A stretch of DNA of 64,000 bases, taken from Candidatus Leptofilum sp. Its GTDB lineage: Bacteria > Chloroflexota > Anaerolineae > Promineifilales > Promineifilaceae. The position numbers were made by a program, and so were the translations under genes. The notes under the pieces are model-generated. The model did no database searches. It had not been told where the DNA came from and saw nothing but the letters and a program-made list of their open reading frames with translations. The stretch covers positions 323,414-387,413 of the forward strand of contig NZ_CBDCWX010000005.1 in the NCBI RefSeq assembly GCF_965223525.1. The letters run 5' to 3'. Shown here piece after piece: positions 1 to 64,000 of the stretch (position 1 is its first letter; each line of letters starts with the position of its first letter).

Positions 1-720
1 AATGTTGTCCTCTACACGAATGATGGTCACTCTCCCGAAAGTTTACTGAGCCTGTTTCGCAGCCGAGATGTGGATGGTTTTGTCATTATCTGGAATCACG
101 TTCCGGCCACTTTTATTGATGTTTTGCTAGAGGCAAATGTTCCGTTCGTCATTCTGGGTCGTCGTGTAGAGCATGAGCAAGCTTCTTTCATAGCCCCGGA
201 CAATTACAATGGTGCGCGTACCCTCATGCAGCACCTTATTTCGTTAGGCCATCGGCGGATTGGCTTCACGACGCGCCCAACGATGGGCCACACTCATGAA
301 GATCGCTTTAATGCGTACAAAGATGCCCTCCACGAGGCAACCATCCCCTACGATCCCGATCTGGTTGTGGAAACGCAAATTGAATCCCGTAGCGGTTACC
401 ATGCTGCGAATCAATTGCTCGATCTGGCTGAACCGCCAACGGCCGTATTCGCTTTTCATGATTTTGTGGCCATAGACGCCCAGCAGGCCATTTTGGATCG
501 GGGTCTGCGTATTCCCCAAGATATTGCCCTGGCAGGTTTTGATGGGCTGCGTACCTCTCTTTTTACCTCTCCCCCCATTACCACCGTCAGCCAGCCCTTG
601 GCCCAAATTGGCCAGGAATCTGTTTTAACTTTGCTTCAACTCATCGAAGATGACACCCATCCCCCTATTCAAAAAACATTACCTGTAGAACTCATTATCA
701 GACAATCAACCGTTGCTTAA
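1..720 (+). CDS. LacI-family transcriptional regulator, effector-binding domain only (5' end lies outside the window)
   Basis: Frame 1 is open from base 1 to the stop at 718-720. The product aligns over its whole length with the C-terminal two thirds of the complete LacI-type protein at 13854-14867 (HRRIGFTTRP, EPPTAVFAxHDxVAxD, GLRxPQDIAxAGFD, PVELIxRQST). Confidence 0.85.
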   Translation, partial: NVVLYTNDGHSPESLLSLFRSRDVDGFVIIWNHVPATFIDVLLEANVPFVILGRRVEHEQASFIAPDNYNGARTLMQHLISLGHRRIGFTTRPTMGHTHEDRFNAYKDALHEATIPYDPDLVVETQIESRSGYHAANQLLDLAEPPTAVFAFHDFVAIDAQQAILDRGLRIPQDIALAGFDGLRTSLFTSPPITTVSQPLAQIGQESVLTLLQLIEDDTHPPIQKTLPVELIIRQSTVA

Positions 721-745
721 TCATTGTTAGGAAACAAACATTCAA

Positions 746-1846
746 ATGACAAAAGAAAAAGACCAGACTCACAGTCCTGCTCTTGATGCAGACCTTACGC
801 TGCACAGCAAAGGAAATTTAACACATCTCTTGTCCACTGATGGGCGCACCGAGCCTGCTATGCCCGGCTTTGCCCCCCAATTTCACGACATCGTTGATTA
901 CATTGTAAAAATAACGCATGAAATCTGGGAGGAGCGCGGCATCGGCCGTCTGTACGAATATTATGCCACCAACATGCGTATCCATACGTCCAATGGCGAC
1001 ATCTACACGCGAGATAAAGTCATCGAGGCCACCATTCAGGCATTGGCTGCCTTCCCAGATCGCCGCCTCTATGCAGATGAGGTCATTTGGGCCGGGGATG
1101 ATGAACAGGGGTACTTTTCCTCGCATCGCCTAACGCATGAAGGGCACAACTGGGGGCATTCATCTTATGGGCCACCGACTGGCAAAAAAGTTAGCTACCG
1201 CGCCATTGCCGACTGTGCCGTGGTTGAGGGTGTCATCGTGGAGGAGTGGCTAGTGCGGGATGAGCTATCTTTGGTATACCAGCTTGGCTTTGATGTGCAT
1301 GAAATGGCGCGTCAGTTGGCGCAGCAAGAGGCAGACGTTGGCCAACAATTTATGATTCCTTCTGAGCCAGAGCGGCTCAGAGGCCAGCTTCCACCCGAAG
1401 CCCCGCCTGCTGACTCACAAGCGTTTAACGTTGGCCGGTTTGTGGAGCGAGCCGTTCATGAAATTTGGAATTGGCGCTTATTGAACAAAGTTGATGATTA
1501 CTATACTCCGCAATTTGTTTGTGAATCTGCATCGGGGCGGCGTTTGTACGGCCGTAACCAATACCGCAACTATATCCTATCCCTACTTTCACCCTTCCCA
1601 GACATGGCCGTCTCTGTAGACCACTTTTGCGCCTTGCGCGACGGTCCAAACCGCTACCGTACTGCTACCCGCTGGATCATGACAGGAACCCACACAGGCC
1701 CAGGCATTTACGGTGTGCCCACCGGCCAACAAATTCGCATTATGGGCATTAGCCACCATCTGGTGGAAGACGGCAAATTCATCCAAGAATGGACACTGTT
1801 TGACGAGTTTGCCCTGCTCAAACAGCTTTACAAGCCATCATCGTAA
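746..1846 (+). CDS. two-domain SnoaL-like / NTF2-superfamily protein (ester-cyclase-like), function unknown
   Basis: 366 aa with two consecutive ~130-aa modules. Each has a SnoaL-type layout (THEIWEE / VHEIWNW helix, FPD motif, G.PTGK / GVPTGQ strand, EEW / QEW end). Starts 25 nt after the LacI stop. Confidence 0.65.
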   Translation: MTKEKDQTHSPALDADLTLHSKGNLTHLLSTDGRTEPAMPGFAPQFHDIVDYIVKITHEIWEERGIGRLYEYYATNMRIHTSNGDIYTRDKVIEATIQALAAFPDRRLYADEVIWAGDDEQGYFSSHRLTHEGHNWGHSSYGPPTGKKVSYRAIADCAVVEGVIVEEWLVRDELSLVYQLGFDVHEMARQLAQQEADVGQQFMIPSEPERLRGQLPPEAPPADSQAFNVGRFVERAVHEIWNWRLLNKVDDYYTPQFVCESASGRRLYGRNQYRNYILSLLSPFPDMAVSVDHFCALRDGPNRYRTATRWIMTGTHTGPGIYGVPTGQQIRIMGISHHLVEDGKFIQEWTLFDEFALLKQLYKPSS

Positions 1847-1952
1847 CAATCTGTTCGCTTAAATCACAAAGGAGGTGATGCTGCTCAGAAACACCCATTT
1901 ACAGAAGAGAAAGATGTTTTGCAAAAAATCCCATTTAGGAGAAGAAATTTCC

Positions 1953-3356
1953 ATGAAAAACACACGCTTATTCAGTTTACTTTTATTGCTTTTTGTTGCT
2001 CTATTCTTTGTGGCTTGTGGTTCATCTGGCGATGAAGGCAGTGAAGACACAGCCGAAGACACCACATCAGATGCCGATGTAACAGAAGATGCTGATGAAG
2101 AAATGGACGAAGAAATGGCCGAGGATATGGGGGTTGAAGGCTGCCATATCGCTGCCCCAGCCGAAGATACCGAAATCAATATGATTGGTTGGTCCTTCCC
2201 CATTACCGATTATTATGCCGAAGAGCTAGAAAAATGTAACGGCGTCGAAAATCTTACCGTTAACACAAATCTGCTTGCCTCGGCCGATGCCCAAGAGCAG
2301 GTACGTTTGGCTCTTTCCTCCGGCGGCGATTCCCCCTTTGATATTGTCCATTCGGCCAATTCTGGTGTAGCAGAATGGGCTGGTGAAGGTTGGATGATGC
2401 CCTTGAACGATCTGGTGGATAAATATTGGGATGAATATAACTTGGGCGACATTCCTGAAAAAGCTTGGGAAGGTGCCACAATTGACGGTCAAATCTACGG
2501 TGTACCGATTGTAGGTAACACGCTTCACCTCATTTACCGTCAAGACGTATTTGATGAGCTAGGTCTGGAAGTGCCAGAAACGTATGATGAAGTAATTGAG
2601 GTATGCAACGCAATTGGTTTGGACAATACCGATTGGGATATGCCGTTTACCATTAACCTTTCTGCTGGTTGGGCTTGGGAAATTGAGTTCTTCCAAATGC
2701 TGCGAGCTTATGGTGGTGATTTCCTCAATGAAGACAGCACGCCGGCCTTTAATGGAGAAGCAGGTGTCAACGCGGTTAATAAAATCATTGAGGTTGCTGA
2801 TGCCTGCATGGGTATAGATGGCTACACATTTAGCCTCAACGACCAAGAGGTTGCCTTACAGTTGGGCACCTTACCGTCCACAAACATGTGGGCCAGCCGA
2901 GCAGCCAACATGACCGATCCGGAACGTACCGATTTGGGTGATGTCATTGCTTATGCCCCGGCTCCCCGTGTTACGGCCGATAGCCCCCGTGCTGGCTCTG
3001 CCTGGAACGACTTCTACATGATTCCAGCCACAGCCACCAATGACCCCGATCTCATCTTCCGCATCATCATGGAAGCGGCTGATGAAGAAAGCCAGCAAGG
3101 TGCAGCTGCTGTGGGTATGACCACTCGCGTGGCGGTCGCCGAATTTGGCGGTCCTTATCTGCCAGCAGCCAACCAGACCCTGGCTGAAGGGATCGGCAGC
3201 TACGACAAAAATCCAGCGATCGGTATTGTGCGTGCCAAGCTAGGTGAATTCTTGCCGCTAATTGGTACGGGCGAGATGACTGTTCAAGAAGCACTTGATG
3301 CTGCCGCCGAAGCCTACATCGAAGAAGCAACAGCTCAGGGCTATATTGACGGATAA
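1953..3356 (+). CDS. ABC transporter solute-binding lipoprotein (family-1 / carbohydrate-type)
   Basis: ATG at 1953 is preceded by AGGAGAAG. It has a signal peptide with lipobox FFVAC-GSS and a long acidic tether (DEGSEDTAEDTT...DEEMDEEMAED), followed by a typical extracellular solute-binding fold. The track ORF start at 1875 is an in-frame upstream extension. About 80 percent identical by eye to 15138-16562. Confidence 0.85.
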   Translation: MKNTRLFSLLLLLFVALFFVACGSSGDEGSEDTAEDTTSDADVTEDADEEMDEEMAEDMGVEGCHIAAPAEDTEINMIGWSFPITDYYAEELEKCNGVENLTVNTNLLASADAQEQVRLALSSGGDSPFDIVHSANSGVAEWAGEGWMMPLNDLVDKYWDEYNLGDIPEKAWEGATIDGQIYGVPIVGNTLHLIYRQDVFDELGLEVPETYDEVIEVCNAIGLDNTDWDMPFTINLSAGWAWEIEFFQMLRAYGGDFLNEDSTPAFNGEAGVNAVNKIIEVADACMGIDGYTFSLNDQEVALQLGTLPSTNMWASRAANMTDPERTDLGDVIAYAPAPRVTADSPRAGSAWNDFYMIPATATNDPDLIFRIIMEAADEESQQGAAAVGMTTRVAVAEFGGPYLPAANQTLAEGIGSYDKNPAIGIVRAKLGEFLPLIGTGEMTVQEALDAAAEAYIEEATAQGYIDG

Positions 3357-3373
3357 CTAAGCTGAAGCATAAA

Positions 3374-3410
3374 GGAAGCAAGGGCTTCGCCCTTGCTTCC
3401 TATTTCTTTT
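3374..3410 (+). terminator. intrinsic terminator/attenuator between the binding-protein and permease genes
   Basis: GGAAGCAAGGGC-TTC-GCCCTTGCTTCC forms a perfect 11-12 bp stem, followed by TATTTCTTTT. Confidence 0.8.
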
Positions 3411-3456
3411 AACAGAAATATCCAGCAGCTTTTCGATAATAATCTAGGAGGAGAGT

Positions 3457-4320
3457 ATGAAACGAGATACGTTTTTCAGGTTTGCATCTCCCAGTATTCT
3501 TTTGATGACTTTGCTAATGGTTGTGCCACTGTTTATGGCCATTTGGTTGGGCATGAACTTCATGACCTTTACCAACATTACTGCGCCACAGTTTGTTGGC
3601 CTGCAAAATTATATTGACATATTGAATGATTCCCGCTTTTGGCAATCATTTCGCTTCACGGCTCTGTACGCAGCCATTGTTGTACCCGCAACTATTGTAG
3701 TGGGCTTTACCGTTGCCTTACTACTAGACCAGGTGTCGAGCTTTACCAGAGGCATTTACATGTCTATCTTTTTGCTGCCGTTCATTATTGTGCCAATTGT
3801 CGGGACGTTGATGTTTAAGCAGCTCTTTGAACCGTCGGGGCTCTTTACTTACCTTTATCAGACAATTTTGGAAACAAGATTTCGTTATACCGAAATAACT
3901 GTGAAGGTTTTGATTATTCTTTACGGTATTTGGTATGTGGCTCCCTTTGCCTTTGTGGTTTATTTTGCGGGTTTACAAACACTCTCTCAGGATCAAATTG
4001 AAGCGGCTTCAATTGATGGCGCAACCCGCTGGCAAAAAGTACGCCACATTGTCATTCCTCATTTGCGCTCGTTAACAATTCTGATTTTGCTATTTTCTAT
4101 CATGGACACGTACCGCGTTTTTGATAGTGTATTTGTTCTTTCGGAGCTAAACCCAATTTATAAGGCAGATACAGTAATGACGTATACATTCCAAACGGCG
4201 ATTACGGTACAGCGGCTGGGCAAGGCAAATGCAATGGCCATACTGACCGTCGTAGGAATTATGGTTGTCTTGATTCCAAACTTGATTCAAGCCTACCGTG
4301 AGCAAATTGAGGAGCGTTAA
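3457..4320 (+). CDS. ABC transporter permease (MalF/UgpA-like)
   Basis: 287 aa, about 6 TM helices, binding-protein-dependent transport inner-membrane signature region (...AASIDGATRWQKVRHIVIPHL...). GGAGGAG RBS. Confidence 0.85.
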   Translation: MKRDTFFRFASPSILLMTLLMVVPLFMAIWLGMNFMTFTNITAPQFVGLQNYIDILNDSRFWQSFRFTALYAAIVVPATIVVGFTVALLLDQVSSFTRGIYMSIFLLPFIIVPIVGTLMFKQLFEPSGLFTYLYQTILETRFRYTEITVKVLIILYGIWYVAPFAFVVYFAGLQTLSQDQIEAASIDGATRWQKVRHIVIPHLRSLTILILLFSIMDTYRVFDSVFVLSELNPIYKADTVMTYTFQTAITVQRLGKANAMAILTVVGIMVVLIPNLIQAYREQIEER

Positions 4321-4322
4321 AA

Positions 4323-5327
4323 ATGGAAAAGATAACAAACCCAATCGGCCGTACGTTTATTCATGTGGCTTTGATTCTGTTTGCCGTTTATAGCATTGTG
4401 CCTTTCTTTTGGACAACGTTACAGTCATTTAAGACGTTAAAAGACGCTAATTCGCGCACGCCACTCATCTTTTTTGAGCCAACTTGGGAAAACTATACAG
4501 AGTTATGGTTGCGCTCTGTGCCTGAGAACGGGGCAACAATTGGCTACTTTTTGTTGTTGGCTGTTGTGGTGCTAATTTGTTTACTTTTGTTTGCCCGCTA
4601 CCTGCCGGTGCGTAACAGCATTGTTTACCTCTTTGTAGTAGGTGCGTTTGCTGCTTTGCTGTGGGCAATTCCGCAATTGGTGGATATGGCTAAATTTTAC
4701 GACTACTTTATCAATACGATTATCGTAACGGTGGGGACGGTGGTTGTCTCGATTAGTATTGGCTGTCTGGCTGGGTATTCGTTGGCACGTTACATTGGCT
4801 TTGCCAGTGTCGTCATTTTGATTGCGGCACTTGCGTTCCGTGCCCTGCCTCGTTTGGCGTTTATTTTGCCATATTACTGGATTGGCACAGCCACGAATCT
4901 GCTGGACACGCATATTTTGGTCATCATCACGTTGGTAGCGGTTAATCAACCGTTTACCATTTGGATGCTTCGCAGTTTCTTCATGGACATTCCCAGAGAG
5001 CTTGAGGAGTCGGCTATGGTGGATGGTTGTAATCGCCTCACGGCGTTTACGCGAGTGATTATTCCTATAATGTGGCCGGGGATCATTTCAACGGCGTTGT
5101 TCTCATTGTTGCTAGCTTACAATGAGTTTTTGCTGGTGCGCTTGCTGACGCAAACAAATTGGACGCTGCCTGTGGCAATTTCGCGCTTTACCGGGGGTGA
5201 AGATCCACGCCATCTGACGCTGGCGGCGGCTTCGGCCGTTTCGGCCACGATTCCGATTGTGCTGGTCATTTTGTTCTTCCAGAAGAATTTGGTGAAGGGG
5301 TTGGCCGCTGGTGCAGTGAAAGGATAG
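4323..5327 (+). CDS. ABC transporter permease (MalG/UgpE-like)
   Basis: 334 aa polytopic protein with the EAA-type loop (ESAMVDGCNRLTAFTRVIIPIM). Starts 3 nt after the upstream permease, so the two are probably translationally coupled. Confidence 0.85.
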   Translation: MEKITNPIGRTFIHVALILFAVYSIVPFFWTTLQSFKTLKDANSRTPLIFFEPTWENYTELWLRSVPENGATIGYFLLLAVVVLICLLLFARYLPVRNSIVYLFVVGAFAALLWAIPQLVDMAKFYDYFINTIIVTVGTVVVSISIGCLAGYSLARYIGFASVVILIAALAFRALPRLAFILPYYWIGTATNLLDTHILVIITLVAVNQPFTIWMLRSFFMDIPRELEESAMVDGCNRLTAFTRVIIPIMWPGIISTALFSLLLAYNEFLLVRLLTQTNWTLPVAISRFTGGEDPRHLTLAAASAVSATIPIVLVILFFQKNLVKGLAAGAVKG

Positions 5328-5449
5328 GCACGGCCGTATCTTTGCAACGCATCTGGGTAGGTGAGGAGGTGATGCCTACAAGCAGACCCAAAGACAAATA
5401 GGTTCATGAAAGATTCGATAACTATAAACGTTTCAAGGAGAAAACAATA

Positions 5450-6772
5450 ATGAAAATCAGACCGTTTTTTATCGTAATTGCTGCTGTTGCTGGCCTTCTT
5501 GTCTTGATAGGAATGCAGTCCAATGCGGCCGCAGGTGAAGCTATGGCTGTTCAGGCAGTAGAGCAGGCGCGTGTCCCTGATCTGGAACCGCCCGCCATTC
5601 AATCATTGCGGCAGCTTTCGATTGATGGCTTGCGGGGACGGACGTTCCGTTCATCCATAACCATTGAAGAACAGCTTGGTGATGCTAATGGCTCATCAGA
5701 CTACTCTCAGTTTTATGGCGTGCCTTACTACAACACCTACATGGCCTCTTACCAATCTGATGGATTGAATGTCTATTCTCGCGTTGATATTCCCCCAACG
5801 GAAATGCCTGAAGATGGTTACCCCGTCATTGTTTTTGCTCACGGCTGGGTGGGTGCCAATGGTGCACCAGGCTACACGTTTAACTACGCCGCCAGCTCAT
5901 ACTATGGCGACATGCTGGATGCTTACGTGAAAGCGGGCTATGTTTTGCTCATGCCTGGCTTCCGTGGGCACGGTACGGTGAATGGTGTCCCTGCTGACGG
6001 CATTGAGTACATGCACGCCTATGACAATGGCAGCTACCTCTCGACGATGTTTTACGCCATTGATATTCTCAATTTGCTGGGTGGCGTTGATTCGCTTAAT
6101 CACACAGATTGGGCAGCCTGGGGTGCGGGCGATGTTAAAATTGATACCAGCCGCATCTACCTGACAGCACATTCGCAGGGTGGCGATGCTGCCTTCACCG
6201 CGCTGACTGTATCCAGCAGCCCGAAATTGGATAATCATTTTGCCGCTGCTTCGCTTTGGGCCAGCAGCATTGAAGGACGCATTGAGCAAGGCGCATTCCT
6301 GGGGCCGCAAGAGTGGAGTTCCGATGCCTGGACAGACCCAGCTTACTTCCCGCACATGCCATCATGGTGGGATCCCGCCTGGTCTACCGCCACCATCGAG
6401 GATGGCCTTGCCAACCGCAAAAACACGATGTACGACACCGTGAATACGTACGTGGCTGATCAAGGGAATGCTGAGCCAGATACAAATTCTCTGGTAGAGA
6501 TTATGGCTACGCTGGATGCGGCCAAGCATACGCAGTACATCACCGCACCGCTTGATCTTCATTATTCGGATATGGATCATTATTCAATTCCTGAGTGGAA
6601 TGAGGGGATTATGCGAAAACTACGTATGATGGGCGGTTCTGGGAATACGTATCTGTATGCGGGAAATTCGCATGAATTCAGGGTGATTGATGGCTGGTCG
6701 CCTGTCGGCGCTGAGGCTGGGCGCGACCTAGCAATTGAGCGAACAATTGCACTCTTCAATGACACGCAATAA
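5450..6772 (+). CDS. secreted alpha/beta-fold hydrolase (esterase/peptidase-like)
   Basis: N-terminal signal peptide, oxyanion-type VIVFAHGW, nucleophile elbow AHSQGG. AAGGAGAAAA RBS. Confidence 0.6.
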   Translation: MKIRPFFIVIAAVAGLLVLIGMQSNAAAGEAMAVQAVEQARVPDLEPPAIQSLRQLSIDGLRGRTFRSSITIEEQLGDANGSSDYSQFYGVPYYNTYMASYQSDGLNVYSRVDIPPTEMPEDGYPVIVFAHGWVGANGAPGYTFNYAASSYYGDMLDAYVKAGYVLLMPGFRGHGTVNGVPADGIEYMHAYDNGSYLSTMFYAIDILNLLGGVDSLNHTDWAAWGAGDVKIDTSRIYLTAHSQGGDAAFTALTVSSSPKLDNHFAAASLWASSIEGRIEQGAFLGPQEWSSDAWTDPAYFPHMPSWWDPAWSTATIEDGLANRKNTMYDTVNTYVADQGNAEPDTNSLVEIMATLDAAKHTQYITAPLDLHYSDMDHYSIPEWNEGIMRKLRMMGGSGNTYLYAGNSHEFRVIDGWSPVGAEAGRDLAIERTIALFNDTQ

Positions 6773-6793
6773 CGTTCTTTACGTTTTTACAGT

Positions 6794-8131
6794 ATGGTAA
6801 AACATGTAGAGTTAGCCAGACGGAACAAGCAGTTCACCCTGACATCCTGGCAGACCCAAAATGGCTGGCGGCCGGTTAGCATGGCGCGAGCCGACGACGT
6901 CTACTTTTGGGACGCCAACGGTAAGCGCTACCTGGATTGGTCGTCTCAACTGGTTAATGTCAATATCGGCCACAACAACCAGCAGGTAATTGAAGCCATT
7001 CAGGCTCAGGCGGCTAAGTTAACCTATGCTATGCCGTCACTCGCCACCGAACCACGTGCTCGGCTGGGTGAACTGCTGGCAGAGATTACACCGGATGGTT
7101 TAACCAAGAGCTTTTTTACGCTAGGCGGCGCGGACGCTATTGAAAATGCCATGAAAATTGCCCGGCTGGTAACGGGTCGGCAAAAAATATTGACCCGTTA
7201 CCGGGCTTATCATGGGGGCACCTTTGGCGCGATGTCTGCTGGCGGCGATCCGCGCCGTCTGGCTAATGAACCGGGCGTCCCCTGGATTGTGCGTTTGCAC
7301 GATCCTTATGCTTACCGCAGCCCGCTTTATGACGGCCGTACCCGCGACGAAGGCGATCAGGCTCTCATTGACCAAATGGCCGAGACAATTGAGTATGAAG
7401 GCGCAGACAATATCGCCGCCGTTTTGTTGGAAGGTTACAGCGGCACCAGCGGTATCATTCAAGGCGAGGAGGTTTATTGGCGGGGCGTGCAGCAGTTGTG
7501 TGACCAGTACGGTCTGCTGCTGATTATTGATGAGGTGATGAGTGGATACGGCCGTACCGGCAAATGGTTTGGCGTTAATCATTATCCCTGGGTCAAGCCA
7601 GACATCATAGTGATGGCCAAGGGGCTTACCAGCGGCTATGTACCGCTGGGCGCAGTAGTGGTTTCCGAGCAGATTGCGGCTCATTTCGAAGAAAATGTAC
7701 TGTGGGCGGGCCTGACATACAGCGCACATGCCCTGGCCTGTGCCGCCGCCATTGCCAATATCCAGGTCTATCGCCAGCAAGATCTGATTGAGCGTTCAGC
7801 CAAAATGGGTCAGGTGCTGCGAGCGGGGCTGGTTGCTCTGGCCGAAAAACATCCCTCCGTGGGCGATATTCGCGGTACCGGGCTGCACCAGGTTATTGAA
7901 CTGGTCAAAAATCGGGACAGCCGCGAGCCGTTTAGCCCCTTTAACCAGCCCATGACCGAACCGATGCAAAAGGTAGCGGCTTTGCTGCTAGCCAATGGGA
8001 TGAGTACCTTTGTCAAATGGAACTGGATTTTCTGCACGCCGCCGCTCATCATCAATGAAGCTCAAATTGAAGAAGGATTAAGCATTATTGACAAGGCACT
8101 GATGCTGGCCGACGCCTATACCGAGGGCTAA
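6794..8131 (+). CDS. class III (omega-type) PLP-dependent aminotransferase
   Basis: 445 aa. DEVMSGYGRTGKWFG and VMAKGLTSGY (PLP lysine) motifs and the overall layout of the beta-alanine/taurine-pyruvate aminotransferase group. Confidence 0.85.
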   Translation: MVKHVELARRNKQFTLTSWQTQNGWRPVSMARADDVYFWDANGKRYLDWSSQLVNVNIGHNNQQVIEAIQAQAAKLTYAMPSLATEPRARLGELLAEITPDGLTKSFFTLGGADAIENAMKIARLVTGRQKILTRYRAYHGGTFGAMSAGGDPRRLANEPGVPWIVRLHDPYAYRSPLYDGRTRDEGDQALIDQMAETIEYEGADNIAAVLLEGYSGTSGIIQGEEVYWRGVQQLCDQYGLLLIIDEVMSGYGRTGKWFGVNHYPWVKPDIIVMAKGLTSGYVPLGAVVVSEQIAAHFEENVLWAGLTYSAHALACAAAIANIQVYRQQDLIERSAKMGQVLRAGLVALAEKHPSVGDIRGTGLHQVIELVKNRDSREPFSPFNQPMTEPMQKVAALLLANGMSTFVKWNWIFCTPPLIINEAQIEEGLSIIDKALMLADAYTEG

Positions 8132-8141
8132 CTGTTCAGTT

Positions 8142-8405
8142 ATGAACAATCAAGAAAACAAAAGAAACGTGTGGGACTTTTGGCAAAAATTGAACCATGT
8201 TGAACCTGATCCTTGAGGAGTATGAAGATTTTCATCAACGGCCGTGGCTGCATAGTTTTGGGAATCGCGGTCTCTACACCGCTGGGGGACGCTCACTTGG
8301 CATGAGCGATGTCCCATTTTCAATCCATCGGGGGAAGTTTCTGGGGATTCCGGCAACGGGGAAACTAATGACGATGCGTGATTTCGATTGGTACCGACTC
8401 CTAGA
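8142..8405 (+). pseudogene. degraded SnoaL-like gene remnant (frameshifted, truncated)
   Basis: ATG 8142 opens MNNQENKRNVWDFWQKLNHVEPDP and stops at 8214-8216. A different frame (track ORF 8197-8460) continues with ...GKFLGIPATGKLMTMRDFDWYRL. This matches the WLGIPGTGKRVRVRYMDFWRI strand of the neighbouring intact paralogs. The total is too short for a full domain. Confidence 0.45.
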
Positions 8406-8468
8406 GGTGACAGTCACCCAAAAACGGCCTCGTTGCAGCAAACCCCTCTGGTCAAGGTGACTGTCACC
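8406..8468. repeat. paired 13-bp palindromes GGTGACAGTCACC (8406-8418) and GGTGACTGTCACC (8456-8468), copy A
   Basis: The second box is the exact reverse complement of the first. Start-to-start spacing is 50 bp. The same architecture is at 9501-9563. Lies 31 nt upstream of ATG 8499. Confidence 0.8.
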
Positions 8469-8498
8469 TGAACAGTTACATTTGAGGAAAAAGCTCTT

Positions 8499-8993
8499 AT
8501 GGCAGCAGAAAAAAACAAGCAGCTTGTTGACGATATGTACAAGGGCTTGAATGAAAATATATTGGGGCTAATGCACCGTTACTGGAAAGAAGAGATGGTT
8601 TGGGAAGGGCCAGCAGGCATTGGCACGATGAACGGCATTGATGAGTTTGAGCATGTTTATCGGAAACCCTTCATCAAGGCATTCCCAGACAAACATGCCA
8701 CGGACATTGTTCGCATTGCGGAAGGGGATTGGGTGGCTGCGACTGGGTACCAAGACACGACTTTTGCCGAGGATTGGCTGGGCATTAAAGCCAGCGGCCA
8801 AAAAATTCGGATGCGTTACATGGATTTTTGGCGGGTGGAAGTAGATGAAGAAACTGGGAACCGAAAATTAGCAGAAAATCTGGTTTTAATTGATATTTTG
8901 GGTGTTCTTGAGCAATGTGGTTACGACATCAGCAAAGTTCTGCACTTCGTTGGCTCCAAACCACCAGAATTCTTTAACCAAATTGAGGAATGA
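8499..8993 (+). CDS. single-domain SnoaL-like / NTF2-superfamily protein
   Basis: 164 aa. Family motifs W.GPAGIG, FPDK, WLGI..SG.K.R.RYMDFWR, ENLVLIDILGVLEQ are shared with 9005-9505 and with the C-terminal halves of 9598-10605, 11823-12836 and 16730-17713. Confidence 0.75.
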   Translation: MAAEKNKQLVDDMYKGLNENILGLMHRYWKEEMVWEGPAGIGTMNGIDEFEHVYRKPFIKAFPDKHATDIVRIAEGDWVAATGYQDTTFAEDWLGIKASGQKIRMRYMDFWRVEVDEETGNRKLAENLVLIDILGVLEQCGYDISKVLHFVGSKPPEFFNQIEE

Positions 8994-9004
8994 GGGTCGG
9001 TTTA

Positions 9005-9505
9005 ATGGCAGCAGAAGAAAACAAGAAAATTGTTGATGCCATGTATGAGAGTATGAACTTGAACCAAGTTGGCGCGATGAAAAAACATTGGACGCGCAAT
9101 ATGGTTTGGGATGGTCCGGCCGGAATTGGCAAGAAGCATGGTGTAGAACAGTTTGAGGAGGAAGTGAGACGGCCGTTTATTCACGCTTTCCCCGATAAAG
9201 TGGGCGAAGATATCGTGCGCCTCTTTGAGGGAGATTGGGTTGCTGGCACAGGATTTCAGGACGCAACTTTTGCCCATGACTGGTTAGGGATTCCAGGCAC
9301 AGGGAAGCGTGTGCGCGTCCGCTATATGGATTTCTGGCGCATCGAAGAAGAAGACGGCGAACGCAAATTGGCAGAAAATTTCGTTCTGATCGACATCCTC
9401 GGCGTGCTGGAGCAGGCTGGATACGATGTGAAAAAAGTGTTGCAGTTTGTAGGGTCAAAACCCCCTGAATTTTTTGAAAATATAAGCACTCAGTCCCAGA
9501 GGTGA
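9005..9505 (+). CDS. single-domain SnoaL-like / NTF2-superfamily protein (tandem paralog)
   Basis: MAAEENKKIV start parallels MAAEKNKQLV of the upstream gene. Same motif set. The stop TGA lies inside palindrome 9501-9513. Confidence 0.75.
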   Translation: MAAEENKKIVDAMYESMNLNQVGAMKKHWTRNMVWDGPAGIGKKHGVEQFEEEVRRPFIHAFPDKVGEDIVRLFEGDWVAGTGFQDATFAHDWLGIPGTGKRVRVRYMDFWRIEEEDGERKLAENFVLIDILGVLEQAGYDVKKVLQFVGSKPPEFFENISTQSQR

Positions 9506-9563
9506 CAGTCACCTAAAGACGGCTCCATTCTAGCAAACCCTTCTGAGCAGGGTGACTGTCACC
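9501..9563. repeat. paired 13-bp palindromes GGTGACAGTCACC (9501-9513) and GGTGACTGTCACC (9551-9563), copy B
   Basis: Boxes, the AGAG / TGAAC flanks and the 37-nt spacer length are identical to copy A. The spacer sequence is only about 70 percent identical. Lies 35 nt upstream of ATG 9598. Confidence 0.8.
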
Positions 9564-9597
9564 TGAACGATTACTTGAAAATATTGAATAAATTGAC

Positions 9598-10605
9598 ATG
9601 ACAGATATTCACCAACAAAACAAGCAGCTAATTGGAAAATTGAGAGCCGCCCTTTACGATATTGACAAAGGACAGCTAAAAAAACAGCTTAACGCGGTCT
9701 TTGCGCCGGATTGTGAGATTCATCTGGCCTTTCCATTTGAAGATTTGGCTGGGCCGGATGGGTTGTTTGACGTGTATCGGGGGTTGTTAACGGCCGTTCC
9801 CGACCTAGAGCGCCGCGACTTCATCTTCATGGCAGGGGAGGCGAACGGGAACAACTGGGTCGGCTGCGGTGGGCATTACCTGGGCGTGTTTGAGAATCAT
9901 TGGCTCGACATTCCCCCCACCCAGCACCTCATCTTCATGCGCTACCACGAGTTTTTCCGCATCGAAGAGAACCAAATAGTCGAGATGCAAGCCCTGTGGG
10001 ACATTCCCCAACTCATGATGCAGGCTAACGCCTGGCCGATGACCCCTAGCCTTGGCGTAGAGTGCGTCGTGCCCGGCCCAGCTTTGCAGGACGGCATCAT
10101 CACCGCCCCCTATGACCAAGCAAAAGCAGATGCCAGCGTCAAGCTGGTGCTGGATATGGTGTCGGGCTTGAAAAACTCGCCGCAGGGCGCAGAAGCGATG
10201 GAATTGGATCGTTTCTGGCATCCAAAAATGAACTGGTACGGCCCCGCTGGTATTGGCTCTGCCCGCCGCTTATCCGGCTTCCGCAACTGGCATCAAATCC
10301 CGTTCTTAAAAGCAATGCCCGATCGCACCATCATTTTGGACAAAGGCGTTCTCTTTGGCGACGGCAATTACGTCGGCTTCACCGCCTGGCCCGTCATGTG
10401 GATGACGGTCAGCGGTGATGGCTGGCTGGGCATTGCGCCTGCCAATCAAAAGATAACGATGCGTAGTCTTGATTTTTGGCGTTGTGAAAACGGCCGTTTG
10501 CGGGAAAATTGGGTGTTGGTTGATATTTTAGACGTTTATAACCAGCTTGGCGTGGACGTATTCTCTCGAATGAAGGAATTGACCGTTGCTCGACAGCCAA
10601 TTTAA
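9598..10605 (+). CDS. two-domain SnoaL-like / NTF2-superfamily protein
   Basis: 335 aa. The C-terminal module carries W.GPAGIG ... LDFWRCENGRLRENWVLVDILDVYNQLG. The N-terminal module is a more diverged copy (HEFFRIEENQIVEMQALWD). Confidence 0.7.
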   Translation: MTDIHQQNKQLIGKLRAALYDIDKGQLKKQLNAVFAPDCEIHLAFPFEDLAGPDGLFDVYRGLLTAVPDLERRDFIFMAGEANGNNWVGCGGHYLGVFENHWLDIPPTQHLIFMRYHEFFRIEENQIVEMQALWDIPQLMMQANAWPMTPSLGVECVVPGPALQDGIITAPYDQAKADASVKLVLDMVSGLKNSPQGAEAMELDRFWHPKMNWYGPAGIGSARRLSGFRNWHQIPFLKAMPDRTIILDKGVLFGDGNYVGFTAWPVMWMTVSGDGWLGIAPANQKITMRSLDFWRCENGRLRENWVLVDILDVYNQLGVDVFSRMKELTVARQPI

Positions 10606-10645
10606 CCATTCAGTTTTCACACCACAAGGGGAGCACAAAAAGTTC

Positions 10646-11809
10646 ATGAAGACCTTTAAATTTCAAGCCAGAACCAAACTTATTGCTGGCTCAGATTCCG
10701 TGCAGCAGCTTGGCACAGAAGTCAATGCTTTAGGCGTCAACCACGTTATGGTCGTAACGGATAAGGGAATTGTGGCTGCCGGGCTGTTGGATAGGGTGAT
10801 ACGGCCGTTGCACAAGAGTAACATCACGACAACCATCTTTGATCAAGTCGAACCAAACCCAACGGATGAGACTGCCCTGATTGGCGGCCGCCGGGCCAAA
10901 GAGGAAGGCGCACAAGCCATTGTGGCCGTAGGTGGCGGCAGTCCAATTGATGCCGCCAAAGCCATTGCCGTCATGGCAGCCAATGATGGCCCATTTGTGG
11001 ATTATTGTGGCGCTGGGGGTGATCCATGGCCCAACACACCATTGCCTATCATTGCCATACCCACAACGGCCGGAACAGGTGCCGAGGTCAGTGCCGCCGG
11101 CATGATCAACCTGCCAAAACAAGGGCGAAAAGTAGACATCTTTGGCGCCTCTATTTTGCCCAAGGTCGCCATTGCCGATGCCAACCTGACGATCACGCTG
11201 CCACCCCATTTAACCGCGTGGACGGGGGTTGATGCGTTAAGCCACGCAGTCGAAGCTTACCTCTGCCTTGGTGCAAATCCTGTATCCGATGCCATAGCAG
11301 AAGGGGCAATAAGCTTGGTTGCCCAAAATATTCGTCGCGCTTATGAAGATGGCAGCGACCTGGAAGCACGACACAATATGTTGGTTGCCAGTGCCATGGC
11401 GGTCATCGCTGCCTCAGGCGCAGCGGGACTCGGCGTGATCCACTCATTGGCCCAAACCCTGGGTGGGTTTTACGACTTGCCCCACGGTCTGACTATTGCC
11501 GTCTGTTTTGCTGATGGACTGGCTTATAATCTACCTGCTTTGCCGGAAAAGTATGCCACAATCGCTCGTTTGCTAGGGGTAGATACCAGCAAAATGACAA
11601 TGGAAGAGGCCGCAAAATCTGTGATTCCAGCAATCCGTCAGCTCAATGCAGACTTAAATATTACCGATACGTATGCCAGCATGAAGGTTCAGCGGGATGA
11701 TATACCCCAATTAGCGGAGTATGCCTTGCTGGATGGGTGTACACCAACCAATCCCCGTCCCTTGACACACGAAGCATTTGTCGAGTTGTTTGAAGGCGGT
11801 TTTTATTAA
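10646..11809 (+). CDS. iron-containing (group III) alcohol dehydrogenase
   Basis: MKTFKF start with AAGGGGA RBS. GGGSPIDAAKAIA dinucleotide motif, metal-binding His cluster region (DALSHAVEAY, HSLAQTLGG...PHG). Confidence 0.85.
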   Translation: MKTFKFQARTKLIAGSDSVQQLGTEVNALGVNHVMVVTDKGIVAAGLLDRVIRPLHKSNITTTIFDQVEPNPTDETALIGGRRAKEEGAQAIVAVGGGSPIDAAKAIAVMAANDGPFVDYCGAGGDPWPNTPLPIIAIPTTAGTGAEVSAAGMINLPKQGRKVDIFGASILPKVAIADANLTITLPPHLTAWTGVDALSHAVEAYLCLGANPVSDAIAEGAISLVAQNIRRAYEDGSDLEARHNMLVASAMAVIAASGAAGLGVIHSLAQTLGGFYDLPHGLTIAVCFADGLAYNLPALPEKYATIARLLGVDTSKMTMEEAAKSVIPAIRQLNADLNITDTYASMKVQRDDIPQLAEYALLDGCTPTNPRPLTHEAFVELFEGGFY

Positions 11810-11822
11810 TTTGGTGAGACAT

Positions 11823-12836
11823 ATGAGCAAATATCAAACCACAAAAAAAATTGTAAGTAATTATTTTGAAGCGATGGAAAATGCTTCCTCTGAAACCGTT
11901 GGCGATGTGTTAGCTTCCTTCACCAGCGAAAACTACTATTGGCGGGGCGTATACCCCTTCCGGGAACTGCACGGAGCCGAAGCAGTCGCTAAAACCTTTT
12001 GGACACCCCTCATGCAATCGTTATCCCGAATGCAGCGTCGCCAGGATATTTTCATTGGCGGCACCAATGAAATTAGCGGCGAGCAGTGGGTGATGAGCAT
12101 GGGCAACTTTATGGGGCTGTTTGATGCCGACTGGCTGGGCATTCCCCGCACTCGCAAAATCGCCAACCTGCGCTATGCCGAGTTTAACTGTGTAGAAAAC
12201 GGCAAAATCAGCCAAACGGGCATTTTTATTGACATAATCAGCCTGATGGTTCAGGCAGGCGTTTATCCGCTTCCGCCCTCAACTGGCGTTTATTACAACT
12301 ATCCTGGCCCACGCACCCACGATGGCCTGCTTTTTGAGGATGCGCCAGAGGGAGCGGGCGTTGTTACCTTGGCACTCGTCAACGAAATGATTCAAGATTT
12401 GAGGGATCTAAACGAAAGCGGATCAATGGGCTGCCCGCCAGAAATTTTGGAACGCACCTGGCACGACGATATGATCTGGTATGGGCCAGCCGGGATTGGC
12501 GCGACCTACACCATCCCCCGCTACCAAGAGCAGCATCAGCTCCCCTTCCGCCGCAATTTGGCCGACAAGAAGTTTCACGGCCACGTCTGCCGCTTTGCCG
12601 AGGGTAATTATGCTTGTTTTTTTGGCTGGCCGAATTTGTCTAACCGCCCGCTGGGTGGCTTTATGGGCTTGCCCCAAAGCGATGTGCAGGCCGAGATGCA
12701 GGTGGTGGATGTTTATCGGCGCGAGGGAGACAAGCTGGCTGAAAACTGGGTGTTTATTGACATTCTTTACTGGCTCAGACAGCAAGGGCTAGACGTACTT
12801 GGCCGTTCACAAAGAATAACGAACACATCGCTGTAA
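11823..12836 (+). CDS. two-domain SnoaL-like / NTF2-superfamily protein
   Basis: MSKYQTTKK start. N-terminal module ...ANLRYAEFNCVENGKISQTGIFIDIISLM. C-terminal module W.GPAGIG ... VVDVYRREGDKLAENWVFIDILYWLRQQG. Confidence 0.7.
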   Translation: MSKYQTTKKIVSNYFEAMENASSETVGDVLASFTSENYYWRGVYPFRELHGAEAVAKTFWTPLMQSLSRMQRRQDIFIGGTNEISGEQWVMSMGNFMGLFDADWLGIPRTRKIANLRYAEFNCVENGKISQTGIFIDIISLMVQAGVYPLPPSTGVYYNYPGPRTHDGLLFEDAPEGAGVVTLALVNEMIQDLRDLNESGSMGCPPEILERTWHDDMIWYGPAGIGATYTIPRYQEQHQLPFRRNLADKKFHGHVCRFAEGNYACFFGWPNLSNRPLGGFMGLPQSDVQAEMQVVDVYRREGDKLAENWVFIDILYWLRQQGLDVLGRSQRITNTSL

Positions 12837-12845
12837 TTATGCACC

Positions 12846-13733
12846 ATGCACACCAAAGCCCTGCCTTACATTTTGCTGCTCAGTCTGTTTTGGGGAACCA
12901 ATGTGGTTGCCAGCCGCTTTGGCATTGGCGAATTTGATCCCTATCTTTTCGTCACCCTCCGTTTAGCAATAGCCACCCTGTTTTTTGTACCCATCTTGCT
13001 CCTAAACCAGGGCCAGCTGCCGACAAACCGAGAATTATGGCAAAAAGCGGCCGTTAGTGGTGTGCTGGGGGTTGCCATTCCCATCCCCACCTTTATTTTG
13101 TCATTGCAATACCAATCAAGCGGCGTTGCCAGCATCTATGTGACCACTCTGCCCGTGATGATTGTCATTGCCGCTCATTTTCTACTGCCCGATGACCCCA
13201 TAACGCGCCACAAAGCCTTGGGAGTGGCTTTGGCACTGTGCGGCGCACTCTTTTTGGCTTTGCGTGGCGAAAGCGGCTTGGCCGATGTAGGTCGTGCCAG
13301 TCCATTGGGCTTTCTTCTGGTCATGGTTGGTTTGGTTTCAGAAGTGTTCAATACGATATTTGTCCGCCTTCAGATGCAAAAGTTAGACCCGATGCAGGTA
13401 ACGGCCGTTCGCCTACTGGTCGCTGCAATTATCGTTTTATTCGTCACGCTGCTGTTGGGTGATTTTTCACTTGCAAAAGTAACGTTAAATGGTTATTTCT
13501 CGTTGGCTTACGCCGCACTTATTGGTGCATTAGGTGGTCAATTTATGGCCTTCTACGTCCAGCGACGATTTGGCGCCACAGCCTTTTCTCTCACCTCCTT
13601 TATGGTGCCGGTCATCGCCACGATTTTTGGCGCACTCCTGCTTGGTGAAATTGTGACATGGGCAATGGGTCTTGGCGTTTTGCTGATTGGCAGCGGCTTG
13701 TATCTGCTCAATAGGCGTAACTTTGCTCACTAA
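12846..13733 (+). CDS. EamA/DMT-family transporter
   Basis: 295 aa, about 10 TM helices arranged as two EamA-like halves. Confidence 0.75.
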   Translation: MHTKALPYILLLSLFWGTNVVASRFGIGEFDPYLFVTLRLAIATLFFVPILLLNQGQLPTNRELWQKAAVSGVLGVAIPIPTFILSLQYQSSGVASIYVTTLPVMIVIAAHFLLPDDPITRHKALGVALALCGALFLALRGESGLADVGRASPLGFLLVMVGLVSEVFNTIFVRLQMQKLDPMQVTAVRLLVAAIIVLFVTLLLGDFSLAKVTLNGYFSLAYAALIGALGGQFMAFYVQRRFGATAFSLTSFMVPVIATIFGALLLGEIVTWAMGLGVLLIGSGLYLLNRRNFAH

Positions 13734-13772
13734 ATGCGCCTGTTAATCCTGTCTCGAGTTCCTTTTTTAACC

Positions 13773-13801
13773 TTGACAAGAAATCGTTTTCCGACTATAT
13801 T
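13773..13801 (+). promoter_or_regulatory. sigma-70-type promoter of the LacI-family gene
   Basis: TTGACA (13773-13778), 17-nt spacer, TATATT (13796-13801). Confidence 0.5.
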
Positions 13802-13828
13802 TTTTGATGAATAGGAAATCGTTTTCCT
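13780..13828. promoter_or_regulatory. two LacI-type operator candidates GAAATCGTTTTCC
   Basis: The identical 13-mer occurs at 13780-13792 (inside the promoter spacer) and within the near-palindrome AGGAAATCGTTTTCCT (13813-13828). Central CG is typical of LacI-family operators. Confidence 0.45.
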
Positions 13829-13853
13829 ATTTTCCTATGGAAGAGGAAGATTT

Positions 13854-14867
13854 ATGGCTATAACAATTCAAGACATTGCCAATCACCTCAACTTAGCACC
13901 TTCGACTGTCTCTAAAGCATTAAACGACTATCCGCACATCTCACCAAATACACGAAGCCGGGTTTTGACGGCCGCACGAGAGCTGGATTATGTACCCAGT
14001 GCCGCTGCCCGTAACTTGCGCCGTCGTCGTACAGACAAGATTGGGTTTTCCTTTAGCTTTCCGTTTTCTGTAATGAGTGATTATGTTTCTGGTCTTATTG
14101 CTGGTGCGGTGACTGCCGCTGAAGAACAAGGTTACAATTTAACCTTGTACCCCCTGTTAGATGATCAAGTAAGGCAATTGACTCAAATTTGCCGTGCCCG
14201 CGAAGTGGATGGCCTGCTTCTGCTGGGTCGGCCGCAAATGGCGGAAACCACTCTGCCTTTGCTAAAGCAGGAGGGCATTCCTTTTGTTGTAGTTGGGCGC
14301 TGGGCGGAAGACCAAGACATCTCTTTTGTTAAGCCAGATGATCCCAGCGGGGCTGTAGCCGTAACCAAACATTTGATTGAGTTAGGCCATCAGCGCATTG
14401 GCTTTACTACACGGCCGTCTATGGGTATCACCAGCCGTGATCGGTTTGCAGGTTATAAGCAGGCGCTTGAGGAAGCAAATATCCCCTTTGACAAAACTTT
14501 GGTTGTAGAAACCAATTTTGAACCAGAAAGTAGCTACTTAGCCATGAATCAACTGCTTGATTTAGATGAGCCACCAACGGCCGTATTTGCCATTCATGAT
14601 TTAGTTGCAGTGGACTGCTTACGAGCCGCAGTAGATCGTGGCTTACGCGTTCCCCAAGACATTGCCATTGCCGGGTTTGACGACTGGCGTATTTCCCTCA
14701 CAACACAGCCACCATTAACAACTGTTCAGGCTCCGCTGGAAAAGATGGGAGCATGTGCAATGGACATTTTGTTAGCACAAATATCTGATCCCAGCCGCCC
14801 GCCTAAACGCCTGATTTTGCCCGTTGAACTGATTGTCCGTCAATCCACAAAAGTTAGCCGACTGTGA
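13854..14867 (+). CDS. LacI-family transcriptional regulator (complete)
   Basis: N-terminal HTH (ITIQDIANHLNLAPSTVSKALN...SRVLTAARELDYVPSAAARNLR) plus a periplasmic-binding-protein-like effector domain. Confidence 0.9.
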   Translation: MAITIQDIANHLNLAPSTVSKALNDYPHISPNTRSRVLTAARELDYVPSAAARNLRRRRTDKIGFSFSFPFSVMSDYVSGLIAGAVTAAEEQGYNLTLYPLLDDQVRQLTQICRAREVDGLLLLGRPQMAETTLPLLKQEGIPFVVVGRWAEDQDISFVKPDDPSGAVAVTKHLIELGHQRIGFTTRPSMGITSRDRFAGYKQALEEANIPFDKTLVVETNFEPESSYLAMNQLLDLDEPPTAVFAIHDLVAVDCLRAAVDRGLRVPQDIAIAGFDDWRISLTTQPPLTTVQAPLEKMGACAMDILLAQISDPSRPPKRLILPVELIVRQSTKVSRL

Positions 14868-15137
14868 AAATTAGATATAGCTAAAGCATATTCTTGCGAC
14901 GAACAACAAGATAATAGAAATACAAAGAGCCATTCTGCACCCTGGAAAAGTAAAGAATGGCTCACAAATACCAAAGGGTAGCGTTTACTACCGCTTGGCG
15001 GTTTCCAGTATAGCCCAAACAAGCCAAGAAGGATAGTTCATGTCGCCCAACGATTAGCTGAGGAGGTGATGTAACGATCCATTACATGAAGTGCTTTCCC
15101 GCAAAATTAGTTCTAAAAATATAGGAGAAGATTTATA

Positions 15138-16562
15138 ATGAAAAACACACGCTTATTCAGTTTACTCTTATTACTAATTGCCGCCGTCTTCTTTGTGGCT
15201 TGCGGCTCATCCGGTGACGAAGGCAGTGAAGACACAGCCGAAGACACCACATCGAATGCTGAAGTAGCAGAAGACACCGATGAAGAGATGGACGAAGAAA
15301 TGGCAGAAGATGCGGATGAAGACATGGCAGAAGATATGGGTGTTGAAGGATGCCATATCGCTGCCCCAGCCGAAGACACCGAAATCAACATGATTGGTTG
15401 GTCCTTCCCCATCACCGACTTCTACGCTGAAGAGTTAGAAAAGTGCAACGGTGTGGAGAACCTCACCGTCAACACTAACCTGCTGGCTGGAGCCGATGCC
15501 CAAGAGCAAGTTCGCTTGGCACTGTCCGGCGGTGGTGATTCGCCATTCGATATTGTGCATGGTGCCAATGGTCAGGTAGCTGAATGGGGCGGCCCTGGCT
15601 GGCTGATGCCACTCAACGATTTGGTTGATAAATATTGGGATGAATACAACCTCGGTGATATTCCTGAAACTGTTTGGGAAGGGGCAACAATAGATGGCAA
15701 TATTGTTGGCATTCCAATGGTAGGGAATACGCTGCACTTTATCTACCGTCAAGATACCTTTGATGAGTTAGGTCTAGACGTGCCAGAAACGTATGACGAT
15801 GTTATCGCCATCTGCAACACCGTCGGTCTGGATAATCCCGATTGGGATATGCCGTTTGCCATCGATTTATCGCGCTCCAGGGGTTGGGAGCTTGAGTTCT
15901 TTATGCTGCTCCGAGCCTACGGTGGTGATTACCTGGATGATGATAACATGCCAATCTTCAATGGTGAAGAGGGTGTTTTGGCAATTGAAAAAATTGTTGA
16001 GGTAGCGAATGCTTGTTTAGGTGAAGACGGCCTCTCTTTCAGCCTAAATGACCAGGAAGTTGCTATGCAGCTAGGTACGTTACCGTCTACAAAAATGTGG
16101 GCTAGCCGAGCAGCCAACATGAGCGATCCAGAAAGAACTGATCTGATGGATGTGATCGCCTACGCACCTGCCCCTCGGGTAGTTGAAGGTGGCCCACGCG
16201 CAGGGTCAGCCTGGAACGATTACTTCATGATTCCGGCCACCACAACAAACGATCCCGACCTGATCTTCCGTATCATCATGGAAGCAGCCGATGAGGCTTC
16301 TCAGCAAGAGGCGGCTACATTGGGCATGGTTACACGCACGTCTGCAGCTGAATTTGGTGGCCCTTATCTGCCAGCCGCAAATCAAACCATTGCGGAAGGT
16401 GTTGGTAACTACCAAATAAACCCAGCTGTAAACATCGCTATTACTAAACTTGAGGAGTTTTTACCATTAGTGGGCAATGGCGATATGACTGCCCAAGAAG
16501 CGCTGGATGCAGCGGCTGAAGCATACATTGAAGAAGCCACAGCTCAAGGTTTCATAGAATAG
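15138..16562 (+). CDS. ABC transporter solute-binding lipoprotein, paralog of 1953-3356, no adjacent permeases
   Basis: Same signal peptide/lipobox (FFVAC-GSS) and an acidic tether with one extra DADEDMAE-type unit. About 80 percent identity by eye. AGGAGAAG RBS. Confidence 0.85.
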   Translation: MKNTRLFSLLLLLIAAVFFVACGSSGDEGSEDTAEDTTSNAEVAEDTDEEMDEEMAEDADEDMAEDMGVEGCHIAAPAEDTEINMIGWSFPITDFYAEELEKCNGVENLTVNTNLLAGADAQEQVRLALSGGGDSPFDIVHGANGQVAEWGGPGWLMPLNDLVDKYWDEYNLGDIPETVWEGATIDGNIVGIPMVGNTLHFIYRQDTFDELGLDVPETYDDVIAICNTVGLDNPDWDMPFAIDLSRSRGWELEFFMLLRAYGGDYLDDDNMPIFNGEEGVLAIEKIVEVANACLGEDGLSFSLNDQEVAMQLGTLPSTKMWASRAANMSDPERTDLMDVIAYAPAPRVVEGGPRAGSAWNDYFMIPATTTNDPDLIFRIIMEAADEASQQEAATLGMVTRTSAAEFGGPYLPAANQTIAEGVGNYQINPAVNIAITKLEEFLPLVGNGDMTAQEALDAAAEAYIEEATAQGFIE

Positions 16563-16729
16563 ACGGCTAACATAATTAGTCATACAATTGAGTAACCAAT
16601 GAGGAGAAGGCATCCTCAGATGCGTTTCTGGTAAATTAGCCATTGGCATTTGAGAATGCTCACTCCTCATTTTTTATTGGCATCTGCTTTTACAGCTTGG
16701 GCTGACAGCCCTCATTGGGTTTTTAGGTT

Positions 16730-17713
16730 ATGAACCAACAGATTAAACAATTCGTCTGGGATTATTGGCAAACGATGGAAAATGGAGGTGATGCTCGCAC
16801 TGTTTCTCACTATTTACATCTTGATGTCATTTGGCACGGCTTTCAACCGCTGCGCCATCTAAAGGGTGCATCTGAAGTATGGGCACAGTTTTGGAAACCC
16901 CTGTTTACGGCCATGCCAGATTTGGTGAGACGGCCGTATCTCTTCATCGGTGGCCCGTTTGAAGGGAATGATTGGGTGTGCGGCACGGGGGATTTCATCG
17001 GCACTTTTGCCACAGATTGGCAAGTGGGGGATATTGTCATTCCTGCCAACGGCCGTTCTGTTCATTTTCGCTTTGGCGAATTTTGTCGGGTAACAGATGG
17101 CAAAATTGCCGAAATTCGACTCATCATTGACCTAATTGATTTGCTAAGGCAGGTTGGAATACAGTTATTGCCGCCCAGCTACGGCCGTGACATTTGGATT
17201 CCAGGGCCGTTAGCAGGCGACGGCCTCTGCCTTGACCATCAAGACGAAGATGAATCACAAAAAACCTATGCGCTTGTCACCGAGATGATTTTTGGCGGAC
17301 TGAACAAATACGACGGCGAAAATCAGGCCAGCCAGGGGTTAGAACGTTTTTGGCAACCAGACATGGTGTGGCACGGGCCTGTTGGCGTTGGGTCAGCCTA
17401 TGGCCTGGCGGAGTTCAAACAGAACGCGCAGGGGCCAATTGTGCGAGCTTTTCCAGATCGCAAGGGGGTTGGTCACCAGGCACGTATTGCCGACGGCCGT
17501 TTCGCCGCATCAACCGGCTGGCCGAGTCTAGGCGGAACCCATCTGAACCCTTACCTGAATTGGCCACCAACTGGCGAACCCATCGGCTGGAACATTATGG
17601 ATTTTTGGCGACGCGAAGGGAACAAACTGCAAGAAAATTGGGTCTTGATCGATCTGATTGACGCCGCTTTGGCCTCAAACGTTGATTTATTACAAGGGTT
17701 GCACCATGCTTGA
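16730..17713 (+). CDS. two-domain SnoaL-like / NTF2-superfamily protein
   Basis: 327 aa. The C-terminal module has W.GPVGVG ... IMDFWRREGNKLQENWVLIDLID. The N-terminal module has ...FRFGEFCRVTDGKIAEIRLIIDLIDLL. Confidence 0.7.
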   Translation: MNQQIKQFVWDYWQTMENGGDARTVSHYLHLDVIWHGFQPLRHLKGASEVWAQFWKPLFTAMPDLVRRPYLFIGGPFEGNDWVCGTGDFIGTFATDWQVGDIVIPANGRSVHFRFGEFCRVTDGKIAEIRLIIDLIDLLRQVGIQLLPPSYGRDIWIPGPLAGDGLCLDHQDEDESQKTYALVTEMIFGGLNKYDGENQASQGLERFWQPDMVWHGPVGVGSAYGLAEFKQNAQGPIVRAFPDRKGVGHQARIADGRFAASTGWPSLGGTHLNPYLNWPPTGEPIGWNIMDFWRREGNKLQENWVLIDLIDAALASNVDLLQGLHHA

Positions 17714-17765
17714 AAATTCATTTGACCATATTTTTGTTCTCAACGACTCATGATGAGACGTTGAA

Positions 17766-17820
17766 TGTAGCCGCAGCTTCTTACTGCGTTCCAGAAGCGC
17801 GGAAAGAATCCGCGGCTACA
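17766..17820. repeat. imperfect long hairpin between convergent genes, containing the 23-mer GCGCGGAAAGAATCCGCGGCTAC
   Basis: TGTAGCCGC ... GCGGCTACA outer stem. The 23-mer (17797-17819) recurs exactly at 38964-38986. Confidence 0.6.
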
Positions 17821-17854
17821 CATCTCATTTTGCACTTGGCTTTGTGCGGGTTAC

Positions 17855-18607
17855 CTACAGCAACGGCCGTCCGCCATCCACAGGCACAATATTGCCCGTC
17901 ATAAAAGTGAGCTTCGTGGCCACAGCCCAAACCGTCTCGGCAACATCTTCTGGAGACGCGAGACGCTTGAGCGGCGTCATTTCTTCTTGCTGCCTAATGT
18001 AAGCTGGATCCATCTTTTTAGCGTACTCACCCAGCACCCAGCCCGGCGAGACGGACACAACACGAATTTTGGGCGCCAGCGCACGCGCCAAAGAGCGGGT
18101 CATTGAATCCAACGCCGCTTTTGAAGCACAATACGCCACATTGCTGCCAACCCCCGTCACCCCGGCAATGGATGATAAATTCACAATTGTGCCGCCGTCA
18201 TCTGCCTGCAACAGCGCTTTGAAAGCCCGCACAGAAGCAAAAGCGCCCCGCCAGTTAGTCTGGAAAATCCGGTCAATCCATCCGTCACTCAACGCATCTA
18301 GGTCTTCATGCGGCACGGGCGTGGTGATGCCTGCATTATTAACAAGCAAATCCAGACGGCCGTACCGCCCTGCCACCTGTTCTGCCAAGCCAGCCAAAGC
18401 AGCACTGTCGGTTACCGAAGCCTGCGCCACCAAATGATCGCTTCCTGGCAATTGCGCGGCTACCGCTTCTGCCTGCTCCACGCTCTTGCGGTAGGTAATA
18501 ATCACCTTTGCACCCGCCGCAGCCAGCCGCTGGCAAATGGCCGAGCCAATACCGCCCCCGCCGCCCGTAACCAGCGCAACCTGCCCCTGCATTGAACGAG
18601 CATTCAT
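17855..18607 (-). CDS. short-chain dehydrogenase/reductase (SDR)
   Basis: TGGGGGIG cofactor motif, NNAG, catalytic S...YCASK. Confidence 0.85.
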   Translation of the reverse strand: MNARSMQGQVALVTGGGGGIGSAICQRLAAAGAKVIITYRKSVEQAEAVAAQLPGSDHLVAQASVTDSAALAGLAEQVAGRYGRLDLLVNNAGITTPVPHEDLDALSDGWIDRIFQTNWRGAFASVRAFKALLQADDGGTIVNLSSIAGVTGVGSNVAYCASKAALDSMTRSLARALAPKIRVVSVSPGWVLGEYAKKMDPAYIRQQEEMTPLKRLASPEDVAETVWAVATKLTFMTGNIVPVDGGRPLL

Positions 18608-18609
18608 GG

Positions 18610-19887
18610 TTAACGGCCGTATCGTTCAACGCGCAAATCTGCCTGGGCTTTATGCGCCCAGAACCGCTCAATGGCACACAACCGCGAACAGTATTCACCA
18701 ATCATTGCGCTGGCCTCATCCGTCTCTACACGTTGGTAAGTCACCGTTTTGATAAACTTGCCAACCCACAGCCCGCCCGTGTAGCGTGCCGCCAGCTTGG
18801 TGGGCAGAGTATGGTTGGTGCCAATCACCTTGTCGCCATAAGCTACGTTGGTGCGGGGGCCAATAAACAATGCGCCATAGTTGGTCATGTTGTTCAAAAA
18901 GTAATCGTCGTCGGCCGTCATAATTTGCACATGCTCACTAGCAACTTTATCCGCCTCAACACACGCTTCTTCCAGACTGTCTACTAAAATGATTTGCCCA
19001 TAATCACGCCAGGAAACGCTGGCAATATCGGCCGTTTCCAGCGTTTCTAGCTGGCGACCAATTTCAACTTCGGTTTCCCGCGCCAGCTTTTCACTGGTGG
19101 TAATAAGCACGGCCGGAGAGGTAGGCCCATGTTCTGCCTGGCCCAGCAGATCGGTGGCTACCATTTCAGCATCCACCGTGTCGTCGGCCACAACCAGCAC
19201 CTCTGTGGGGCCAGCCAGCAGATCAATGCCCACTTTGCCAAAAAGCTGACGCTTAGCTTCAGCTACATAGGCATTGCCGGGGCCCACAATCATATCCACT
19301 GGTTCCATCGTTTCTGTACCCAGCGCCATGCGGGCAATGGCCTGCACACCACCTAAAATGTGAATTTCATCCGCGCCACCGAAGTGCATGGCTGTAATGG
19401 TTTCAGCAGGCAGTTCGCCATTGATGGGGGGCGTACAGGCAATGATGCGCTTGACGCCAGCCACTTTGGCCGTTAGCACGCTCATGTGGGCGGAAGCCAC
19501 CATGGGATATTGACCGCCGGGAATGTAGCAGCCTACGCTATTGACGGGGAGGTTTTTATGTCCCAAGATGACTCCTGGCAACGTTTCCACCTCAATATCG
19601 CGCAGAGCGTCTTTTTGATGCTGGGCGAAGTTGCGAATTTGCGTCTGAGCAAATTTAAGGTCTTCAATGGTTTGCGGATCAACAGAGGCAACAATTTCCT
19701 GGATTTTTGCATCGCTTAATTTGAAGCTGGGCGGATCCCACTTATCGAATTTAATTGAGAGGTCGCGGACGGCCGCATCCCCCCTCTGCCGAATATCATC
19801 TAAAATGCCAGCAACAATTTGCTGAACCTTCACGTCTGCGTCGTGTGCTGCTTCGGCACTAATGCCATGTTTTAATATTTTTGCCAT
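18610..19887 (-). CDS. histidinol-dehydrogenase-family (HisD-like) NAD-dependent dehydrogenase
   Basis: MAKILKH start with GGGAGTAAGGA RBS (the track ORF start 19956 is an upstream extension). [12 protein letters not shown] motif and overall HisD architecture. The catabolic rather than his-operon context suggests a non-histidinol substrate. Confidence 0.75.
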
Positions 19888-19980
19888 TTTCCTTACTCCC
19901 TTTTGATGATTAAAAGGTAACTGTACAATCCCCCTCTCTAACCCTCCCCCAAACAAAAGGGGAGGGAACGGCTCTTACAG

Positions 19981-20733
19981 TTACATTTGTTTGATAATTT
20001 GTTCAGCGGCAGCCGCCAACAGGCGGGAATCTGCCGACAAGGTGATAAATTGATAACCAAGCTGCTTCATTTGCTGGCCGCGATCAGCGGTAGGTACCCA
20101 GATTCCAGCGATACGGCCGTTGGCTAATGTAACCTCAGCAATGTGAGCCAAGGCAGCCGCCAGGACGGGGTCACCCATGTCCATCCCCGTTTGCCCAGTG
20201 AGCGACAGTCCCAGGTCACCAGGGCCCACATAAACGCCGTCCAATCCAGGTGTGTCCAAAATGTCGGTGAGATTGTTCAGGGCTTCTTGGGTTTCTATCA
20301 TGGCCAGGGTGAGGATGGAGTCATTGGCATGTTGGGCATAGTCTGGCCCGATAGAGAGGCGAGCACGGGTTGGCCCCAGGCTACGGTAACCCAGCGGCGC
20401 ATAGTAACAGGCCCCCACAAACTGTTCTGCCTCTGCCCGGTTATTCACCATAGGGCAGATGATGCCCTGGAAACCAGCATCTAGCAAACGCATAATTTGG
20501 GCGGGGTCGTTCCAGGTGCTGCGTGCCAGGGCGATTGTGCTGGTTGTGTTGATGGCTTGCAGCATGGCAACGGCCGTTTCATACCCAGCCAGGCCATGCT
20601 GTAAATCAACCGTCACGGTGTCCCAGCCCGCGTGGGCCATCACCTCGGCAGACCATGTGCTGGGAATGTGCAACCATCCGTTAACGGCCGTCTTCCCCTC
20701 GGCCAAAATAGTGCGTAAATGATTCAATCGCAT
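19981..20733 (-). CDS. HpcH/HpaI-family (class II) aldolase
   Basis: 250 aa. WLHIPS...VTVDLQHG, ...LAMIETQEA..., GVYVGPGDL motifs of 2-keto-3-deoxy-acid aldolases. Confidence 0.8.
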   Translation of the reverse strand: MRLNHLRTILAEGKTAVNGWLHIPSTWSAEVMAHAGWDTVTVDLQHGLAGYETAVAMLQAINTTSTIALARSTWNDPAQIMRLLDAGFQGIICPMVNNRAEAEQFVGACYYAPLGYRSLGPTRARLSIGPDYAQHANDSILTLAMIETQEALNNLTDILDTPGLDGVYVGPGDLGLSLTGQTGMDMGDPVLAAALAHIAEVTLANGRIAGIWVPTADRGQQMKQLGYQFITLSADSRLLAAAAEQIIKQM

Positions 20734-20922
20734 AGCTCTTTGTTCTCCTTACAAATAACGTAGGCTGCAATTGTATACGCATCATGAATACGTATGCAAA
20801 ATTTAAACGACCAGCGCCATTTTGTCAATATGCAACTGGCAGTTTACCTACCCATTTTCCCGGTTGCCAGGTGAACGGCCGTTTGCCAGAATAGCCTCAT
20901 CCGCAAAGCAAAAGGAGGCTTT

Positions 20923-21630
20923 ATGAACAAGCAAAACAGTCCCGTTGAAGGCAAAGTGATTTATGTTCTCATTTTGGTGACGCTGGTGCAAACCATCTAC
21001 CCAATTTCCATCAGTAACACGCTAGTGGCGCTCATTGGGTACCAGGTGCTGTACATGAGCTTGATGGTGGCGGGGATTTTGGTGGTGCGGGAACGGCCGT
21101 ACTACACTTGGGCGCTCGTCTTTACCGGGTTGGTGTGGCTGGCGGCAGGCATCATTTACGCGCTCAATCCACTGGCGCAGTGGGCCAACATCATTAGCTA
21201 CATCATCATTGCTATTTTTCAGGGATTGGTGGTGCGCGTACTGCTACACTATATCTTCACTACGCGGCGCGTCTCGCGGGATGTGTTGTACGCGGCTTGT
21301 GCCGTCTACCTGCTGCTGGGCGCTATTTTTGTGCCAATTTACGGCCTCATTGAGACGTTCACCTGGTTCCCAAAACAAACCAACCACGCTTTTGTAGATG
21401 GCCTAAACAGCTACGAAGGCGCACCGATTCCTTGGCAAACCTTTATTTACTACAGCTACGCCACGCTCACCACGCTGGGCTACGGCGACATTTTGCCCAC
21501 CACCTTCTGGGCGCGGTCAGTTGCTTCGATAGAAGCGATCGTTGGCGTGCTATACATCACCATTATTATGGCACGATTAGTTGAGTTGTACGCAGCCCAT
21601 GAGGGAGAGACAGAAAGGGTTTCGGCATGA
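20923..21630 (+). CDS. membrane protein with K+-channel pore domain
   Basis: Selectivity-filter signature TLTTLGYGD between two C-terminal TM helices. Additional N-terminal TM helices. AAGGAGG RBS. Confidence 0.7.
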   Translation: MNKQNSPVEGKVIYVLILVTLVQTIYPISISNTLVALIGYQVLYMSLMVAGILVVRERPYYTWALVFTGLVWLAAGIIYALNPLAQWANIISYIIIAIFQGLVVRVLLHYIFTTRRVSRDVLYAACAVYLLLGAIFVPIYGLIETFTWFPKQTNHAFVDGLNSYEGAPIPWQTFIYYSYATLTTLGYGDILPTTFWARSVASIEAIVGVLYITIIMARLVELYAAHEGETERVSA

Positions 21631-21661
21631 CGGCCGTTTCCTTTTCCACTACAATCTACCT

Positions 21662-22666
21662 ATGACAATGATTAACCACGCACTCAAAGGGAAGAAAGTT
21701 TTGGTCACCGGGGCCACTGGCTTCATTGGTGGGCGGCTGGCCGAGCGGTTGGCCAGGGAAGAAGGAGCCATCGTCACTGGCACCGGGCGCAATCTGGACG
21801 CAGTGCCGCACGTTGCCGAAGCGGGCGTCACGCTAAAAAAAGCTGATTTGCTAGATGAAGCGTCCATGCGTGAGGCAATGCAGGGGCAGGAGATTGTGTT
21901 CCACGTTGCCGCCTGGCTGGGGCGGCACGGCGGCGAACAGCGTGCCTACGCGCTTAACGTGGCGGCCACAGCCCTGGCTGTGCGTCTGGCCGCCGAAGCA
22001 GGCGTACAGCGATTTGTACAAACAAGCTCCATTGCTGCCTACGGCCATCCGCCAAAGGCACTAAACGTGGGTGAAGATCAGCCGCTGGACACGGAGCAGG
22101 AAGTGATTTACGGCCGTACCAAAGCACTTGGTGAGATTCGGGCGTTTGAACTGGGGAAGGAGTTGGGGATTGAGGTAACGGCCGTTCGCCCCGGCCTGGT
22201 CTATGGCCCTCGCGCCCAAAGCTGGACAATCAACATGCTCAAGCTGGTGTGCAAGGGGATGCCGGTTATTTTTGGCGACGGCAAAGGACACGCCTACCCG
22301 GTGTTTATTGATAATTTGGTAGACGGGATGTTGTTGACGGCCGTTCATCCCAAAGCACCTAGCGAAGCGTACAATCTGTGCGATCCAGTGGTGAACTTCA
22401 ATGAATGGTTTGGCTTTTACGGGCAGATGTGCGGCAAAAAACCGCGCCGCATTCCCTTTTGGACAGCACACGTTTTGATTGTGCTTAACCAACTGCTGAA
22501 ACTCGGCCTACCGCTCAACCGCCCCCGCCTGCGAATGTATGCCCTCAAAGCAGAATTCCCCGCTACCAAAGCCCAGGAGGAACTCGGCTTTGTCTCCCGC
22601 ATTCCCATTGAGAAAGGTATGAAAATTACCGAGGCGTGGCTGCGGGAAGAAGGGTATCTGCCCTAA
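21662..22666 (+). CDS. NAD-dependent epimerase/dehydratase-family protein
   Basis: MTMINH start. VLVTGATGFIGGRL Rossmann motif, YGRTK catalytic pair. Confidence 0.8.
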   Translation: MTMINHALKGKKVLVTGATGFIGGRLAERLAREEGAIVTGTGRNLDAVPHVAEAGVTLKKADLLDEASMREAMQGQEIVFHVAAWLGRHGGEQRAYALNVAATALAVRLAAEAGVQRFVQTSSIAAYGHPPKALNVGEDQPLDTEQEVIYGRTKALGEIRAFELGKELGIEVTAVRPGLVYGPRAQSWTINMLKLVCKGMPVIFGDGKGHAYPVFIDNLVDGMLLTAVHPKAPSEAYNLCDPVVNFNEWFGFYGQMCGKKPRRIPFWTAHVLIVLNQLLKLGLPLNRPRLRMYALKAEFPATKAQEELGFVSRIPIEKGMKITEAWLREEGYLP

Positions 22667-22688
22667 TGTCGCTTCGCGTACGGTGGTC

Positions 22689-22751
22689 GGTAAACGGTAA
22701 TCCGTAAGCAGTAACCGATGACCGTTTACCGATTACGGATTACCGTTTACC
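22689..22751. repeat. heptamer-periodic hairpin element (GGTAAAC/GGTAATC type)
   Basis: Perfect 19-bp inverted repeat GGTAAACGGTAATCCGTAA (22689-22707) / TTACGGATTACCGTTTACC (22733-22751). The whole tract reads in 7-nt register. It ends 3 nt before ATG 22755. Confidence 0.85.
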
Positions 22752-22754
22752 AAA

Positions 22755-23435
22755 ATGCACTGGATTGCAATTATTCTAACAACGGCCGTTCTCACCCTCA
22801 TCCTCTACTGGTTACTCATCACCACAGAGGGGGTCTATTTGGGACGGCGGATTGTGGTGTGGCTGTACGACATCACCGCGCATAAATATGATGGCATCAA
22901 GGAGTTTGATGCAGAAGCAGAGCATTTTTTTTTGATACGGCCGTTGCTCGTCCGCCTGCGCCGTGTGCCAAACCCGCTGGTGCTGGACGTGGCTACTGGC
23001 ACCGGGCGGCTGCCCCACTTCTTGCTAGAGGCGCCCACGTTTAACGGCCGTATCATTGGACTAGATGCGTCTGAGAAGATGCTGAAGCTGGCGAATGAGA
23101 AATTACGGCCGTATGGCCACCGTGCCAGTTTGGTGCAGCAGGTGGCTGACCAACTGCCCTTCCCCAACAATCAGTTTGACCTCATAACCTGCCTGGAAGC
23201 CCTTGAATTTTTCCCGTCGGATACGGCCGCTTTGCAAGAAATGATTCGCGTACTCAAACCGGGCGGCACGCTGCTCGTTACCCGTCGCAAGGGGCGGGAG
23301 GGCAAAGCATTCATCGGCCGTTACCGAACCGTGCAGCAGTTTGAAGCCCATCTGCGCCAGCTTGGGCTGGAAGATGTTCACACCAATCCCTGGCAGACAG
23401 ATTACGATCAGGTTTTTAGTCGCAAACCAGCCTAA
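22755..23435 (+). CDS. class I SAM-dependent methyltransferase with N-terminal TM helix
   Basis: VLDVATGTGRL motif I, LKPGGTLLV motif. The start codon is uncertain because no SD is visible. Confidence 0.7.
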   Translation: MHWIAIILTTAVLTLILYWLLITTEGVYLGRRIVVWLYDITAHKYDGIKEFDAEAEHFFLIRPLLVRLRRVPNPLVLDVATGTGRLPHFLLEAPTFNGRIIGLDASEKMLKLANEKLRPYGHRASLVQQVADQLPFPNNQFDLITCLEALEFFPSDTAALQEMIRVLKPGGTLLVTRRKGREGKAFIGRYRTVQQFEAHLRQLGLEDVHTNPWQTDYDQVFSRKPA

Positions 23436-23459
23436 ATTGCCGATTTTTGAAATTGGGGC

Positions 23460-23510
23460 TTGACAAATCTCATTTTCCCTAATACTATTAGGTAAATCTA
23501 ATGATATTAG
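23460..23510 (+). promoter_or_regulatory. promoter plus two TetR-type operator palindromes
   Basis: TTGACA (23460-23465), 17 nt, TACTAT (23483-23488). Palindromes CCTAAT-ACT-ATTAGG (23478-23492) and CTAAT-GAT-ATTAG (23498-23510) overlap the -10 and the leader. Confidence 0.5.
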
Positions 23511-23517
23511 GATAAAT

Positions 23518-24138
23518 ATGGATAAACCCTTAACCAGACGACAGCAAATTCGACTCGACACAATTGAAACGATTCTCCGCATAGCGCGTGAGGAGATGCA
23601 GGCAAACGGAGTTGCGGCGCTGAGCTTGGGCGTTATTGCCAAGCGAATTGGGATGCGTACTCCTTCTCTCTACACCTATTTCGACAGCAAACACGCCATC
23701 TATGATGAACTGTTCCGGCGCGGCTTTTTGGAATTCGGACGGCGTATGGATGAACGGCCGTATCAAGACGGCACGTTACAAGAAAATTTAGAAAGTTCTA
23801 TGGCCACCTACATGCGCTTTGCTCAGGAAAATCCTGATCTCTATCAGCTGATGTTTCAGCGGCCAGTGCCCGGATTTGTCCCATCAGAGGAGAGTATGGC
23901 AGTGAGCTTGGCACGTTTGAACATGGCCAGAAGCCAATTTGCCTACATTTGGGAAAGTGGCGAGATTGATACTGAGCTAACCTTTGAAGAAGCCCGCGAT
24001 CTTTATATTGCCTTTCAGCATGGTTTAACCGAATTACATTTGGCAAACAATCCTGATTTACCGGTGGGTCAGGGGCGATTTGGCAAATTGATTACCCAGG
24101 CTGCACAAATGATTGTAGCCGCCTGGCAGAAAAAATAG
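23518..24138 (+). CDS. TetR/AcrR-family transcriptional regulator
   Basis: N-terminal HTH (ILRIAREEMQANGVAALSLGVIAKRIGMRTPSLYTYFDSKHAIYDELF). Confidence 0.85.
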   Translation: MDKPLTRRQQIRLDTIETILRIAREEMQANGVAALSLGVIAKRIGMRTPSLYTYFDSKHAIYDELFRRGFLEFGRRMDERPYQDGTLQENLESSMATYMRFAQENPDLYQLMFQRPVPGFVPSEESMAVSLARLNMARSQFAYIWESGEIDTELTFEEARDLYIAFQHGLTELHLANNPDLPVGQGRFGKLITQAAQMIVAAWQKK

Positions 24139-24163
24139 TGAGCAAAATTTGGAGGTAAATAAC

Positions 24164-24988
24164 ATGACAATTTCAATTGGAGTAGATGCAATGGTGCAAC
24201 AGGCAAGCGATATTCCTGCGCTGTCCCATGCCGAAGCCGGTAAGCTGTCGCAAACGGAATACGAGCAGGTGCTGGCGTTGTTGGAAACATTGGACGGTAG
24301 CGATTGGCAACAGCCCACCTACTGCACAGAATGGAATGTACGGGACATGGTTGCCCATTTGGCTGGCGCAGTAACAGGCAGCACCAGCAGAGCAGAGTTT
24401 TTACGGCAAAATGTGAAGCATCCTTATGTCAAGGAAGCGGCAAACGGAATTGATGGCACAAACAGGCTGCAACTGGAGGAGCGACTTACTAAAACCCCAG
24501 ATGAACTGATCGCGGAATTTCGTCAAAACGGACAAGTGGCTGTGAATAATCGCCAAAAATTGCCCTGGCTGGTGCGCCAACTGCCTGTTCCTGGCGTGGG
24601 CAACTTCGGATATTTGATGGACATTATCTACCCGCGCGACCAATGGATGCACCGATACGATATCTGTGCCGCTACCGGCAAAAAGATGGTAGTGACGCGA
24701 GAACACGACGGCCGTCTCATAGACTTGGTTTTGCTAGACATTGCCAAAAAGCTGGTAAAACAGTTAGCCAGTCGCAACATCGTCCTGCGCCTGACTGGCG
24801 CACTTAGTAGCGATTATCAATTTGGCAACAAACATACGCCAGGTTGCACGTTGGAGATAGACTTTTTTGATTTCAATTTGCGCGCCTCTGAGCGAATTTC
24901 TGTAGCTGAAGCATTGCGTCGTACGGCCGTTACTGGTGATGAAGCCGCGGCCAAATGGTTCCTGACAAACGCTACCGTCCTGTACTAA
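24164..24988 (+). CDS. DinB/maleylpyruvate-isomerase-family (mycothiol-dependent-type N-domain) protein
   Basis: GGAGGT RBS 8 nt upstream. W..PT.C.EW.VRDMVAHL motif typical of this family. Confidence 0.55.
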   Translation: MTISIGVDAMVQQASDIPALSHAEAGKLSQTEYEQVLALLETLDGSDWQQPTYCTEWNVRDMVAHLAGAVTGSTSRAEFLRQNVKHPYVKEAANGIDGTNRLQLEERLTKTPDELIAEFRQNGQVAVNNRQKLPWLVRQLPVPGVGNFGYLMDIIYPRDQWMHRYDICAATGKKMVVTREHDGRLIDLVLLDIAKKLVKQLASRNIVLRLTGALSSDYQFGNKHTPGCTLEIDFFDFNLRASERISVAEALRRTAVTGDEAAAKWFLTNATVLY

Positions 24989-25080
24989 CCCTCGTTATAA
25001 CCGCAAAATTGAATAGGGAAAGCACTGGCGGCAACGGCCGTATGGTTTATGCTGCCTGAAAGATAGTTGACCCCAGAGTT

Positions 25081-25126
25081 CACGGAGCACACAGAGAATG
25101 TTAAAAAATCTCTGTGTGCTCTGTGG
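25081..25126. repeat. CACAGAG-type hairpin repeat
   Basis: CACGGAGCACACAGAGA / TCTCTGTGTGCTCTGTG, 16 of 17 bp pairing. Related to 27999-28057. Confidence 0.65.
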
Positions 25127-25269
25127 TGAATTGTCATTCTCGTACCAAATGCCAGTACTTTCGGGCACACTACCTTGCGAGTTCCATCGTGGCGACGTAA
25201 GATGAAGCCGTAACTGTTGTCACAAACGGCCGTTTCCCGGTGTTTAAGGGGGCAGAAAGACAAACCAGC

Positions 25270-25851
25270 ATGGCAAAAGGAACAGATGTGACCAGCCTCA
25301 CCGACAATCTGCTGCTCGAACAAATTGGGCAGGGAGATGTGGCCTCCTTCGAGGCACTCTTCCACCAGCATTATGATCGCGTCTATGGCCTGCTGTTCCG
25401 CCTGCTGGGCAACCGGGATGAAGCGGAAGATGTGACCCAGGAAGTGTTTCTCAAGCTGCACGACCACGCCTTTAGCCACCGCTTTTTACAGCGCAACCGG
25501 GAACACAACCTCGGTGCCTGGCTATACCGCACCGCCACCAATATGGGCTACAACGCCATTCGCGGGCGGCAGCGGCGTTGGCAACGCAACACCCTACTGG
25601 TACCAGACCCACAAGGCAGCCCCGGTGCAGAAACAGAAGTGGAGCAAAAAGAGCGGGAAACGGCCGTTCGCCAAACCCTTGCCAAGCTACCAGAGCGTGA
25701 CACCCAACTTCTGCTCATGCGGCAAATGGGCTTTAGCTACGCTGAATGTGCCGAGACCGTTGGCGTCGCCCCTGGCTCGGTTGGCACCCTACTCGCCCGC
25801 GCCGCCGCCGCTTTCAAACAAGCATATGAAGAGGTGGATGGTAATCGGTGA
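25270..25851 (+). CDS. ECF-type sigma-70-family RNA polymerase sigma factor
   Basis: Region 2 (DEAEDVTQEVFLKL) and region 4 HTH (MGFSYAECAETVGVAPGSVGTLLARA). The start is uncertain (25240 GTG or 25270 ATG). Confidence 0.85.
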   Translation: MAKGTDVTSLTDNLLLEQIGQGDVASFEALFHQHYDRVYGLLFRLLGNRDEAEDVTQEVFLKLHDHAFSHRFLQRNREHNLGAWLYRTATNMGYNAIRGRQRRWQRNTLLVPDPQGSPGAETEVEQKERETAVRQTLAKLPERDTQLLLMRQMGFSYAECAETVGVAPGSVGTLLARAAAAFKQAYEEVDGNR

Positions 25852-25884
25852 ACGATTTTACAGATTACCGTAACAGGTGATGAG

Positions 25885-26886
25885 ATGAACGAAGACAAGC
25901 AACTACAAGAGGTGATGGAGCAGCTATCGGTTTTGGAGCCGACAGCAACGGATGCGCCCCGCCCGGCGCGGCAAGCGTATGCCCGGTTGCAAACCAAGCT
26001 GCAAGCAGAGCAAACTCTGGAACGCCCCAACTGGCTGGCCCAATTGGGGCAATGGCTGTTTGGCCCACAGCGGCGTCTGGCAACGGCCGTTTCTCTTGCG
26101 ATCACTCTGCTCATCATCAGCTTTAGCTTCCCCGGCGTGCGCGCTGCCGCCAGCGATTTACTCAGCCTGTTCCGCGTGCAAAAATTTGCCGCCATCTCCG
26201 TCTCGCCAGAACAGCTTGCCATTTTGCAGCAGGTGGCCGAACAAGGCATCATGCCCGGCGAATTGATCGTTGACCAGGAGCCAGGCGCATTGACACCGGC
26301 AGATTCCGTTGTGGAAGCTGCTAATCTTGCAGGGCTAACGGCCGTTTCTACCCTACCCACCCTCGGCGAACCAACAGAAATTTTTGTCGCTTCCGGCGGG
26401 AGTGGCCAATTCATCATTAACGAGGCCAACAGCCGCCAGCTAATTGAAGCCGCCAACCTCGACCCAAATTTACTGCCGTCCGGTATTGACGGGGCGCGGA
26501 TCACTGTGGCGACGTTCAGCGGCGTGGAGCAACGCTGGGCCAACGGCACCACCTTGCTACAAACCGACAGCCCGATTGTGCAATACCCGGAATCGCTGGA
26601 TACGGCCGTTTTAGGCGAGGCACTGCTCCAATTGCTGGGCCTAAATCCGCTGGAAGCCAGCCGCTTGGCTCAGCAAATTGATTGGACCAGTACCCTACTG
26701 TTGCCCATCCCCAGCAGTCTGGCGACTTTCCAGGAAGTGACAATCAACGGCGTCAGTGGCATTGGCCTCAACAGCATAGATGGCCAGATGAATGCGCTGG
26801 TGTGGCAAGTAAACGGCCGTCTTTATCTGCTGGCGGGTTCACAAACCGTCCCTGAACTAGCCGAACTGGCTGCTTCAGCCGAATAA
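25885..26886 (+). CDS. putative anti-sigma factor / single-pass membrane protein
   Basis: Immediately downstream of the ECF sigma gene. Cytoplasmic N-terminus, one TM helix (AVSLAITLLIISFSF), ~240-aa extracytoplasmic domain. No zinc-finger motif seen. Confidence 0.45.
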   Translation: MNEDKQLQEVMEQLSVLEPTATDAPRPARQAYARLQTKLQAEQTLERPNWLAQLGQWLFGPQRRLATAVSLAITLLIISFSFPGVRAAASDLLSLFRVQKFAAISVSPEQLAILQQVAEQGIMPGELIVDQEPGALTPADSVVEAANLAGLTAVSTLPTLGEPTEIFVASGGSGQFIINEANSRQLIEAANLDPNLLPSGIDGARITVATFSGVEQRWANGTTLLQTDSPIVQYPESLDTAVLGEALLQLLGLNPLEASRLAQQIDWTSTLLLPIPSSLATFQEVTINGVSGIGLNSIDGQMNALVWQVNGRLYLLAGSQTVPELAELAASAE

Positions 26887-26893
26887 TTTCCAT

Positions 26894-27030
26894 CAACAGA
26901 TTTCGCAGATTAAACAGATTTTTTGTCTGCTCAAAATACTCTTTAGAAGCACCATCCCTCTGTCATTCCCGTGAAAACGGGAATCCACTACTCTCGACAC
27001 AGATGGATTCCCGCCTGCGCGGGAATGACA
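26894..27030. repeat. composite intergenic repeat: module X (26894-26925) plus 70-bp palindrome built on TGTCATTCCCG...CGGGAATGACA (26961-27030)
   Basis: Module X CAGATTTCGCAGATTAAACAGATTTTTT has relatives at 30838-30869 and 53176-53207. The half palindrome TGTCATTCCCGTGAAAACGGGAATCC has a relative at 30799-30824. Confidence 0.65.
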
Positions 27031-27075
27031 AATGTAAGATGAGGTGGTTTCTGAAAGAATTGATTGCCTACCTAG

Positions 27076-27993
27076 ATGAATGACCTTGCCATAAACGCCA
27101 CCGGCTTGCGAAAACAGTTTGGGGAAAAAACGGCCGTTGCCAACCTCACGCTCCAGGTAAAACGCGGGGAGATTTTTGGCTTTTTGGGGCCAAACGGCGC
27201 AGGCAAAACCACCTCCGTGAAGATGCTGCTAGGATTAACTGCGCCGACGGCGGGCAGCGCCACATTGCTGGGCCAGCCGCTAGGCCACCGGGCCACGCGG
27301 GGCAAGATTGGCTTTTTGCCAGAGCATTTTCGTTTTCATGAATGGCTCAAAGCGGCCGAATTTTTGGATTTACACGGCCGTCTGCACCAGCTACCCAAGC
27401 AAATCCGCCAACAAACCATCCCGGAACTGCTGGAGTTGGTTGGTTTGCAAGGCCGGGCCCAAACGCCCCTGCGAGCCTTCTCCAAGGGGATGCTCCAGCG
27501 CATCGGGCTGGCGCAGGCGTTGCTCAACGAGCCAGAGCTGGTCTTTTTGGATGAGCCAACCTCTGGCCTAGACCCGCTGGGGCGACGGCTGGTGCGGGAT
27601 GTGATCAACCAGCTGCGGCAGCGCGGAACGGCCGTTTTTCTCAACTCTCATCTACTCAGCGAAGTGGAGCAAACTTGTGACCGGGTTACCTTTATTCGCC
27701 AGGGCGAGGTGCTAGAAACGGTATCCCTGCATGAAATGAGTACGGCCGTTCCCGTCATTATTCGCGTGGGGCAGCCAAACGCCCAATTGCTGGCTGATTT
27801 GGCGCAGTTTGGTGAGGGAGCCTTCTTGGCTGGCAACGGCCGTATCCACCTCACCTTGCCCCATGAAGAAAAGTTGCCCACGCTGGCCAACTGGCTAATC
27901 AGCCAAGGCTATACGCTATACGAACTCACGCCGCAACCCATCACGCTGGAAGAACGCTTCCTGCAAATCGTCGGCGACCAATCAGAAGGATGA
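27076..27993 (+). CDS. ABC transporter ATP-binding protein (ABC-2 exporter type)
   Basis: Walker A GPNGAGKTT, signature FSKGMLQR, Walker B LVFLDEPTSGLD. Confidence 0.9.
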   Translation: MNDLAINATGLRKQFGEKTAVANLTLQVKRGEIFGFLGPNGAGKTTSVKMLLGLTAPTAGSATLLGQPLGHRATRGKIGFLPEHFRFHEWLKAAEFLDLHGRLHQLPKQIRQQTIPELLELVGLQGRAQTPLRAFSKGMLQRIGLAQALLNEPELVFLDEPTSGLDPLGRRLVRDVINQLRQRGTAVFLNSHLLSEVEQTCDRVTFIRQGEVLETVSLHEMSTAVPVIIRVGQPNAQLLADLAQFGEGAFLAGNGRIHLTLPHEEKLPTLANWLISQGYTLYELTPQPITLEERFLQIVGDQSEG

Positions 27994-27998
27994 AATAG

Positions 27999-28057
27999 CC
28001 ACAGAGAGCACAGAGATATAAGAGAAAACCCCTCTTTTTCCTCTGTGCTCTCTGTGG
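27999..28057. repeat. CACAGAG-type hairpin repeat (perfect 17-bp stem)
   Basis: CCACAGAGAGCACAGAG (27999-28015) / CTCTGTGCTCTCTGTGG (28041-28057), 25-nt loop. Sits between the ATPase and permease genes. Confidence 0.75.
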
Positions 28058-28066
28058 CAAAATATT

Positions 28067-28903
28067 ATGAATACGGTTCTGATTTTTGCCGAACTAACCA
28101 TCCGCGAGAGCCAGCGGCGCAAGGTGCTGTGGCTGGCGTTGCTGCTGGCAATCAGCTTTCTGACGATTTTTGGTCTGGGGCTACACTTTATTTACCGTGA
28201 AGTGGTGCGGGTGGGGATGCCAGCAGACGAAGTTGAGCTGGGGTTAGGGATTCTTCTTTCAGCGGGACTATACGTTACGAACTTCTTGGTGGTAGTGATG
28301 GCGGTGTTGATTTCGGTAACGGCCGTTTCTGGCGAAATTGATTCTCACACCATTGAAGCCTTGGTAACGAAACCAGTGCGTCGTTGGGAAATTATTTTGG
28401 GCAAATGGTTGGGCTTTGCTGCCATCCTCATGATTTACACAGTGCTGCTGGTGGGGGGCATTATTGTTCTTTACCGCTGGCGCACAGGCATCGCCGTACC
28501 CAATGTTGTTGAGGGGTTGAGCCTGCTGCTGCTCCAAGGGCTGTTAGTACTATCGGTCACGTTGCTGGGCGGCACGCGGCTTTCAACGCTGGCCAACGGC
28601 GTTTTGGCCTTTATGCTGGTCGGCATTGCCTTCATCGGTGGCTGGGTAGAGCAAATTGGTAGCCTGTTGCAAAATGAAACGGCCGTAGACGTGGGCATCG
28701 TCACCAGCCTGATTATGCCCACAGAAGTGCTGTGGAAACAGGCATTGGCACTGCTTCAGCCCCGCGTTTCAACCTCTCCCTTTGCGGCTGGTCCATTTGT
28801 CATTTTGTCACAACCGTCTGATTTGATGATTTGGTATGCGGTGGTGTACACGGCCGTTCTGCTGCTGCTGAGTTTAGTTAGCTTCTCCCGCCGCGATTTA
28901 TAA
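28067..28903 (+). CDS. ABC-2-family transporter permease
   Basis: 278 aa, 6 predicted TM helices with a large first extracytoplasmic loop. Adjacent to the ATPase gene. Confidence 0.7.
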   Translation: MNTVLIFAELTIRESQRRKVLWLALLLAISFLTIFGLGLHFIYREVVRVGMPADEVELGLGILLSAGLYVTNFLVVVMAVLISVTAVSGEIDSHTIEALVTKPVRRWEIILGKWLGFAAILMIYTVLLVGGIIVLYRWRTGIAVPNVVEGLSLLLLQGLLVLSVTLLGGTRLSTLANGVLAFMLVGIAFIGGWVEQIGSLLQNETAVDVGIVTSLIMPTEVLWKQALALLQPRVSTSPFAAGPFVILSQPSDLMIWYAVVYTAVLLLLSLVSFSRRDL

Positions 28904-29068
28904 CAGCCTTCTTCACCCAACGTCACCCCAACAGACAGATTTTCACCATAGACTTGAATACGAAATAGGAACCGTACGTCTTTCTCAGTCGGGAGCCTCT
29001 ACGGAAAGACGACCTGAATGTGACCAAAAATCATATCGCGGGTATTATATTGGATAGGAAGAGACTCC

Positions 29069-29740
29069 ATGTATTTCAGTGATCAGGGAAAGCTTCACCG
29101 TAATGGTTTCTGCGTTTCGCACGCAAGGTATCGTTTATTGGAAGAGTTAAGAAGGGTATCTGTGAATCAATTTTCTTCAATTCATGCCCTGGAAGCGTGG
29201 TTGCAAAAACATGGCATCGGTTATGATGCTTGGGGCAAAGATAGCAACAAAAGTTTGCGTAATTTGTGGCAAGAGCTGGAAGCAGGTGAGGTTCAGCTAA
29301 AAGAATCACCGCCGCTGCGGGTAGTTGAAGTTGTGCAAATCATCATCAGACGCAATCATGAAATTTTGGTCGAAGCGGAGCAAGAATTTGCGAATGGCCA
29401 GCGCCGTTTTAGAAACCAACCCCCCTCAGAGAAAGTAAAACCGGGCGAATCTATTCAGGATGCTGCCCGCCGCTGTCTACAAGAAGAGCTTGGCTTAGAA
29501 TTGGAAGCGATCACGCTGGATTTAACCACCCATCGGCAGCATCAAACCAACACTAACTCCATCTCTTATCCAGGGTTGCCTTCTCAGTACAACTTTCATC
29601 TGCTGGAAGCGACCGTTTCTGGCTTACCAGAAGGCGAATTTTGGCGTGAAAACGAGACGGAAGGCTCTGTAGACCCGGTGCTGCGGCATCGTTGGGCGTG
29701 GCGACCCAGAGAATCTATCAAATTTATTGCAAATCCGTAG
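29069..29740 (+). CDS. Nudix-hydrolase-domain protein
   Basis: Nudix box GESIQDAARRCLQEELGL. GGAAGAG RBS. Confidence 0.6.
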   Translation: MYFSDQGKLHRNGFCVSHARYRLLEELRRVSVNQFSSIHALEAWLQKHGIGYDAWGKDSNKSLRNLWQELEAGEVQLKESPPLRVVEVVQIIIRRNHEILVEAEQEFANGQRRFRNQPPSEKVKPGESIQDAARRCLQEELGLELEAITLDLTTHRQHQTNTNSISYPGLPSQYNFHLLEATVSGLPEGEFWRENETEGSVDPVLRHRWAWRPRESIKFIANP

Positions 29741-30713
29741 CTTCCTCGCGTTGCAGCATCGCTCCAACCGACAGACCCGATTGAACCAAGCCCCACATTG
29801 CCAAGCCAATCATCCACACCATCTCCAGGATGTGCAGCAGCACCGCATAGGCGGTAAGTGCTACCTCATCAAAGCCCACTGCCGCCAGCGGCACCACGAC
29901 AGACGCATGAAAGATGCCCGGTTGCGTGGGTGCAGAGGGCGGCGATAGTGCCAAGGCTCCCAGCGAAACGGCCAGCCGCTCCTCTGGCGGAAAGCCTTGC
30001 CCCAAGGCCAGCAGCGTTACGTAAAAGAAGCCCCAGAAACAACCCCAGGCCAGCAAGGAGGTTCCCATCACTCTGGCGAGTTGTTTGGGTTCAGAAACGG
30101 CCGTTAAATTATCTAGCAAATCTGTCAAGGTGCGGCGTGCCCCAGCTTCGGTAATGCGCGGCAGCTTGGCAAGCGCAGATGGCCACCGCGCCAACACGCG
30201 CTCCCGTCGCCGCACCAGCCACTGAATACCCGCAAACGCCGCCACCAGCACCGCCACCCCACCCAAAATGGAGCCGGGTGATAACGTAATGCCGGCACCT
30301 ACGGCTACGGCCGTCACCAGTGCCAACAAACGCATCAACTGCTCAAACAGTCGCTCCACCACAAAGCTGGAGGTTGCCTCGGTGTAAGAGACTGCACCAC
30401 CCCGCCCCAGCACCACAATTCGCATCGCTTCGCCTGCCCGAGCAGGCACAATGATGTTGCCCGCATGGCCAATGTTGCTGGCGTGGAACGTTTGCAGCAG
30501 GGTGGGCTTGTTGCCTAGCAGCAATCGCCAACGCCATGCGTAAAAGAGCAGCCCCAGGACTAGAAGTAAAGAAGCGAGGAGGAGATAGGTGGGAACGGCC
30601 GTTTGCAACACTCGTCCTACAGCCGCCAAATCCACAAACCAGACAAACAGCGCCACGATGATGCCAATCACCACCAGCAGCCCCACAATTTGCCAAATCT
30701 GCTTTCGACTCAT
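29724..30713 (-). CDS. lysylphosphatidylglycerol-synthase-TM-region-like (UPF0104) membrane protein
   Basis: MSRKQIW start. Polytopic, with the ...RWRLLL...IGHAGNIIVPARAGEAMR... pattern typical of the family. Confidence 0.6.
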   Translation of the reverse strand: MSRKQIWQIVGLLVVIGIIVALFVWFVDLAAVGRVLQTAVPTYLLLASLLLVLGLLFYAWRWRLLLGNKPTLLQTFHASNIGHAGNIIVPARAGEAMRIVVLGRGGAVSYTEATSSFVVERLFEQLMRLLALVTAVAVGAGITLSPGSILGGVAVLVAAFAGIQWLVRRRERVLARWPSALAKLPRITEAGARRTLTDLLDNLTAVSEPKQLARVMGTSLLAWGCFWGFFYVTLLALGQGFPPEERLAVSLGALALSPPSAPTQPGIFHASVVVPLAAVGFDEVALTAYAVLLHILEMVWMIGLAMWGLVQSGLSVGAMLQREEATDLQ

Positions 30714-30798
30714 GCTAACCGCGCATTTAAACTTTTGAAGTTTGCCCATCCCAAACTTGAACATCTTGGTCTAAAACTTCAAAAGTCTCTCAAAAAAT

Positions 30799-30869
30799 GG
30801 ATGCCCGTTTTCACGGGCATGACACAAAAAATCTCTGAAAAATCTGCGTTAATCCGCGAAATCTGCGGC
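30799..30869. repeat. composite intergenic repeat in opposite orientation to 26894-27030
   Basis: GGATGCCCGTTTTCACGGGCATGACA (30799-30824) and AAAAATCTGCGTTAATCCGCGAAATCTGCGGC (30838-30869) are reverse-complement relatives of the two modules at 26894-27030. Confidence 0.6.
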
Positions 30870-30874
30870 TAACT

Positions 30875-32212
30875 CTACGGATTCATTCGGTTGAGCGTGC
30901 GAGGAAACGGGCTAGTTTGGCGAATGTGGTCAATGCCGCAAATCCAGGCCACCGTGCGTTCCAGGCCAAGGCCAAAGCCGCTATGCGGCACGCTGCCAAA
31001 GCGTCGCAAATCCACATACCATTGATAATGTTCCTGCGGCAGTTCGTGCTTTTCAATAGCCGCCACCAGCAAATCCGGGTCGCTCATCCGCTCACTGCCG
31101 CCGATAATTTCGCCGTACCCTTCTGGAGCTAGCAGATCAACGCTTTTGCACACTTCTGGCCGACCAGGCCAAGGCTCCATGTAAAATGCCTTCACTTGGG
31201 TGGGGTAGCCATACACAAACAGTGGCTTGTCAAACTGCTTCGTCAGCTCCGTCTCGTGCGGCGAGCCAAAATCATCCCCCCACTCAATAGCCAGCAACTC
31301 TTTCATCTCTGGGTCGTCAGTCGCATCGCGAATGGCATGGATGCGCTCAATCGCCTCGTCATAACTAATGCGTGGGAACGGGGCTGTCATGTTTTCTAGC
31401 GCGGTCACATCACGCTCTAACAATTCCAACTCAGGCCGACGCTTGGCCAGCGTGGTTTGCACAATGTATTCCACAAACCGCTCTTCAAAATCCATGAGAT
31501 CATCCAGATCGAAGAAGGCCATCTCCGGCTCGACCATCCAAAATTCGGTCAGATGGCGGCGCGTTTTTGACTTTTCGGCGCGGAAAGTGGGGCCAAAGCA
31601 GTACACTTTGCCAAAAGCCATGATGTTGGCCTCGTTGTAAAGCTGACCAGTTTGAGCCAGGTACGCTATTTCATCAAAGTAACCCAGCTCGAAAAGGGTG
31701 CTGGTGCCTTCGGCCGCCGCCGGGGTGATGATGGGGGTATCAATGTTGAGGAAGCCTTCGTTGTCCAAAAAGTCTATGATGGCTCGCTTGATGGTGGTGC
31801 GGATTCGCATGATGGCCCACTGCTGGCTGGAGCGCAGCCAGAGGTGGCGATTGTCCATGAGGAACTCGACACCATGATCTTTGGGGGTGATGGGATAGTC
31901 AGCCACGTCTTGCACAACTTCTAGCTGCTCCACGCCAATTTCGTAACCACGCGGCAGGCCGGGAGCGCGATTATTTTCCCGAACCGTGCCGGTGATGATA
32001 ACGGAAGACTCCTGCCCCAATCGTTTAAGTTCTTCAAACAGCTCATCGCCAACTTCGGGACGAAAGGCAACGCCCTGGGTCATGCCACTGCCGTCGCGCA
32101 GGCGCAGGAACATGAGCTTGCCTTTGCGGGTGCTGTTGTACAGCCATCCCTTAATTGTCACTTTTTGGTCAACGTAATTTGCTATGTTTTGGATGGAAAT
32201 ATGTGGTGCCAT
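30875..32212 (-). CDS. asnS: asparagine--tRNA ligase
   Basis: Class IIb synthetase. [37 protein letters not shown] and [21 protein letters not shown] closely resemble Thermus-type AsnRS as I recall it. Confidence 0.88.
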
Positions 32213-32354
32213 TGTTTTCTCCAGTTCTTAAATTTGGCAGCGGGGATTGTACCACAGTTAAGAATTGAATTGGGGTGATTTGTGCAACGGATACGGCCGT
32301 TGCCACGTATGGAAAGGTAGCGAAATCTGAAGTTGAACCGTGCGTGGAGGGATT

Positions 32355-32543
32355 ATGAAACCAAAGAAACACGAGCCAACAAAGAAAAGTCGCCCATCAC
32401 CGCTTGTGATTGGTATCGGCATTGGCATTGCCTTGGGTGTTGTCATTGGCATCACGATGAAAAACTTAACAATGGGTATTGGTTCAGGCGTTGCCATTGG
32501 CACAGCCTTGGGGCTGGCTTTTACATCTCAGGAGGAAAGTTAG
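32355..32543 (+). CDS. small glycine-zipper membrane protein
   Basis: 62 aa. GGAGGG RBS. Basic N-terminus, then IGIGIGIALGVVIG ... MGIGSGVAIGTALGLA. Confidence 0.5.
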   Translation: MKPKKHEPTKKSRPSPLVIGIGIGIALGVVIGITMKNLTMGIGSGVAIGTALGLAFTSQEES

Positions 32544-32575
32544 CTTTCTTCCTGGCACTTTTTGGAGACATTGAA

Positions 32576-32788
32576 ATGAAGCAAGAAAATCAGGACAAAG
32601 TAGGCAAAAGACTTGGTATTGGCATCGGTGTTGGCATTGCTTTGGGTGCTGGCATTGGCGCAGCTATTGGCAATGTTGGTGTTGGCATTGCTATCGGCCT
32701 GGCACTTGGCGCTGGCGTAGGCACAGCACTCTCCCAATCTCAAAAGAGCAAAGCCGATCAGGCAGACGATACCTCATCAGAAATTTAA
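32576..32788 (+). CDS. small glycine-zipper membrane protein (tandem paralog)
   Basis: 70 aa. GIGIGVGIALGAGIGAAIGNVGVGIAIGLALGAGVG followed by an acidic tail. Confidence 0.5.
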   Translation: MKQENQDKVGKRLGIGIGVGIALGAGIGAAIGNVGVGIAIGLALGAGVGTALSQSQKSKADQADDTSSEI

Positions 32789-33711
32789 TGCTCGAGCATA
32801 TCTCGCGCAAACGCTAAAATTTCTTGGGCGAGGCGCAAACGATCTGCCTGATTATGCATCATTGTGTTCAGGCAACACGTTTCCACTCCCAAATCATCAC
32901 AGCTCCCCGCATCCTGCACATCGTACACAAAGCCATCAATCCGCTCGCCATAATATTCGGCGACAGTGCGGCTGGTATGCGGCAGCCCCAGCTCCTGCAT
33001 CATTTTGGCGGCGGGGCCTTTTACCGCCTGCCCGCCCACAATGGGACTTACAGCAATAACCGCTTTGGGTAAATCTTCTAGCAGCGCAGTAATTGGGTAA
33101 ACGTTCAAAATGGGGTCAATGCTCACAAATGGGTTGGACGGGGCGATGAGAACGAGATCGGCCGTTTCAAAAGCGCGAATGACGGAGCGGGTGGCGCGGA
33201 CATCTTCTGGTAGCACCACTTGGGTAACGGGTGGCTGCCACTTTTCTTGCACAAACCAGGTTTGGAAGTCGTAAAGCGTCTCGCCGCTTTGGATTTTTGT
33301 AGGGGCAGGCTGGTTGCTCATGGGCAAGACGCTTACCTGGATACCTAGTTTTTGGCAGAGATGGTGGGTAACGGCCGTTAGCGACTCCCCCTCCCCCAAT
33401 AAATGCGTCCGGGTCAGGTGTGTTGCCAAATCCAAATCACCTAGCTTGAACCAATCTGGCCCGCCCAGTGCCGCCACTTCGCCAATGGTGCGCCATGATT
33501 CGCCTGCCCGCCCCCAGCCAGTTTCATCATTGGCTACACCCGCCAATCGGTACATCACCGTGTCCAAATCAGGGCAAATAGTCAGCCCCAAATGCTCAAA
33601 ATCATCCCCGGTATTGACAATGATAGTTACATCTTCCGAGGGCAAAGTGCGAGCAATGCCGTCGGCCAGCTTGGCTCCGCCGACGCCACCCGCCAAAACC
33701 ACAACTTTCAT
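32785..33711 (-). CDS. cofD: 2-phospho-L-lactate transferase (F420 biosynthesis)
   Basis: MKVVVLAGGVGGAKL start with AAGGGAG RBS. NTGDDF..LGL.ICPDLDTVMY, GW...ESW and APSNPFVSI motifs of CofD/FbiA. The track ORF start 33816 is an upstream extension. Confidence 0.85.
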   Translation of the reverse strand: MKVVVLAGGVGGAKLADGIARTLPSEDVTIIVNTGDDFEHLGLTICPDLDTVMYRLAGVANDETGWGRAGESWRTIGEVAALGGPDWFKLGDLDLATHLTRTHLLGEGESLTAVTHHLCQKLGIQVSVLPMSNQPAPTKIQSGETLYDFQTWFVQEKWQPPVTQVVLPEDVRATRSVIRAFETADLVLIAPSNPFVSIDPILNVYPITALLEDLPKAVIAVSPIVGGQAVKGPAAKMMQELGLPHTSRTVAEYYGERIDGFVYDVQDAGSCDDLGVETCCLNTMMHNQADRLRLAQEILAFARDMLEH

Positions 33712-33978
33712 TTCAACTCCCTTGCAAATAAACCTCCTGCAGGTTCCACCCGCAAACTGTGTTCGGGAACAAACCTGCGGGGGTTGCCGATTTCCATGCA
33801 AAAATAAGGGCTGCATTGTATCACATGGATACTTTGCAGCCCTGGCTGAGGGGTCTTTATTTTCTCTAATACTTTATGGCTTTCTTAGTAGCCGTTCGGT
33901 TCCAAAACCGCTAAGTTAAATCCGAACAGCTACTTTAAGCCCATTCGCCAGTTCCACATTTTATTTGCGAATGGGCAC

Positions 33979-35181
33979 TTAGCGATGACCGTTACTATGC
34001 CCGTTGGGCATGACGTAGTTGGCAGCGGCTTCGCCCATGACGGCGACGCCGTCAATCATGGCGCGCTCATCAAAAGTGAAGCGGGGATGGTGGTGGGGGA
34101 AATTGATACCTGCTTCTTCGTTACTGGCACCGATGAAAAAGTAACAGCCGGGAACTTCATCCAGAATAAAGCCCATATCTTCGGAGGCCATCGTGCGCTT
34201 AGCGACGATATTTTCTGCCCCCATCACTTTGGAAGCGGCCTGGTAAACAACGGCCGTTGGCTCAGGTGCATTCACCACGGCTTGAACGATGGCGATGGTT
34301 TCCATGGTGGCAGTACAGTTCAGTGCTTCGGCCATACTGGTAGCCATCTCCAAAATGCGACGGTAAATCATACGGTGCAGGTCGTTATTATAGCTACGCA
34401 CGGTTCCTTTCAAAATTGCTTTGTCGGGGATGACATTAAAAGTTGTACCCGCCGAAAGTTGCCCAATGGAGACGACAACGCTGTCTTGCGGGTTGACGTT
34501 GCGGCTGACAATGCTTTGCAGGGCAGCCACGATGTGCGCCGCAGCCAAAACGGGATCAATTGCCAAATGGGGTGCTGCGCCATGCCCACCTTTGCCCTGT
34601 ACCGTCAGGGTAAACACGCTGGATGAAGACATGCACGGCCCATTGATGACGCGCACTTTGCCATACGGTTCGGGCGTCCACAAGTGCATCGCTAAAGCCA
34701 CATCTGGTTTGGGGGTGTCTAGCACGCCATCGGCAATCATGGCGATGGCACCGCCTAACCCTTCTTCACCAGGCTGGAAGACAAATTTGAGCGTACCTGC
34801 CATCTCTTCTTGGTAGCGGGACATGATTTTGGCCAGCCCCAGCCCCATCGCCGTGTGTCCGTCATGCCCACAGGCGTGCATAACGCCTGGATTTTGCGAT
34901 GCAAAGGGAAGCCCCGTTTCTTCCTGGATGGGCAGACCATCCATATCAAACCGAAGCAAAACGGTGGGGCCAGCTTTAGGCCCTTCCAAAAGGCCAACTA
35001 CCCCGGTTTGTCCCACGCCGGGCTGTACCTCAAAACCGTACTCGTTGAGCCGCTCGGCAACGATGCCAGCGGTGCGGGTTTCTTCAAACCCAAGCTCAGG
35101 ATGTTTGTGAAAGTCGCGCCGAGTGGCGACAAGCTCGTCAAAAATAAGTTCTGCTTCTTGTTTGAAATTTGGTGGGTTCAT
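33979..35181 (-). CDS. M20D-family amidohydrolase (N-acyl-amino-acid / hippurate hydrolase-like)
   Basis: RRDFHKHPELGFEE, MHACGHDGHTAM and FQPGEEG metal-site motifs. Confidence 0.85.
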   Translation of the reverse strand: MNPPNFKQEAELIFDELVATRRDFHKHPELGFEETRTAGIVAERLNEYGFEVQPGVGQTGVVGLLEGPKAGPTVLLRFDMDGLPIQEETGLPFASQNPGVMHACGHDGHTAMGLGLAKIMSRYQEEMAGTLKFVFQPGEEGLGGAIAMIADGVLDTPKPDVALAMHLWTPEPYGKVRVINGPCMSSSSVFTLTVQGKGGHGAAPHLAIDPVLAAAHIVAALQSIVSRNVNPQDSVVVSIGQLSAGTTFNVIPDKAILKGTVRSYNNDLHRMIYRRILEMATSMAEALNCTATMETIAIVQAVVNAPEPTAVVYQAASKVMGAENIVAKRTMASEDMGFILDEVPGCYFFIGASNEEAGINFPHHHPRFTFDERAMIDGVAVMGEAAANYVMPNGHSNGHR

Positions 35182-35404
35182 GGGTTTGCCAATACGTAAT
35201 AATTTAATGTTTACTGTGCAGCATTATAGCTACAAAATCTGACTAATTGTGTGACGCGATCCGGCTCTTTACGGGCTGTTCACAATGGTTTCACACTCTA
35301 TTTACTGAGGATACGGCCGTTTCTACTATATTCTTGTCTTACGCTTACATAAGCCATTACAGGGGTACTATAATTTTTGCAAGTTCAGTTGGAGGTAGTA
35401 TCAG

Positions 35405-35572
35405 ATGTTTGTCCCAATCGGTTTACTTGTTTCGTTGGTTATCATTTCATTTTTGTTAGGTATGGCAGCGGTACCGCTTTTAGTGCTAGTTATTCTGAAA
35501 ACGCCAGTGAGAATGCAGCCCAAAACTGCCTCAGAGGCGCAAAATAATTCTGAATTGGCTCGCTTCAAATGA
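35405..35572 (+). CDS. possible 55-aa single/double-TM peptide (absent from the ORF track because it is under 60 aa)
   Basis: TTACAT (35345-35350), 18 nt, TATAAT (35369-35374). GGAGGT RBS (35391-35396) lies 8 nt before the ATG. Product MFVPIGLLVSLVIISFLLGMAAVPLLVLVILKTPV... Confidence 0.3.
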   Translation: MFVPIGLLVSLVIISFLLGMAAVPLLVLVILKTPVRMQPKTASEAQNNSELARFK

Positions 35573-35590
35573 TTGAAGTGAGCATTTTTC

Positions 35591-36349
35591 TTAAGGGCTA
35601 ATTTCATTTAAGGCACCGAGAACGGCAATGGCCGTTTCCATTTGTTGCTGTTCCCGGCTTATTGTTGCGCTCCCATCCCCTAGTTGCGTGCCATAATAGC
35701 CAAACTGCGCGTGATTTCCCCCCACAATTTCCACATAGCTAGTCTGTTCCGGTAAAAATATTCGGTTTGCACTTACTTCTGCAACGCTGGCCAACCCATC
35801 CTCGGTGGCATAAATTTTGGTGATGGGAATTTGAGCATGAGCCAAGCTGTTTACCGCCTCTTTGGGATGGCTAGTGCCAATGAGGATTGCCCCCGTGAAC
35901 GTGGTTTCATGCGCCAAAATGGTGCGGGAGGCAATGGCTGCCCCGCGCGAATGGCCCGCCAACACTCATTGTTGCACAGCATCATTTGTCGCCATGATTT
36001 CCTGGCTGGTTTGCCAAAGCTGTTCTTCGTGGCTGGCGAACGGGGCGTTGCGCCAAGGCAGTTTGACGATGACAACAAGATAGCCTGCTTCTGCCAAGTT
36101 GCGTGCAAGTGGGGCGTATGCAATCGGTTCCACCATCGCGCCGGGGTAGAAGAGCACGCCAGTAGCGGCTTGATTGCTAGTCGGCTGGAAAATGATGTGC
36201 GTGTTGACTTCGATGATGGCAACGGCCGTATCGGAATCCATCACCCCATCTGGGAGATTTTGCGCCTGAAACGATAGCCATAGCCACGCCGTAAACGATA
36301 ATCCAGCCAGCGGCCACACAACGCGAATAACTTTGCGAAAACGGGACAT
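35591..36349 (-). pseudogene. alpha/beta hydrolase interrupted by one in-frame TGA
   Basis: Track ORFs 35966-36349 and 35591-35965 are contiguous in the same frame, separated only by TGA (plus-strand TCA 35966-35968). The stop sits four codons before the nucleophile elbow: ...AVQQ*VLAGHSRGAA. Confidence 0.6.
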
Positions 36350-36360
36350 GATTTCCTCCC

Positions 36361-36402
36361 AAAATAAAACACCCCTTCACCATTTTCAGGTTGAAGGGGT
36401 GT
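36361..36402 (-). terminator. intrinsic terminator
   Basis: On the minus strand: ACACCCCTTCA, 12-nt loop, TGAAGGGGTGT, followed by TTTATTTT. Confidence 0.7.
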
Positions 36403-36426
36403 GATTGTTACCTGAAATGTTTGCTT

Positions 36427-36531
36427 TTAGAGCAAAGCAAATGCCAATAATCCTGCAATTAGCAGTTGTGCGATGAAAACAGCGACAACGGCTCGTCCAG
36501 CGGGGCTTAAACTTCTAAAGTTGTGCAACAT
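36427..36531 (-). CDS. possible 34-aa hydrophobic peptide
   Basis: AAAGGA RBS. MLHNFRSLSPAGRAVVAVFIAQLLIAGLLAFALL. Followed directly by the terminator at 36361-36402. Confidence 0.25.
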   Translation of the reverse strand: MLHNFRSLSPAGRAVVAVFIAQLLIAGLLAFALL

Positions 36532-36604
36532 GAGCTTGTCCTTTACTAATCACCGTTAACAGTACACTATACGGGAATTGTGAACGGCCGTTGCAAACCG
36601 AACA

Positions 36605-37117
36605 TTACTTATTGGCTTCCCAACGCTCATAAAGCTGCGAGCCGAACGCCTCGTATTGCTCCTGACTGTCAAAAAATTTCTTTGGAATGGAATAAAAGCC
36701 TGTGCCTATCCAAATCATAAGATATTTTTTGTAATGCTTTATTGATCTTATTCCCTTCCATTTTGTCAAGGTCTCATTGGCCTCAGTTGCTTCAAACAAA
36801 CCATCCTCTTTAAGAACAAATTTATGTTCTCCTAAAACACCTGGCAAGTAACCAACTGAGAATACCGAGACCACAAGGCCAAATAAGCAAAGAGCTAACA
36901 TGATAAGCGTTGTCCCAATAGAAGCAACAATGAAGCCTGTAAGTATCGTACAAAAAGTACAGACCACATCTCCAGATTGTTCACGACTAAAATATGCTGG
37001 GAAAAACAGGGTTGCCCAAATTATAAAACCCATTACCCATACAGCTTTTGACCGTGGGATGAGGTAAAGTTGCAAATAAAGATGTTCGAGGCGCGAGTGA
37101 TGTGTTGTGATTTCCAA
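36605..37117 (-). CDS. hypothetical membrane protein with YcxB-like C-terminal region
   Basis: 170 aa, two or three TM helices, then ...WKGIRSIKHYKKYLMIWIGTGFYSIPKKFF... Markedly lower GC than the flanks. Confidence 0.45.
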   Translation of the reverse strand: MEITTHHSRLEHLYLQLYLIPRSKAVWVMGFIIWATLFFPAYFSREQSGDVVCTFCTILTGFIVASIGTTLIMLALCLFGLVVSVFSVGYLPGVLGEHKFVLKEDGLFEATEANETLTKWKGIRSIKHYKKYLMIWIGTGFYSIPKKFFDSQEQYEAFGSQLYERWEANK

Positions 37118-37262
37118 AATAAGCCCCCTTGATGACTTGGTTGACTGGAATTTCTGCCATTTTAATCGAATAAAAATCCCTAATCAAGCGCGAATTGATT
37201 TGTACACCACATTGCTTGTGATACGATCCTGGGAATCAATCTGGTTTTAGCAGGAGGCTTTT

Positions 37263-38879
37263 ATGAGCGCGACGATGATTTTGTATAACGGCCGTATCCA
37301 CACCCTAAACCCCCAACAGCCCACGGCAACGGCCGTTGCCATCCGTGATGGAAAAGTGCTGGCAATTGGTTCTGATAATGAAATAAAGTCCCTGCTGGCT
37401 GCTGACGGAGAGTTGGTGAATTTGAACGGCCGTTGCCTCACCCCCGGCTTGGTAGATGCCCATGTCCACTTCCAACATTTCGCTCTCAGCCTCCAGCGCG
37501 TTGACCTACGCGGCAGCCAAACCCTCGACGAAGCCCTCCAGCGCATCCGCCAAAAACTTTCTACCGTTCCCCGTTCACCGAATACCGATTACTGGTTACT
37601 GGGAAGAGGCTGGCGCGTTAACGATTGGGGACAAACCATCTTCCCTACTGCCGCCCACCTGGATGCCATCAGCAGCGATGTGCCAATTTGCCTGCACGAC
37701 CATAGCGGCCACGCCGCCTGGGTAAACAGCTGCGCCCTGCAACTGGCCAACATCACTGCCCAAACGGCCGATCCACCCGGCGGCCAAATTCAGCGCGATG
37801 AAAATAGCCAACCAACAGGCATCCTGTTCGAAGACGCAATGGATTTGGTTACCCAACACATCCCTGCTACCACCACTGCCCAGATTGCCGACGCCATGCG
37901 CGAAGCACAACAATATTGCTGGCGCGTCGGGCTTACCGGCCTGCATGATTTTGACGGCCGTGCCTGCTTCATCGCCCTGCAAAGCCTGCAGCAAAATGGG
38001 GAATTAGGCCTGCGCGTGGTGAAAAATGTGCCGGTCTACCGGCTGGAACACGCCATTGGCGTGGGGCTACGCAGCGGTTTCGGTAACGACTGGCTACGCA
38101 TCGGCAGCGTGAAAATATTTGCCGATGGCGCGCTCGGCCCCCGCACTGCCGCCATGATTGCTCCCTACGAAGGGGAACCAGACAATTACGGCATCGTCGT
38201 CACAGACAAGGAAGAGATGCTGGAGAAGGCGAGTACCGCCAGTGCCAACGGCCTCAGCGTCACTGTCCACGCCATTGGCGACAAGGCAAATCATGACGTG
38301 CTGGATGTGTTTGAAGCTGTTCGCCAAGAAGAAACAATACGCAATACGCAATACAAATTACGTCACCGCATTGAGCATGTCCAACTTATCCACCCCGCCG
38401 ACCAGCCCCGACTAGCACAGCTCAACGTCATCGCCTCTATGCAGCCCATTCACGCAACTTCGGACATGGAAACGGCCGTTCACCATTGGGGCAGCCGCAC
38501 AAAAGATAGCTACGCCTGGCGCATCATGCTCAACAGCGGAGCCACACTTGTTTTTGGCTCCGATGCGCCGATTGAGAAGATTGATCCGATGTTAGGGATT
38601 CATGCGGCCGTTACCCGACAACGCCCCGACGGCAGCCCTGGGCCAGACGGCTGGCACCCTGAACAAAAGCTCACCATGGCCGAAACTATCCACGCCTTCA
38701 CCACCGCCGCCGCCATTACCAGCGGGCAGGAAGCCACGCAAGGTAGCATTATCTGCGGTAAACTTGCCGATTTCACTATTTTCAGCCGGGACATCTTCAC
38801 CATCCCGCCGGATGAGTTGCTGGATGTGGAAATTAGCGGCACGGTTGTGGGGGGCACCTTCAAGTACCGCACGTTTTGA
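37263..38879 (+). CDS. YtcJ-like metal-dependent amidohydrolase (Amidohydro_3 type)
   Basis: NGRIHT...AVAIRDGKVLAIG...PGLVDAHVHF N-terminus and HAIGD / IEHVQL / GSDAP metal-site motifs. Confidence 0.8.
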   Translation: MSATMILYNGRIHTLNPQQPTATAVAIRDGKVLAIGSDNEIKSLLAADGELVNLNGRCLTPGLVDAHVHFQHFALSLQRVDLRGSQTLDEALQRIRQKLSTVPRSPNTDYWLLGRGWRVNDWGQTIFPTAAHLDAISSDVPICLHDHSGHAAWVNSCALQLANITAQTADPPGGQIQRDENSQPTGILFEDAMDLVTQHIPATTTAQIADAMREAQQYCWRVGLTGLHDFDGRACFIALQSLQQNGELGLRVVKNVPVYRLEHAIGVGLRSGFGNDWLRIGSVKIFADGALGPRTAAMIAPYEGEPDNYGIVVTDKEEMLEKASTASANGLSVTVHAIGDKANHDVLDVFEAVRQEETIRNTQYKLRHRIEHVQLIHPADQPRLAQLNVIASMQPIHATSDMETAVHHWGSRTKDSYAWRIMLNSGATLVFGSDAPIEKIDPMLGIHAAVTRQRPDGSPGPDGWHPEQKLTMAETIHAFTTAAAITSGQEATQGSIICGKLADFTIFSRDIFTIPPDELLDVEISGTVVGGTFKYRTF

Positions 38880-38963
38880 TCAAAAAAAACAAAACGCAGA
38901 TTCACCTGGTGAAAAAGATCAGGGCGATTAGGTAAATTTGCGTCCTAATCTTGTAACCTCTCT

Positions 38964-38986
38964 GCGCGGAAAGAATCCGCGGCTAC
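38964..38986. repeat. second copy of the 23-mer GCGCGGAAAGAATCCGCGGCTAC
   Basis: Exact match to 17797-17819. It overlaps the stop codon of the DUF2723 gene. Confidence 0.7.
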
Positions 38987-41583
38987 TGCACGGTTATTGG
39001 CCCCAAAATGTAGCGGTCACCATTCAAGTTGCCTTCGTGGTCAGAGATGTGCAGGCGACGGCCGCTTACCATTTCATACAATCCCACCTCAATAAAGTAG
39101 GTGCCGGGCGGCAGGTCGGGGGGAATCGTCAGGCGGTACGGGTCAATGAAGCGTTGGCCGGGCAGCCATTTGGGAATCCACAAATGGGTCGGCGCAGAGC
39201 CACCCAGCGGCGTGTAATCCAGAAAAACGTACGGCACATTGTTGCTGTCAATGAGATGGACAAAAATGGTGTAACTTTCTTCTGCTTTAGCCAGGGCCTC
39301 CCATTCCAGCGTCACGTTCACGATGTCGCCACGCTGGACAGTGTTTAGGTTTTCAACTGTCCAGGGGGCTGCGGCGCGGTCTCCGTTTACACGCGCAGAG
39401 GCACTTACCAAGCCCACCCGCTGCCGGAAGTTGGCCAGCAAATGCTCAGTTTCGGGCGGAGCGTCCACGGCGTTAACGCTTAGCGGCCCCAAATCTAAGT
39501 CAAGTGGAATTTCCTCGTTTTGGCTGAGGTTTTTCATATTGAGCCGCAGTGGATAAACGCCACCCGCTAAATCGTGCGGCAGCGCAAAGTCAAAACGCTC
39601 CACAATTACCTCATTTTCCCACCAGTTTGGGGTGATGAGATGGCTGTCGGTGGTAAATTCATAGCGGAGATCGCCCACGTACAGCACGGGAACGTAAAAA
39701 TCTTGCGTGCCAGCAGGCGCACGCATGGCCAAAGTCAGGGGCACAAAATCACCAGTCGTGGCGTGATGTTCTGGCAAATCATAAGCTACAATTTCGATGT
39801 CGTTGGCAACGGCCGTTACCGCAATCATTCCCTCTGGCACCGTTGTGTCTCCAGGCTCTACTACTTGGTAAAAGATGCTAGACGGCCGTAACCGAAACTC
39901 AGTCCCCGCCAAAGCTCCCTGCCGAAAATTACTTAAATAAACTGGCCCAGCGGGCAAATTGGCAAAAATGGCATCCAACCACGGGTTTGCCGTACCAGCC
40001 GCTACCAACTGTGGCGTAACCACTGCCGGATTCGGCCAATTTCCATTGACATAACGCTCATGCCAAAGTGGCGTCATTCGCTCCCAATCACTCAATAGCA
40101 CCGCCCCACTTTCCTGCCCATCGGCCCAATGCTCAACTGCTTCAATTACCGTCTGCCCCTCATCATAATCCCGCAACGAAACGCGCGGCATATTTTGCCA
40201 CACCTGCCAAATCGGCCCCGCAATAAAGAAAAAAGCCAGCGCAAAATAAAACCCGCGTCCATCCACGTTCATCCGCGTCCCAATTACTAAAAGCCAAAGC
40301 AACCCCAGCCCCGCAAACAGCCCGACAATCAAAAATGGGCCAACCAAATACGCCATGCTGTCCTGCGCCCGCAAGCTAATGACGAAGGCATAGGTGCCGA
40401 GGAAAGTTAAGGCAAAGAGCGTAACAAGGTGGCCGGGGGACAAAGTGAAGGGGTGAGTACTCGTTTCCTTTTTACCTTGTCTCCGGCGATTGGCAATCGC
40501 ATTCACCTTGTCAAAAATGGGCCAGAGGAGGCCGAACAGTGCTAACAAAATAACAGGCCAGCTAAACTGGAGACGCAGCAGACTCCAGAAAACGCGGGCG
40601 CGGTTGGGCTGGTCGGCCAGGCTAACATAGGGCAGCGAGTCGCTAAGGCCACGTGCCAGAATGTGATCCAGAAAGCCATTGAGCGTGTTCATAGTGGTGG
40701 GGCCAAAGCCGGGATCCATCGGGCTGCGAATAGGGAAGTAGAGCCAGACGGATAGCCCCAGCAGGGCAAATCCAACCATTTTTAAAACGGTTTGCCAGTT
40801 GTGCAGCGCCATGCGGCGGAGGCTAGAAATTACAGATTGGAGATTAAGGCACGTGTTCCCAGTCTCCAGTCTCCAGTCTCTAAACTCTTTGGTCAGCCAA
40901 ACGCTCAGAATAAATAACGCATACGCCGGAAAGCCAAAGACGGTGAGCGGGTGGTGCGTCACGCCTAGTCCGGCGGAGAAGCAGAAGGCGCAGAGCCATT
41001 TGTTTGAAGGGGTGAGAGAATCCACCTCTTTAGCCCTTCGCCCCTTCACTCCTTCATTTTCTGCCCACCATTTTGTCAAAAAGAATAGATTGGCGGCGGT
41101 AAAGGTGGCGGTGAGGATGTGAGGGTTGGCGTGGATAGCGTGCTGCCAGTGGTTTACGGCCGTTCCCACCACAAAAGCACCAAAAAGCGCAGCCATCGTC
41201 CCCAAAAGTTGACCTTCTTGAAGAAGGTCAACTTTTCTTGCCACCGTGCGAATGATGCCAAAGACAAACCAGGCACCCAGCGAAGCAGAAACGGCCGCAA
41301 GCAAATGCATCCGCCAGGCCACCGTGCCAATGGGAATAATTGTCTGGAATAGCTTGCCCAACAGCGTGATAAACGCATAGCCTGGCGGGTGGGCAATGCC
41401 CAACATGTTAGCCACAAAAGTGTACTCACTAGGGTCGCCCAGCACGGGGGATTGTGCCAGGGTGAGGAGGTAGAGGGTGAGGAGAGTTATTAGTAAAAAG
41501 AGACTGGAGATTAGAGACTGGAGATTCGTTTTTAGTCTCCAATCTCCGGTCTCTAATCTCCTATTTTTTGAGTAATTGGTCAT
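38983..41583 (-). CDS. DUF2723/TMEM260-like GT-C-fold membrane protein (putative polyprenol-phosphate-sugar-dependent glycosyltransferase) with large extracytoplasmic C-terminal domain
   Basis: VLGDPSEYTFVANMLGIAHPPGYAFITLLGKLF signature. More than 10 TM helices, then ~390 soluble residues. The start is uncertain (ATG 41583 chosen) because the N-terminus reads through repeat 41499-41562. Confidence 0.7.
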   Translation of the reverse strand: MTNYSKNRRLETGDWRLKTNLQSLISSLFLLITLLTLYLLTLAQSPVLGDPSEYTFVANMLGIAHPPGYAFITLLGKLFQTIIPIGTVAWRMHLLAAVSASLGAWFVFGIIRTVARKVDLLQEGQLLGTMAALFGAFVVGTAVNHWQHAIHANPHILTATFTAANLFFLTKWWAENEGVKGRRAKEVDSLTPSNKWLCAFCFSAGLGVTHHPLTVFGFPAYALFILSVWLTKEFRDWRLETGNTCLNLQSVISSLRRMALHNWQTVLKMVGFALLGLSVWLYFPIRSPMDPGFGPTTMNTLNGFLDHILARGLSDSLPYVSLADQPNRARVFWSLLRLQFSWPVILLALFGLLWPIFDKVNAIANRRRQGKKETSTHPFTLSPGHLVTLFALTFLGTYAFVISLRAQDSMAYLVGPFLIVGLFAGLGLLWLLVIGTRMNVDGRGFYFALAFFFIAGPIWQVWQNMPRVSLRDYDEGQTVIEAVEHWADGQESGAVLLSDWERMTPLWHERYVNGNWPNPAVVTPQLVAAGTANPWLDAIFANLPAGPVYLSNFRQGALAGTEFRLRPSSIFYQVVEPGDTTVPEGMIAVTAVANDIEIVAYDLPEHHATTGDFVPLTLAMRAPAGTQDFYVPVLYVGDLRYEFTTDSHLITPNWWENEVIVERFDFALPHDLAGGVYPLRLNMKNLSQNEEIPLDLDLGPLSVNAVDAPPETEHLLANFRQRVGLVSASARVNGDRAAAPWTVENLNTVQRGDIVNVTLEWEALAKAEESYTIFVHLIDSNNVPYVFLDYTPLGGSAPTHLWIPKWLPGQRFIDPYRLTIPPDLPPGTYFIEVGLYEMVSGRRLHISDHEGNLNGDRYILGPITVQ
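40825..40881. repeat. GGAGACT/GGAGATT heptamer repeat embedded in frame in the DUF2723 gene
   Basis: Minus strand: AGAGACT GGAGACT GGAGACT GG ... TTAATCTCCAATCTG..., translated as RDWRLETGNTCLNLQSVISS. Confidence 0.75.
41499..41562. repeat. GGAGATT/AGAGACT heptamer hairpin (about 21-bp stem)
   Basis: GGAGATTAGAGACTGGAGATT pairs with AATCTCCGGTCTCTAATCTCC at 20 of 21 positions. Lies at the GT4 / DUF2723 gene junction. Confidence 0.8.
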
Positions 41584-42685
41584 AGATGGCAATGGTTTCT
41601 TGCGCTGTGCGTTCCCAGCTAAATTTTTGTGCGTGAGCCAGGCCAAGCTGCTGGCGATGTTGATACTCTTCTTTGTCAGTGAGCAGGCGGTGGATTACGG
41701 CCGTCATCTTTTCCACATTTCTCGGATCAAAATAAGCGGCCGCGTTACCCCCAACTTCTGGATGTGGCCCAGCGTTGCTGGCAGCAACGACCTGCCCAGA
41801 AGCCATCTGCTCCAAAATGGGTAAGCCAAATCCTTCATACAAACTCGGTTGCACGCCTAAAGCAGCTCCGGCAAGCACGGCGGGCAAATCTTCATCTGGT
41901 ACCCAGCCCAACACTTTTACAGCATCTTGCAAACCGTCAGTTTCAATTTTGGCGAAAAAGTCATCATAGAGCCATCCCTTGCCCCCAGCCAGGACGAGGG
42001 AGAGATTTGGAAGAGTTTGGCGGAGTGCCTTGAGGGCATCGAGCAAACGATTGAGATTCTTGCGTGGCTCGATGGTGCTGAGGTGAACAAGGTACCGGTC
42101 GGGTAAATCGTATGTCTGCTTAATTTGGGTTACCCTGGCCGGGGACACAGGTTGAAAATGGGAAGCCGGTGCCTCGTGCACAACATGAATCTTAGCCGGA
42201 TCAATGCCAAATTGCGTGACGATGTCTTGCCGGGTTGCCTGCGAAACGGCGACGATGGCATCGGCGCGGCGGCAGTAAAGGGGCATGGCCACATTCAAAT
42301 ACCAGTAGTTGAGCTTTTTGTGGTAGGCAGGAAAAAGCTGCGGAATTAGATCGTGGATAGTGAGGACGGTGGGTACGCCGCGCAAGGGCAATAAAAGATG
42401 TTCTGTTGCATGAAATAGTTCTGCGTTAGGAATTAGCCGGTTAAAGCCTAACCGACCCATCTGCCCCAACAGCACGGCCATGCGCCACGGTTTGTACCCC
42501 CACTGTACCGATTTTTGGGGGATTTGGGTGGGAAGTGATGGTGGGAAACGGCCGTCCCGCCCCCGATTATAAAAAAGTCCAAACCGCTCTGGCTGTGCTT
42601 CGATGAGTGCCTGGGCCAGCTTTTCGCTGTACCGTCCCAGGCCGGCTCTGGCGTGAACGGCCGCAGAAATATCCACATAAATCAT
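41561..42685 (-). CDS. GT4-family (GT-B, Glycos_transf_1) glycosyltransferase
   Basis: EGFGLPILEQMASG motif and overall two-Rossmann layout. Confidence 0.85.
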   Translation of the reverse strand: MIYVDISAAVHARAGLGRYSEKLAQALIEAQPERFGLFYNRGRDGRFPPSLPTQIPQKSVQWGYKPWRMAVLLGQMGRLGFNRLIPNAELFHATEHLLLPLRGVPTVLTIHDLIPQLFPAYHKKLNYWYLNVAMPLYCRRADAIVAVSQATRQDIVTQFGIDPAKIHVVHEAPASHFQPVSPARVTQIKQTYDLPDRYLVHLSTIEPRKNLNRLLDALKALRQTLPNLSLVLAGGKGWLYDDFFAKIETDGLQDAVKVLGWVPDEDLPAVLAGAALGVQPSLYEGFGLPILEQMASGQVVAASNAGPHPEVGGNAAAYFDPRNVEKMTAVIHRLLTDKEEYQHRQQLGLAHAQKFSWERTAQETIAIYDQLLKK

Positions 42686-42805
42686 GAGCAGGATTGTAGC
42701 AGCAGGACACAGCTGTGGCTAAAGGCAGCAACCTACGCCTAAGCAACGATTGGCAGTCTCCGTTACAATGTGTGTGAGCAGAATTTGTTACGTTGGAGGC
42801 TTGAT

Positions 42806-43354
42806 ATGGAGAAAGTTCAGATACGGAGAGCCGTGCCGGATGATGCGGACAGGATGGCGCACTGTTTGGTGGCTGGGAATCGAGCGTCATTCGATGGGTT
42901 GGTTCCAGAGAAGTGCCTGGATTTTCCGGTGGAAGAGAGCAGCCGCAACTGGCGGCAAACCCTGGTTGAAAATGAAACCAGCCACATCTGGCTGCTGCTG
43001 GTGGCAGAATATGAAGCGGGGTTGGTTGTGGGCTACGCCATGTTTGGCACGGGCAGCCGCCAGTCTGAGTTTGGCAGTGAACTGCTCTCTATGGCCGTAG
43101 ACCCCAATTGGCAGCAGCGCGGCATTGGGCGGCTGTTGGTGCAACGGGGGGCTGCGTTTTACCAAAAGCAGGGAATCCATTCGATGCTGGTGGGGGTCTT
43201 GGAGATCAATCCAAACGTGGCTTTTTATGAGCGGCTGGGGGCAAAGTATGTTGAGGAACGGCCGTACAATTGGGACGGCTTCGAGACGACCGAACTACTT
43301 TATGGCTGGGCCAATTTAGAGATGCTTGCAAATCTGCGAGGAAGAGGAAGGTGA
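42806..43354 (+). CDS. GNAT-family N-acetyltransferase
   Basis: GGAGG RBS. MEKVQIRRAVPDDA start. Acetyl-CoA motif A QQRGIGRLLV. Confidence 0.8.
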   Translation: MEKVQIRRAVPDDADRMAHCLVAGNRASFDGLVPEKCLDFPVEESSRNWRQTLVENETSHIWLLLVAEYEAGLVVGYAMFGTGSRQSEFGSELLSMAVDPNWQQRGIGRLLVQRGAAFYQKQGIHSMLVGVLEINPNVAFYERLGAKYVEERPYNWDGFETTELLYGWANLEMLANLRGRGR

Positions 43355-46036
43355 GAACGGCCGTTCTTCTTGCTGCACCTCGTCAAGCCGCCTCTGCAAC
43401 GCCGCAGCGACTTCCCGCACATATGGCTCTTGCAGAACCCCAAGATGATCTGTGGAGAACTGACAGAGGTACACTCCCTCAGCCGCTGCTTTGTCCCAGC
43501 CTAACGATTGATTTGTGAGGCGGCTACGTTCAACCACAAACATATCAATTTTGCCCTGAAACGTGCCACTTGGCCGATAGCGTAAGCGAGATTGGCGGGT
43601 AACAAACTTCATTAAATAATAATCTCGATGCTGCCGCAAAACGGGTGCGCCACTGGCAAGATAGAAGCTAAAAACAGACTTCTTAGCAATTTGATAAAGC
43701 CGAGCAAGCCGCTGGCGTGATTGCAAGGCAATATGCCGCACCTTGCCCACAATCAATTTTGGTAAGTTTTTGTCCAAGCCAAACGTTGGCAAACTGTCCA
43801 CCTGTAGGCCAACGCCATTCTGATGCTGGATCATCAACGATTCTCTACTGTCTAGTGGCGATGGTTCGATGAGAGCCAGTAGAGCCACTTGCTGCCCAGC
43901 TTTTTGCAGCTGCCAAGCCATTTCATAGGCAACCATGCCGCCATAACAGAAACCGCCTAAATAGTAGGGACCTTCTGGCTGGAACTGCCGAATCTCCGCC
44001 ACATACCGCTCAGCAAGCGCTTCAACTCTGGGTGACTCCACGCGATGCCCTGTCCAGTTAGGCGGCTGCACGCCATAAAAGGGCTGGTCATCGGCCAAAT
44101 AGTCGGCCAATTTTTGATGATTGAAGACATGCCCAGCACCGCCATGTACACAATAAAATGGGGGGCGGCCGCCGCCTTCTTTAATTGGAACAAGGGCCGA
44201 CCATGAATCAGACGGCCGTTGCCGTTCGATAGCTTCAGCCAACTGGGCAATCGTTGGATATTGGAACAGCAAGGTAATAGGCAAGCCTTGCATGATTCGT
44301 TTATCAATTTGGGCAAACACGAGCGTAGCCAGCAATGAGTGACCGCCTAGCGTGAAGAAATTGTCGTATATCCCAATGGGCTTTACGCCGAGAACCTCCT
44401 CCCAAATGGCTACTAAGGTCGCTTCATGCTCTGTGGTTGGGGCAGCAAACGCCTCATTTTTCTCTGTTTGGGCAAGTGGCAGTTTACTCAGAGCCAGCCG
44501 GTCTATTTTACCGTTTGCGTTTTGGGGCAATTTGTCTAAAAAGATAAATTGGGCGGGAACCATATATTCAGGCAGCGCTGTTCGCATAAAGTGAACGAGG
44601 GCTTCGGTCGTTGGCTTTTGGCCTGCATAGGGAACGACGTAGGCAATGAGTTGTTTATCGCCAACTGCTGGGGTATGGGTAATAACGGCCGTTTCCTTCA
44701 CCAATTTATACTGAGCCAAAGTCGCTTCAACTTCCGCTATTTCAATGCGAAAGCCTCGAATTTTTACCCGTGAATCTTTGCGACCTAAATAAACTAAACT
44801 ACCATCTGGTTGCAAACGGCCTAAATCTCCTGTGTGATAAAGTCTCATCGTAGGCTCGTTAGCGACTTGCGGGAATGCCTGCTTGGTTAAAGCAGGCCGC
44901 TGCCAATAAGCCACAGCAAGATACGGGCTTTTGACCACAATTTCGCCTACTTCGGATGGAGGGACGGTGCGGTCGTTTTCATCAACCAAAATAATCTCTT
45001 TATCTTGAACAGGGTAGCCTACAGGGACAACATTGGTTTCTAGCTCAATCTGTTTATTCACAAAAAATTGACGGTAAATAGAAACCTCTGTTGAGCTTAA
45101 ATTGTTGAGTAAAATGCAGTTATCAGAAAATCGCTTTCTGTATCGCTCAACATCCGCAGTAGAAACTGCCTCGCCCCCTAAATGGATTAGGCGAATCTTC
45201 GGAAAATTTTCATCCCCCTCCAAATTGTCCACAAAATGCCGAAAAACTGTCGGGATGGAGTGAAAAATCGTTATGCCTTCCTCAATCAACCAACGTTCTA
45301 ATCGTGTTAATCCCAACAGTTTTAAGTTAAAAGGAAAAATCGCTGCCCCTTTCAACATCGCCCGGAAAATATCACTGATACCCGCCGCATGGCTTAGCGA
45401 GCCAAATAAAGACAGCCGATCATCCATACAAATTTTGGTCGCATTGGTGTAGGTCATCACGTAATGAAGAATGTTTCGCTGATTTTGCAAAACTCCTTTG
45501 GGCTTGCCTGTAGAACCTGACGTGTAAATGAGATAGGCGGGCGCGTCTGGTGAGATGGGAAGGCTCAAATCTTTGGCTGATTTACCTTGCACCTCATCTT
45601 CTACATTAATAATCTGGATTTTGTCTGTCTGATAGGTTTGGGCTGTAGGGAAGTTTTTGTGATTGGTTAAAATCAACTCAGCCAGAGAGTCTTGCAATAA
45701 ATATGATGCTCTGGCCTGGGGATACGATGGGTCTATGGGAACAAATGCTTTGCCTGCCTTTAGCACGCCAAATAGCGCGGTTACAAAAGCAATGGTGGGC
45801 TCAAACAGTAAAGCGACAACTTTTCCCTCCCTTCCAGCTTTTTCCAAAATGGTATGGGCGATCTGGTTGGCTCGGTCATTTAATTGCTGGTAGGTCAACG
45901 CGGCCGTTTCAGTTTTAATAGCTAAGCGGCCTGGGGTTTGCTGAACTTGGGATTCAAAACAAGCAGCAATGGATTGCTCTATGCTCTTTTTTTCAAATGG
46001 TCTAAATGTAGCAGGTGGGGGAACGGTCACCTTCAT
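43316..46036 (-). CDS. stand-alone NRPS-like protein: adenylation - thiolation - thioesterase (A-T-TE), no condensation domain
   Basis: A-domain cores LIYTSGSTGKPKGV, YHTGDLGR, GRKDSRVKIRGFRIE, NANGKIDR. Carrier-protein site FFTLGGHSLLA. TE domain PFYCVHGGAG ... GGFCYGG ... DHLGVL. Confidence 0.85.
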   Translation of the reverse strand: MKVTVPPPATFRPFEKKSIEQSIAACFESQVQQTPGRLAIKTETAALTYQQLNDRANQIAHTILEKAGREGKVVALLFEPTIAFVTALFGVLKAGKAFVPIDPSYPQARASYLLQDSLAELILTNHKNFPTAQTYQTDKIQIINVEDEVQGKSAKDLSLPISPDAPAYLIYTSGSTGKPKGVLQNQRNILHYVMTYTNATKICMDDRLSLFGSLSHAAGISDIFRAMLKGAAIFPFNLKLLGLTRLERWLIEEGITIFHSIPTVFRHFVDNLEGDENFPKIRLIHLGGEAVSTADVERYRKRFSDNCILLNNLSSTEVSIYRQFFVNKQIELETNVVPVGYPVQDKEIILVDENDRTVPPSEVGEIVVKSPYLAVAYWQRPALTKQAFPQVANEPTMRLYHTGDLGRLQPDGSLVYLGRKDSRVKIRGFRIEIAEVEATLAQYKLVKETAVITHTPAVGDKQLIAYVVPYAGQKPTTEALVHFMRTALPEYMVPAQFIFLDKLPQNANGKIDRLALSKLPLAQTEKNEAFAAPTTEHEATLVAIWEEVLGVKPIGIYDNFFTLGGHSLLATLVFAQIDKRIMQGLPITLLFQYPTIAQLAEAIERQRPSDSWSALVPIKEGGGRPPFYCVHGGAGHVFNHQKLADYLADDQPFYGVQPPNWTGHRVESPRVEALAERYVAEIRQFQPEGPYYLGGFCYGGMVAYEMAWQLQKAGQQVALLALIEPSPLDSRESLMIQHQNGVGLQVDSLPTFGLDKNLPKLIVGKVRHIALQSRQRLARLYQIAKKSVFSFYLASGAPVLRQHRDYYLMKFVTRQSRLRYRPSGTFQGKIDMFVVERSRLTNQSLGWDKAAAEGVYLCQFSTDHLGVLQEPYVREVAAALQRRLDEVQQEERPFSPSSSSQICKHL

Positions 46037-46212
46037 AAGCTAGCCCCTTTTGATATGAGTGATTATCAAAAATTTGGCTACTTCAAAGGTGATAATCAGC
46101 TTAACCCTAAGTAGAGAATCTTTCGGGGCGGATTAAGTTTAATCACGGTTTTACGCAATGGGGGAAATTGCTCACAAGCGTTTAATCAGCGGCTGGGACA
46201 ATTTAGAATGGC

Positions 46213-46587
46213 TTACAAATCTGCGAGGAAGGTAAGAACGGCCGTTCTCACCTCCTCCACAGTTAATCCACTCGTATCCAAATAAAAATCACAGTGCTTG
46301 CGGGCATGGCGCAGCAGATGATGTTGCTGCACTAGCCGCTGGGGGCCACCATCAATGTGGGGGCGGCGGGCGCGTGCATTGGCGTAATCCACGTCGAGGA
46401 AGATGAGCAGATCGGGCTGGGTGACGCGCTGCCACATATTGGCGACGTAAGAATGCTCCTGAGCAGGGTGTCGCGCTTCGTAACCAGCCGCCTTGAGTGC
46501 AGTAGTGAGGGTACTCTTGCCTGAAGAACATGGGCCAACCACGGCAACGCGCAGGGTTTTACTGTCAACCAAATCAGAATCTGGCAT
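46213..46587 (-). CDS. small P-loop NTPase/kinase-like protein
   Basis: MPDSDLV start. Walker A GPCSSGKST, Walker-B-like LLIFLDVD. Confidence 0.55.
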   Translation of the reverse strand: MPDSDLVDSKTLRVAVVGPCSSGKSTLTTALKAAGYEARHPAQEHSYVANMWQRVTQPDLLIFLDVDYANARARRPHIDGGPQRLVQQHHLLRHARKHCDFYLDTSGLTVEEVRTAVLTFLADL

Positions 46588-46598
46588 AAATTTCCAGG

Positions 46599-46655
46599 GG
46601 ATTGGAGACTGAAGATTAGAGATTACCAATCTTCAGTCTCTCATCTCCAATCTCC
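46599..46655. repeat. GGAGACT/GAAGATT heptamer hairpin
   Basis: GAGACTGAAGATT / AATCTTCAGTCTC perfect 13-bp stem with an outer ATTGGAGA / TCTCCAAT extension. Lies between the PP2C-like and P-loop genes. Confidence 0.8.
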
Positions 46656-46656
46656 T

Positions 46657-47379
46657 TCAAATTGGTAAAGACACATCCATCCGGCGCACGCCATCTTTTT
46701 GCGGCGCGGCGTGTACCGAAACGACTAATACGCTAATGTCGTCACGCGGACGGCCGTTGTCCTTCTCGTTTGCCTCAGCTAGTAACATATCGGCCAGGGT
46801 TCGTGCTTCGGTAATGCCCGTGCCAATCATTTGCCGGGTGGCCGCGACGGGGTCATAGTTGCCATTACCGCTCAGGCTACCCGCGTGGCGCAGGCCATCG
46901 GTGAACACCACAATGATCGTACCTGGCAAAATGGGCAGCTCGGTAATGACTGGCTTGGTATTACGATAGATACCTACACAGCGGGAGGGCTCATCGAGCA
47001 AATAAAGGCCATCTTGCTGCGTAAAGACAACAACTGGAGATTCATTGTTGCGGGAGATGACGAAGGTTTTGGTCTCCATATCCACCGAGAGCATATTGAG
47101 CGTTGCGCTAACTTTGCCCCCGCGGTAGGTGTAAAGGTAGTCATGTGCGGCACGAGCGGCCGCGCCGTCCCGCACGCCTTCACTAAGTAGTTGGATTGCC
47201 TTGCGTGCCACCAAATTGCTAATTGCCTTGGCCGATTTGCCACTACGCTGCCCATCTACCAGCACAAACGAGAGTCCGCCATGCGGCCGTTCAATCATTT
47301 CTAGCGTATCACCACTTTCGCTGGTGGCGTATTTGCCAATTTTGGCAACAGCAAATTGCACATCCATAACAGAATTCAT
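46657..47379 (-). CDS. SpoIIE/PP2C-like serine phosphatase domain protein
   Basis: ~240 aa. SGDT...VLVDG..SG and VVFTDGL motifs and overall PPM-type length. Start is 47379 or 47367. Confidence 0.6.
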   Translation of the reverse strand: MNSVMDVQFAVAKIGKYATSESGDTLEMIERPHGGLSFVLVDGQRSGKSAKAISNLVARKAIQLLSEGVRDGAAARAAHDYLYTYRGGKVSATLNMLSVDMETKTFVISRNNESPVVVFTQQDGLYLLDEPSRCVGIYRNTKPVITELPILPGTIIVVFTDGLRHAGSLSGNGNYDPVAATRQMIGTGITEARTLADMLLAEANEKDNGRPRDDISVLVVSVHAAPQKDGVRRMDVSLPI

Positions 47380-47456
47380 TATAGCCGACGGGATAAAGAA
47401 ACAAAAAAAACGCTGATGACATATCACCAGCGTCCTTAGCAGGTCGTTCAGTTGGC

Positions 47457-47729
47457 TTAAATTTGGGTAGCCAGCTTCGCGTGTTTAGCGTGATGACGCC
47501 GCTGCCAAACCAGATAATGCGTGTGGATGTTGTCTGCTAGCCCAACCAGCGCCAGGGCGTTAAACAAAAGCGTGCCAAGGAGCCGTACATAATCGGTCGT
47601 TTCCACATAAAGCGGCAGACGGGTGGCTGTTGCCAGGGCAAAAACCATTATTACCACACAAATAAAGCTCATAAGCCAAACGTGTAGGGCACTGTGGGGA
47701 ACATTTTTTGTAGACAGTTGTTGTTTCAT
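47457..47729 (-). CDS. hypothetical small membrane protein
   Basis: GGAGAG RBS. Two hydrophobic helices and a basic C-terminus. Confidence 0.4.
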   Translation of the reverse strand: MKQQLSTKNVPHSALHVWLMSFICVVIMVFALATATRLPLYVETTDYVRLLGTLLFNALALVGLADNIHTHYLVWQRRHHAKHAKLATQI

Positions 47730-47856
47730 ATCACTACTCTCCAAGATTGTTTGACGAACCTAGCAATCATGCCATTTTGATCTGTCATTGAAAATTAAAC
47801 GTGACATGATTGCCAGGTTAACCAGTTAACAACTGTCTCCGTTTGATGCCTACAAA

Positions 47857-48294
47857 TTACTCTTCCACGATAAGCGTGGCAACCATGCCTGCTTCGCGGT
47901 GGCCAGGAATACCGCAGTAAACAGCATAAGTACCGGGGGGTACGGCCGTAAATTCTGCCATCACCTGTTCATTCGCGGGCATATGCACATGCCAATCCAG
48001 CTCATCAATATCAAAACTGTGAGCATACGTATCCTTGTTGTCCAGGGCAAAGGCGATGGCTTCGCCTGCCTGTACACGCAGCACATCTTGCCCAAAGCGC
48101 ATATTTTCGGAGGTGTAGTGGATGGCTGAGGGGGAAACGGCCGTTTCCGAACGACCTCCCAGCAAATCATTCAGCAATCCCATCCTGGCGATAACCAAAC
48201 CAAAAAGCACAATCCCCACAAGAATTCCGCCCAAAAGCACTAAATAATTCAGCCAGCTATTTTCTTTTTCCTGCACAGTTGTTGTAACTTGCAT
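47857..48294 (-). CDS. membrane-anchored cupredoxin (type-1 copper) domain protein
   Basis: N-terminal TM helix. Copper ligand pattern H...YCGIPGHREAGM. Confidence 0.7.
   Translation of the reverse strand: MQVTTTVQEKENSWLNYLVLLGGILVGIVLFGLVIARMGLLNDLLGGRSETAVSPSAIHYTSENMRFGQDVLRVQAGEAIAFALDNKDTYAHSFDIDELDWHVHMPANEQVMAEFTAVPPGTYAVYCGIPGHREAGMVATLIVEE
48133..48148. repeat. 16-bp perfect palindrome GGAAACGGCCGTTTCC (extended ACGGCCGT element)
   Basis: Read directly from the sequence. An identical 16-mer lies at 48396-48411. Both are inside coding sequence and translate as E-T-A-V-S. Confidence 0.95.
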
Positions 48295-48308
48295 AACAAT
48301 GCGTCCTT

Positions 48309-48336
48309 GTCTTGCTTACTAAGTCTTGCTTACTAA
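48309..48336. repeat. perfect 2 x 14-nt tandem direct repeat GTCTTGCTTACTAA
   Basis: Read directly from the sequence. Lies just upstream of the cupredoxin gene start. Confidence 0.8.
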
Positions 48337-48339
48337 TTG

Positions 48340-48368
48340 GTAGAGGCAGGTCTGAGACCTGCCTCTAC
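48340..48368 (-). terminator. perfect 13-bp hairpin downstream of 48378-48782 (no U-tract)
   Basis: GTAGAGGCAGGTC-TGA-GACCTGCCTCTAC. Confidence 0.4.
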
Positions 48369-48377
48369 TCCCCAAAT

Positions 48378-48782
48378 TTAATCACCAGCAGCGATGGAAA
48401 CGGCCGTTTCCTCATCATTGCCAACTCCACGAGACATTGTTGCCACCATGCCAGCGACGATGCCGATAAACGGCGCATTCAAAGCGTGGAAGGCAGAGAC
48501 AAACGGCAACCCATTACGACGGGCTTCCATAAGGAATGGCTGTAACAAAATGAGAAAGAAGAGCAGCGCCGTGCGGCCAATAATTGCTTTTGGTAGCTTG
48601 GCAACGGCCGCTGCAATAAGTGCCAACAGCGAAGCCAGCAGCAAAGCCAAACCAAAGAAAACATGGGCATCGGGCGTACTCACCACACCGGCGTGCCAAA
48701 TTCCGGCAAAGAACATCTGGGCAAAAACCCCTAGGCTAATAAAAGCGGTTAAACCTTTGTGAACAATTGCGAAAGTTTTCAT
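48378..48782 (-). CDS. hypothetical 4-TM membrane protein
   Basis: 134 aa, four hydrophobic helices. Upstream of the cupredoxin gene on the same strand. Confidence 0.5.
   Translation of the reverse strand: MKTFAIVHKGLTAFISLGVFAQMFFAGIWHAGVVSTPDAHVFFGLALLLASLLALIAAAVAKLPKAIIGRTALLFFLILLQPFLMEARRNGLPFVSAFHALNAPFIGIVAGMVATMSRGVGNDEETAVSIAAGD
48396..48411. repeat. 16-bp perfect palindrome GGAAACGGCCGTTTCC
   Basis: Read directly from the sequence. Confidence 0.95.
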
Positions 48783-48871
48783 GATAATTTTTCCTCCAAG
48801 TTTTGAATGATTTTTACGTTTCTGAAATTAAAATCTGCGCGTGACAACAACGTGACGCACAACTGCTTTCT

Positions 48872-49090
48872 TTATAGATGGGTTTCGGCTTCAGCAGGGT
48901 GAGGCTGTTGTTCTGATGCTTGCACCGATTCACCCGTTTTGTCTTCCAGCAGAGCAACCAAATCTGCCAGCGTGGCAAAACCGAGCCGTTCACCACTGTT
49001 GGGGTTTTCTAGCAAACCGCGCCAAGAGCCGTCTTGCTTTTCACGCCAGAGCCGCAGCAGGTAAGCCATGTATTCGCGTTTTGCCATCAT
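48872..49090 (-). CDS. small hypothetical protein (YLLRLWRE...WRGLLENP..GERLGFA.L.DLVALL pattern)
   Basis: 72-aa ORF with coding-like composition. No recognisable catalytic motif. Confidence 0.4.
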   Translation of the reverse strand: MMAKREYMAYLLRLWREKQDGSWRGLLENPNSGERLGFATLADLVALLEDKTGESVQASEQQPHPAEAETHL

Positions 49091-49137
49091 AATTCCCCTT
49101 GCTTGATTTTTGGGTTCTCAGCTCACCAGATTTGTTG

Positions 49138-49851
49138 TCATTTGTTTGGTGTACCGCGTAGCAACACAATCCCGGTAGCTATCATCCAACCCATCCCAAC
49201 GGGCAAAATGAGGAAGCCAAATGCCCCCATACCGGCCACATAATGGACTGCAACTGAGAACAGCCCAACCAAACCAGATAGATAACCCCATCGGATCAGC
49301 CAAACTGGCATCCAACTGCTACGGTTTGCCAGGGTGATGAAAAGGGGACCAGCCCCGAGGATGAGTGCCGTAGCCAGATCGTCGGCGCGTGTACCAACCC
49401 AGCCCAAGACATTGCCAATAGCTACGGCCGTTTCCGATGTATCCCCCGCCAACTGCACAACGAGCGAAAGCATGGCAATATACGAAACAATAACCAAAGG
49501 AACGGCTACCTGATAGCAAACCTGCGCTGCCTGGCTGAATCCGAGCCGCTGTTGGCTGAGCCCAGCCAACACATTCCCCGCCACGCCCAAAATGAGTACG
49601 CCGATTATCCAGATGCTGAGATTGGCCACGAGCTGCCCCTTTACGCCAGCAACGGCCGCTAGATATCCAGCCATGTCGCCACTGTCTAGGGCTGCCCACA
49701 AATCTGTGCCGCTTGTACCCCATAGCGCAGCGCCAATGATCATGGTGATACAGCCGCCAATCGCCGTATAGCCAGCCAGCCGCGCCGCAGGTCGCGTCAC
49801 CCTATGCTCTTTAACGAAACCTTTTTGTATTTCTGTTTGTGTCACTTGCAT
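49138..49851 (-). CDS. hypothetical polytopic membrane protein
   Basis: AAAGGAG RBS before ATG 49851. About 6 TM helices. Confidence 0.5.
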   Translation of the reverse strand: MQVTQTEIQKGFVKEHRVTRPAARLAGYTAIGGCITMIIGAALWGTSGTDLWAALDSGDMAGYLAAVAGVKGQLVANLSIWIIGVLILGVAGNVLAGLSQQRLGFSQAAQVCYQVAVPLVIVSYIAMLSLVVQLAGDTSETAVAIGNVLGWVGTRADDLATALILGAGPLFITLANRSSWMPVWLIRWGYLSGLVGLFSVAVHYVAGMGAFGFLILPVGMGWMIATGIVLLRGTPNK

Positions 49852-50036
49852 TGTGTATGCTCCTTTTGTCACGAATCGTTACAAACTGTTTGCCTGATGG
49901 GTCGGCCCGTTTCATTTGTGGAACCGTCTGTTATAATGAAACCGCTTTGCATCCGATGGCTTGTTGAATCAATTGTTGGTAGTTTAAAAAGCCACCCTTT
50001 AGGAATCCTTTATTTTTCTTTTAACTGAAAATAAAT

Positions 50037-53000
50037 ATGCCTAGATTGACAATCTCATTGCTAGGGGGAGTGAAAATTGCGTTAGACGGTACGGCCGTAT
50101 CCAACTTCGCTTCTCGCAAGGCCGATGCACTTTTTATTTACCTCGCCTGTAACCCACGTCCGCACCCCCGCGAAACATTAGCAACCCTCTTCTGGCCCAA
50201 CAACGACCAAACTCGCGCCCTGGCCAATCTCAGCGTCATTCTCTCTAGCCTGCGGAAGCAGGTAGACGATTTTTTGCTCACCGACCGGCACATGGTTTCT
50301 TTCAACACCGAAGCAACATTTTGGCTAGATGTGGTGTCATTTGAGCAGGCGATTGCAGCTACCCAGAAGCAGCAGGCAGACAAAATCAGCCGAACCATTG
50401 CCGCGCAGTTGCAAACGGCCGTCTCCCATTACAAAGGCGACTTCCTGGCAGGGTTCAACGTGCGTGGCGTGCCAGAGTTTGAGGCGTGGGTGCTGCTGGA
50501 GCAAGAACGCCTGCGCCAAATGATGCTCGATGCCCTGGCTAATTTAGTCAGCTTTCACCAACAACGCAGCCAATTTTCTGAAGGCATCCAGGTTGCCCAA
50601 CAACTCCTCGCGCTTGATCCCCTACAAGAAGAGATTCATCGCCAGCTTATGCGGCTCTACGCCCTCGACAACCAACGCCCCGCCGCCCTGGCGCAATATG
50701 ACCAATGCACCGCCATTTTGGCTGAGGAGCTAGGCGTCGAACCGGATGAGGAAACGAAGCAGCTCTTTGAAGAGATCCGAGATGACAAGGTGACGAACCA
50801 AGAAAATGTCACCCAAGCTGCCGCAGGCAGCACACCCACGCACAATCTCCCCACCCCAACCACTAAATTTATTGGTCGCGAAAACGAATTGGCGCACATT
50901 GAGAACTGGTTGGCGGAGCCAAACGACCGTCTGCTCACCATCATTGGGCCAGGCGGCATGGGTAAAACGCGGCTGGCGCAGGAAGCGGCCCGTGGGCAAG
51001 TGAATCAATTTGCTGATGGCGTGTGGATGGTATCGTTGGTGCCACAGACAAATTTTAGTGAGATGATAACGGCCGTTTCCGAAACCATTGGTCTTACCCT
51101 ATCCGGCCAAGAAGCCATTGCCACCCAGCTCCACAACCATCTCAAACCCGTCGAAATGCTGCTCATTCTCGACAATTTGGAACATTTGCTAAGCACAGAG
51201 CTGCACAATTTCCTCATCCAGCTCACGCACGATGCGCCCGAACTACGTATCATCACCACCAGTCGTGAACGGCTAAACCTGCAAGCCGAGCGGCTGCTTA
51301 CTTTAGGTGGGCTACCATTTCCAACAATCGGTGAACGGTTATCGGATAACGGATTACGGCTCACCGATTACCCAGGAATTCAACTCTTTTCAAACCGAGT
51401 CCAACGGATTCGTGCCGGGTTTGAGCTGGAGAAGGAGGAAACGGCCGTAATCCAACTGTGTCAACTCGTTGGTGGGCTACCGCTGGCGCTGGAATTAGCT
51501 GCAACATGGATTCGCGTTTTATCGGTAAACGAAATTGTGGCTGAAATTAAGCGGGAACTGAGTGCGCTGGCGACCACGCTGCGCGATGTGCCAGAACGCC
51601 ACCGCAGCCTGCACGCCGTCATTGAATCTTCCTGGCAAATGTTGTCTACAGATGAGCAAACATTGTTCCGCAAACTGGCCGTTTTCCGAGGTGGGTTAAC
51701 GCGAACCGCCGCCCAACAAATCGCAAAGGCAACATTGCCGCAATTAATGAACTTAGTCGATCGCTCCTTTCTGCGGCTCGATGACGATCAGCGGTTTCGC
51801 CGTCACCCGCTCATGCTGCAATTTGCCCAAGAAAAGCTCGCCAGCCAACCAGGTGAGCAGCTGCAAACAGAAGCAATGCATGCCAGCTATTTTGCGAAGT
51901 TTGTCCATTCCCGTGAATCAACTTTAGCGGGTGAAGACACGCAGCAAGCGCTAGATGAGATCAACACAGAGCTAGAAAATATTCGCGCAGCCTGGCAGTG
52001 GTCCTTGCAGCAGATGAATGCACCATTACTCAATCAAGTCATCGAAAGCATTAGCCGCTTTTTTACAGATCGCAGTCGGTATTTAGAAGGGGCAGATTTA
52101 TTTGAGAGTGCATTGCTGGCAATTGAGGAATGGGAGGAAACGGCCGTTTCTGAACAACTCATCGCCAAAATGCAGGTTGAACTCGGTTTTTACCTCTACC
52201 AAACTGGCCAATACGCCAAAGCGGAAAAAGTGCTGCTTGAGGCCAACACATCAACACAAAAACTTGGTCTGAACACAGCCCGTCTCAATTGCTTAAAACA
52301 TTTAGGCGATGTAATTGCCGATCAAGGGGAGCGGGATCGCGCCCGAACAATTTTGGAAGAAGCGTTGCAACTGTGTCGCAAAACTGAAGCTGACGATGAA
52401 ATTGTGGAAATGACCATCTTAAACACCTTGGGCAACCTGGAAGTTTCGGCAGGAAATTATGACACGGCCCAACATCATTTTGATCAGGCAATGGACATTG
52501 CCAAAGCATTAAACCATACGCTGCGCATTGCCATTTTGCACAACAACATTGCCATCATTGCCAACCGGCAAGACAATTTCGAAGAGGCGTTGCACCAATA
52601 CCAATTGGCGCGTAACAAATTCGTCGAAAACAATCACGCCTGGGGTATCGCAGCCACAACCCACAACATTGGCATGATCTACGCAGACCTAGAAAGATAT
52701 GAAGAAGCACTAGCAACAATTCAGGAAGCATACGCCGCCCATGAAAAAATCGGGCATCGGCGCGGCATGGTCGGGGGGCTTTCTTTCATGGGGACAATTC
52801 AGTTCAAATTAGGAAAACGACGCGAGGCGGGACGTAACTATTACGAATCGCTGAAAATGGCGCAAGAGGTGGGTGTTGCTTGGTCAGCCGTTGCCACCCT
52901 GGTTGATGTTGCCGAATTAGAGATGAGTTACGGCCGTTTTGAGAAAGCGGCGGAGCTGGTTGCGTTTGCTATTCAGCAAGAGACGGCCGAGGCAGTCACA

Positions 53001-53126
53001 TTGGAAAAGGGGCAGGGGTTGCTTGAGGAGCTAAAAGCAGAACTTCCTTATGCCTGGTTGGAGGGGATGGAAACGGCCGTTGCCGATCTAACTCTAGATG
53101 ACATCATCGCAAAACTAACAAATTAG
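50037..53126 (+). CDS. SARP/AfsR-type regulator: winged-helix DNA-binding + BTAD + NB-ARC P-loop ATPase + TPR array (STAND class)
   Basis: The N-terminus has an OmpR/PhoB-like wHTH and BTAD (EQERLRQMMLDAL...LDPLQEEIHRQLMRLY...Y..C...L.EELGVEP). Walker A GPGGMGKTRLA. The C-terminal ~350 aa are TPR-like repeats. Confidence 0.85.
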   Translation: MPRLTISLLGGVKIALDGTAVSNFASRKADALFIYLACNPRPHPRETLATLFWPNNDQTRALANLSVILSSLRKQVDDFLLTDRHMVSFNTEATFWLDVVSFEQAIAATQKQQADKISRTIAAQLQTAVSHYKGDFLAGFNVRGVPEFEAWVLLEQERLRQMMLDALANLVSFHQQRSQFSEGIQVAQQLLALDPLQEEIHRQLMRLYALDNQRPAALAQYDQCTAILAEELGVEPDEETKQLFEEIRDDKVTNQENVTQAAAGSTPTHNLPTPTTKFIGRENELAHIENWLAEPNDRLLTIIGPGGMGKTRLAQEAARGQVNQFADGVWMVSLVPQTNFSEMITAVSETIGLTLSGQEAIATQLHNHLKPVEMLLILDNLEHLLSTELHNFLIQLTHDAPELRIITTSRERLNLQAERLLTLGGLPFPTIGERLSDNGLRLTDYPGIQLFSNRVQRIRAGFELEKEETAVIQLCQLVGGLPLALELAATWIRVLSVNEIVAEIKRELSALATTLRDVPERHRSLHAVIESSWQMLSTDEQTLFRKLAVFRGGLTRTAAQQIAKATLPQLMNLVDRSFLRLDDDQRFRRHPLMLQFAQEKLASQPGEQLQTEAMHASYFAKFVHSRESTLAGEDTQQALDEINTELENIRAAWQWSLQQMNAPLLNQVIESISRFFTDRSRYLEGADLFESALLAIEEWEETAVSEQLIAKMQVELGFYLYQTGQYAKAEKVLLEANTSTQKLGLNTARLNCLKHLGDVIADQGERDRARTILEEALQLCRKTEADDEIVEMTILNTLGNLEVSAGNYDTAQHHFDQAMDIAKALNHTLRIAILHNNIAIIANRQDNFEEALHQYQLARNKFVENNHAWGIAATTHNIGMIYADLERYEEALATIQEAYAAHEKIGHRRGMVGGLSFMGTIQFKLGKRREAGRNYYESLKMAQEVGVAWSAVATLVDVAELEMSYGRFEKAAELVAFAIQQETAEAVTLEKGQGLLEELKAELPYAWLEGMETAVADLTLDDIIAKLTN
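51330..51371. repeat. six heptamer units (GGTGAAC GGTTATC GGATAAC GGATTAC GGCTCAC CGATTAC) embedded in frame in the regulator gene
   Basis: 42 nt = 14 codons (GERLSDNGLRLTDY). Same unit family as 22689-22751 and 57751-57835. Confidence 0.75.
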
Positions 53127-53147
53127 GACTTCGCAATTATTTGATTA

Positions 53148-53207
53148 CTTGCCGCGAATTTCCACAAATTTTTACAAGAATTCGCGTCAATTCGCGAAAT
53201 TCGTGGC
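53148..53207. repeat. palindromic module-X-type repeat between convergent genes
   Basis: GCCGCGAATTT ... AAATTCGTGGC outer stem. The right half AAGAATTCGCGTCAATTCGCGAAATTCGTGGC is a reverse-complement relative of 26894-26925. Confidence 0.6.
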
Positions 53208-53249
53208 AAAAAACTATTTTCTGCGTAAGCCCTGTAAATAAAGGTGCAA

Positions 53250-54059
53250 TTAACCAAACAAGCGCCCCAACAGGCCCCCATCCGACTTTTTCTCCTTAAT
53301 TCTTGCTTCCATTTGCCGCGCAGCGGGGAAATCTTTCAGCCGCAACGTTTGCTGGTTGCATTTGTCTGCCTCATCCACATCCTCCAACTGCCAGTGAACA
53401 ATGCTCAATTTGTGCCAAATGAGCGGATTGCTATTGTCAAAATGGAGTGCTTCCCGATAAGCGACTTTGGCTTCTTCCCACATCTTTTGGTCATAATAAA
53501 AATCGGCTAGCTGACGGCGCATGGCTAACCTCTGCGGCACCGTAGAAGCAACATCGGCCGTTTTGCCAAACCATTCAACCGTTTTTTCCAAATCATCCAT
53601 CGCTTGCCAATAGTCCACCTCAATGCGGTAGAGATAGTAATCGGCGTGGCTCAAATCGTGCAGGTAATCTAAAACGAGGCGAGCGTCTTCAAGACGGCCG
53701 TTATGCACATAAAGCAGCGGCTCCAGCATATTGATTTCAACCACATCTGGCTCTAAATCTTGTGCCTTATCCAGCCACGCTTTGGCCGCTGCCAAACCAT
53801 CCGGCGTATAGTTGCCATCTTTTTCCTGCGAGGCAGCGATCACTGTGTAAGCCGTGCCCGCATACGCATACGGCCGTGAGCCACCCGTGACAAATGTTTT
53901 CAAAGCGGCCGTAAGCTGGTTGGGATTTCCGCCATAAGCATCCACTTTTTCCAGGCCAACCAAAAAAGATTGCCGCCCCTGTTCCGTGGCCGCCTCCGTC
54001 GCTGGCCAATTTATTTTATCTAACAGCGGGATGAGCTTGGCAATAATTTGTTGACCCAT
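53250..54059 (-). CDS. TPR-repeat protein
   Basis: AAAAGGA RBS before ATG 54059. Several 34-residue TPR-like units (W..A...Y..AL..D). Confidence 0.55.
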   Translation of the reverse strand: MGQQIIAKLIPLLDKINWPATEAATEQGRQSFLVGLEKVDAYGGNPNQLTAALKTFVTGGSRPYAYAGTAYTVIAASQEKDGNYTPDGLAAAKAWLDKAQDLEPDVVEINMLEPLLYVHNGRLEDARLVLDYLHDLSHADYYLYRIEVDYWQAMDDLEKTVEWFGKTADVASTVPQRLAMRRQLADFYYDQKMWEEAKVAYREALHFDNSNPLIWHKLSIVHWQLEDVDEADKCNQQTLRLKDFPAARQMEARIKEKKSDGGLLGRLFG

Positions 54060-54152
54060 ATGCAATCCTTTTCTTGGGATAGTTCGGAACCCTATTCTTT
54101 GCCGAAAAATCTACTATTTGACAACCACAGCTTAGTGTAACTGTCCGCTACC

Positions 54153-54196
54153 AAAAAGAAAAGCCCTCCTCAGTGAAAATTGAGGAAGGCTTTTTT
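54153..54196 (-). terminator. intrinsic terminator of the groES-groEL operon (bidirectional shape)
   Basis: Minus strand: AGCCTTCCTCA, loop, TGAGGAGGGCT, followed by TTTCTTTTT. The plus strand also ends in TTTTTT. Confidence 0.7.
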
Positions 54197-54277
54197 AGTA
54201 ATTGGTATTCAGTTTTCAGTAATCAGTTTTCAGAAGTTTCCTACTGATTACTGTTTACTGACCCACTGATAACTGAT
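54197..54277. repeat. heptamer-periodic hairpin element (CAGTAAT/CAGTTTT type)
   Basis: AGTAATT GGTATTC AGTTTTC AGTAATC AGTTTTC ... GATTACT GTTTACT ... Lies between the groEL stop and its terminator. Confidence 0.75.
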
Positions 54278-55933
54278 TTAGAATCCCATACCGCCGCCGG
54301 GCATACCGCCGCCAGCAGGTGGCATTGGCATTTCCTCTTCTGGCAGGTCAGTAATGAGTGCTTCGGTGGTTAGCACCATAGAAGCGATGGAGGCCGCATT
54401 TTCCAAAGCACCACGGGTTACCTTGGCCGGGTCAATGATGCCAGCTTTTACCATGTCAATGTATTCGCCGCTCATCACGTTGTAGCCAATGCTGGTGTTG
54501 CCAGCTTTTTCCTGTGCCTGACGCACGTTCTGGATAACCACGTCGCCGTTCTGGCCAGCATTTTCAGCGATTTTACGCATGGGAGCTTCTAAAGCGCGTT
54601 GCAAAATGCCAACACCCGTCATCTGGTCGCCATCGGGCAAGGATACGCTATCCAAAGCGGGCAGTGCGTTCAGCAATGCCACGCCACCACCAGGTACGAT
54701 GCCTTCTTCTACGGCTGCACGGGTGGCGCTCAGGGCATCCTCAACGCGGTGCTTCTTCTCTTTCAGCTCAACCTCGGTAGCCGCGCCTACACGGATGATA
54801 GCCACGCCACCAGCCAGCTTGGCCAGACGTTCCTGCAATTTTTCGCGGTCATAATCAGACGTGCTGCGGTCAATTTCTACTTTGATCTGCTCAACACGAC
54901 CTTTGATCTGGGCTTCTTCACCACTGCCATCTACGATGGTGGTGTCATCTTTGGAGGAAACGATCTTGGCAGCGCGACCCAAGTCACTCAACTGAACGCT
55001 ATCCAGCTTGCGGCCCATCTCTTCGGTGATAACCTGACCACCAGTGAGCACAGCAATGTCCTGCAACATAGCTTTACGACGGTCGCCAAAGCCGGGGGCT
55101 TTAATAGCCAGCGCATTGATCATGCCACGCAATTTGTTCAAGACCAGGGTAGCTAACGCTTCGCCATCTACATCTTCGGCGATGATAACCAGGTTTTTCT
55201 TACCAGTCTGTACCAGTTTTTCCAGGATTGGAATGATGTCTTGGGCAGAGCTAATTTTCTTGTCGTGGATGAGGATGTGAGCATCTTCAATCACGGCTTC
55301 CATGCTGTCAGAATCGGTGACGAAGTAAGGACTAATGTAGCCACGATCAAAGTTCATCCCTTCAACGTAATCAGTTTCAAATTCAAGAGAGCGAGATTCT
55401 TCTACGGTGATAACGCCGTCTTTGCCCACCTTGTCCATCACGTCGGCAATCAGTTCACCAATGCTGGTGTCCTGTGCGGAAATGGAAGCAACGGAGGCGA
55501 TTTCAGCTTTGTCATCAATGGAGATTGCCATGCTGCGAATTTTGTCGGCGAGAGCGGCCGTTCCAGCCTCGATGCCGCGCTTCAGGAGCATGGGGTTGGC
55601 CCCAGCAGCAATGTTTTTCAACCCTTCGTTAACAATGTTTTGGGCTAAAACGGTGGCGGTGGTGGTGCCGTCACCAGCGATGTCGTTGGTTTTGGTGGCT
55701 GCTTCTTTGAGCAGTTGAGCACCCATATTTTCATAGGGGTCTTCCAGCTCAATCTCTTTAGCAACGGTCACACCGTCATGGGTGATGGTGGGGGCGCCAA
55801 ATTTCTTGTCCAAAGCCACGTTACGACCTTTGGGGCCGAGCGTGGTGGAAACGGCCGTTGCCAATGTATCAATACCTTTTTTCAGCTTGCGCCGAGCTTC
55901 TTCAGAAAATGCAAGTTGTTTCGCCATTTTCAA
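54278..55933 (-). CDS. groL: chaperonin GroEL (Cpn60)
   Basis: [15 protein letters not shown]..., [13 protein letters not shown]-terminal GGM repeats ([11 protein letters not shown]). Confidence 0.97.
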
Positions 55934-55944
55934 TAATCTCCTTT

Positions 55945-56235
55945 TTAGCCTTCTACAATGGCCAATACGTCAGTTTCTTTGAGGATGAGCAGCTTCTTGC
56001 CATCTATTTTTACTTCAGTGCCGCCATATTTGGCATATAGCACCTTATCGCCAACCTGCACATCCATAGCAATCCGGTCGCCATCCTCATCGCGGCGGCC
56101 AGGGCCAATGGCGATAACCTCGCCTTCCTGTGGCTTTTCTTTAGCGGTTTCTGGCAACACCAGGCCAGAGGGGGTGGTTTGTTCACGCTCCATTGGTTCA
56201 ACAACCAAGCGATCACCCAGTGGTTTGAGCTTCAT
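55945..56235 (-). CDS. groS: co-chaperonin GroES (Cpn10)
   Basis: [12 protein letters not shown]..., 96 aa, directly upstream of groEL. AAGGAG RBS. Confidence 0.95.
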
Positions 56236-56280
56236 AACCTAACTCTCCTTATTTCTAAATTTTGTTTTCAAAGTGGGGGG

Positions 56281-56307
56281 CTGGCACTCTCTCTGCTAGA
56301 GTGCCAG
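56281..56307. promoter_or_regulatory. CIRCE-like HrcA operator (variant arms)
   Basis: CTGGCACTC-N9-GAGTGCCAG, compared with consensus TTAGCACTC-N9-GAGTGCTAA. Lies in the predicted 5' UTR of groES. Confidence 0.7.
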
Positions 56308-56320
56308 CAATTACGATGGC

Positions 56321-56348
56321 ATTTTAGCAGAATTTTTAGCAGTGTCAA
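56321..56348 (-). promoter_or_regulatory. sigma-70-type groES promoter
   Basis: Minus strand: TTGACA (56348-56343), 16 nt, TAAAAT (56326-56321). Confidence 0.55.
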
Positions 56349-56356
56349 GGCAATTC

Positions 56357-56382
56357 TAGCACTCTTTTTCGGTGGGTGCTAA
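56357..56382. promoter_or_regulatory. second CIRCE element upstream of the -35
   Basis: TAGCACTC-N9-GGGTGCTAA. Confidence 0.7.
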
Positions 56383-56402
56383 ATTCTGATGAAATTCATA
56401 CA

Positions 56403-57614
56403 TTACGGCTCAGTTTCCAGGGCGGCGCGGCGGCACTCTACCAGCCCCTGCTGGGCAACATCGGCGTATACGACGCTGACTTCGGCGGCTTGCTGGAAGT
56501 AAGGTTCCGCTAAAGGACAGTTTTGGGTACCCTGGCGCAAATAGGCATCCGCTAGCAAATAAAAGAAGCGAGCATTCAGTTCAGTAGGCTCTCCGTACAG
56601 TTCCACCGCCCGGCTAAACTCTTCAATGGCTTGTTCAAATTTGTTCAGGCGCACGTAAGCTTCACCTAAACGGCCGTGTGCCCGCGCCACATCCGGGTCC
56701 AGGGCAATTGCTTGCAGGCCATTTTCTTCTGCCAGATTGTCTTGCCCCAGTTGGAGGTACATGTGTGCCAGCCCATCGTACCCGGCGGCAAAGTTGGGGT
56801 CTATGGCAACGGCTTCCTGGAAACTCAAAATCGCTTCAGACACATTCCCATCGCCAAAAAAATTGTAGCCCAGCTCATAATAAAGCTCCGGCAATCGCTC
56901 TGCCTGCAACCCTAGCTGGAACTGCTCGCGTGCGGCCGTATAAAATCCCTGATTTGTCAACACAATACCCAGGTAGAGGCGTGCCAGGGGATTATCTGGT
57001 TCAATGGTTGTCGCTTCTTCGGCTCTAAATTGGGCATCCTGGTACAGTTCCGGCTCAAATTGCAAAACCAGCCCAGCGGCCGAGTAAGCATACGCCGTGG
57101 CATTGTCTGGATTAATGCTGATGGCGGTTTCGGCAGCGCGGTAAGCCTGGGCAAATTGCAAATCGGCTGCGGTAGGATCACCTGAATTGCTAAGTCTTTC
57201 TCCATTGGCAATGTAAGCTGAGGCAACGGCCGTCCAGATGCGATCATTTTCTGGAGCGAGAACGGCCGCTTCCTCTGCCCGTGTTAACGCTTCTTCTGCA
57301 TTCCGCAACTTGATGAGCAGGTCAATATAGCGGATATAAATTTCTGGCTTGGTGGCATCAAGCTGAACCGCTTGGGCATAATAGCCTGCAGCTTCTTCCC
57401 ATGCACCTTCCCGCTCGGCGATGTCTGCTAGCAAAGCGTACTCAGTAGCCGAGCGCGTTGGTTCTGGCGTGGGCGTGGGCACAATCACATCCCGCACCTC
57501 TTCCGCATTTTGGATCACAAAAATCCCTAACCCAATGCCTACCAGGATAAAAATCACCAGCAGACAAGAAGGGCCACGACGCGGATATGGGGGGTCTCGA
57601 CGTTCAATAATCAT
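56403..57614 (-). CDS. membrane-anchored TPR-repeat protein
   Basis: N-terminal TM helix (CLLVIFILVGIGLGIFVI), then about 9 TPR-like units. Confidence 0.65.
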   Translation of the reverse strand: MIIERRDPPYPRRGPSCLLVIFILVGIGLGIFVIQNAEEVRDVIVPTPTPEPTRSATEYALLADIAEREGAWEEAAGYYAQAVQLDATKPEIYIRYIDLLIKLRNAEEALTRAEEAAVLAPENDRIWTAVASAYIANGERLSNSGDPTAADLQFAQAYRAAETAISINPDNATAYAYSAAGLVLQFEPELYQDAQFRAEEATTIEPDNPLARLYLGIVLTNQGFYTAAREQFQLGLQAERLPELYYELGYNFFGDGNVSEAILSFQEAVAIDPNFAAGYDGLAHMYLQLGQDNLAEENGLQAIALDPDVARAHGRLGEAYVRLNKFEQAIEEFSRAVELYGEPTELNARFFYLLADAYLRQGTQNCPLAEPYFQQAAEVSVVYADVAQQGLVECRRAALETEP

Positions 57615-57750
57615 GCAAAAAATATAGCCAGTTCTACAGAATGATAAAACAGCCGACTTATCTGTCGGCTGCGTGTTTGCGATCTTAACATGGCTTTGGG
57701 AAGCGTCAAGAGAGGGAAGGCGGTTCTTGCTTATTTTTAATGGTGGTTTC

Positions 57751-57835
57751 CAGTAAACAGTTATCAGTAGGTCAGTGGTCAGTATTCAGGACGGGTCGCT
57801 GATTACTGAATACTGTTTACCGATTACCGTTCACC
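57751..57835. repeat. heptamer-periodic hairpin element (CAGTAAA/CAGTTAT/CAGTATT type)
   Basis: CAGTAAACAG...CAGTATTCAG / CTGAATACTGTTTAC arms. The right end supplies the last codons (VNGNR*) of the GT2 gene ending at 57817. Confidence 0.75.
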
Positions 57836-58788
57836 AACTCACGGTGCCGCAAGCGCCAGAGCAAACCAACCGGATAGCCAATCATTTTGGCCACATCCCC
57901 CACCAAGCGAATGATGGGAATGAGGGCAAAGGCACGCAGGCGAGAGGGTGGCCGCCAGCCCCAGGTGTTGCTCCAGAGGCGCTGGGCCGGTTTTTGGCAG
58001 TAGACGCCGCTGCCCAGCAACAGCAGCACCCAGCCGGGCCACTTCTCGCGCCAGATTAGGCGCAAAATGTAAGGCAATCCAACCAGATAGGTGAAGTAGC
58101 GTACCAGATGTCGTTTGGGCCACAGGTTGGCTTTGCCATCGCCGCGAGCGTAGTGGTAATACTGCTTGAAATAACCGGTGAGATCGCTACGAGGGCGGAA
58201 GTAGGCAACGGCCGTATCCACAAAAGGAAATGCACCATACTGCTCCCGCAGGGCAAAGTCAAACACCAAATCTTCACTGTAATCTAGCCATTCCGGGTAG
58301 CCCCCCACCGCTTCCCAGGCAGACTTGAGAAAAGCGACAGAGCGGCTGGAGGGAAGGAATTTTTCTGGCACGATGTCGCGGCGGGTGGGCAACACGGTTG
58401 AGCCCATCACCACTTCGAAATCGGTATATGGGTCTGGCTCGAACCAGCCGCTGGTAACGGCCGTTTCTCCGGCCACAATTGGCCGTACCAGTTCCTCTAA
58501 CCAGTAAGGGGCCAGCACCACACCGGCATCGGTGGCGGCAATAATGGGGCCAGCAGCAGCGGCGATCGCAATATTACGCCCCTGGCTGATGTTGCTGCCG
58601 GGTGCTACCAAAATATTGAGCGGCAGCCACGTTTTGTATTCCGTTAATATTTCCAGGGTGTCGTCTGTAGAACCACCATCGCAAATGACCAACTCATCTG
58701 GCGGCTGGCTTTGTTGAATGAGCGAATCGAGCAACGGCCGTATCGCTTCCCCTTCATTTTTAACTGTGACAATCACCGAAACTTTCAT
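57817..58788 (-). CDS. GT2-family glycosyltransferase
   Basis: MKVSVIVTVKNEG...ICDGGSTDDT N-terminal GT-A motif and a DxD-like ATDAG. Hydrophobic C-terminal region. Confidence 0.8.
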   Translation of the reverse strand: MKVSVIVTVKNEGEAIRPLLDSLIQQSQPPDELVICDGGSTDDTLEILTEYKTWLPLNILVAPGSNISQGRNIAIAAAAGPIIAATDAGVVLAPYWLEELVRPIVAGETAVTSGWFEPDPYTDFEVVMGSTVLPTRRDIVPEKFLPSSRSVAFLKSAWEAVGGYPEWLDYSEDLVFDFALREQYGAFPFVDTAVAYFRPRSDLTGYFKQYYHYARGDGKANLWPKRHLVRYFTYLVGLPYILRLIWREKWPGWVLLLLGSGVYCQKPAQRLWSNTWGWRPPSRLRAFALIPIIRLVGDVAKMIGYPVGLLWRLRHRELVNGNR

Positions 58789-59000
58789 CAATGGGTTCCT
58801 TAGGGATTTGTTTCCAGGGCACAATTTGTTTGCAACCAAATCCCTTGTGGCGATATGCTATAATCCCGCCCTGACATGAACATGAAGTTGGTTGCTTTAT
58901 GACCTACTTTAACAATAACCCCCAAAAAGCAAGCTGGTTGCACACGATGTAGCAACTGGTACCGGGGTACTACCTACCCAGATCGTTTGGAAGAGTGACA

Positions 59001-59990
59001 ATGACAGATTTAGATTTATCCATTGTGGTTCCTGTTTATAACGAAGAAGAGAATTTACGAGAATTGTTAGCCGAAATTACGGCCGCGCTCAAAGAGGAGC
59101 CAATCCGCTACGAGGTGATTTTTATTGATGATGGCAGCAGCGACAGCAGTTTTACTGTGCTGGAACAGTTGCACCAAGCAGACGATCGCGTCATCGGCAT
59201 TCAATTTCGGCGTAATCATGGGCAAACGGCCGCTTTTGCCGCCGGGTTTGAGCAGGCCAAAGGTCGCTACATCCTCACGATGGATGCCGACCGCCAAAAC
59301 GACCCCGCCGACATCCCCGCCATGATTAAGAAGCTGGAAGAAGGATACGATGTGGTGAACGGCTGGCGCGAAAATCGCCAAGATGCGTTTTTGATGCGGA
59401 AGCTGCCCTCCTTCATTGCCAACCGCCTCATTGCCCGGCTCAGTGATGTGCCGCTGCGCGACCGGGGCTGCTCACTCCGCATCTTCCGCGCCGAGGTCAC
59501 AGAAGAGCTAAAGCTGTACGGCGAACTCCATCGCTTCATCCCGGAAATGGTCAGTTTTGCTGGCTTCAGCATGGCAGAAGTCCCCGTGAATCATCGCCCC
59601 CGCGTGGCAGGCACCTCCAAATACGGCATCTCGCGCACCTTTCGCGTCATTGTAGATTTGATGACCGTTCTCTTTTTACGCAAATATAGCGACCGGCCCA
59701 TGCACTTGTTTGGCATGTTGGGGACATTATTCGGTGGGTTAGGCACCCTGCTTGGTGTCTACCTTGTCTGGCTCAAAATTTGGGCAGGTATTCAGGATAA
59801 CCGATTTTGGGATGGATTTAGAGAGTTTCAAATTGGGGAACGGCCGTTGCTCCTGTTAGCCGTTTTGCTAGTCATTCTGGGAGTGCAGTTCCTAGTAATG
59901 GGCCTCATCGCCGAGCTAATCGTGCGTACTTACTACGAGTCGCAAAACAAAACCGTCTACTACATCCGCAAAGTCGTCGGCGGCAAATAA
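59001..59990 (+). CDS. GT2 polyprenyl-phosphate glycosyltransferase (ArnC/GtrB/DPM1-like)
   Basis: LSIVVPVYNEEENL...IFIDDGSSD...MDADRQNDP and two C-terminal TM helices. Confidence 0.85.
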   Translation: MTDLDLSIVVPVYNEEENLRELLAEITAALKEEPIRYEVIFIDDGSSDSSFTVLEQLHQADDRVIGIQFRRNHGQTAAFAAGFEQAKGRYILTMDADRQNDPADIPAMIKKLEEGYDVVNGWRENRQDAFLMRKLPSFIANRLIARLSDVPLRDRGCSLRIFRAEVTEELKLYGELHRFIPEMVSFAGFSMAEVPVNHRPRVAGTSKYGISRTFRVIVDLMTVLFLRKYSDRPMHLFGMLGTLFGGLGTLLGVYLVWLKIWAGIQDNRFWDGFREFQIGERPLLLLAVLLVILGVQFLVMGLIAELIVRTYYESQNKTVYYIRKVVGGK

Positions 59991-60040
59991 CTATCATTAG
60001 CCACAGAGGAAAAAGAGTTTTCAGAGTAAATAGCCATCAC

Positions 60041-60131
60041 CTCGGCTGCGGTCGGCGTCTCGCCGTACCGCTTACTATTTCATGCTGAATCTATGTAAAT
60101 TGGGGCTAAATGGTGTGGGAAACGGCCGTTT
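60041..60131 (+). repeat. 91-bp direct repeat, left copy
   Basis: 87 of 91 positions are identical to 61594-61684, with no indels. Contains a GC hairpin (GCGGTCGGCG..CGCCGTACCGC) and ends in GGGAAACGGCCGTTT. Confidence 0.9.
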
Positions 60132-60249
60132 TCCATCCAAACTGCCCCGTTCCCCCACATTCCAGCTAGGCAAAGAAAGTGGCAAGGCGGGTTGTCTGCT
60201 ACAGCACACTAAGAAGACTCGCCCCGAGCAAGGGGTGAAGGGCTAGAGT

Positions 60250-61566
60250 TTACTCTGGACTTGAAATTACAACTTCATTCCAAACACCCGATGCTATGTC
60301 ATCGGTGTAGCGATAAAAATACTCTATGTTACGTTCGCTAAGTTTTACACTAGAGGCCACAATGTACCCTAACCCTGCGCCTTCATACAGCCATACAGGA
60401 GCCCTCGTCATAGAGACTGATAAAAGAGAGTCCTCATGCAAAAGAGAGATTGTTTGCGACTTCAAATCGAGTAAATAAATGCCGCTCCTATCTGATATTT
60501 CTGCATTGAATGCGACCATTTCAGAATCAGGTGACCAAGAATAGTATCCCGTGTAAGTATATGGAAAAGAAATTATCTCTGTATCCCACCCACCAGTCTC
60601 GCTCATTTGACTGACGCCAATTTGTCTTGTTAGCTCGAAGCCTGTTGAGTCGTACTCATTTACCTGATAAACAATCTTTTGCCCATCGGGCGAAAACACT
60701 GGATTGTAAGCACACATTGTCGGTGGAGAGACAGGCGTTTCCATGCCTATGTCGAAATCGTAAACCATTACTTGACGATACCATGCTTCATCAGTAACAA
60801 CATAGACGATTTGGTTTCCTGTTGGTGACCAACTTGCAGACCAGTATGAAAGAGATGGATTGGAAAGACGCTCATAAAAATGGTCAACTTCTTTCGTTTC
60901 TGGGTCAAATAAGAAGAGCTTTTGGCCAGTGAAGGTATCGTCCTCAATAGAATATCTAGACCCTTGCATCAATACTAATCTTTGCGTATTTGACCAACTG
61001 AAGTTTGTATTTGTTTGAGGAAAAAACTCTGTGTCACCAATTGTCTGGTTCAATGGAACAAACATGCTGCTCCACCCCGTGCCAGCAGAGTGTAAAGCTA
61101 ATCCAATGTAACGACGATCCCCATCCACATATTTTCTTATAATAAGTTCTGCTCTGTGGATTAGGTTGCTATCTAATTCGATAGCCTCTGTGCGTAGTAG
61201 CTCACCCGTTTCAAGCGATAAAAAGCTCAGTTTCAAAGATCTTGTTTTTGTATGCACATATGTAATTTCATTATTTTTTTCTGCAATGATAAAAGATGAC
61301 CTGCCACCAAGTCTTGTTCGTACGTTTTCAATATCACATGGGGGTGGGGGGATAGTCTCAAATTCCTCCTCAATTTCGCTGTCAGGCGTATCTTCGATAG
61401 GTCTTGTATTTGAATCGCTCGCTGCTGCACTTGCTAATGGCTGATTTGTTGAAGTTGCTTGTACAGAAACGTTTTCAGCAACTCCGTTTTCTACACGACA
61501 AGCGACAAACAATAGCGCATATGCAAATAAAATAATATTAAACTGCGTAGAAGTTAATTTGTTCAT
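60250..61566 (-). CDS. lipoprotein with PD40/TolB-like beta-propeller repeats
   Basis: MNKLTS... signal peptide with lipobox LFVAC. Repeated WSPTGNQIVY / FSPDGQKIVY / WSPDSEMVAF blades. GC is clearly lower than the neighbours. Confidence 0.65.
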   Translation of the reverse strand: MNKLTSTQFNIILFAYALLFVACRVENGVAENVSVQATSTNQPLASAAASDSNTRPIEDTPDSEIEEEFETIPPPPCDIENVRTRLGGRSSFIIAEKNNEITYVHTKTRSLKLSFLSLETGELLRTEAIELDSNLIHRAELIIRKYVDGDRRYIGLALHSAGTGWSSMFVPLNQTIGDTEFFPQTNTNFSWSNTQRLVLMQGSRYSIEDDTFTGQKLFLFDPETKEVDHFYERLSNPSLSYWSASWSPTGNQIVYVVTDEAWYRQVMVYDFDIGMETPVSPPTMCAYNPVFSPDGQKIVYQVNEYDSTGFELTRQIGVSQMSETGGWDTEIISFPYTYTGYYSWSPDSEMVAFNAEISDRSGIYLLDLKSQTISLLHEDSLLSVSMTRAPVWLYEGAGLGYIVASSVKLSERNIEYFYRYTDDIASGVWNEVVISSPE

Positions 61567-61593
61567 ATTACAAATTTCCAATTAGTAGATTGG

Positions 61594-61684
61594 CTCGGCT
61601 GCGGTCGGCGTCCCGCCGCACCGCTTACTATTTCATGCTGAATCTATGTAAATTGGGGCTAAATGTTGGGGGAAACGGCCGTTT
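61594..61684 (+). repeat. 91-bp direct repeat, right copy
   Basis: See 60041-60131. Confidence 0.9.
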
Positions 61685-61728
61685 CTCCCAAACAATCGAC
61701 GCTCCTCAGCACAAGCCTGTGGCAAAAA

Positions 61729-62691
61729 TTAGGGCAGTGCAGCAACAAAATCGAGGATGAGTTGCTGTACACGTTCGGTGTCATTGGGTGCCAAAATGTC
61801 CCCGGCCAGCACGTGGCTACCCTCATCTTGTGCATCGGTAATTGGAGCAATTTCTTTTGACGCTACGCCAATTTGGGCAAAGATCTCCTCTGTTTTAGCG
61901 GGACTAACCACCGTGTCGTTGGGCGAATAAATCACCAGCACCGGGCTTTGAATACCCGCTAAATCAGCACGGCGCGTGAGCTTGACCAACCCCATCATTG
62001 GCAAAATGGCGCGGGTGGGATAGCTTTCGGTCCAATATTGAGCGTGCCCTTCATTGGCAGGCTCCCAACTGCGCTCCGAGCCAATAACGAGGTTGACAAT
62101 TTGCTCCGCCCAAGGCCAGGTTAGAATCTCTGAAGTCGGGTCGGTGGGGCCAAAGTTTGGCGAGATGAGGACGGTGGCCAGCAAATTGTCGGTGTTCGGT
62201 TGCGCGGCTAGCCAGGTCGCGGCCGTTCCACCCGTCGAGACGCCAATCACAATCACTTTTTCACCCAGCCGCTGCCCAATTTGGTATGCTTCCCAGGTGT
62301 CGTTGAGCCAATCATTCACAGTTGCTTCGGCCATCGCTTCGCCAGAACGGCCGTGTCCGGTAAACCGCGTATAAAACAAATTCGCCCCCAACTCTGCCAC
62401 CACATTGTCCGACAACGGTGCAGTCTCCTGCCGGGTCGCGGAAAAACCATGCAGGTACACAGCTGAAATTTCTGTTTTCTGCCCCGGCTCACCCGCCCAA
62501 ATGATCGTTTTTTCGGCATTAGGCACAATGTCGCTAAACTGCGCTTCGGACTCGGCCAGATAGCTATCCAAATCGTCTGGCAAATTAACCGGCGCGAGTT
62601 CAGTATCCACAACCACACGCGGCCCAGCCAGAAAAACAATGACCAATAACAAAATGATGACTAGGGGAATCCACACAATTTTTCTCTTCAT
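61729..62691 (-). CDS. membrane-anchored alpha/beta hydrolase (lysophospholipase/esterase-like)
   Basis: MKRKIVWIPLVIILLL anchor. HGFS oxyanion motif. Nucleophile elbow GVSTGG. Confidence 0.75.
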   Translation of the reverse strand: MKRKIVWIPLVIILLLVIVFLAGPRVVVDTELAPVNLPDDLDSYLAESEAQFSDIVPNAEKTIIWAGEPGQKTEISAVYLHGFSATRQETAPLSDNVVAELGANLFYTRFTGHGRSGEAMAEATVNDWLNDTWEAYQIGQRLGEKVIVIGVSTGGTAATWLAAQPNTDNLLATVLISPNFGPTDPTSEILTWPWAEQIVNLVIGSERSWEPANEGHAQYWTESYPTRAILPMMGLVKLTRRADLAGIQSPVLVIYSPNDTVVSPAKTEEIFAQIGVASKEIAPITDAQDEGSHVLAGDILAPNDTERVQQLILDFVAALP

Positions 62692-62938
62692 TTTTCCTTC
62701 GCTTGTTTTAAGCAAATCACAAGAAGATTTTTAAAATAAGCGAACCTTCTTTGTTGTGATTTGCTCAAGTAAAAGCAGGAGAAGTGGCTCTTCTTATTTT
62801 CAAAAACTTTCCCGCTTTTACATATGGGTTTGGCAAATTTTAGCATAGAAATTGTTGGAGAACGGCCGTACCCACCCAAATTCGCCCAATCCCCACTTTC
62901 ATGCTATGAATTGAGCCACTAAAACAAAGGAGCAGAAA

Positions 62939-63685
62939 ATGATTCCAATTGGTGATGACAATTACGGCCGTACCACCACCCCCTACGTCAACTACATTTT
63001 GATCGCCCTCAACCTTCTCGTTTTCATCGTTTTTCAGGGCGCAGGCAACAATTTGGAGTTCACTTACGCCTTCTCCACCGTGCCGCAAGAAATTATTTCT
63101 GGCGAAGATTTGGTTACAGAAAACCAAGTTTACATTGAATCGACCACCGGGCAGCAGTTCATCATCCCCGGCTTGCAGCCGACGCCGATTTCCGTCTATA
63201 TGACCTTGCTTACCGCCATGTTTATGCACGGCGGCTGGGCACACATCGGTGGCAACATGCTCTACCTGTGGATATTTGGGGATAATTTGGAGGATCGGTT
63301 GGGACACGGCCGTTTCCTAGCCTTCTACTTACTCACTGGTCTGTTGGCTTCCCTCTCGCACGTCGCCGCCTCTGTGCTGCTCGGCGACAATTTGCTCATC
63401 CCCAGCCTGGGGGCTTCCGGGGCAATCGCGGGCGTGTTGGGTGGCTACCTGCTGCTCTTCCCGCGCAACCGCGTGCGGGTCATCATGGTGCGAGTGGTAA
63501 CGCAGGTGCGCGCCATTTTTGCGGTGGGGCTTTGGTTTGTCTTGCAGCTGGTCGGCGGATTGGGCAGCGTCACTGGCGGCAGCGACGGCGTCGCCTACGC
63601 CGCCCACATCGGCGGCTTCATCGCTGGCCTGGCCCTCATCAAACTATTTGATGCAGGTCGATCTGCTCAATATGATTTTACATAA
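62939..63685 (+). CDS. rhomboid-family intramembrane serine protease
   Basis: HIGGNMLYLWIFG, GASGAIAG (catalytic Ser) and AHIGGFIAG (catalytic His) motifs. Confidence 0.85.
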   Translation: MIPIGDDNYGRTTTPYVNYILIALNLLVFIVFQGAGNNLEFTYAFSTVPQEIISGEDLVTENQVYIESTTGQQFIIPGLQPTPISVYMTLLTAMFMHGGWAHIGGNMLYLWIFGDNLEDRLGHGRFLAFYLLTGLLASLSHVAASVLLGDNLLIPSLGASGAIAGVLGGYLLLFPRNRVRVIMVRVVTQVRAIFAVGLWFVLQLVGGLGSVTGGSDGVAYAAHIGGFIAGLALIKLFDAGRSAQYDFT

Positions 63686-63795
63686 AATCGCATCTTTACC
63701 CGTGCCAGCGGGAATGTTACAATGTAGTTCATTACATAACATTTGCCAACGTCGTACTCAATAGTTATCAACCACTGATGGCATCACCTCAGGAA

Positions 63796-63843
63796 GTAAT
63801 TATGTAATTGGGTAATTACCTAGTTACTCAATTACCCAATTGC
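63796..63843. repeat. heptamer-periodic hairpin element (GTAATTG/GGTAATT type)
   Basis: GTAATTGGGTAATT / AATTACCCAATTGC arms (13 of 14), followed by an A7 run. Confidence 0.65.
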
Positions 63844-63885
63844 AAAAAAACAAACAGGTGATTGCCACGAAAATTGCAGAAGTAT

Positions 63886-64000
63886 ATGAGCAATATTTAC
63901 AACCCCGCCCTGTTTGTTAACCAGGAACGCAAATTTCTGGGCTTTCAAAAACTGCTGCGGCCAGAAACACGCCAAGCGGTGATGCTAATTCAGGCTACCA
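63886..64000 (+). CDS. 5' end of an unidentified gene running off the window
   Basis: ATG 63886 opens a frame (MSNIYNPALFVNQERKFLGFQKLLRPETRQAVMLIQAT) that stays open to the window edge. Confidence 0.3.
   Translation, partial: MSNIYNPALFVNQERKFLGFQKLLRPETRQAVMLIQAT

Follow-up and report, generated by a model that had tools for sequence, protein, structure and literature searches.

How did a single lipoprotein gene come to lie between two long direct repeats, both of which end in the same abundant palindrome, in a stretch of DNA that encodes no recombinase? The question is raised by a locus of a relative of "Candidatus Leptofilum" (Chloroflexota), which we analyzed within a window of 64 kb, the whole stretch of DNA under study.

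A lipoprotein gene between two direct repeats

The distal repeat copy, R1 (60041 to 60131, plus strand; GC content, 0.53), and the proximal copy, R2 (61594 to 61684, plus strand; GC content, 0.55), are direct repeats, 1553 bp apart from start to start, and are identical at 87 of 91 positions with no indels (self-BLAST E = 1.8e-35). Their similarity has sharp edges on both sides: extension beyond 91 bp was not significant (P ~0.1 on the palindrome side and 0.67 on the other), and a longer repeat, marginal only when Logan contig L001 (see below) was used as a bridge, was rejected. The two are the only copies within the window. Both have GGGAAACGGCCGTTT as their terminal sequence, and the palindrome ACGGCCGT occupies 60122 to 60129 in R1 and 61675 to 61682 in R2. 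The self-BLAST match, the edges, and the copy count confirm the repeat pair as it had been reported in a first-pass annotation of this DNA, in identity, orientation, spacing, and shared motif end. Besides the four differing positions, the copies have different flanks (CATCAC/TCCATC versus GATTGG/CTCCCA), with no target duplication in common.

The interval between R1 and R2 holds one real gene, on the minus strand at 60250 to 61566, which encodes a TolB-like/PD40 beta-propeller lipoprotein of 438 aa (Pfam PD40; weak NCBIfam TolB matches) with a signal peptide and an LFVAC lipobox; its AlphaFold model is a propeller, and the Foldseek matches are TolB and the propellers of S9 peptidases. Its GC content (0.407 to 0.409, compared with 0.51 for the window and 0.52 to 0.56 for the neighboring genes) agrees with the earlier description of a single low-GC PD40 lipoprotein gene between the repeats, and its GC3 of 0.349 is the minimum of 54 ORFs (mean, 0.555; SD, 0.074). 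The low-GC core (60231 to 61594, minus strand; GC content, 0.41) consists of a 27-nt leader, which R2 abuts, the gene, and ~19 nt of 3' sequence. The spacer from R1 to the stop codon (60132 to 60249, minus strand) is native-like in composition (0.57), has no match in the closest relative, L002, and carries a terminator-like hairpin on the gene's strand at 60218 to 60232.

Low GC content alone is no proof of foreignness, because a 40%-GC gene elsewhere in the window (36605 to 37117) is conserved in another relative, L025. The cassette had also been called motif-free; there are indeed no ACGGCCGT sites between 60129 and 61675, where 2.5 are expected, but on its own this absence does not reach significance (Poisson P = 0.085). 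Among 101 gaps this one ranks 8th, 13 of 54 ORFs also contain no motif, and we rejected motif absence as too weak a sign of foreign origin. The lipoprotein gene is nevertheless a foreign, recently moved cassette, as supported by its absence from four relatives, its outlying composition, its near-orphan status (one close homolog among 5.8 billion proteins), and a dS of 0.16 to that homolog. An origin from a plasmid or phage was rejected, with no matches in plasmid, phage, and viral collections and none to PHROG or PADLOC. Exact-protein look-ups of the lipoprotein and its two neighbors returned no other contig, and hence no strain-level relative of the locus.

Replacement of a resident gene and age of the cassette

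The left native neighbor is a GT2 glycosyltransferase gene (59001 to 59990, plus strand; Pfam Glycos_transf_2, 2.3e-34), convergent with the cassette, whose L002 ortholog is 83.6% identical at the nucleotide level. The right native neighbor, codirectional with the cassette, is an alpha/beta hydrolase gene (61729 to 62691, minus strand; Pfam Hydrolase_4) with 89% amino acid identity to "Candidatus Leptofilum sp." Gene order in the window matches that of L002 (rhomboid, hydrolase, HD, GT2, GT2, TPR, GroES, GroEL), except that 60044 to 61716 stands in place of the HD gene. This HD-phosphohydrolase gene follows the hydrolase gene in all four relatives (L002 to L005), and L002 is without the whole 60044-to-61716 block, both repeats included. 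Homology to L002 ends at 61717, within the 3' flank of the hydrolase gene (61685 to 61728, minus strand), and restarts at 60043, where R1 has its outer edge and 3 nt of GAG microhomology lie at the joint. The empty site that the first-pass annotation had envisaged, with a single 91-bp copy between the GT2 and hydrolase genes, was not found in the four related genomes. Since the slot is filled by the HD gene in the relatives and the closest of them has no R there, the history was one of replacement or of several steps rather than simple insertion into a resident R, and the idea of a single resident R as the target is hypothetical. Either one or more changes came first (loss of the HD gene, gain of R), or the whole R-gene-R block arrived in one piece.

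Replacement of a resident gene by foreign DNA beside a conserved anchor gene, with GAG microhomology at the far joint, is reminiscent of homology-facilitated illegitimate recombination (HFIR), known from naturally transformable bacteria. Unlike the present case, HFIR normally produces deletions, not flanking duplications, and the hydrolase gene has no clear donor-type mosaic; toward its 3' end the identity to L002 dips only from ~0.88 to 0.80, a change that is not decisive.

The only close homolog of the cassette is on contig L001, which shares the 1364-bp low-GC core at 91 to 92% nucleotide identity (dS, 0.16; dN, 0.067); similarity in the spacer is gone within ~25 nt of 60231. Core genes of the window are far more diverged, with dS of 1.1 to 1.4 relative to L024, the nearest organism in the sample that also yielded L001 (that the two represent one organism is an assumption), and of 0.76 to 1.14 relative to L002 and L025. 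A dS of 0.16, compared with ~1.1 for core genes, supports the view that the cassette was imported recently. Upstream of its gene copy, 72 nt from the cassette, L001 has an R-like element of 70% identity, with a hydrolase-side flank homologous to 61685 to 61728 (P = 0.004 for the R2 flank). Downstream of the gene it has a ACGGCCGT hairpin and a candidate second partial R, in which similarity beyond the palindrome is only ~53%. The divergence of R1 from R2 (4/91) is no older than the dS of the cassette, which is compatible with a duplication at or after arrival.

These comparisons also bear on the possibility that the assembly is at fault. In a metagenome-derived contig, a short repeat around DNA of different composition could mean that the assembly followed a repeated k-mer path into a segment that is foreign or comes from a variant strain. 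The copies and their flanks differ, however, the gene is complete and retains a leader and a terminator-like hairpin of its own, and an independent data set, L001, has the same gene by an R-like element with the same upstream flank; we regard an artifact as exceedingly improbable.

Recombinases, mobile elements, and the structure of the repeat

No integrase, transposase, or recombinase domain was found in 49 ORFs scanned across the 64-kb window, as the first-pass annotation had stated for the surroundings of the cassette; annotated synteny of the relatives likewise revealed no recombinase in the 38- to 64-kb part, and the window contains no tRNA or tmRNA. The earlier remark that the repeat is far too long for a transposon target duplication also stands, in that the repeat is no such duplication. 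A MITE or an IS composite transposon was rejected because there are no inverted repeats between the ends of R and no flank duplication, and the copy number of R is two in 64 kb and zero in related loci and public collections.

Conceivably, the two repeat copies are the attL and attR sites of a small mobilizable, CIME-like islet, inserted by a recombinase of the tyrosine or serine type whose gene lies in another part of the genome or on a helper element. Direct repeats of 60 to 100 bp around foreign DNA are a typical att footprint, islets of this kind have direct repeats of tens of base pairs around foreign DNA without its own integrase, and the cassette lies beside an R-type element in two species, as it would beside a site-specific target. 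A CIME needs a cognate element elsewhere, and attB is often at the 3' end of a tRNA or tmRNA gene. Here, in contrast, there are 64 kb without a recombinase gene or a tRNA or tmRNA target, the L001 cassette sits 72 nt off its R-like element, the phage, plasmid, and viral collections gave no match, and the repeats of a second case in the window (see below) are unrelated to R, with the palindrome alone in common. On this balance, an att islet appears very unlikely.

An integron cassette would be similar in several respects, since integrons and CALINs have single-ORF cassettes with orphan ORFs of atypical composition and similar direct repeats of 60 to 140 bp. It was rejected: R folds into two separate hairpins with ends that are not complementary, the attC boxes RYYYAAC and GTTRRRY are absent on reading its sequence, there is no IntI, and there are only two repeats, not attC-like. 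A structured RNA, a riboswitch, or a tRNA fragment was rejected as well, with no Rfam match at E < 0.4 between 59 and 63 kb and none in R.

The folding of R invites a further explanation, in which R is an intergenic module that is functional or dispersed (a bidirectional terminator or REP-like repeat, for example). Regulation, or independent spread of the module, would then account for its presence on either side of the gene, and the bracket would be uninformative about insertion. Each copy has two independent terminal hairpins: a GC-rich one (at ~60048 to 60071 in R1; -17.2 kcal/mol in both copies) and that of ACGGCCGT. One of the two, on the plus strand, has a T-rich tail behind it, 50 nt past the GT2 stop. 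Both hairpins are kept by the differences between R1 and R2, all four of which are structure neutral or compensatory; the arms of the palindrome hairpin yield -12.9 and -16.3 kcal/mol in their native combinations and -8.4 and -9.8 kcal/mol when swapped. R may thus be under selection, and its copies may be so alike through gene conversion rather than youth. A promoter scan of R found no promoter, and the only terminator-like sites in the promoter/terminator scan were the lipoprotein gene's own hairpin and one at the edge of R1.

Against such a module, there are two copies of R in 64 kb and none in ~75 kb of the relatives' loci except for the L001 ortholog, R has neither terminal inverted repeats nor target duplications, and L001 shows no conservation of the GC hairpin (z = +0.95). 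A degenerate pattern of the R core found no related sequence in 185,579 species genomes, and its matches in genome contigs were confined to an unrelated REP-like family in a Gemmataceae MAG and one match in Microbacterium; two R patterns in metagenome contigs and one in viral contigs had no matches, and a dispersed repeat was rejected. The repeat of the second case, moreover, is plainly coding sequence. We give the module little credence. By composition, the R copies look like native-type intergenic DNA with two hairpins each, one of them being the iterated palindrome of this lineage.

The palindrome and a second duplicated junction

ACGGCCGT is an octameric palindrome, containing CGGCCG and GGCC, that is over-represented ~100-fold; the window has 102 sites compared with 0.75 expected, and 0 of 100 shuffles exceeded 5. 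In comparisons with L002 and L025, 29 of 33 sites were conserved at ~80 to 85% nucleotide identity, where 23 to 27% would be expected (P = 4e-13). Conservation of this order at a dS of ~1 indicates that the motif is functional DNA.

The A-T-TE segment had been said to show the same pattern, and it does. Its gene (43316 to 46036, minus strand; Pfam adenylation, carrier, and thioesterase domains; GC3, 0.47; three ACGGCCGT sites inside) sits between repeats of 58 to 64 bp at 43304 to 43367 and 46191 to 46248 (both plus strand). The two copies share 81% identity, with a single 6-nt indel, and each terminates at AGAACGGCCGTTCT. The first copy comprises the 3' end of a GNAT gene (42770 to 43354) and a duplicated antisense tail of a P-loop gene; in the second, the P-loop gene (46213 to 46587, minus strand) contributes its native 3' end, beside an orphan GNAT C-terminal fragment, GWDNLEWLTNLRGR followed by a stop. 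The P-loop tail, together with its ACGGCCGT, is conserved in L024 and L025; these two lack the A-T-TE gene and have a DNA_alkylation gene in its place. On the GNAT side, the C-terminal motif YGW.D...L is a conserved feature of the family. Each repeat thus consists of the ends of two native genes that meet tail to tail and have been duplicated, and each flanking gene end is intact. What lies past the palindrome codes for unrelated proteins, which makes the palindrome a true junction in this second case.

At two gene insertions in the window, therefore, the flanking duplications stop exactly at the palindrome. Of three short-range repeat pairs, two terminate precisely at ACGGCCGT (P ~5e-4, post hoc), and a link through chance is unlikely. 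The proposal of a motif-linked insertion mechanism is strengthened by these pairs and weakened by ~75 kb of sequence from relatives, in which no further ACGGCCGT-terminated repeat pairs were found. Other differences in gene content between the window and the relatives have no flanking repeats, and synteny breakpoints in general do not fall at ACGGCCGT.

Origin of the bracketed cassette

Our best reading, to which we attach about an even chance, is an integrase-free, duplicative insertion generated by recombination, with one joint at the palindrome. A horizontally acquired TolB-like lipoprotein gene would have entered a variable slot downstream of the conserved alpha/beta hydrolase gene, with the duplication of R as a by-product. 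This could have happened by a single crossover of the Campbell type, with a circular or ends-in intermediate carrying R, or, equally, by two staggered joints, one of them formed in the palindrome; the interval between two staggered joints would then be present on both sides of the insert. We infer the duplication at integration, the palindrome as a joint, and the type of recombination from the arrangement of the sequences. The suggestion in the first-pass annotation of att- or Campbell-type integration or of an event seeded at the palindrome is borne out insofar as the cassette is foreign and has moved; nothing separates att, Campbell, and staggered illegitimate joints or later conversion.

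Campbell-type insertion-duplication resembles this arrangement in that the insert lies between direct copies of target-locus DNA and no dedicated recombinase is needed; a repeat of 91 bp is longer than the minimal homology that RecA-type recombination requires. In the second case the duplicated stretch is native DNA of the target (the GNAT and P-loop 3' ends), and in the first it has native composition and an ortholog in L001 and is absent from L002. It differs from a Campbell insertion in that a circular intermediate and a single-copy target were not observed, the closest relative being without the target in the first case.

An alternative is that an older and longer duplication (the hydrolase 3' flank plus R, ~145 nt) owes its present 96% identity to gene conversion or ectopic copying between ACGGCCGT sites, in which case the tract would begin at the palindrome and stop where homology ends, and the repeat would neither date nor mark the integration of the cassette. 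Identity falls from 96% to ~60% exactly at the palindrome, there is weak similarity past it between the R1 and R2 flanks (P = 0.065), and an 11-nt exact match, AGTTTGGATGG, joins the R1 flank to the L001 flank in the same register (P = 0.02); L001, moreover, has the ACGGCCGT hairpin downstream of the gene and no convincing second R. The flank extension is not individually significant, however, and in the second case, where unrelated proteins are encoded beyond it, the palindrome is a true junction. We consider this alternative quite unlikely.

Comparison with cyanobacterial iterated palindromes

To our knowledge, the function of the highly iterated palindromes of cyanobacteria has been an open question for 30 years. 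We speculate that in Leptofilum-like Chloroflexota ACGGCCGT might be a preferred cut or joint site for integrase-free gene insertion with target duplications of 60 to 90 bp, perhaps also setting off strand exchange or conversion in the manner of Chi, and hold this general role to be unlikely. If the joint reading is true, such duplications would leave both neighboring genes with intact ends, and HIP-type motifs would have a concrete function as portable recombination joints for gene gain. If the link proves to be genome-wide, the motif would be tied to gene acquisition, which is testable by footprint counts in complete genomes and by long reads; if it fails, the locus would be an ordinary small horizontal-transfer islet with a recombination-generated flanking repeat.

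The definition of HIP-type motifs includes cognate orphan methyltransferases, as for HIP1 in its cyanobacterial host. HIP1 is GCGATCGC and belongs to cyanobacteria, whereas the motif here is ACGGCCGT in Chloroflexota, so that an unrelated phylum has its own palindrome, equally abundant and equally conserved. In the portions of the literature drawn on here, HIP1 is associated with recombination, both site specific and illegitimate, and with a Chi-like stimulation of integration (PMC4390886; bioRxiv 10.1101/2024.09.10.611283), including plasmid site-specific recombination, illegitimate excision, and precise SDR5 repeat insertion (PMC4390886; PMC5861425; bioRxiv 10.1101/2024.09.10.611283). The gene-bracketing duplications of 60 to 90 bp seen in our window are not among the statements on HIP1 in those portions of the three sources. 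The likeness to HIP1 lies in an 8-nt palindrome that is over-represented ~100-fold, in orthologous sites conserved well above background, and in the occurrence of ACGGCCGT, too, at the edges of rearrangements.

A repeat pair around a foreign lipoprotein gene

Two copies of a 91-bp element, R1 (60041 to 60131) and R2 (61594 to 61684), lie in direct orientation 1553 bp apart and are identical at 87 of 91 positions, with no indels; self-BLAST returned the pair with E = 1.8e-35, in agreement with the first-pass annotation, and the repeat feature is real. Both copies terminate in GGGAAACGGCCGTTT, the element occurs twice in the 64-kb window, and its edges are sharp, as judged by comparing the 70 nt outside each end with shuffles (P ~0.1 on the side of the palindrome ACGGCCGT; P ~0.67 on the other). 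From left to right, the locus consists of a GT2 glycosyltransferase gene (plus strand, ending at 59990), a 50-nt gap, R1, a 118-nt spacer with a terminator-like hairpin (60218 to 60232, minus strand), the lipoprotein gene (60250 to 61566, minus strand), a 27-nt leader, R2, a further 44 nt, and an alpha/beta-hydrolase gene (61729 to 62691, minus strand).

On the plus strand, each copy of R has two predicted hairpins: the first is GC-rich and followed by TTACTATTTC, and the second is centered on the palindrome, with a stem that continues beyond the end of the repeat into the flank of the respective copy. Two of the four differences between the copies fall in the loop and the bulge of the GC-rich hairpin, so that its fold is unchanged (-17.2 kcal/mol in both copies). 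The other two fall in the palindrome arm (60108 to 60137 and 61661 to 61692) and covary with the differing flanks; pairing is kept in both, with native arms folding at -12.9 and -16.3 kcal/mol versus -8.4 and -9.8 kcal/mol when swapped. Selection on both hairpins could explain this pattern, as could templated correction of the quasi-palindrome. Since the differences preserve structure, the 96% identity is no sure sign of youth and could be maintained.

Searches for relatives of the element placed it in no known class. No Rfam match was found in R, a tRNA fragment was rejected for lack of any tRNA match, and a MITE-like or attC-like element was rejected because its ends do not form inverted repeats and are not complementary to each other. 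Plasmid and phage records contained no match to R or to the cassette, and R patterns retrieved nothing related from species-representative genomes, JGI metagenomes, or viral contigs. A functional or dispersed module, for all its two preserved folds, is a less likely description of R. The one return of the genome scan was rejected as an unrelated repeat family in a Gemmataceae MAG (JAIEPT01), a palindromic repeat of ~86 bp (GAGGAGCCGCGCACGCAGTAAGCGGTTCGGCGTGACGCC...) with at least 19 copies, some in tandem.

The 438-aa product of the bracketed gene has a signal peptide, the lipobox LFVAC, a low-complexity linker, and a PD40 beta-propeller; its AlphaFold model is confident over residues 190 to 390 and matches TolB and S9 peptidase propellers in structure comparison. 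The gene had no PHROG or defense-system match. The earlier description of a low-GC, motif-free cassette stood as far as composition is concerned: GC is 0.41, and GC3 (0.349) is the lowest among 54 ORFs (mean, 0.555; standard deviation, 0.074). The absence of ACGGCCGT is weak evidence and not significant, with 2.5 sites expected in the motif-free gap (P = 0.085), which ranks 8 among 101 gaps; 13 of the 54 ORFs lack the motif. A YcxB-like gene (36605 to 37117) is 40% GC and lacks ACGGCCGT, yet it is conserved in the relative L025, so low GC by itself does not mark foreign DNA here.

That the lipoprotein gene is foreign and recently moved emerges from its homologs. Among 5.8 billion proteins, the only close one is P0002 (86 to 87% amino acid identity), encoded on the 1818-bp Logan contig L001 from sample DRR328264; the remaining matches are remote PD40 proteins with at most 30% identity over most of the aligned length. 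The nucleotide match with L001 (91 to 92%) is limited to 60231 to 61594, a stretch made up of the gene, its 27-nt leader, and ~19 nt of downstream sequence, and over the gene dS is 0.16 and dN is 0.067. For core genes, dS is 1.1 to 1.4 between the window and L024, which is the nearest organism from sample DRR328264 (90% amino acid identity in the P-loop protein), and 0.76 to 1.14 against L002 and L025; neither flanking-protein search found a closer relative. These values indicate transfer of the core long after the lineages split: probably, either species-level lineages exchanged the low-GC core or a single donor pool supplied it to both, if L001 and L024 are taken as one organism.

Because the GC of R and the 118-nt spacer is native-like (0.53 to 0.57) and that of the shared core is 0.41, R appears to be intergenic DNA that is native to the lineage and lies downstream of the hydrolase gene, with the core as the part that moves. 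L001 carries an R-like element (70% identical; E = 2.7e-11) upstream of its gene, with an additional ~72 nt between element and leader. Further upstream, the DNA flanking this element is homologous to the 3' flank of the window's hydrolase gene (P = 0.004), and the few codons with which the contig begins are similar to the hydrolase C terminus.

History of the locus and mode of insertion

The hydrolase is 89% identical to a 'Candidatus Leptofilum sp.' protein on a 6.36-Mb contig (L002), where the gene order is rhomboid, hydrolase, HD-domain phosphohydrolase (208 aa), GT2, GT2, TPR, GroES, and GroEL. This order is common to the window, except that the HD gene occupies the slot filled in the window by R2, the lipoprotein gene, and R1. 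An HD gene is missing from the window, and in three further relatives (L003 to L005) HD follows the hydrolase. Homology to L002 ends at 61717, 32 nt beyond R2, and restarts at the outer edge of R1 (60043), with the three bases GAG common to both. The block from 60044 to 61716, both repeats included, is thus missing from the closest relative, and the empty site with a single copy of R that the first-pass annotation had proposed to search for was found in none of the relatives, L002 to L005 having HD there. Together, these observations imply replacement or a multistep history. The short sequence GCCACAG(A/G)G is found repeatedly at the ends of genes, where inverted pairs of it are frequent (27998 to 28058, 60000 to 60008, and 61709 to 61717; L002 10971, 11628, and 11691). 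Two direct copies flank the HD gene in L002, and deletion between them in an L002-type arrangement could have removed HD.

The best-supported reading is an integrase-free duplicative insertion by recombination, in which the flanking duplication would come from either one crossover (Campbell or ends-in) or two staggered joints, with one joint in the palindrome. As first noted from the sequence, no integrase or transposase is nearby; a domain scan of ORFs across the 64-kb window found no integrase, transposase, or recombinase. Of the routes first suggested (att-type, Campbell-type, or palindrome-seeded recombination), the last two fit this reading, and site-specific recombination by a trans-acting enzyme is less likely, as is mis-assembly. 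The chief alternative is a longer duplication of greater age, in which 91 bp were homogenized by a conversion or copying tract starting at the palindrome; an 11-nt flank match to L001 and weak similarity in the extensions (P = 0.02 to 0.065) speak for it. In cyanobacteria, the highly iterated palindrome HIP1 has been linked to site-specific and illegitimate recombination, precise SDR5 insertion, and Chi-like stimulation of integration (PMC4390886; PMC5861425; bioRxiv 10.1101/2024.09.10.611283). Rather than a demonstrated new system, the locus is akin to known ones, namely transfer islets flanked by recombination and rearrangements associated with HIP.

A second repeat pair ending at the palindrome

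The footprint of repeat plus palindrome has one further instance within the window, as the first reading had proposed for the A-T-TE segment. Direct repeats at 43304 to 43367 and 46191 to 46248 (81% identical, one 6-nt indel) end at AGAACGGCCGTTCT and bracket an A-T-TE gene (43316 to 46036, minus strand), in place of which the P-loop gene of L024 and L025 is followed by a DNA_alkylation gene. Copy 1 supplies the C terminus of the GNAT gene, whose 'YGW.D...L' is conserved across the GNAT family (W180 and L186 invariant). Copy 2 supplies the tail of the P-loop gene, which is conserved in L024 and L025 together with its ACGGCCGT, and also holds an orphan 'GWDNLEWLTNLRGR*' fragment; the copies are neither fully native nor fully copied. 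Most simply, the ancestral GNAT and P-loop genes would have overlapped tail to tail, and insertion of A-T-TE would have duplicated the ~60-bp overlap, leaving both with intact ends. Past the palindrome, the sequences code for unrelated proteins, so that here it is a true junction. In neighboring slots (46228 to 47857 versus L025 5657 to 9993), L025 has pyruvate-kinase and DUF3360 genes that the window lacks, with no direct repeats flanking them.

Abundance and conservation of the palindrome

The window contains 102 copies of ACGGCCGT, where 0.75 would be expected (~136-fold); this is a highly iterated palindrome like HIP1, here in Chloroflexota. In relatives with dS of ~1 and near-saturated synonymous sites (L002 and L025), 29 of 33 sites at orthologous positions are conserved versus ~23 to 27% expected (P = 4e-13), which clearly points to functional DNA. 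We found no paper that describes the Chloroflexota case or mentions a role at recombination joints. Two of the three short-range nonparalogous repeat pairs in the window end 2 to 3 nt or less from the 8-mer; for a motif with 102 sites in 64 kb, two or more of three would do so by chance with a probability of ~5e-4, a post hoc value with n = 2. In an anchored scan of all motif pairs, R was the sole strong ungapped outlier, no motif-ended pair occurred in ~75 kb from relatives, and ordinary synteny breakpoints in comparisons with relatives were not at the motif. Should a genome-wide scan support it, the palindrome would be a general joint.

Other repeats were also seen. An 81-bp direct repeat (8399 to 8479 and 9494 to 9574; 83% identical) lacks ACGGCCGT, holds two GGTGAC(A/T)GTCACC palindromes per copy, and lies upstream of tandem SnoaL-like paralogs (8499 to 8993, 8990 to 9505, and 9598 to 10605); it looks like a duplicated operator or promoter region. 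Intergenic hairpins of heptamer-like units (GGAGATT or GGAGACT ... AATCTCC), reminiscent of cyanobacterial STRR repeats, form a dispersed family common to related genomes (window 41489 to 41576 and 46597 to 46648; L025 12935 to 13005 and 15433 to 15497; L024 9479 to 9552). ACCGATT or ACGGATT units (TTACCGA-like heptamers), tandem or dispersed, occur at 22714 to 22758, 57791 to 57835, 37563 to 37593, and 51342 to 51372, some directly upstream of genes.
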